From: an uncultured delta proteobacterium
Lineage (GTDB): Bacteria; Myxococcota; Myxococcia; Myxococcales; Myxococcaceae
Assembly: GCA_963771175.1 (NCBI GenBank)
Contig: CAVYSY010000042.1
Coordinates: forward strand, 1-24,038
Direction of reading: 5' to 3'
DNA: 24,038 bases
A model generated the notes under the pieces. That model was not told where the DNA came from, did no database searches, and worked only from the letters and a program-made list of their open reading frames with translations. Shown here in pieces: positions 1 to 24,038 of the stretch. The translations under genes were made by a program, and so were the position numbers. Position 1 is the first letter of the stretch, and every line of letters begins with the position of its first letter.

Positions 1-11
1 GGGAGCACGTG

Positions 12-894
12 ATGATTCGCCGTCCTCTGGGCAACACCGGCCTGCAGGTCTCCGTGCTGGGCTTCGGCAGCGGGGCCGGCGGGAAGCCCGGAGCTGTCCG
101 AGGCCGAGGCCGAGGCGCTGTTGAACGGGGTGTTGGACGCGGGCATCAACCTGCTCGACACGGCGCCCAGCTATGGGATGTCCGAGGAGCGCATCGGCCG
201 CTGCCTGCGGGGGCGGCGGCAGCAGTTCGTCCTCTCCACCAAGTGCGGCTACGGCGTACCCGGCGTGGAGGACTGGACGGGCTCCTGCATCACCCAGGGC
301 ATCGACCTGGCCCTGAGCCGGCTGCGCACGGACTACCTGGACCTCGTGCACTTCCACTCGTGCCCAGTGGAGGTGCTGGAGCGCCCCGGGGTCGTGGACG
401 CGCTCCGGCATGCCGTGGAGCAGGGCAAGGTGCGCGTGGCCGCCTACTCGGGTGACAACGCGCCCCTGGAGTGGGCCCTGCACTCGGGGGCCTTCGGCTC
501 GGTGCAGACGTCCGTGAATGTCTTCGACCAGCGGGCGCTCGACCGGGGGCTGCCCGTGGCGCGGGAGAAGGGCATCGGCGTGATCGCCAAGCGCCCCCTG
601 GGCAACGCGCCCTGGCGCTTCTCCGAGCGCCCCGCGGCCCGCGACATCGCCACCTACTGGGACCGGATGCGCGCCATGGGCCTGGACACCGAGGACCTCG
701 ACTGGAGCGAGCTGGCCCTGCGCTTCGCCGCCTTCGTGCCCGGCGTGGCGAGCTGCATCGTGGGCACCACGCGCACGGAGAACCTCCAGCGCAACCTGCA
801 CGCCCTGGAGAAGGGCCCGCTGCACGCGGAGCTGGTGGACCGCATTCGGGATGCGTTCCGGCGCAATGACCACGGTTGGGACGGGCTCATCTGA
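12..894 (+). CDS. Aldo/keto reductase (one apparent +1 frameshift near nt 69)
   Basis: N-terminus MIRRPLGNTGLQVSVLGFG (frame of 12) joins ORF 121..894, which has the AKR motifs DTAPSYG, LSTKCG, SRLRTDYLDLVHFH and IVGTT. Removing A69 restores one frame (GFGAGPAGSPELSEAEAEALLN). Confidence 0.9.
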
Positions 895-943
895 CGATGG
901 CTCGGATTCTCAGGCCTCCATGCCCTTGGATGCAGAGGTTGCC

Positions 944-1084
944 GTGAGCCAGGAACGCTGGGTGTTGTCTCCTGAAGTTGCTGGGGAGCTGGGGGATGGC
1001 ACGAGATTGGATTCGTCTGTTCAGCCTCCAAAGGTGTCCCGCTTTCATCATCGCTTCGAAGGATGGTTGGGCGATGAGCTGCTA
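944..1084 (+). pseudogene. N-terminal fragment of a small hypothetical (possibly immunity-like) protein truncated by IS630
   Basis: GAGG at 935-938 and GTG at 944 give MSQERWVLSPEVAGELGDGTRLDSSVQPPKVSRFHHRFEGWLGDELL, which runs into the IS end. The PEVAG..G and F.GWLGD.LL pattern resembles a hypothetical family I recall near polymorphic toxins (unverified). Confidence 0.5.
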
Positions 1085-1116
1085 GTGGACTGTCCGCGAA
1101 GTAATTCGACATAGTC
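1085..1116. repeat. IS630 terminal inverted repeat (left)
   Basis: GTGGACTGTCCGCGAAGTAATTCGACATAGTC matches the reverse complement of 2259-2290 at 31/32 positions. Confidence 0.95.
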
Positions 1117-1999
1117 AGGAGTGATGCCTGTCCACCCAATCGTGCATTTTGGGACGGGTCCAGGACCAAGTGAAGGGGTGGGCGTAGAGGCGGTTGTACT
1201 CGGGCCAGCTCGCTTCGAGGTGGGCGATGAGCTCGGAGCGGCTGGTCCAACTCCCTCGCTGGAGGTAGCGCTCTCCGAAGGCGCGCAGCAGTAGTTCGGC
1301 CTGGTTGAGCCAGGAGGAATGGGCCGGGGTGAAGAGCACCCGGACCTGGGGGTAGCCGTGCCGCAGGAAGTCATGCGTCTCCTGGGCAATGTGGCTGGAG
1401 CCATTGTCCCAGATGAGATGGATGCGTCGCGCCTCCCGGTGCTCTCCAAGCAGATGGGGCAGCACGGCCCGCAGACAGGCCCCGTCGTTGCGCTCCAGGT
1501 GCCAGCCCCGCATCCGTCCGGTGTGCACCACCAGCTTCGCCAGGAAGTTCACAGTGCCATGTCGGATGTACTCGAACTCCTGTCGCTCGATGAGACCCGG
1601 CTCCATCGGGCGCGTAGGGCGACTGCGCTCCAGCACCTGGAGATTGGGGAGCTCGTCCAGGCACAGCACCACCTCGCCCCTCTCGGCCAGGGACTGCGCG
1701 CGCTCGTAGCACCAGAGAACCTTCGCCGCCTTGTGGCGGAAGGTGTCGTCGGGGATGGGAGTCTTCCAGTAGCGGGAGCGGTGGGGTTGCAACGCAGCGT
1801 CCCGAAGGATGAGCGCCACGGTCGAGTGGGAGAGGGTCGGCGCGATGCCCTGAAGTCGAGCCGCCAGGGCCAGGCTGCGAGTGGACCAGTGGGTCATGTG
1901 CAGGCCAATGCCCGCTGGCTCACAGCAGGCCAGCCGCTCCACCTCGACGCGCTGGAGGGGGGGAAAGCCGCCGCGGGCGGCCTGGGCGAGGCGCATCAT
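1115..1999 (-). CDS. IS630 transposase, catalytic DDE part (orfB)
   Basis: LCLDE...EYIRHGT...HLIWDNGSSH...TPAHSSWLNQAE is the IS630/Tc1-type DDE signature. Confidence 0.92.
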   Translation of the reverse strand: MMRLAQAARGGFPPLQRVEVERLACCEPAGIGLHMTHWSTRSLALAARLQGIAPTLSHSTVALILRDAALQPHRSRYWKTPIPDDTFRHKAAKVLWCYERAQSLAERGEVVLCLDELPNLQVLERSRPTRPMEPGLIERQEFEYIRHGTVNFLAKLVVHTGRMRGWHLERNDGACLRAVLPHLLGEHREARRIHLIWDNGSSHIAQETHDFLRHGYPQVRVLFTPAHSSWLNQAELLLRAFGERYLQRGSWTSRSELIAHLEASWPEYNRLYAHPFTWSWTRPKMHDWVDRHHS

Positions 2000-2234
2000 C
2001 GACGACCTCTACGCCCCGTTGCTCGAAGCGGCGGCACAGGGCCCAGATGGTCGTACGGTCCAGCTCGAGCCGGTCAGCCAGCTCCGAAACGATGGTGTCC
2101 GGCTCGTTCATCGCCAGCAGAATGCGTGCCCTGCGCGCGATGCGCTGCTCGATACGTCCGTCTCGTACCAGAGCCTCGAGGTAGGCGACCTCTGCTGGTG
2201 AGAGGTGGACAAGTCGCGGGGGGCGTCTCCTCAT
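1920..2234 (-). CDS. IS630 transposase, N-terminal HTH part (orfA)
   Basis: RRARILL...LADRLELDRTTIW..RRF...DAPRPGRPR is typical of IS630 N-termini. It overlaps orfB at a TTT-C7 run (1957-1966). Confidence 0.88.
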   Translation of the reverse strand: MRRRPPRLVHLSPAEVAYLEALVRDGRIEQRIARRARILLAMNEPDTIVSELADRLELDRTTIWALCRRFEQRGVEVVDDAPRPGRPRRLSPPPARRGGAAGLL

Positions 2235-2258
2235 CCCACAGAGCTATGCATTCCCTGC

Positions 2259-2290
2259 GACTATGTCGAATTATTTCGCGGACAGTCCAC
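2259..2290. repeat. IS630 terminal inverted repeat (right)
   Basis: Inverse of 1085-1116 with one mismatch. Confidence 0.95.
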
Positions 2291-2336
2291 TAGCGGGTAA
2301 CTGCGCGTCCTGCTTGGGGTTTTCTATCGCCCTGCC

Positions 2337-2362
2337 CACGGGTTCGAATCCTGTCGAGGACA
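2337..2362 (+). other. tRNA 3'-end-like fragment (T-arm plus 3' acceptor strand), not a full tRNA
   Basis: ACGGG-TTCGAAT-CCTGT forms a 5-bp stem with a canonical T-loop, followed by CGAGGAC-A. No D-arm or anticodon arm is visible upstream. Confidence 0.4.
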
Positions 2363-2418
2363 ACCCGGTGAGCCCGAAAGCGGAACCTGAGCACGGCCAG
2401 CGCGAGCTGTGCCGAGTC

Positions 2419-3174
2419 TCAAGGGGCTGCGCGCCCGCCAATCTCCGGGAAGCGCTCATAGGCTCGTTTGAGCGCGTCCAGGTGAGCGGGGTTGTCCAAG
2501 TCGAGCGGCGCGTCGGTGAGCTGAACAACCCAACCGCCCGTCGCGGTACGCCGTGAGCGCGACAGCAGCTCCGCATCGCGGGCCGGGTCCGGAAAGCCGA
2601 TGGCTTCTGCGGCAGCGGCGGACCAGAAGTTGAGCCACCCGAGGTAATAGGGAATCTCTGGCGAGCGGATGTGCTCGAAGAGCTTCAGGGCGGGCAACCC
2701 CCGGCGTGGGGACGGCGGCCCTTCAAGCGTGGGTGCCGTCTGATACGCGATGTCCCCCGCAGCGTCGTCTGGCGTTGCCTCCCCCCAGAACGCACGCGCC
2801 CCCTCCGCTACGCCCTCAAGCACAGCCGCCGCTGCCGCGATCACGGGCTCGTCCAGTGGCAGTTTTGCATGCACTTCAAACTGGTCCTGACCGCCTGGGC
2901 TGAAGAGTCCCGATTTTCCCATTCCCCAAACCGTCACGGGGTAACTCTCGTCCCCGTTGCACACCAGAGGGAATCCCCCGTCCTCAATGCTTTCTACGAG
3001 CCACGCATCGCGCTGCGGCAACGCGGCAAGCCGTCGCCTCTCGGTAACTCTCCACTCCAGGCGCAAGCCGGGGAGCGCCCTCTCCATTCCATGGACGCTA
3101 TCGAGCGCGCGGCGGTCGTTGCCCACGAGCGCAGGCGCGTAGACGATGATTCCGAGTCTTTTCCGCTTGATCAT
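2419..3174 (-). CDS. DUF5953-like putative immunity protein (copy 1)
   Basis: Start ATG overlaps the upstream stop (ATGA, 3171-3174). Conserved motifs IP..LGWLN(F/Y)WS, GFPDPARDA.LL and GGWVV.LTDAPLDLDNPAH. Paralog at 9876-10634. Confidence 0.8.
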   Translation of the reverse strand: MIKRKRLGIIVYAPALVGNDRRALDSVHGMERALPGLRLEWRVTERRRLAALPQRDAWLVESIEDGGFPLVCNGDESYPVTVWGMGKSGLFSPGGQDQFEVHAKLPLDEPVIAAAAAVLEGVAEGARAFWGEATPDDAAGDIAYQTAPTLEGPPSPRRGLPALKLFEHIRSPEIPYYLGWLNFWSAAAAEAIGFPDPARDAELLSRSRRTATGGWVVQLTDAPLDLDNPAHLDALKRAYERFPEIGGRAAP

Positions 3175-4094
3175 CGTTTGCACCCCGTGACGACGACATT
3201 GAGGCGCCGGTCTTCTCGCAGCAGCGCGTCTTTGTGCGCTTGGGTGCTCACCCCAACGACATAACCATATCCACATGCCGCCGCAGCTTTTCGCTGCTTC
3301 TCTATTTGAATCATTTCCTTCTTAATTTCCTTGTCTTGAACAAAGTCAGGGTATTCGTCAAATCGATGGGTCTTGACTTCCCACAGCACACGCACGCCGA
3401 CTTGCAGCGCATCGAAGCTCACGCCGCCCACGAGCACATCCATTCCGGGATAACGGTTGGGCGGAAACTGATCGGCGCACCTGTTATGCGGGTCATCCTC
3501 GCCCGCGTGCGGTTCCGGTATGGGCTCGCACCTGCGACGGCGCTCTCGCTCCGAGGTCTCGATGGGCCCCAGAGGGGGGAAGTCCGGCCCTTTGGGCTCC
3601 GGCTTGGGCCTTTTTTCCGGCGAGGGCTTCGGCGGGGCGGGCGCTGTTTCAGGCACGGGCCGCGTTTCAGGCACGGGCCTTACCTCGGGGTGGCCCATAT
3701 CCAGCGCATACGCATCCAGGGCCTCTTTGATGGCGAATCCCACCACCACCACGCCCGCGACGATCACCGCTCCCACGACGATCTCCGGTGCCGCCAGCAC
3801 GCAGACCCCGAGCCCCACTGCCGCGCCCGCGGACGCGACAGAGCATCTTCCGGTGAGATCGTGAAACTCGACCCGGTCGTGGTCGAGAGCATGAAAGCAC
3901 CGCTCCGCCAGCTCGGGCCAGGGCTGGGAAGCCTCGCGGACGGCGCACTGCCCCCCGTCCGTCCAGGGCAGCGCCGCCGCTCGCTGGAGGTTGGCGAGCC
4001 TCGGGTCTCGGGCCGCTGGCTCCCTTGGGCTTGGCGCTGACGTAGCGCAGGCCGAGACAAAGAGCAGAAGCGCGATGCAAGCGCGAAAACGCAC
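3171..4094 (-). CDS. DUF6310-like lipoprotein, putative polymorphic toxin with C-terminal REase-fold nuclease (copy 1)
   Basis: AAAGGA 7 nt before GTG 4094. Signal peptide MRFRACIALLLFVSAC with lipobox, internal hydrophobic helix, Pro-rich linker, then C-terminal VSFDAL...LWEVKT (D...ExK). Confidence 0.8.
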   Translation of the reverse strand: MRFRACIALLLFVSACATSAPSPREPAARDPRLANLQRAAALPWTDGGQCAVREASQPWPELAERCFHALDHDRVEFHDLTGRCSVASAGAAVGLGVCVLAAPEIVVGAVIVAGVVVVGFAIKEALDAYALDMGHPEVRPVPETRPVPETAPAPPKPSPEKRPKPEPKGPDFPPLGPIETSERERRRRCEPIPEPHAGEDDPHNRCADQFPPNRYPGMDVLVGGVSFDALQVGVRVLWEVKTHRFDEYPDFVQDKEIKKEMIQIEKQRKAAAACGYGYVVGVSTQAHKDALLREDRRLNVVVTGCKR

Positions 4095-4294
4095 GGTCAC
4101 GTCCTTTCATCAAGCGAGGGGGCAGGCTCAAGGCGGGCCAGTTGGGGAGTATGCCAGCACGCTCCGACAGCGACGAATGAGCACGCGAGGGGGAGCGGTA
4201 GGAGGCCGCCCATGTTGCGTCTATGTCGCGTGAGCCCGCGGAATGGGGGGGACGGGGCGGGACTACAGGGGACGCGGCGGGATAGCAGGGCCAG

Positions 4295-4364
4295 GTGTCA
4301 GACGACTCGTAGGGGGCGAGGTGTCGGGACGAGTCCTTTGACACGTTCTCCGACACGTTCTCCG
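4295..4364. repeat. GACAC-family repeat, copy R1 (inverted doublet plus 12-bp tandem)
   Basis: GTGTCAGACGACTCGT (4295-4310) and ACGAGTCCTTTGACAC (4329-4344) are inverted at 14/16. GACACGTTCTCC occurs twice in tandem (4340-4363). Confidence 0.75.
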
Positions 4365-4381
4365 CTACACTCGGAGTCCCC

Positions 4382-5485
4382 ATGGACAACCTCGCCCACG
4401 CGCTTGTCGGGGCCACGTTGGCGGAGACGGGCCTCAAGCGGTGGACGCCGCTGGCCACGGCCACGCTCGTGCTGGGTGCCAACCTCCCGGACGTGGATGG
4501 TTTCATCACCTTCGCGGGCATGGACACCGGGCTGCTGTTCCGGCGCGGCTGGACGCACGGTGTACTGGCCCTGGTCGTGCTCCCGTGGCTGCTGGCCGGC
4601 GCCATGCTGCTGTGGGACCGGCTCGTGCGGCGGCGGAGACACCCGGAGGCACCGCCCGCGCGCCTCGGGCCGCTGGTGGCGCTCGCCTACCTGTCCGTGC
4701 TCACGCACCCGGTGCTCGACTGGCTCAACACCTACGGCGTGCGCCTGCTCATGCCCTTCGAGGGCACCTGGTTCTACGGCGACGCGCTCTTCATCATCGA
4801 CCCCTGGCTGTGGTTGCTGATGGCCGCCGCCGTCGTGCTGGCGCGCACGCACTCCCGCCGCGGTGTCACCTTCTGGGCCGTCCTGGGGCTGGCGACCTCG
4901 GGGCTGGTGCTCGTGCCGGAGCTGGCGCCGCCGGTGGCGAAGGTGGCCTGGGGCGTGGGCGTGGCCCTCATCCTCGGGCTGCGGCTGGCCCCGGGCGTGC
5001 CGGTGCGACACGTCGAGCGCGTGGCGGGCCTCTGCGTCGCGGTGCTCCTCGTCTACATCGGCGCGATGCTCGTCGGCACACATGTGGCCGAGCGGCAGGC
5101 GGCCGAGTGGCTGCGGGCCCAGGGTCTCCCCGTGGAGCGTGTCATCGCGGGGCCGTTGCCCGCGCGGCCCTTCGCTCGGGACGTCATCGCGCTCACGCCC
5201 GAGCGCTACGTCTTCGCGGAGGTGGACTGGCTCGCCGACGAGCGCCTGCGCTTCAGTGATTCGCCGCTGCCGCGCGGGGCGCCCGGGCCCATCGTCGAGG
5301 CCGCGCTCGCCGCGCCCCAGGTGCGAGGCTTCCGCAACTGGTTGCGCTTCCCCTCCTGGCGGGTGCACCGCATGGACGAGGGGTGGCGCGTGGAGCTCCT
5401 GGACGTGCGCTACTCGCGGGCTCGTGACACGGGGATTGGCATCGCCACCGTCACGCTGGACCGAGAGCTGCGCCCCTTGGAGTAG
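4382..5485 (+). CDS. Membrane-bound metal-dependent hydrolase (YdjM/DUF457-like)
   Basis: MDNLAH...ANLPDVD...RRGWTH...HPVLDWLNTYG motifs and several hydrophobic helices. Confidence 0.88.
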   Translation: MDNLAHALVGATLAETGLKRWTPLATATLVLGANLPDVDGFITFAGMDTGLLFRRGWTHGVLALVVLPWLLAGAMLLWDRLVRRRRHPEAPPARLGPLVALAYLSVLTHPVLDWLNTYGVRLLMPFEGTWFYGDALFIIDPWLWLLMAAAVVLARTHSRRGVTFWAVLGLATSGLVLVPELAPPVAKVAWGVGVALILGLRLAPGVPVRHVERVAGLCVAVLLVYIGAMLVGTHVAERQAAEWLRAQGLPVERVIAGPLPARPFARDVIALTPERYVFAEVDWLADERLRFSDSPLPRGAPGPIVEAALAAPQVRGFRNWLRFPSWRVHRMDEGWRVELLDVRYSRARDTGIGIATVTLDRELRPLE

Positions 5486-5551
5486 GAGCGGCGCTCGAGC
5501 GGCCACCATCCGACCCCAGGCACGGCCGCCGCCCGTGGTGAACATAATAGT

Positions 5552-8341
5552 ATGTCGTTGTCTCAGTTGAAGGAATGGCTGGAGCTCGTGGCTGCGGTGC
5601 TGGCCCTGCCCGCCGCCTTGTTCGGCCTCTATCTGCTGGCGCGCTACTGGCGCGGGAAGGTGCGCAAGGAGGCGGGCGAGGGCCTCGCGCGCGAAAAGGA
5701 AATCGCATACCTGGCGGCACTGGATAGGCACATGCAGGAGCTCAATCGTCCGCTTCGCTACCAGGAGGGCGAATTCACGCCGGGCGAAGGGCGCCTGGTG
5801 GAGCAGGAGCAGGTCGCCATGCGGTACGTGTTCCGACGCTCCACCTCGGCCGATGAAGCGGGCCTGACGCCGGGAGAGATCCTCGACAGCGACCGCACGA
5901 AGGCGGTGCACAATGTCGTCGACCTGCTGCGCAAGAGCCACCACCCGGTGGTGCTGCTGGGGGATCCGGGCAGCGGCAAGAGCGTGACGTTGCGCCAACT
6001 CGCGCAGACGTTGGCGCGCGAGCCGGGTTTCACCAGGGCGCTGCCGGTCCTTCCGGTGTACCTGCACCTGGGCAGATATCGGCAGGTGGGCAAGGGCGGC
6101 CGGCCAGTCGACTTCCTCGCCTTCATCAAGGAAGAGCTGAAGAACTTCGTGCCGCTGGGAGAGTATGTCCTCGCGGCACTCGACGATGCACTGGCCCAGG
6201 GCCGGGTCTTCCTCCTGCTCGACGCCATGGACGAAATGCCGACGAGGCAGTTCTCCGAGCGCGTCGACGCCATCAAGAACTTCCTCATCGAGTATGGCGC
6301 CCGAAACCGCGTCATCATCGCGTGCCGTCGGCGCGAGTACGCCGGTGGGCTGCCGCACAGCGAGTTGATCATCGAACCGTTCAGCCCCGAGCGCATCCGG
6401 CAATATCTGGAACGCCACTGGGCGCTGTATGCGGACAGGCTCGGAGCCCTGGTGGAGGAGCCGCAGGTACGGAAGCGGTACTTCGACATCGCGAGGCCGG
6501 GGCATCCGCTGTTCGCCTTCGCGACCAACCCGTTCTCCCTGAAGCTGATCGCCAACCACTTCTTCGCCAACAAGGGCACGGTGCCGCGGGCCCATTCGGA
6601 GCTGTTCGAGAGCTACGTCTCGCGTCGCCTGGCCGTCGCGGCGGCGCGGCAGCAGCTTCCACAGGCCAGGCAGGAGCTGATTCTTCGCCACTGGGAGGCG
6701 TTGGCCTTCGCGGTGTTGCGCGGCAGCCTTGGCACCTATCTCAAGAGGCCCCCGGACGGCACCGTCGCGGTGGCCGGCGCGCGCGAACAGGAGCTGGAGG
6801 CCGCCATCAGCGCGGGCGTGCAGAGCGGACTGCTGCGTGAAGAGCGTGACGGTGCGGTGCGCTTCGAGCACCATCGGCTTCTCGAGTATCTCGCCGCGAA
6901 GTTCTGGGATGGAGACGACGAGCACCTCACCATCTCGGCGGAGCATCTGCGCAATCCGTGGTGGCGCGAAACGCTGGTGATGCGGGCTGGAATCACGAAG
7001 CGTCCGGATGCACTGGTCAGGGGGGTCGTGCTCGCGATCGACCGCGGCTACACCTCCGCTCTGGGCTTGCGCTTCAGCGGCGAAGGAGCACCGGCGTCTG
7101 ACTCGCCAGACGACTCCGTGGAAATGCGCCTGAACGGCATCGTCGCCATCGAAGTCGCCCTGGCGTGCGCGCGACAACGCGTGACGGAGCTGGCGACGGA
7201 CACCTTCGACGGATGGCTGCGACCGCTGGCCGACGCGGTGGCGCAGCAAGGAACGCTGATTGAACAGGTGCGGCTCGCGCGATCGTTGCAGGGGTTTCCT
7301 TTGTGGTTCTCGCACCATGCACTGGCAATGCTGGCGCAGGTCGACTCCGATTGGCTGGCAAGAGAGGTGTTCTCGGCGATCGAGCGCAAGGACTATCGAG
7401 ACCCGCACTTCGGCGACATCCTCATTCATTTCGTGAAGTCGACACGCAGCACGCTGATCGTTTCCAGGAGGCTGTACGCCGCTCGCACCCTCTCGCTCGT
7501 GGCCTGCCTCAAGGCGGCTCCGCGTGAGGCGCGCGGCGCGCTGCTGTGGGCCATGGCCCGCGAGGTCGCTTTCCTCGGCGGTATCTGCGTCATCAGCGGG
7601 ATGGTTGGGTTGTACATCTTCAGCATGGGCAGCGAGCAGCACACGCTGGTCCTCGTGGGACTCGCGCTCGTGTTGTTGGTGTTCTCACTCTTGTTCTCGG
7701 GAATCCCGCTGACGCTGTTCCTGGTGATGGTGTCCGCGGGGCTCTTCTGGATGCTGCCGCCGCGCACCGCGGGGAGATTGTCATTGCTCGTGCTCGGCTA
7801 CCACTGGGGCATTGGAACCGAGTTCCAGCGCTTCAAATGGATCTCCAATCCGGTTCGCCGCTATTTCGGCTCGGTGCTGGCGGTGCCACGCTGGTTTCGC
7901 TGCGTTCTCTGGTTCATGGGCTTCAACAGCCTCTACATCTTCCTCTGGGCGCAACTGCGGCCTGGACCGGTCCCATGGTGGCAGAGCCTACCGGCGGCGG
8001 TGGTCAGCGGCCTCGTCACGGAATCGCTGCTCACCTGGGTGCAGAGGCGCCGAACGCTTGCGCTCGTTCACGGTGAGGAGCCTGCCGCCGATGAACAGGC
8101 CCGGCGCGCCCATGTCGACGCCTGCCTGGCGCGACTGCATCGACCGGTGCTGCCTCATGAGGGGCAGCGGATCCTCGAACATGTCGTCAAGCTTCCGTTC
8201 GCGGAAGCCGAGCTCATCGGCAAGCTCAAGGAACTCGCCGCGAGCGAGGAGTTCACTGTCCCGCGCGATCAGATTCTCCAGGCCATCGATCGCATCGACC
8301 TGCGACGTCGCCAGAAGACACTCGAACAGGCCACCGCGTAG
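5552..8341 (+). CDS. NACHT/STAND NTPase with an N-terminal TM helix and a C-terminal multi-TM region
   Basis: Walker A VLLGDPGSGKS, Walker B VFLLLDAMDEM, sensor IIACRRREY, NPF and F.H..L.EYLAA motifs. Hydrophobic segments at aa ~10-31 and ~660-830. Confidence 0.85.
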   Translation: MSLSQLKEWLELVAAVLALPAALFGLYLLARYWRGKVRKEAGEGLAREKEIAYLAALDRHMQELNRPLRYQEGEFTPGEGRLVEQEQVAMRYVFRRSTSADEAGLTPGEILDSDRTKAVHNVVDLLRKSHHPVVLLGDPGSGKSVTLRQLAQTLAREPGFTRALPVLPVYLHLGRYRQVGKGGRPVDFLAFIKEELKNFVPLGEYVLAALDDALAQGRVFLLLDAMDEMPTRQFSERVDAIKNFLIEYGARNRVIIACRRREYAGGLPHSELIIEPFSPERIRQYLERHWALYADRLGALVEEPQVRKRYFDIARPGHPLFAFATNPFSLKLIANHFFANKGTVPRAHSELFESYVSRRLAVAAARQQLPQARQELILRHWEALAFAVLRGSLGTYLKRPPDGTVAVAGAREQELEAAISAGVQSGLLREERDGAVRFEHHRLLEYLAAKFWDGDDEHLTISAEHLRNPWWRETLVMRAGITKRPDALVRGVVLAIDRGYTSALGLRFSGEGAPASDSPDDSVEMRLNGIVAIEVALACARQRVTELATDTFDGWLRPLADAVAQQGTLIEQVRLARSLQGFPLWFSHHALAMLAQVDSDWLAREVFSAIERKDYRDPHFGDILIHFVKSTRSTLIVSRRLYAARTLSLVACLKAAPREARGALLWAMAREVAFLGGICVISGMVGLYIFSMGSEQHTLVLVGLALVLLVFSLLFSGIPLTLFLVMVSAGLFWMLPPRTAGRLSLLVLGYHWGIGTEFQRFKWISNPVRRYFGSVLAVPRWFRCVLWFMGFNSLYIFLWAQLRPGPVPWWQSLPAAVVSGLVTESLLTWVQRRRTLALVHGEEPAADEQARRAHVDACLARLHRPVLPHEGQRILEHVVKLPFAEAELIGKLKELAASEEFTVPRDQILQAIDRIDLRRRQKTLEQATA

Positions 8342-8518
8342 CCGGCCAAAGGTGTCAACCGCCACGCTGGAGCGCGAGGAGCGCCCCCCTGTCACCCTCC
8401 TGCCCTGGCGAGGTGCCATGCACCTCCTCCACTCCGACGCGCGCGCCCCTGGACAGACTTCCCTTCGCGGGTGGGCCGTCACGACATTTCCCCGGAGCCC
8501 CCCAGGAGGAGTGAAGCC

Positions 8519-9709
8519 ATGGCCAGCAATCGCGGTGTCGTCTACCTCGGTCCCGGGAAGGTGGAGGTGCGGAACATCGACTACCCGAAGATGGTCAATC
8601 CGAAGGGAAAGCCCATCGAGCACGGCGTCATCCTCAAGGTCGTCTCCACCAACATCTGCGGTTCGGACCAGCACATGGTGCGTGGCCGGACCACCGCTCC
8701 GCCGGGACTCGTGCTCGGTCACGAAATCACCGGAGAGGTCATCGAGAAGGGCAAGGACGTCGAGTACCTGGAACTGGGCGACCTCGTCACCGTGCCCTTC
8801 AACGTGGCCTGCGGACGCTGCCGCACGTGCCGGGAGCAGCAGACGGGAGTGTGCCTCAACGTCAACGCGTCACGTCCCGGTGGCGCCTATGGCTATGTGG
8901 ACATGGGCGGCTGGGTGGGTGGGCAGGCCCAGTACGTCATGGTCCCCTACGCCGACTTCAACCTCATCCGCTTCCCCGACAAGGCTCGGGCGCTCGAGAA
9001 GATAAAGGACCTGACCATGCTGTCGGACATCCTGCCGACCGGCTTCCACGGCGCGGTCTGCGCGGGAGTCGGGGTGGGGTCCTCCGTGTACGTCGCGGGC
9101 GCGGGGCCCGTCGGGCTCGCCGCCGCGGCCTCGGCCCACCTGCTCGGTGCCGCGGTGGTGATGATCGGCGACATCAACCCGGAGCGTTTGCGGCACGCGA
9201 AGTCCGTGGGGTTCGAGCCCATCGATCTCACGAAGAGCGACAAGCTGGAGGAGTTGATCGCCGCGGTCGTCGGCGTGCCCGAGGTGGATGCCTCCATCGA
9301 CGCGGTCGGTTTCGAGGCGCGCGGCCACGGCGCCCAGCACGTGACGGAGGCGCCCGCCACGGTGCTCAACTCGCTCATGGCCATCACCCGGGCCGGTGGC
9401 GCCATCGGTATCCCGGGGCTCTACGTCACGGAGGACCCGGGCGCGAAGGACGAGGCCGCGAAGCAGGGCAACCTGCGCATGCGCTTCGGGCTCGGCTGGG
9501 CGAAGTCGCATCGGTTCTTCACCGGGCAGACGCCGGTGCTCCGCTACAACCGCCAGCTCATGCAGGCCATCCTCCACGACCGCCTGCCCATCGCGAAGAT
9601 CGTCAACGCCACTGTCATTCCGCTCGACGAGGCGGTGCGCGGCTACCACGAGTTCGATACGGGCGTGGCCCGGAAGTTCGTCATCGACCCCCACGGCATG
9701 CTGAAATGA
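8519..9709 (+). CDS. fdhA: Glutathione-independent formaldehyde dehydrogenase (zinc MDR family)
   Basis: AGGAGG RBS. MASNRGVVYLGPG start, TNICGSDQHMVRGRT, GHE, C-x2-C-x2-C-x7-C zinc site, LSDILPTG, GAGPVG and GLGWAKSH..TGQTPV. Confidence 0.93.
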   Translation: MASNRGVVYLGPGKVEVRNIDYPKMVNPKGKPIEHGVILKVVSTNICGSDQHMVRGRTTAPPGLVLGHEITGEVIEKGKDVEYLELGDLVTVPFNVACGRCRTCREQQTGVCLNVNASRPGGAYGYVDMGGWVGGQAQYVMVPYADFNLIRFPDKARALEKIKDLTMLSDILPTGFHGAVCAGVGVGSSVYVAGAGPVGLAAAASAHLLGAAVVMIGDINPERLRHAKSVGFEPIDLTKSDKLEELIAAVVGVPEVDASIDAVGFEARGHGAQHVTEAPATVLNSLMAITRAGGAIGIPGLYVTEDPGAKDEAAKQGNLRMRFGLGWAKSHRFFTGQTPVLRYNRQLMQAILHDRLPIAKIVNATVIPLDEAVRGYHEFDTGVARKFVIDPHGMLK

Positions 9710-9800
9710 GAGCCCTCTCCCCTCTCCTGGCCTTTCCCTACCGCACGGCACGTCAGCCCTGCTTGCTACGAGCTCCCGATCGGGCTCGCGTCCCAGTCTC

Positions 9801-9870
9801 GTGACAAGAGCATCGCGGTGGAGGAAGTGGCTTCTGCCCGTGGCGGCGCTGGGTCTGACCCTGCTCCCAC
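9801..9870 (+). pseudogene. Orphan signal-peptide-like fragment
   Basis: GTG-initiated MTRASRWRKWLLPVAALGLTLLP has a basic n-region and hydrophobic h-region and ends at the edge of toxin cassette 2. No clear RBS. Confidence 0.35.
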
Positions 9871-9875
9871 GAGCC

Positions 9876-10634
9876 TCAAGGGGTGGAGCGCCCGCCGATT
9901 TCCGGGAAGCGCTCGTAGGCCCGTTTCAGCGCGTCCAGGTGCGCGGGGTTGTCCAGGTCGAGCGGCGCATCGGTGAGCCTGACAACCCACCCGCCCGTCG
10001 CGGTGCGCCGCGCCCGTGAGAGCAAATCCGCGTCGCGGGCGGGGTCCGGAAAGCCGATGGCCCGTGCGGCAGCATCCGACCAGTAGTTCAGCCACCCCAA
10101 GCGATGCGGAATCTCGGGCGAGCGGATGTAATTGGGGAACCTGAGCGCTGGCAGCCCTCTCGGCGGGACCCCCGGCTTACGCGCCGGATCTCTCGTCTGC
10201 CGCGAAATCTCGACGGCTGCGTTGAACGGCGTCGCGTGCCCCCAGAACGCGCGTGCGCCCTCCGCGACGGCTTCCAGCACATCCGCTGCCGCAGTGATGC
10301 CGGCCGCATCGAGTAGCAGCGTTGCACGGACTTCAAAATGCGACGGGCTCCCTGCTGCAAGGCCATTCGGGTTTTCCGATCCGGCAAGAGTCACGAGGTG
10401 GTCATCGTTATCGTTGCAGAGGAACGGAAACCCTCCGTCCGTGCTGTTTGCCGCGACCCATTCATCGCGGTGAGGCAATGGAATAAGGTCTTCCTTTCCG
10501 GAAGTCGTCCATCCCAGACGCAAGCCCGGAAGCGCACGTTCCATCCCATGGATGATGGTGGGAGGTCGCGCATCGCCCCGCACGAGTGCTGGCGCATAAG
10601 CCATAATACGAACATCAGTCGGGTCGACCACCAT
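9876..10634 (-). CDS. DUF5953-like putative immunity protein (copy 2)
   Basis: ATG 10634 lies 1 nt after the toxin stop. The C-terminal part is nearly identical to 2419-3174 and the N-terminal part is divergent. Confidence 0.8.
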   Translation of the reverse strand: MVVDPTDVRIMAYAPALVRGDARPPTIIHGMERALPGLRLGWTTSGKEDLIPLPHRDEWVAANSTDGGFPFLCNDNDDHLVTLAGSENPNGLAAGSPSHFEVRATLLLDAAGITAAADVLEAVAEGARAFWGHATPFNAAVEISRQTRDPARKPGVPPRGLPALRFPNYIRSPEIPHRLGWLNYWSDAAARAIGFPDPARDADLLSRARRTATGGWVVRLTDAPLDLDNPAHLDALKRAYERFPEIGGRSTP

Positions 10635-10635
10635 G

Positions 10636-11536
10636 TCAGCACCAATCCATGACGACAACCTTAAGGGTCTGATCCACCAGCTCCAGTGCGGCCTTGTGCG
10701 CTTCGCTGTGAACGCCGAGGACAAATTCGTAACCACACTCTTCCGCAAGCCTGCGCTCTCGTTGTATCTCCGGCAGCTTCATTTCGATGAAGAATTGTTG
10801 AGATCGACGACTGTGCTTGTCAAAGTCATCCGTTTTGACGTCCCACAGCGTGCGCACGATGAGTTGCAGCCCGTCGTAATCCTTCCCATTGACGCGCACA
10901 TCCCAACCGGGAAAGCTGTTGAACGGAATTCTGTCGGCGCACTTGTTATGATCGTCGTTTCCGCCTCGGTGCGGCACCGGGATGGGCTTGCACTCCGGGC
11001 GGCGGTCTCGCTCCGTGACTTCGACTGGCCCCAGAGGAGGGAAATCCGGTCCTTTTGGCCCCGGCTTGGGCTTTTGTTTCGGCGAAGGCTCCTGTGGGGT
11101 GGGCTTCGTTTCAGGCGCGGGCTTCACTTCTGGCAGGGGGCGCGTTTCAGGCACGGGTCTTGCCTGGGGACGGCCCCTCTTCTCCGCGTAAGTATCCAAC
11201 GCTTCTTTGATGGCGAAGCCCACCACTACAACGCCCGCCACAATCACCGCTCCCACCACCAACTCCGGGGCCGCCAGGACGCAGACCCCGAGCCCCATTG
11301 CAGCGGCACCCGCAGAGGCAACAGCGCATCGTCCTGTGGGGTCGTGAAACTCGATCCGGTCATGGTCGAGGGCATGAAAGCACCGCTCCGCCAGCACGGG
11401 CCAGGGCTCGGAAGCCTCCTGAACGGCGCACCGCCCCCCGTCCGTCCAGGGCAGCGTCGCCGCTCGCTGGAGTTTGGCGATCCTCGGGTCTCGGGCCGCT
11501 GGCGCTCTTGGGCTGGGCGCTGACGTAGCGCAGGCC
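10636..11536 (-). pseudogene. DUF6310-like toxin (copy 2) lacking start codon and signal peptide
   Basis: Similar to copy 1 from ACATSAPSPR onward. Similarity stops at 11536, just 5' of the lipobox Ala-Cys. C-terminus has DYDGL...LWDVKT. Confidence 0.75.
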
Positions 11537-11559
11537 TGTGGAGGGCTCCCAGGGCGGTA

Positions 11560-11635
11560 GCGGTGCCAGCGGGAACGAGTCCTTTGACACCTTCCCGGAG
11601 ACACCTTCCCGGCCTCTTCCCGGCCCTGGCACCGC
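11560..11635. repeat. GACAC-family repeat, copy R2, inside a stem-loop
   Basis: ACGAGTCCTTTGACAC (11575-11590) is identical to 4329-4344. GACACCTTCCCGG occurs twice (11586-11598, 11600-11612). Outer 10-bp perfect IR GCGGTGCCAG/CTGGCACCGC. Confidence 0.75.
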
Positions 11636-11697
11636 GCTGGCGTGGGACTCCTCGCCAGGGCGCATGGTGGGCGCAGGGTGGAGCGGGTCCTCGGGAG

Positions 11698-11715
11698 CCT
11701 GTCTAGTAAGACAGG
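11698..11715. promoter_or_regulatory. Candidate operator palindrome upstream of the kinase
   Basis: CCTGTCT-AGTA-AGACAGG, 7-bp perfect arms, in a locally AT-richer intergenic patch. Confidence 0.3.
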
Positions 11716-11801
11716 AACTCCTCCACATCTTAGGGGGAGACCTCGCGAGCGCTCCATTGGGCCCCCCATCTCCAGCACCGCTCTCCCCCCAGCAGGCGCA
11801 G

Positions 11802-13547
11802 ATGCTCTCTTTCCTGCGCGTCTCGCTCCTGCTCGGGCCGCCGTTCACCGTCTTCTATGGGGTCAGCGCGCTCCTGCTCCGGCAGCTCGACCTGGCGCTC
11901 ATGGCAGGCGTCCTCTCCGTCGCCGGGTTGCTCACCCTGCTTGGGAGTTGGCTGGCACGGAAGGGGCGCCTGGAGGCCGCGGCATTGACCGCGGGCTACA
12001 CCGTGCTCGGGATGGCGGGCCTCTTCGTCCTCATCCTCCCGGGACTGTACGCCGCCGATCTCATCCTGTGCCTGCTGGGCGTCGTCTGCGTCCTCCCCCA
12101 CGTTCGCGGTTGGCCCCTGAAGCTCTATCTCTTCGTCACCGTGGCAGCCATGGTGCTGGTGGTGCTGGTCGCCACCCCGAGCCCCCGGCCCATCCCGCTC
12201 CCCAATGCGCTCCAGCACGGGCTGCTCCTCGCCAGCATCACCGTCCCGGGGAGCCTCATCTGTTTGTTGTTGTGGCAGTACAGCACCCAGCTGCGTCGGC
12301 AGCTCCAACACATCCAGTTCCTGAGCCATGCGGGTTCCCTGCTGGCCTCCTCGCTGGCGCTCGACACGACCCTCCAGAGCGTGGGCCAGCTCACCGTTCC
12401 CTGGTTCTCGGACTGGGGCCTGCTCGATCTGCTCGACGAGGCCGGAGAATGGCGGCTCGCGGCGCTCATTCACGCGGACCCCAGGGCCGAGGCAACCACG
12501 CGCGCACTGCTGGAACGGCAAGGCGGCGCCGGGGCCCCACCCGCCGGCTCCTCCGATGGGCTCGAGCCGTGCTCCCTCACCCTCTCCGGACAGGACTCCC
12601 TGCCCGGGATGGAGCCGCGCCGCGTCGCGCTGCTACGGGCGCTGGGGCCGGGCTCGCTGCTCCTGGTTCCGCTGGTGGCGCGAGGACGACACTCCGGAGT
12701 CCTCACCCTCGGCCGTACCTCCATGCGGCACCCCTTCACCGGGCAGGACGCGGTCCTCGCGCAGGAGCTGGCACGGCGTATCGCGGTCGCGGTGGACAAC
12801 GCCCGGCTCTTCGAGCAGGCCCAGGGGGCCATTCGCGCCCGCGATGAGTTCCTCGCGATTGCGTCGCATGAGCTGCGCACCCCGCTGACGCCGCTGCTGC
12901 TCAAGCTGCATACCCTGCGCCGGAGTGTCGGGGCGCTGCCCCTGAGCCAGGAGGCAACCACCTGGATGGAGCAGCAGTTCTCGGTCATCGAGCGGCAGGT
13001 CCACCGGCTGGTGCGGCTCCTCGAGGAGATGCTGGACATCTCGCGGATGGAAGGGGGCCGGCTGCGGTTGGAGCTGGAGCCGGTGGACCTGGCGGCGCTG
13101 GTGCGGGAGCTGGTGGCGCATGGCGAGGAGTCGGGAGCGGTGGCGCGCGGCAGGAGCGAGGTGCGGCTGACGTTGCCGGAGGAGGTGATCGGGCGGTGGG
13201 ATCGGCTGCGGCTGGTGCAGGTGATCACCCACCTGCTCTCCAACGCCTTCAAGTACGGCCAGAACCGGCCCATCGACGTGGAAGTCCGGCGGGAGGGCAC
13301 GCTGGCGATGCTGGTGGTGAGGGACCGGGGCATCGGCATCTCCCGGGAGAACCAGGAGCGGGTGTTCGGGCGGTTCGAGCGGGCGGTGTCCGTGCGGCAC
13401 TTTGGCGGGTTCGGCCAGGGGCTCTACATCGCACGGCAGGTGGTGGAGGCGATGGGCGGCACCATTCGTCTCGAGTCGAAGCCAGGGGAGGGCTCGACCT
13501 TCACGGTGCTGCTCCCGCTGGCTGGCCCGGCAACGTCTGCACCGTGA
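11802..13547 (+). CDS. Membrane sensor histidine kinase (TM-GAF-HisKA-HATPase); start uncertain
   Basis: Several TM helices, GAF-like LLLVPLVARG..GVLTL..F...D..LAQELARR, H-box FLAIASHELRTPL, NAFKYG, DRGIGI, GFGQGLYI and GEGSTF. The frame is open upstream to 11538. Confidence 0.9.
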   Translation: MLSFLRVSLLLGPPFTVFYGVSALLLRQLDLALMAGVLSVAGLLTLLGSWLARKGRLEAAALTAGYTVLGMAGLFVLILPGLYAADLILCLLGVVCVLPHVRGWPLKLYLFVTVAAMVLVVLVATPSPRPIPLPNALQHGLLLASITVPGSLICLLLWQYSTQLRRQLQHIQFLSHAGSLLASSLALDTTLQSVGQLTVPWFSDWGLLDLLDEAGEWRLAALIHADPRAEATTRALLERQGGAGAPPAGSSDGLEPCSLTLSGQDSLPGMEPRRVALLRALGPGSLLLVPLVARGRHSGVLTLGRTSMRHPFTGQDAVLAQELARRIAVAVDNARLFEQAQGAIRARDEFLAIASHELRTPLTPLLLKLHTLRRSVGALPLSQEATTWMEQQFSVIERQVHRLVRLLEEMLDISRMEGGRLRLELEPVDLAALVRELVAHGEESGAVARGRSEVRLTLPEEVIGRWDRLRLVQVITHLLSNAFKYGQNRPIDVEVRREGTLAMLVVRDRGIGISRENQERVFGRFERAVSVRHFGGFGQGLYIARQVVEAMGGTIRLESKPGEGSTFTVLLPLAGPATSAP

Positions 13548-13576
13548 GCCCGCGAGGAAGGTGTCACCCCGCCTGG

Positions 13577-14142
13577 CCCCGGAAAGGTGTCCCAGAAGGG
13601 TGTCAAAGAACACGAGCGATGCGACCGGGCACGACTCGCGGCGGGAAGGAGAACCTGGGGAAGCAGGCAGAAAAGTCCCCCTGTCTCCAGCGAGCCGCGG
13701 CTTCTCGGAATGCCGAGACGAAATCGCGATACCGCTCGCGCAACTCCCGCGGGGCCTGGCGCGTGGACGCATGTCCCTGCCACTCGGCGCACCGCTCCAC
13801 CAGCCCCTCCTTCACTCCATGGGCGAGCACGTAGCGCAGCCGGCCCACCAGCGCCGTGTCGTCCAGCACCGGCTCCGCCGAGTAGCGCCGCTCCCAGAAG
13901 CCCCGCGAGCGCTGCCCCCCGTGCCCACACCAGCAGATGGAAGTGGTTGGATGAGAAGGCGAAGGCATACAACCGCACCGTGCCGGCGCTCTGTTCCACT
14001 GCTCGCGCCAGTACACCTCCACCACGCAAACCCTCGGAAAGACTTGGAGACCGGTGGGTTCACCCGTCCACGCCGAGTCTTGTTCGTATTCGGGTTCAGC
14101 TTATCGAGTTCTTTGACACCATCCTCGGACACCATCCTCGGG
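13577..14142 (-). mobile_element. Degenerate HUH/Y1-transposase element bounded by GACAC-family inverted repeats (R3, R4)
   Basis: GGTGTCAAAGAACACGA (13599-13615) matches the reverse complement of 14104-14120 at 16/17. The match extends to about 31/39 over 13577-13615 versus 14104-14142. Confidence 0.7.
13603..14024 (-). pseudogene. HUH/Y1 (RAYT/TnpA-REP-like) transposase remnant
   Basis: One frame gives LYAFAFSSNHFHLLV (HUH) and another gives FWERRYSAEPV...LRYVLAHGVKEGLV..AEW (Y1 helix). There is no N-terminus and the frame changes near 13905. The stop TGA lies inside the repeat (CTTTGACACC). Confidence 0.8.
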
Positions 14143-14231
14143 ATTCCCGCCGCTTCCATGCGGAGTCACCCTCATCAGCATGTCAGCCCCTCATGGTTGC
14201 CTCCCCAACCTTGAACTGCACCGGGAGGAAC

Positions 14232-14984
14232 ATGTTGGCCACGAAAGGACGTGGAACCAGGACGAAGAGCACCTTGGGGCTGGCGGGTTTTCTCCTGCTG
14301 CTCGTGGCGACCCTCAATGCCCAGGCGGAGCCGCCCTCCTCCACGCTCCCTGGCCGTAAACCAGACTCCAAGGAGCCCTGGGGCGCTTTTCTTGGCCGGG
14401 CCGCACATGAGGCCATTGGCAGAGCTTACAGCGTACAGCATCCCTCCAACGTCATCTTCCTCAACACCGTCAGTCTCGCCGACATTGTGAGGGAGGGGGA
14501 ACTGGGGGATCCCAAGCGACTTGCTGAGTTCGTGAGGCTCTGGCGCCCGGACATCACCGATACCCGCGCCCTCGTGCTCTTCGAGATCAAACCGGACGAT
14601 GAGGAGTCGCGCAGGGAAGGGAGAGACCAGGCGAGGCGCTATCTGGCGGCGCTCAATGATGCCGTCGAGCCTGACAAGAAGCTCGCGGGAGGCACCGGCT
14701 TCGAGGGGGCGCTATTCCTCGAATTCGAGAACGGGGGAGCACTCTGGCAGTTGTCCTGGCGCACGCCAGAGCCCGGAGTGACTCTGTACCGCTGGAGCTA
14801 CCGGCGCGAGAAGCCCAATGCTTCCTGGAAGGAGCGGGCGGCCCAGAAGGCAGAGACGTTGCCCAAGGAAGAAATAGAACAGCGCGGTGAGTTGGCGGAG
14901 CAGGCGCTCCGAGCCGCCTATGGAGGGGGCGAACGCCCCAAGAGCTTCCAGGGTCAGGTCTACCTGCCTGTGGACTGCCGCTGA
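14232..14984 (+). CDS. Secreted protein with PD-(D/E)XK nuclease-like motifs; putative toxin
   Basis: GGAGGA before ATG 14232. Signal-like LGLAGFLLLLVATLNAQA|EP, then AHEAIG...RPDITD...FEIKP...QARRY. Confidence 0.7.
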   Translation: MLATKGRGTRTKSTLGLAGFLLLLVATLNAQAEPPSSTLPGRKPDSKEPWGAFLGRAAHEAIGRAYSVQHPSNVIFLNTVSLADIVREGELGDPKRLAEFVRLWRPDITDTRALVLFEIKPDDEESRREGRDQARRYLAALNDAVEPDKKLAGGTGFEGALFLEFENGGALWQLSWRTPEPGVTLYRWSYRREKPNASWKERAAQKAETLPKEEIEQRGELAEQALRAAYGGGERPKSFQGQVYLPVDCR

Positions 14985-15071
14985 GCGAGCGGGATGCGTC
15001 TGCCGCCCTTGGAGCGAACGAAGTGCCTGGCGATGGAGGAGCACCTGGCCGCTGTGCTAGGGCAAAAGACC

Positions 15072-15875
15072 ATGACCCCGGAACAGTCCCCAGTGCTTGA
15101 GTTTCCAGCTTGGCTCTACGGCACAACCGCCGCCATCCTCCGCAAGGTGAGAGCCGAGGGCCACTGGTGGGCCCGGGAGTACCTCAAGACCGGTGCATTT
15201 CCCCGGCCCAGACAGATGCGCCAGGTTCCGCCCGGAGAGGTGCTGGTAATGCACTCGGGGGCCGATTTCGACTCGACCCACCCGCGCTGGCGGGTGCACA
15301 TGTTTCTCAGCGTCTTCACCAGCCTGGGCGAATGCGTCCAGGAGGAGGAGCGTCAACGCACGGCAGAAGCCTTCGAGTCCTTCTGCCTGAGCACCCCTTG
15401 GGGCGCCCTCTACCACGCCGTGTCTCCGCCCCCGCGGCGGAGCGCTGAGCGCATGGCGAACCGGCTCGCCTCTGTGCTCCGCTTCTGGGATGTGCTCCAG
15501 GGCCCTCGCTATGTGTACAGGTTGCCCGACACCCACCACACCATCGACGACCTCATGGAGTACATCTACCGCGAGACCCTGGAGGCATGGTGCCCCGAAG
15601 GCCCGGCCTCGGTCCGCGAGCACATGGCCCTGACGGTGGAGCGCATGGCTCGCGCTACCCGAGAGGATTGCATGGAGGCTGTGCTCCGGGTGATTCCTGT
15701 CTTGGTAGAGGTGGATACCGAATTCAAACACCCCGAGGTGCTCAGCGACCCGGACTTCCTGCGCGAGCGCCTCTCCGCGCTTCCCCTGGAGAGGTTCGAG
15801 GCTCTCTCCAGCGCCTACAAATACACCGTGACCGTGCAGTTGGCTGCCTCGGACAGGGAGTTGGGGCGGCATTAG
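15072..15875 (+). CDS. Hypothetical protein, candidate partner/immunity of 14232-14984 (alternative starts 14994, 15033)
   Basis: Intact co-oriented ORF directly downstream, with no signal peptide and no recognisable catalytic motif. Confidence 0.65.
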   Translation: MTPEQSPVLEFPAWLYGTTAAILRKVRAEGHWWAREYLKTGAFPRPRQMRQVPPGEVLVMHSGADFDSTHPRWRVHMFLSVFTSLGECVQEEERQRTAEAFESFCLSTPWGALYHAVSPPPRRSAERMANRLASVLRFWDVLQGPRYVYRLPDTHHTIDDLMEYIYRETLEAWCPEGPASVREHMALTVERMARATREDCMEAVLRVIPVLVEVDTEFKHPEVLSDPDFLRERLSALPLERFEALSSAYKYTVTVQLAASDRELGRH

Positions 15876-15891
15876 CCTTCGTAGGAGGGAG

Positions 15892-15944
15892 GCCGGGCCG
15901 GAGTGTGCCCCAAGCGAACTGCACGGCCTCTCCTCCGGCCCGGC
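15892..15944. repeat. 12-bp perfect inverted repeat (possible terminator or regulatory hairpin)
   Basis: GCCGGGCCGGAG (15892-15903) pairs with CTCCGGCCCGGC (15933-15944). No U-tract. Confidence 0.4.
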
Positions 15945-15967
15945 GGACATGGGATAACACTCACCCC

Positions 15968-17791
15968 ATGAACGCCCCCGCCCGAACCCGCTGCTCTCCG
16001 ACCGCGACGTCGACTTCCTGCTCTACGAGGTGCTCGACGCCGCGCGCTGTGCCCGCTGCCCGACCTTCGCCGACGCACTCGCGCGAGACCTTCGACCTCT
16101 TCCTCGACAGCGCGCGCCGCCTCGCGCGCGACGTGCTCTTCCCCACCTACCGGCCCATGGACGCCGAGCCGCCCGTGCTCCGCGACGGCCGCGTCCACGT
16201 CCACCCGGCTGATGCGCAAGCTGTACCCGCAGCTGGTCGAGCTCGGCCTGCTCACCGCCACGCGGCCCGTCGGAGGTGGGCGGCCAGCAGCTGCCCCTCA
16301 CGGTGGACTCGCTGGCCTCGGCCTACCTGATGGCCGGCAACCTGAGCGCCTACGGCTTCGTCGGGCCTCACCACCGGCGCCGCGCACCTCCTCGAGGCGT
16401 TCGGCAGCGCCTTCGCTCAAGAGCGAGTTCATGACGCGGATGTACGCCGGCGAGTGGACCGGCACGATGGCGCTCACCGAGCCGCAGGCGGGCAGCAGCC
16501 TCGCCGACGTGCGACCACGCGCGCACGCCCGCCGGAGCGACGGCACTACCGCATCAGCGGCTCGAAGATCTTCATCTCCGGCGGCGATCACGACTTCACC
16601 GAGAACATCGTGCACCTGACGCTCGCGCGCATCGACGGCGCGCCCGCGGGCAGTCAAGGGCATCTCGCTCTTCGCCGTGCCGACAGCGCGGCCCGAAGGC
16701 GGGCGCGCTCGTGGCCAACGACGTCCACGTCGCCGGGCGTCATCCACAAGATCGGCTGGCGCGGGCTGCCCAGCCTCGCGCTCAACTTCGGCGAGGACGG
16801 CGACTGCCACGGCTGGCTGGTCGGCGAGCCCAACCAGGGGCCTCGCGCTACATGTTCCAGATGATGAACGAGGCGCGCATCATGGTGGGCCTGAACGGCG
16901 TCGCCACGGCCTCGGTCGCCTACCACGAGTCGCTCGCGTACGCGCGGACGCGCCCGCAGGGCCGCCCGCCTGGCGCGAAGCGACCCGACGCGCCGCAGGT
17001 GCCCATCATCGAGCACGCCGACGTGCGGCGCATGCTGCTGCGGCAGAAGGCGATCGTGGAAGGCGGTCTGTCGCTGCTGGCGGCTGCACCGCGCGCTACG
17101 CGGACCTCGCCGCGCACGCGCCGGACGCGGAGGAGCGCCAGCGCGCGCCGCTGCTGCTCGACCTGCTCACGCCCATGGCGAAGACCTTCCCCGCCGAGAG
17201 GGGCTTCGAGGCCAACGCGCTCGCGGTGCAGGTGCACGGCGGCTACGGCTACTCGAGCGAGTACCTGCCCGAGGCGTGGCTGCGCGATCAGAAGCTCAAC
17301 ACGCATCCACGAGGGCACCACCGGCATCCAGGGGCTCGACCTGCTCGGGCGCAAGGTGGTGGCGGGCGGGCGGCGCCGCGCTGCGGGCCTTCTCGGAGGA
17401 GGTGGAGGCGCACGGTGGCGCGCGCGCGCAAGCGCGGGCGTGGAGGCCGCGTGGGGCGCGCCGCTGCACAAGGCGCTGGCCGAGGTGCCGGAACTCACGA
17501 TGGAGCTGGGCGCGCGCGGGCATGGAGGGCGACGTCGAGGGGATGCTGCGCCACAGCGCCGACTACCTGGAGCTGTTCTCGATGCTCGCGGTGGCGTGGC
17601 AGTGGCTGGTGCAGGCGGCCGCGGCGCGCGAGGGGCTCGCGCGCGGCGGCGAGGGCGGCGACTTCTACGAGGGCAAGCTGCGCGCCGCGCAGTACTGGAT
17701 TCACACCGAGCTGCCGCGGGTGCGGACCTCGTGGCGCTGTGCCGCGGCGGGCGAGGACTCGTACGCCCGCATGCGGCCCGAGTGGTTCTGA
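15968..17791 (+). CDS. Acyl-CoA dehydrogenase (long type), multiple apparent frameshifts
   Basis: Fragments across frames: [89 protein letters not shown] and FYEGKL. Confidence 0.88.
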
Positions 17792-17792
17792 C

Positions 17793-18610
17793 ATGTCCGT
17801 CTCCTTCCACCTGTGCCAGCCCGGCCGCGGCGCCTCCTGTGGGGCCTGCTGCGGCCTCTACAACTTCCGCGACCACTCGCGCGCCACGCTCACCGAGCGC
17901 CTCGCCGAGCAGACCGCCACCTTCCGCCCGCTGCCCAAGCAACCCGAGGCGTACCAGCCGCGCGGCCCGGGCCCTGCTGGAGTCCCGCCACGCCACGCCT
18001 CCCCTCTTCCCCGCCGTGCGCGTCTGTCCGCTGCTCGGCTTCCTCGACGCGGAGCACACGCGCGTGGGGTGCCTCGGCCACCCGAAGGTGACGGGCGGAG
18101 AGGACCTGCGCGACTGCGGCGTCTACCGCGCCGACATCTGCGAGACCTTCACCTGCCCCTCCTTCACCTGGCTCTCGGACGCCCAGGCGCGGCTCGTCCA
18201 GGCGGCGTGCGCGGACTGGTACCTGTACGGGCTCGTCATCACCAACGTGGAGTTCGTCCGCGGCTGCCTGCGCCTGCTCGAGTGGGAGCTCCGCGGGGCC
18301 CGTGGACCCGGAGGCCCTCGCCACCCAGCCCCGAGGCGCTCGAGGCCGTGCGCCAGCTCTTCTCCCTGAAGGAGACCGCGCCCGACCGGGGCACCCACGC
18401 CGCCGTCTTCGGCCGCTTCACCCCGGACACCGAGGGCGAGCCCGTCTCGCGCAACCTCGACTTACGCCGCGCTCGGAGCGCGCGCCGCCCCCGAGGACGA
18501 GGTGGTGCTGTGCCTCGGGTATGTCCCCTCCCCGCCTGGAAGAGCTCACGCGGGCCCGGGAGCTCGTCCGGACACACGTGCGGGCCGTGGCTCGCGCCCT
18601 GGGAGCCTGA
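17793..18610 (+). CDS. Cys-rich putative Zn/Fe-S cluster protein (YkgJ/CxxCC-like), frameshifted
   Basis: [24 protein letters not shown]...VCPLLGFL...VGCLGHP...DCGVY...ICETFTCPS, tightly packed between its neighbours. Confidence 0.6.
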
Positions 18611-18614
18611 CACC

Positions 18615-19628
18615 ATGGACAACCTCACCCACGGGTTGCTGGGCCTCGCCCTCGGCGCGCTGCGCCGGCCCGACTCTCCCGCTGGCTCCCCGCTCTCGCC
18701 CACCGACAAGGCCGTCCTCCTCGGCTCCGTCCTCGCCGCCGAACTGTCCGACCTGGACACCCTCCTGCCGGCGGCCAACTCCGTCGACCACGCCCTGCGC
18801 GCCCACCGCGGCCTGTCTCACGCGCTCGCCTTCGCGCCCGTCGTCGCCCTCGTCGCCACCGGGCTCTCCCTGCTCGTCTTCCGCCGCGCCCGCTTCCTTC
18901 CCGTCTACCTCTCCAGCCTGCTCGCGCTCGGCGTGGCCCACCTGCTGCCCGACCTGTGGACCGGCTGGGGCACCCGGCTCCTCCTCCCCTTCTCCGACCA
19001 GCGCCTCACACTCGACTGGACCATGGTGGTGGACCCGCTCGTCACCCTCCCCCTCCTCGCCGGCGCGGCGTGGGCCTGGCGTCGCCGGGTCCACTGGAGG
19101 CGGGCCCTGCTCCTGGGACTCGCATGCTCGGCCGCGTACGTCGGCCTGCGCGGCGTCCTCCAGGCGACGCTGACCTCCCGGGTGCGCGAGGCCTCCACCC
19201 AGGCGGAGCGGGTGCAGGTCTTCCCCGCGTGGCTCTCGCTCACCACCTGGCGCTATGTGGCCGTCCTCCCCTCCGAGTACGTGGCCGGGACGGTATCCCC
19301 GGGCGAGCCCCCGCAGTGAGAGAACGCCCGCATTCCCCTGCCCACCCCGGACGCACTCCCCACCGCCGTGCGCGCCGTGCCCACCGTGCACGAGGCGCTC
19401 GCCTGGGCCCGCTTCCCCGTCATCTCCTCGGCCCCCGGCGCGAACGGACGCACGGCGGTGCGCATCGGAGACCTGCGCTACCACCTGCGCGGCGAGCCGA
19501 CGCTCGCGTTCGTCCTGGAGCTGGGACCGGACCTCGGCGTGACGGAGGCCCGACTGGAGCGCGGCGGCAGCGCGCGAGAGTTGCTCCAGCGCTGGCGCGC
19601 ACCAGGCGCTGTCGGCTCCGGACGCTAG
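18615..19628 (+). CDS. Membrane-bound metal-dependent hydrolase (YdjM/DUF457-like), frameshift near 19315-19330
   Basis: [10 protein letters not shown]...AELSDLD...HRGLSH...[12 protein letters not shown], continuing in ORF 19368-19628 (WARFP...DLRY). Confidence 0.82.
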
Positions 19629-19721
19629 CGAGGCTCCACCACTGAACGGAGCTCCGGGGGGAGGCTTGTCACGCTGGCCCCGGCTCCCCACCTTCCCCCG
19701 GGAGAGTGTGGGGAGGGTGGG

Positions 19722-20385
19722 ATGGCGGAATGGGCAGTGGAGTTGGGACTGCTGGGGTGGTGTGTCCTTTTGTTCGACGGGATGCCGGAAGCCGGGGCCG
19801 GAAGGTGCGGCCTGCGACACCTCCACGCCCACGGAGGCCTGCGCTCCCTCCGAGGCACCACCCATCCAACCCGTCGTCACCGTCCACCTGCCAGAGCTGG
19901 AGCCGAAGGCCCCCGTGCTCGAGGCTACCGAGCCCCCCGTGACTCCCGAACCACCGGCTGGGGCGAGCGGAATGGACGAGGAGCCACCTCCCTCGCGGCT
20001 GCTGGAGACGGACTCCGCCACCTGGGAGCGGCGAGCCCCCCCATCCCTCCACTGCGGACGATGACAAGGCGTCGTTCCGCGAGGCCGCCGCGGCGGCACG
20101 TGAGGGCGACATGAGCGGCACCCCCCTCCAGCCTCTCGAGCAGGTCACCATCGCCACCGGCACCGTGGACGGACCGGGTGAAGCGCGTGCGCCCCGGCAC
20201 CCTCGAGGTGAGCGATGACGAGGGCAACGTCTACGAGCTGCGCATCGACGGTCGCAGCCGGGGCCTTCGCCCGGGGCCGCCACATCCCCCTGAGGACCCT
20301 CTCCGAGGGCATGCCGGTGCGCGCCTCGTTCGACCTGGTGGGAGGCGGCGAGAGCCTCGCGCGCGACATCGAGGTGCAACGGTAG
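19722..20385 (+). CDS. Hypothetical, probably lipoprotein, with Pro/Glu-rich linker and C-terminal beta-rich domain; frameshifted
   Basis: Hydrophobic N-terminus, TGCRKP, low-complexity linker, then RVRPGTLEVSDDEGNVYELRID...GMPVRASFDL..GESLARDIEVQR-stop across frames. Confidence 0.45.
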
Positions 20386-20400
20386 AGGGGCCCCGCAGGC

Positions 20401-20436
20401 CCGACGGGCGGCCCCCCGAGGAGGACCGCCCGCCGG
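20401..20436. terminator. GC-rich hairpin between convergent genes
   Basis: CCGACGGGCGGCCCCCC pairs with GGAGGACCGCCCGCCGG at 14/17. No clear U-tract. Confidence 0.45.
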
Positions 20437-20460
20437 CTGAACCCATGTTGTCCGTCGAAA

Positions 20461-22688
20461 CTACGGCTTGGTGTAGTTGATGGCCAGGTTGTAGGTGGCC
20501 GCGGTGTAGCCGCGCACCATGATGTACGCGCTGCTCTGGCCCGCCGGCACCGTCAGGTCGCACGTCTCGGAAGCGCCCGAGAGGTACGGACGGCAGTTGT
20601 AGGTGGTGGTGGTGGGCGCCGCGCCGAAGCGGACGTACAGGTCCGGGTCGCCCGAGCCCGTCATCACCACCTTGAACTGGGTGCCAGCCACCACGCTGTA
20701 CGCGCCGTAGTTGACGCTGGCGCCCGAGGCCACGCTGCCGCTGGCCGTCTCGGTCGTCGGCGTGCCGCCGCCCGAGCCGCCACCGCCGTAGAGACCCGTC
20801 AGGGAGACGCCGGAGTAGGTGGAGTAGGCGCGCACCATCACGTGCCAGGTGCCCGCGGCGGGGTTGGTGAAGGTGCAGTTCTCGGCGTTGCCGGCGGTGT
20901 AGGGACGGCAGTCGTAGGTGCTGGTCGTGGGCGCGGAGCCGAGGCGCACGTAGAGGTCCGCGTCTCCCGTGCCGCCGCTGGTGCTGAAGGTGAGGCTGGT
21001 GGTGCCGGCGGGGACCTGGAGGGTGAAGTACCGCGCGGCCCCGGTGGCGGCCGAGAGGTTGGAGACCGGGACCCCGCTGGTCAGGGTCGTGGTCGGGGGA
21101 GGAGGCGCGGGCACGCCCACCGACGGCCCAGGCCTTGGTCACCGCGTCCTGCGTCGCCGCGTCGTAGCCGAGCGACGCCGCCGCCTGAACCGTGTACGTC
21201 TTCGCCTGATCGAAGGTCGTGCTGGGCGTCATGAAGTTCGTGTTCGCGTGGTAGAAGATCCGTCCCGCGATCTCGATGCCCACGCCCGGCACGCTCACCG
21301 TCGTCTTGCTTCGCGGGTGCGTCCCGCCGGTGGACAGCAGCTTGAACGCCAGGTTGGCGATGCCCGAGTTCAGGTGCACGCCGCCGTTGTCGCCGGTGCC
21401 CGTGTAGCGCTCGGGGTAGTAGTCGTAGCTGGAGCCGTCCTGGGTCGGATTCGCCATGTAGCGCAGCGCATCTCCGCTGGTGCCGGGCGTCCAGATGTCC
21501 TCGCCGATCTTCCACACGTCGGCGTCCATGGCCCACCCGCGCGTCCAGCTCTCGCAGACGGCGGCGAAGATGTCGCTCATGGCCTCGTTCAGCGCGCCGG
21601 ACTCGTTGGAGTAGATGAGGTCCGACTCGCTGTCGGTCACGGCGTGGGTGAGCTCGTGGACCGTGACGTCCAGGTCCTCGCCCAGCGGACCGGAGTCCAC
21701 GCCGTTGCCGTCGCCGTAGACCATCTGGGTGCCGTTCCAGAAGGCGTTCACGTAGTTGCTGCTGTAGTGGACCGTGCTGCGCAGGAGCGCGCCCGCGCCG
21801 TTGTAGGAGTCGCGGCCGAAGACCGTCTGGTAGCAGTCGTAGGTCGTGCCCAGGTGCCCGTAGTTGCGATCCACGTGGTTGTCGCCGGTCGCCGCCGCTC
21901 CCTCGCTGCGCCGCAGGGTTCCGGGGAGGGTCGATCCGTTGTTGGCCGTGGACGCTGCGGTTCTTCGCCGTGTGGATGCGCGAGGGCGTGCCAGCTACGC
22001 CCGCGGACGGCGCTGACGTAGACGAGGTCGTCGACCGGCAGCCGTTCGGCACCCTCGCCCATCACCCGCACCTCCTAGGCCAGCCGCAGCTGCTGCCGTC
22101 GGCCTTGATGTAGACCAGCCGGGCCCCGCCCTGCGCCTCGGCACCGAGCGCCTCGGAGCCGTCCACGGCAGCGCGCTGCGCCGCCTCGGCCGCCACCCGC
22201 GCCTGGGAGGCCACGCCCTGCACCTCACGCAGCGAGCTGTTGGCCGCGTACACGTTGCCCTCGGCGTCCGCGTGCAGCAGCATCTCGCCGCCAATCACTT
22301 CCCGGCCGTTGAGCACCTGCTGGAAGCGCAGGAACTGGTGACCGCGGGAGTCCGTCGAGGCGCGCTTGAAGGTCAGCTCCTCGCTGCTCACCCGGAACAC
22401 CGGCGGAATGCTCGCCGCCGTCGTGCGCAGCTCATCCTTCGCGCGCTGCATCACGCTCGCGGAGCCCACCGCCGGCAGCCGGCCCAGCTTGCCCGTCACC
22501 ATGTAGGGCACGCCGGCCTCGCTGCCCACCACGCGCGCGTCCTTGAAGTTCGCCAGGGCGGCCTGGATGTCCACGTCCTTGTCACCCGCGCGGACGGCTT
22601 CCTCGTTCACCTCGGTCGTCGAGCCACAGGCAACGAGGCTCGCGCCCAGCCACGCCACACACAGAGTCCTGAACATGCGATTAGCCAA
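20461..22688 (-). CDS. M4 (thermolysin-family) metallopeptidase lipoprotein with propeptide and two PPC domains; frameshifted
   Basis: TTG 22688 after GAGGGG (or ATG 22676). Lipobox LVAC, NAFWNG, HELTH, NEAMSD, GGVHLNSG, and two GD(A/P)DLYVR..DCRPY/NCRPY PPC repeats. Confidence 0.92.
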
Positions 22689-22830
22689 TTCAATACCCCT
22701 CTGAAGAAGAGGCGTATTTCTTGACATACCAACAACCCGTCAATCAAGGGGCTATGATGGATTTCAGGAATTTTTCTGTTTTACGGACTGTAAACGTATC
22801 CTCGCGGCCACTTGCCTCCTCCTTCCGGGA

Positions 22831-24038
22831 GTGGGAACGGGGCGCGATTTCTTCCCGCGGGGCCTAGGGGTGCTGGCCGTGTGGGTGCTTTCGGCACTGG
22901 CCGCCTGTGCCCCGCGCAACATCCGCCCCGAGCCCCCGCTCCCGCCGCGCGTCACCGTGGAGCAGGCGGCGCAGCTGGTGCCTCCGGAGGAGAAGGACCG
23001 GGAGGGCTGGGCGGAGGACGTGATGGCCGCGCTGGAGGCGCACGGGCTGTCCCGCTGGCCGAGGCGGTGTGCTCGGTGCTGGCCGTCATCGAGCAGGAGT
23101 CCGGGTTCAATGCCAACCCGGCGGTACCGGGCCTCGCGCGCGTCGCCCACGGGGGCTCGAGACGCTACGCCGCCCGGCTCGGCCCGCTCGGGCCACCGGC
23201 CGATGAGGGCGCTCCTGCGAGGTCCGGGCCCAGGGCCAAGAACGCGGCAGAGCCTCGAGGCTCGCCTCGAGCAGGTGCAGACGGGCGGGATCTGGACCGG
23301 CTCTTCCGCGAGCGGCTGGCGTACTACGAGGCGGAGTACCCCGAGGCCGTGCCGTGGCGGACCAGCTCGGCGGGCTCGCTCTTCAAGTCCACGCGGCTGG
23401 AGGACCTCAACCCCATCACCACCGCCGGCTCCATGCAGGTCTCCGTGCAGTTCTCGGCGGACCTCGCTGGCGAAGGCCGAGGAGCGCGAGCGTCCCACGC
23501 ACGAGGTCCGCGAGGCGCTCTACACGCGGAGCGGCGGGGTGTACTACGGCACGGCGCGGCTGCTCGGATACGAGGCCCGGTACCCCGAGCCCCTCTTGCG
23601 ATTCGCGGACTACAACGCGGGCCTCTATGCCTAGCGCAACGCGGCGGTGCAGCAGCAGGTCGGCCGAGCTCACGGGCCTGACGCTGGCCCGGACGGGGAC
23701 CTGCTCGCCTACGACAAGCAGGGGCGCCCGGTCGACACGGACAGCCGCTCGCTCCAGGCCTTCTCGCCTTCCGGAGCACCGGTGCGCCCGACCTGAGCGA
23801 GCGCGAGGTGCGGCGGACTTGCTCCAGGAGAAGAGATCGAGCTCGAGGCGACGGACACGTAGGAGGCCCTGCGGCGCACGTACGAGGAGGTGACGGACAG
23901 GTCCCTCGTACGCCCGTCTCCCCGACCGTGGGCCTCCGCAGCCCGAAGATGGCCGGGGCGCGCTCCACCGCGTGGTTCGCGCGCTCGGTGGACAGGCGCT
24001 ACCAGCGGTGCATGGCCCGCTACTCCGCGCTTCCGAAG
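22831..24038 (+). CDS. DUF1615 (YaiW-like) lipoprotein, frameshifted, runs off the window end
   Basis: Lipobox LAAC, AVIEQESGF.ANP.VPGL, NPITTAGSMQVS, RFADYNAG.YA.RNAA.Q and STAWFARSVDRRYQRC. Confidence 0.75.

Follow-up and report, generated by a model that had tools for sequence, protein, structure and literature searches.

GACAC repeats of Archangium-type soil bacteria as ends of a TIRtron-like Y1/HUH element and probable single join points for DNA

Genes and repeats of the locus

The stretch of DNA analysed here, called the window throughout, comprises 24,038 nt of contig CAVYSY010000042.1 from assembly GCA_963771175.1 (G000), an assembly that is 82% complete and contains frameshifts and haplotig-like overlaps. 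It carries three toxin genes with their immunity genes, a group of cargo genes, a histidine kinase, the remnant of a transposase gene and four repeats, R1 to R4 (Table 1).

Table 1. Genes and repeats of the window in order of position
Feature	Position	Strand	Remark
Toxin 1 (DUF6310, lipoprotein-type N-terminus) and immunity (DUF5953)	2419..4100	-	
R1, complete miniature two-ended element	4284..4363	+	50-bp core 4295-4344, outer arms of about 7-11 nt
R1 right end, one tandem duplication	4352-4363	+	
Cargo right of R1	4382..9709	+	
YdjM-family membrane protein	4382-5485	+	
NACHT NTPase	5552-8341	+	
Zinc-dependent dehydrogenase	8519-9709	+	
Toxin 2 (DUF6310) and immunity (DUF5953)	9876..11535	-	
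R2, right half-site of miniature element, two nested end duplications	11572..11623	+	
GAF-HisKA-HATPase histidine kinase	11802..13547	+	Between R2 and R3, both pointing into the kinase
R3, right TIR of transposase element and two more end units	13552..13616	-	
Remnant of 310-aa Y1/HUH transposase gene	13606..14025	-	Not functional
R4, left TIR of transposase element, one end duplication	14104..14141	+	
Toxin 3 and putative immunity gene	14232..15875	+	Without Pfam match

Three loci seem to have been patched together in the window by assembly, and since the contig apparently joins these loci, the grouping of three toxins and four repeats may partly be a product of assembly. One 5.5-kb contig of the public run X2 covers 4294-9724, beginning at the left edge of R1, and a contig bridging the outer joins of the window was not found in the public runs, which were searched as contigs only. 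Contig C28 and the window have R1 in common from its first base, with different DNA upstream. Where toxin 1 meets the left arm of R1, the connection may have arisen in assembly or belong to another haplotype. Rfam at the gathering threshold gave no match in the window or in the loci L002 and L003, and PADLOC matched none of 10 proteins, so that the term “defence cassette” is backed by a weak NACHT similarity only. A loss of about 170 bp has deprived toxin 2 of its start codon and signal peptide, and the restriction-endonuclease-like features of toxin 3 are a lead only. SitA lipoprotein toxins have a family-specific escort domain and TraAB-dependent delivery (PMC8546572); in the window toxins, only the lipoprotein-like N-terminus and the pairing of DUF6310 with DUF5953 were observed.

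A sequence-only reading of this DNA had described R1 to R4 as copies of one GACAC motif, and all four are present at the positions and on the strands it gave. R1 and R2 do share the exact 16-mer ACGAGTCCTTTGACAC, located at 4329-4344 and 11575-11590, and R3 and R4 bracket the transposase remnant as a 39-nt, 79% inverted pair. The second GACAC of that reading follows the first one at spacings of 12, 14, 13 and 13 nt in R1 to R4, but it is no conserved box; the end is duplicated in tandem, in a site-specific way. A copy is indeed found near toxin 1, but R1 as first read is the right half of a two-armed element (4295-4344), and it is the overlooked left arm that faces the toxin. Toxin-1 upstream DNA begins about 10–11 nt past the GACAC of this left arm, and the ydjM 5′ region begins 6–7 nt past the last GACAC of the right arm. 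The inner side of R2 is fused to toxin-2 upstream DNA, paralog homology stopping at 11573, while R3 overlaps the TGA stop of the transposase gene and its outermost unit, a degenerate third one (about 13552-13566), ends just outside the kinase stop codon.

Searching the window for a 9-mer with one mismatch gave 5 matches against a mean of 2.69, which is not above chance (14 of 100 shuffles reach 5). Genome-wide, 189 half-sites were found in G000 versus 0 in the reversed genome (PWM, score of at least 20), 99 of them on two contigs. The 16-mer is multicopy in 9/9 and 6/7 genomes of two enzyme-carrying genera and single-copy in 3/9 genomes of a third genus, and occurs overall in 19 of 121 genomes of the family; its 60 matches in viral contigs are likely due to chance, by a rough estimate.

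Transposase element and its miniature derivative

R3 and R4 form the terminal inverted repeats (TIRs) of a Y1/HUH transposase element. This element is 1.1 kb in length and is triply deleted in the window (about 157, 65 and 340 bp, the first deletion having taken the start codon). R1 is a 50-bp miniature two-ended derivative and R2 is a half-site, and the element as a whole is a TIRtron-like one of Archangium-type soil bacteria. The proposal that the motif is the cognate end of a Y1/HUH enzyme was borne out when intact transposase homologs were checked, with outward-facing sites on both sides at 19 of the 23 full-length loci of the genus. Only 2 of 29 distant homolog loci have GACAC-type ends, and the ends that go with a 52%-identical enzyme of another genus are variant and have the same nested end duplication. 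As that reading also held, these are not classical GTAG-type REPs; the gene-flanking ends read GTGTC with no GT[AG]G hairpin foot, and the folding of the R3 and R4 regions does not exceed that of shuffled sequence (z +1.19 and +0.07).

The transposase alignment contains the HUH motif NHFH and an invariant Y122, with the tyrosine motif Y-[VI]-[LIF]-x-H-G in most of the 36 aligned sequences and N-P only in two distant members. Matches to Y1_Tnp and NF047646 are weak and below their cut-offs. The structural model (pLDDT 91) has E. coli TnpA-REP (4ER8) as its best match (Z 15.4, rmsd 2.4, 155 aligned), and a whole-protein Pfam search at E≤1 gave no match to Bac_DnaA_C, HTH_23 or HTH_28, the C-terminal HTH families of TnpA-Y1 subgroup 2.1.2. 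An intact 310-aa enzyme is encoded in G000 at C44:35772-36704. Median dN/dS is 0.14, 17 full-length loci have no flank in common, and transposase matches number 8–15 per genome in five genomes, with about ten full-length ones in G187.

The right arm of the miniature element matches the transposase TIR over 17 nt (82 copies listed), and a 3-nt asymmetry between its two arms is conserved. Like a MITE, it is short and non-coding, with the TIRs of an autonomous partner at its ends. Direct repeats in 123 flank pairs equalled those in shuffled pairs, giving no sign of a target-site duplication. The canonical miniature elements show moderate folding (z -2.3 to -2.8), and R1 does not (z -1.0, -1.25); compensatory changes were looked for in the stem and none were seen, so that neither a structured-hairpin role nor hairpin recognition is supported. 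Nested self-duplication of the end, referred to here as stutter, was observed at 58 of 196 sites, with a spacer of 7–10 nt in 54 and an identical 7-mer in 44, and one further end copy of 12 nt is present in a related strain.

Junctions with unrelated DNA

The outer 7–10 nt of the ends travel with the element. Homology to site-free donors starts 6–11 nt past GACAC in 45 of the 120 flanks that could be traced (out of 354), against 12, 7 and 6 in neighbouring 6-nt bins, and in 13 of the 35 traced in a separate set (out of 110), which makes 58 of 155 when both sets are pooled; the starts of the other 75 and 22 traceable flanks lie outside this bin. The expectation that rearrangement breakpoints would map to the motif is upheld by this clustering. 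The donors are mostly paralogs or from other species, at 80–99% identity, and the precise junction bases are therefore noisy. The first donor base is G in 19/29 and 10/13 cases versus 0.44 in a simulated null, a modest bias from two flank sets that were anchored differently, and the p-values come out too strong because of the relatedness among elements and among genomes. The internal deletions of the transposase remnant and of toxin 2 were set aside as evidence on this G rule, being uninformative, since DNA of 69% GC with microhomology fits nearly any junction on one strand.

Two-ended elements joined unrelated donors in 8 of 9 cases. Eighteen of 57 junctions lie within genes, and the upstream DNA of the donor was found behind the element at only 3 of the 57. 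Some donors are close by (9 of 53 within 15 kb), for example a gene fragment of 99.7% identity at a distance of 4 kb, which is fused at offset 8. Element L166, on the other hand, sits in a formerly contiguous locus from which about 150 bp were lost.

Arrays and cargo

Miniature elements are found in co-oriented arrays of up to 80 kb with array-specific sequence variants; 37 of 47 neighbouring elements are co-oriented, and in the closed genome G001 the median difference is 1 within arrays versus 10 between arrays. The elements are separated by 1–7 genes, mostly ordinary enzymes, lipoproteins and signalling genes, which are unlinked in relatives. Large arrays occur mainly in G000 and G001, and six other near-complete genomes have 2–12 left arms. 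A replication-strand rule for the orientation was considered and rejected by inspection, both orientations being present in both halves of G001.

Discussion

We consider it probable that R1 to R4 are ends of a TIR-bounded Y1/HUH element and that each end joins DNA alone, about 8 nt outside GACAC. As the ends are fused about 8 bases past the core to unrelated DNA, the enzyme likely cuts and rejoins there. From such genomic footprints we infer a one-ended HUH end-joining that could capture and reshuffle DNA. After binding an end, the enzyme would cut a single strand some 8 nt beyond the GACAC core; on the inward-reading strand this nick would lie 3′ of a C. The tyrosine would hold the 5′ end of the element and hand it to the 3′-OH at a second nick, chosen with little selectivity, which would make every end a join point by itself. 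A partner nick within the own end may produce the stutter, one a few kb away may produce duplications or deletions, and one on distant or incoming single-stranded DNA may lead to gene capture. A founder element re-copied locally would give arrays of the same direction, in which selection would keep whole genes, toxin-immunity pairs included. There are precedents for such chemistry, as distant cleavage, strand exchange and proposed gene capture are described for TnpA-REP in PMC3333891 and PMC8266576. Characterised TnpA-REP enzymes cut at C|T and C|A, and the nick predicted here is likewise 3′ of C.

A simpler explanation is that of a plain TIRtron with MITE/REP-like miniatures inserting into variable islands, the arrays being decorated hotspots and the junctions resulting from adjacent deletion and from homologous recombination between 50-bp repeats. 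The insertion at L166 with its lost bases fits it, accessory genes switch neighbours anyway, so that unrelated flanks need no capture, and C28 and the window differ upstream of their common R1 as after a crossover within the repeat. Moreover, the occurrence of TIR families as dimers and as clusters has been described before (PMC3733652). However, it would leave the end-fused duplications from local donors unexplained, together with the nested stutter, the G bias and the in-gene junctions, where the remaining gene was not found behind the element. We regard this explanation as rather unlikely.

The sequence-only reading had favoured an integron-like shuffling of toxin, defence and signalling cassettes. 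In a true system of this kind, the miniature would be an att-type site, and cassettes of an element plus a gene would leave as circles and enter again at a different element. The co-oriented arrays with their 1–7 genes between elements, the conserved arm asymmetry and a cargo gene of strain X1 whose neighbour across the element differs would agree with it. Yet none of 11 cargo homolog loci in relatives has a site, cargo orientation is mixed (27 toward and 15 away at left arms, 22/20 at right arms), no duplicated array segment has more than one of its boundaries at an outer element end, many junctions interrupt genes, and the match of the shared cargo gene in X1 begins at L003 6514, about 15 nt farther from the end than in G000. 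The model is largely refuted and has become very improbable. The specificity for toxin-immunity genes did not hold either, only 6 of the 23 toxin modules of G000 being within 500 bp of a site, 3 of the 6 in the window itself. It is true that toxin modules are enriched near sites (6/23 versus 168/8337 genes; 3/20 when the window is left out) and that the three toxin 5′ regions of the window lie near a site, as would be expected of a transcription-factor or promoter site of toxin operons. However, 17 of the 23 modules have no site within this distance, and the motif overlaps the transposase stop codon, brackets that gene, lies inside broken genes and stutters; the TIR arrangement refutes a transcription-factor site as its primary nature, and we give this hardly any credence. 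The enzyme likely strings genes of many kinds, not toxins alone, into arrays without an integron.

Taken further, the single-end joining proposed here suggests an integrase-free gene collector, in which a mobile Y1/HUH transposase would join DNA time and again at an asymmetric adaptor of 50 bp, each end being fused about 8 nt past GACAC to foreign ssDNA. Local re-copying of the adaptor would let arrays of captured genes, all of one direction, specific to the strain and up to 80 kb long, grow in Archangium and Cystobacter. We put this forward tentatively, as a possibility somewhat short of an even chance.

Comparison with known systems

Integrons hold long co-oriented arrays of accessory genes, with IntI and attC-carrying cassettes; part of these features is cited in PMC8266576. 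The present arrays are alike in this co-orientation and in having an imperfect palindrome with conserved asymmetry between genes, but their cargo has no site of its own, mixed orientation and arbitrary far boundaries, and no TIGR02249 match for IntI over the cut-off was found in G000 (82% complete). IS91, ISCR and Helitron elements perform one-ended gene capture with a rolling-circle Rep/Y2 HUH enzyme and dissimilar ori and ter; PMC3333891 mentions such elements. Here too an HUH enzyme, absence of target duplication and one fixed end joined to captured neighbour DNA are encountered, whereas the fold is of the Y1 RAYT type and the two inverted ends are similar. IS200/IS605 elements differ by a short TnpA, Y-x-x-x-Q and subterminal hairpins without TIRs, in contrast to 310 aa, Y-x-L-x-H-G and TIRs.

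Close in arrangement are the TIRtrons/TIRYTs of Di Nocera et al. 2013 (PMC3733652), which Quentin et al. 2018 (PMC6006769) tentatively equate with TnpA-Y1 subclass 2.1. They have a Y1/HUH gene between terminal inverted repeats, not REPs, and TIR copies scattered singly, as dimers and in clusters. Read inward, the end GGTGTCA(A/G) (GGTGTCAG, GGTGTCAA) is one and two positions off GGGGWSAS, a motif of some TIRs. TIRtrons and subclass 2.1 have the tyrosine motif Y-x-x-x-N-P instead of Y-x-L-x-H-G, and the present element further differs in its lack of an HTH family match, in being multicopy and mobile, and in its dedicated asymmetric 50-bp miniature. A fixed end-joining distance, nested stutter and co-oriented gene arrays are not among the TIRtron features in the accessible descriptions. 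The term “TIRtron” occurs in a single paper of the literature searched.

The REPtron/REP-BIME-REPIN systems offer the closest fold (4ER8) and non-autonomous palindromic partners (PMC3333891, PMC8266576, PMC5581495), and they give precedents for a cut 3′ of C, a distant cut and strand exchange; gene sequestration was proposed for BIMEs. Unlike these, the present element has no GTAG foot and its gene-flanking ends are not hairpins; moreover, RAYT genes are described as typically single-copy and not self-copying, whereas the transposase here is multicopy and changes position. The prochlorosin-associated TnpA-REP resembles our case in that RAYT group 1/subclass 2.1-type genes and fragments lie among diversifying gene clusters; no inverted repeats were found there and the causal claim was withdrawn by its authors (bioRxiv 10.1101/2020.03.09.984088), whereas ends and junctions are defined in the present element. 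An earlier account of the mechanism or the family was not found beyond the papers cited, in main texts mostly outside subscription journals; the supplements of PMC3733652 and PMC6006769 may list myxobacterial members.

Implications

The host role of RAYT-like enzymes is an open question (PMC5581495), and the present family has ends that are defined, a nick whose position and base are predicted, a 310-aa enzyme in intact form and footprints of repeated cutting and joining in genomes. If the gene collector is real, gene arrays could form in a third way beside integrons and rolling-circle capture, and the enzyme would be a compact end-joining one almost without target requirement. If confirmed, this gene-capture mechanism, distinct from integrons, would explain the strain-specific islands of large myxobacterial genomes, including some kin-discrimination toxin loci.

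Repeats and transposase element

All four GACAC-bearing copies lie at the positions first read from the sequence, and the inverted pair R3/R4 around the transposase remnant was confirmed. Within the window by itself, matching the 9-mer at one mismatch allowed gave 5 matches against a mean of 2.69 expected, which is not above chance. In the whole genome (G000; 9.8 Mb in 58 contigs, 82% complete, close protein homologs named Archangium, Cystobacter and Vitiosangium), TTTGACAC occurs 145 times, and a 27-nt matrix scan at a cut-off score of at least 20 detected 189 half-sites against 0 in the reversed genome used as control, 99 of the 189 being on contigs C49 and C44. The repeats come in two forms, the ends of a transposase element and a 50-bp miniature element.

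The transposase element is about 1.1 kb long, codes for a 310-aa protein and is intact at two places in G000. The sequence-only reading rightly linked the motif to the HUH enzyme: outward-facing sites bracket 19 of the 23 full-length genus loci examined, the upstream one typically 134-158 bp from the gene and the downstream one overlapping the TGA stop; one exception has too little upstream room and three have no downstream site. The protein, in which Y122 is invariant, carries an NHFH motif and falls under the cut-offs of Y1_Tnp and NF047646; its predicted model (pLDDT 91) has E. coli TnpA-REP 4ER8 as top match (Z 15.4, rmsd 2.4, 155 residues). Copies within one genome are 85-92% identical, 17 full-length loci have no flank in common, the median dN/dS is 0.14, and five genomes of a sister genus have 8-15 matches each. 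The window copy, which has R3 and R4 as its ends, is without a start codon and is shortened by three deletions (about 157, 65 and 340 bp). A 52%-identical enzyme from another genus has variant ends, again with nested self-duplication ("stutter"), but of 29 loci with distant homologs only 2 have such ends. Two variant end types in G000, GAGGTGTTTGACAC and GTACAAAGTGTCTGACAC, also stutter; the former is similar to the ends seen with the 52%-identical enzyme, a close gene of which was not seen in G000.

The miniature element, of which 82 copies were listed, consists of two inverted arms with a conserved 3-nt mismatch between them. R1 is one of these elements, whereas R2 is a right half. Within the genus, 14 of 17 other genomes have the miniature element, versus 0 of the 23 remaining genomes in that search; the 16-mer end is multicopy in 9/9 and 6/7 genomes of two genera, single-copy in 3/9 of a third, and present in 19 of 121 family genomes overall.

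Coordinates of the repeats and associated features
Feature	Sequence	Position
R1 (+)	window	4329-4363
R2 (+)	window	11575-11612
R3 (-)	window	13577-13615
R4 (+)	window	14104-14142
IS630-like element	window	1081-2294
Intact transposase elements	G000 C44	35772; 175830
Variant ends	G000 C44	32544; 34566; 34612; 173032-175625
Variant ends	G000 C54	108319-108370
Transposase-immunity fusion	G000 C21	224174-225134
Acyl-CoA dehydrogenase gap	L041; L042-L045	L041:5578-5619
~257-aa gene	L002; L004; L001; L005	7456-8229; 11544-11987; 10678-11448; 8316-9128
Sharp-ended pieces	G001 C1; L166	C1:1514685-1516250; 1524710-1525016; 1543861-1544595
3.9-kb segment	G001 C1; G000 C41	1504549-1508448; 4289-8185
Three-gene block	L003	10909-14462

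Assembly and surroundings

The window starts at the exact point where contig C32 is without an aldo-keto reductase gene that its relatives have, and the two ends of the window lie megabases apart in four near-complete relatives. The last 86 bases of contig C28 are identical to window 4294-4379, and by synteny with the relative G011 this contig naturally belongs to the left of ydjM. A contig from public run X2 supports 4294-9724. Positions 15012-24038 repeat C21 at 88%, with many indels and with mismatches of 211/203/370 by codon position. Nothing bridges the outer joins of the window, which may reflect real rearrangements or the joining of different strains in the assembly; our conclusions on the element rest on genome-wide data and other genomes, not on gene order in the window. 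From 15900 to 24038, genes are broken by frameshifts, unlike in the C21 copy, likely through low-coverage long-read errors together with strain divergence.

An IS630-like element (DDE_3 and HTH in two frames, 36-nt inverted repeats) has a 99% identical copy on C30. Upstream of the acyl-CoA dehydrogenase lies a gap that is a hotspot of insertion: it holds cargo with a miniature element in G011 and different cargo with no site in G004, G006 and G015, and is empty in G001. On C21, where the alternative copy of this locus lies, the toxin-3 immunity gene has a nearly whole transposase gene fused straight into its 5' part.

Arrays and their cargo

Complete miniature elements number 14 on C49; 12 of them point the same way, 1-7 genes lie between them, and the array includes a full-length but frameshifted transposase element. 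In near-complete G001, 15 left-arm loci facing the same way span 78 kb and another 8 span 15 kb; in six other near-complete genomes, left arms number only 2-12. Neighbouring elements are co-oriented in 37 of 47 cases over all loci, and the sequences of those in G001 differ by a median of 1 base within an array versus 10 between arrays. Both the low within-array difference and the co-orientation point to local copying of a founder element.

Among 50 cargo proteins scanned were methyltransferases, FAD oxidases, ApbE, kinases, PP2C, eCIS core, HipA, Imm26 and beta-lactamase-fold proteins, along with many unknowns. Cargo homologs occur at unlinked places in relatives, and in strain X1 one C49 cargo gene has a different neighbour across element-like sequence. 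A gene of ~257 aa with no Pfam hit, multicopy beside elements and with a sharp upstream homology boundary across the genus, is possibly a mobile unit of its own. Pieces that recur in arrays with a shared sharp end, and that resemble IS91-family transposase 3' regions, are often donors (site-free homologs of flanks) at element junctions. G001 and G000, which are two species, share a 3.9-kb segment that has a site at its end; it is 96% identical, against 82-94% for most of their other shared segments, and may be a recent transfer. A kinase, PP2C and vWA-like block between two end clusters, which resembles a TerY-type triad, loses homology to four relatives at 34593 of C49, at an element's outer arm.

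Junction footprints

A second GACAC follows within 20 nt in 58 of 196 sites (background 1.5%), with a spacer of 7-10 nt in 54 of the 58; the following 7-mer is the site's own in 44 cases versus 3% for random site pairs. Longer nested end units also mostly restart 7-10 nt past a GACAC, and at two positions the end of a related strain carries one further copy of 12 nt.

Set 1 comprised 354 distinct outward flanks. For 120 of them G000 or the retrieved loci contained a homolog with no site, and in 45 of these 120 homology began 6-11 nt after the final GACAC (neighbouring 6-nt bins 12, 7, 6 and 2). In set 2, the 59 loci left after 19 of 78 retrieved loci were dropped as already used, this held for 13 of 35 traceable cases among 110 flanks. 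R1 itself joins toxin-1 upstream DNA at offset 10-11 by its left arm and the ydjM leader at 6-7 by its right. The first homologous base was G in 19/29 (set 1) and 10/13 (set 2) versus 0.44 simulated, the pooled p of about 8e-4 combining sets that differ in anchoring and cases that are not independent. No target duplication was seen in 123 flank pairs. Where both flanks were traceable, donors were unrelated in 8 of 9 elements; in the remaining one, L166, both flanks trace to a single locus that has lost about 150 bp. Junctions fell inside a called gene in 18/57, and the donor's upstream 400 bp lay behind the element in 3/57, as short matches that are apparently element sequence. Donors within 15 kb (9/53) include fragments 98-99.7% identical.

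Proposed mechanism and significance

HUH enzymes nick a single strand, keep the 5' end bound to the tyrosine and transfer it to a 3'-OH. Cleavage by characterised TnpA-REPs takes place at C|T or C|A, away from the binding site, and these enzymes also perform strand exchange (PMC8266576, PMC3333891). Where the first captured base on the outward strand is G, the 3'-OH of the inward strand is on a C, and this would fit a TnpA-REP cut after C; the nick would then lie 3' of C on the inward strand, though from sequence either strand may be the cut one. We consider it fairly probable, judging from these footprints, that each end acts alone in HUH end-joining. Plain insertion into hotspots is the strongest alternative, and an unlikely one. 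An integron array is similar in look, yet true cassettes, as the integron-like proposal would have them, are highly improbable: 11 of 11 cargo homolog loci in relatives are without the site, cargo orientation is mixed, and no duplicated segment within an array has more than one of its boundaries at the outer end of an element. To a regulatory site we give hardly any credence.

The transposase gene and its terminal inverted repeats (TIRs) are arranged as in the TIRtron (PMC3733652, PMC6006769), and in its working the element would resemble one-ended HUH capture elements. It tests negative as an integron, a REPtron and an IS200/IS605 member, and its tyrosine motif is Y-x-L-x-H-G, not the Y-x-x-x-N-P signature of class 2 TnpA-Y1 (PMC6006769). 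In the literature searched at the level of main text, among it bioRxiv 10.1101/2020.03.09.984088, PMC5581495 and PMC8546572, neither the join rule nor arrays of this type turned up. The repeats are real, and the gene-plus-TIR kind is already known but unstudied.

Toxins 1 and 2 are DUF6310 proteins with DUF5953 partners, though the start and signal peptide of toxin 2 are gone. Pfam gave no match for toxin 3, whose nuclease-like features count as no more than a lead. In G000, 6 of 23 toxin modules lie within 500 bp of a site versus 168 of 8337 called genes; three of the six are in the window, without which the count is 3/20 (p 0.007). The toxin specificity first suggested was not borne out, the cargo being mixed: toxins are enriched cargo and not the target of the element. 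Under independent end-joining, each end would be a join point of its own, and the location of the partner nick would decide whether stutter, local duplication or deletion, or capture results.
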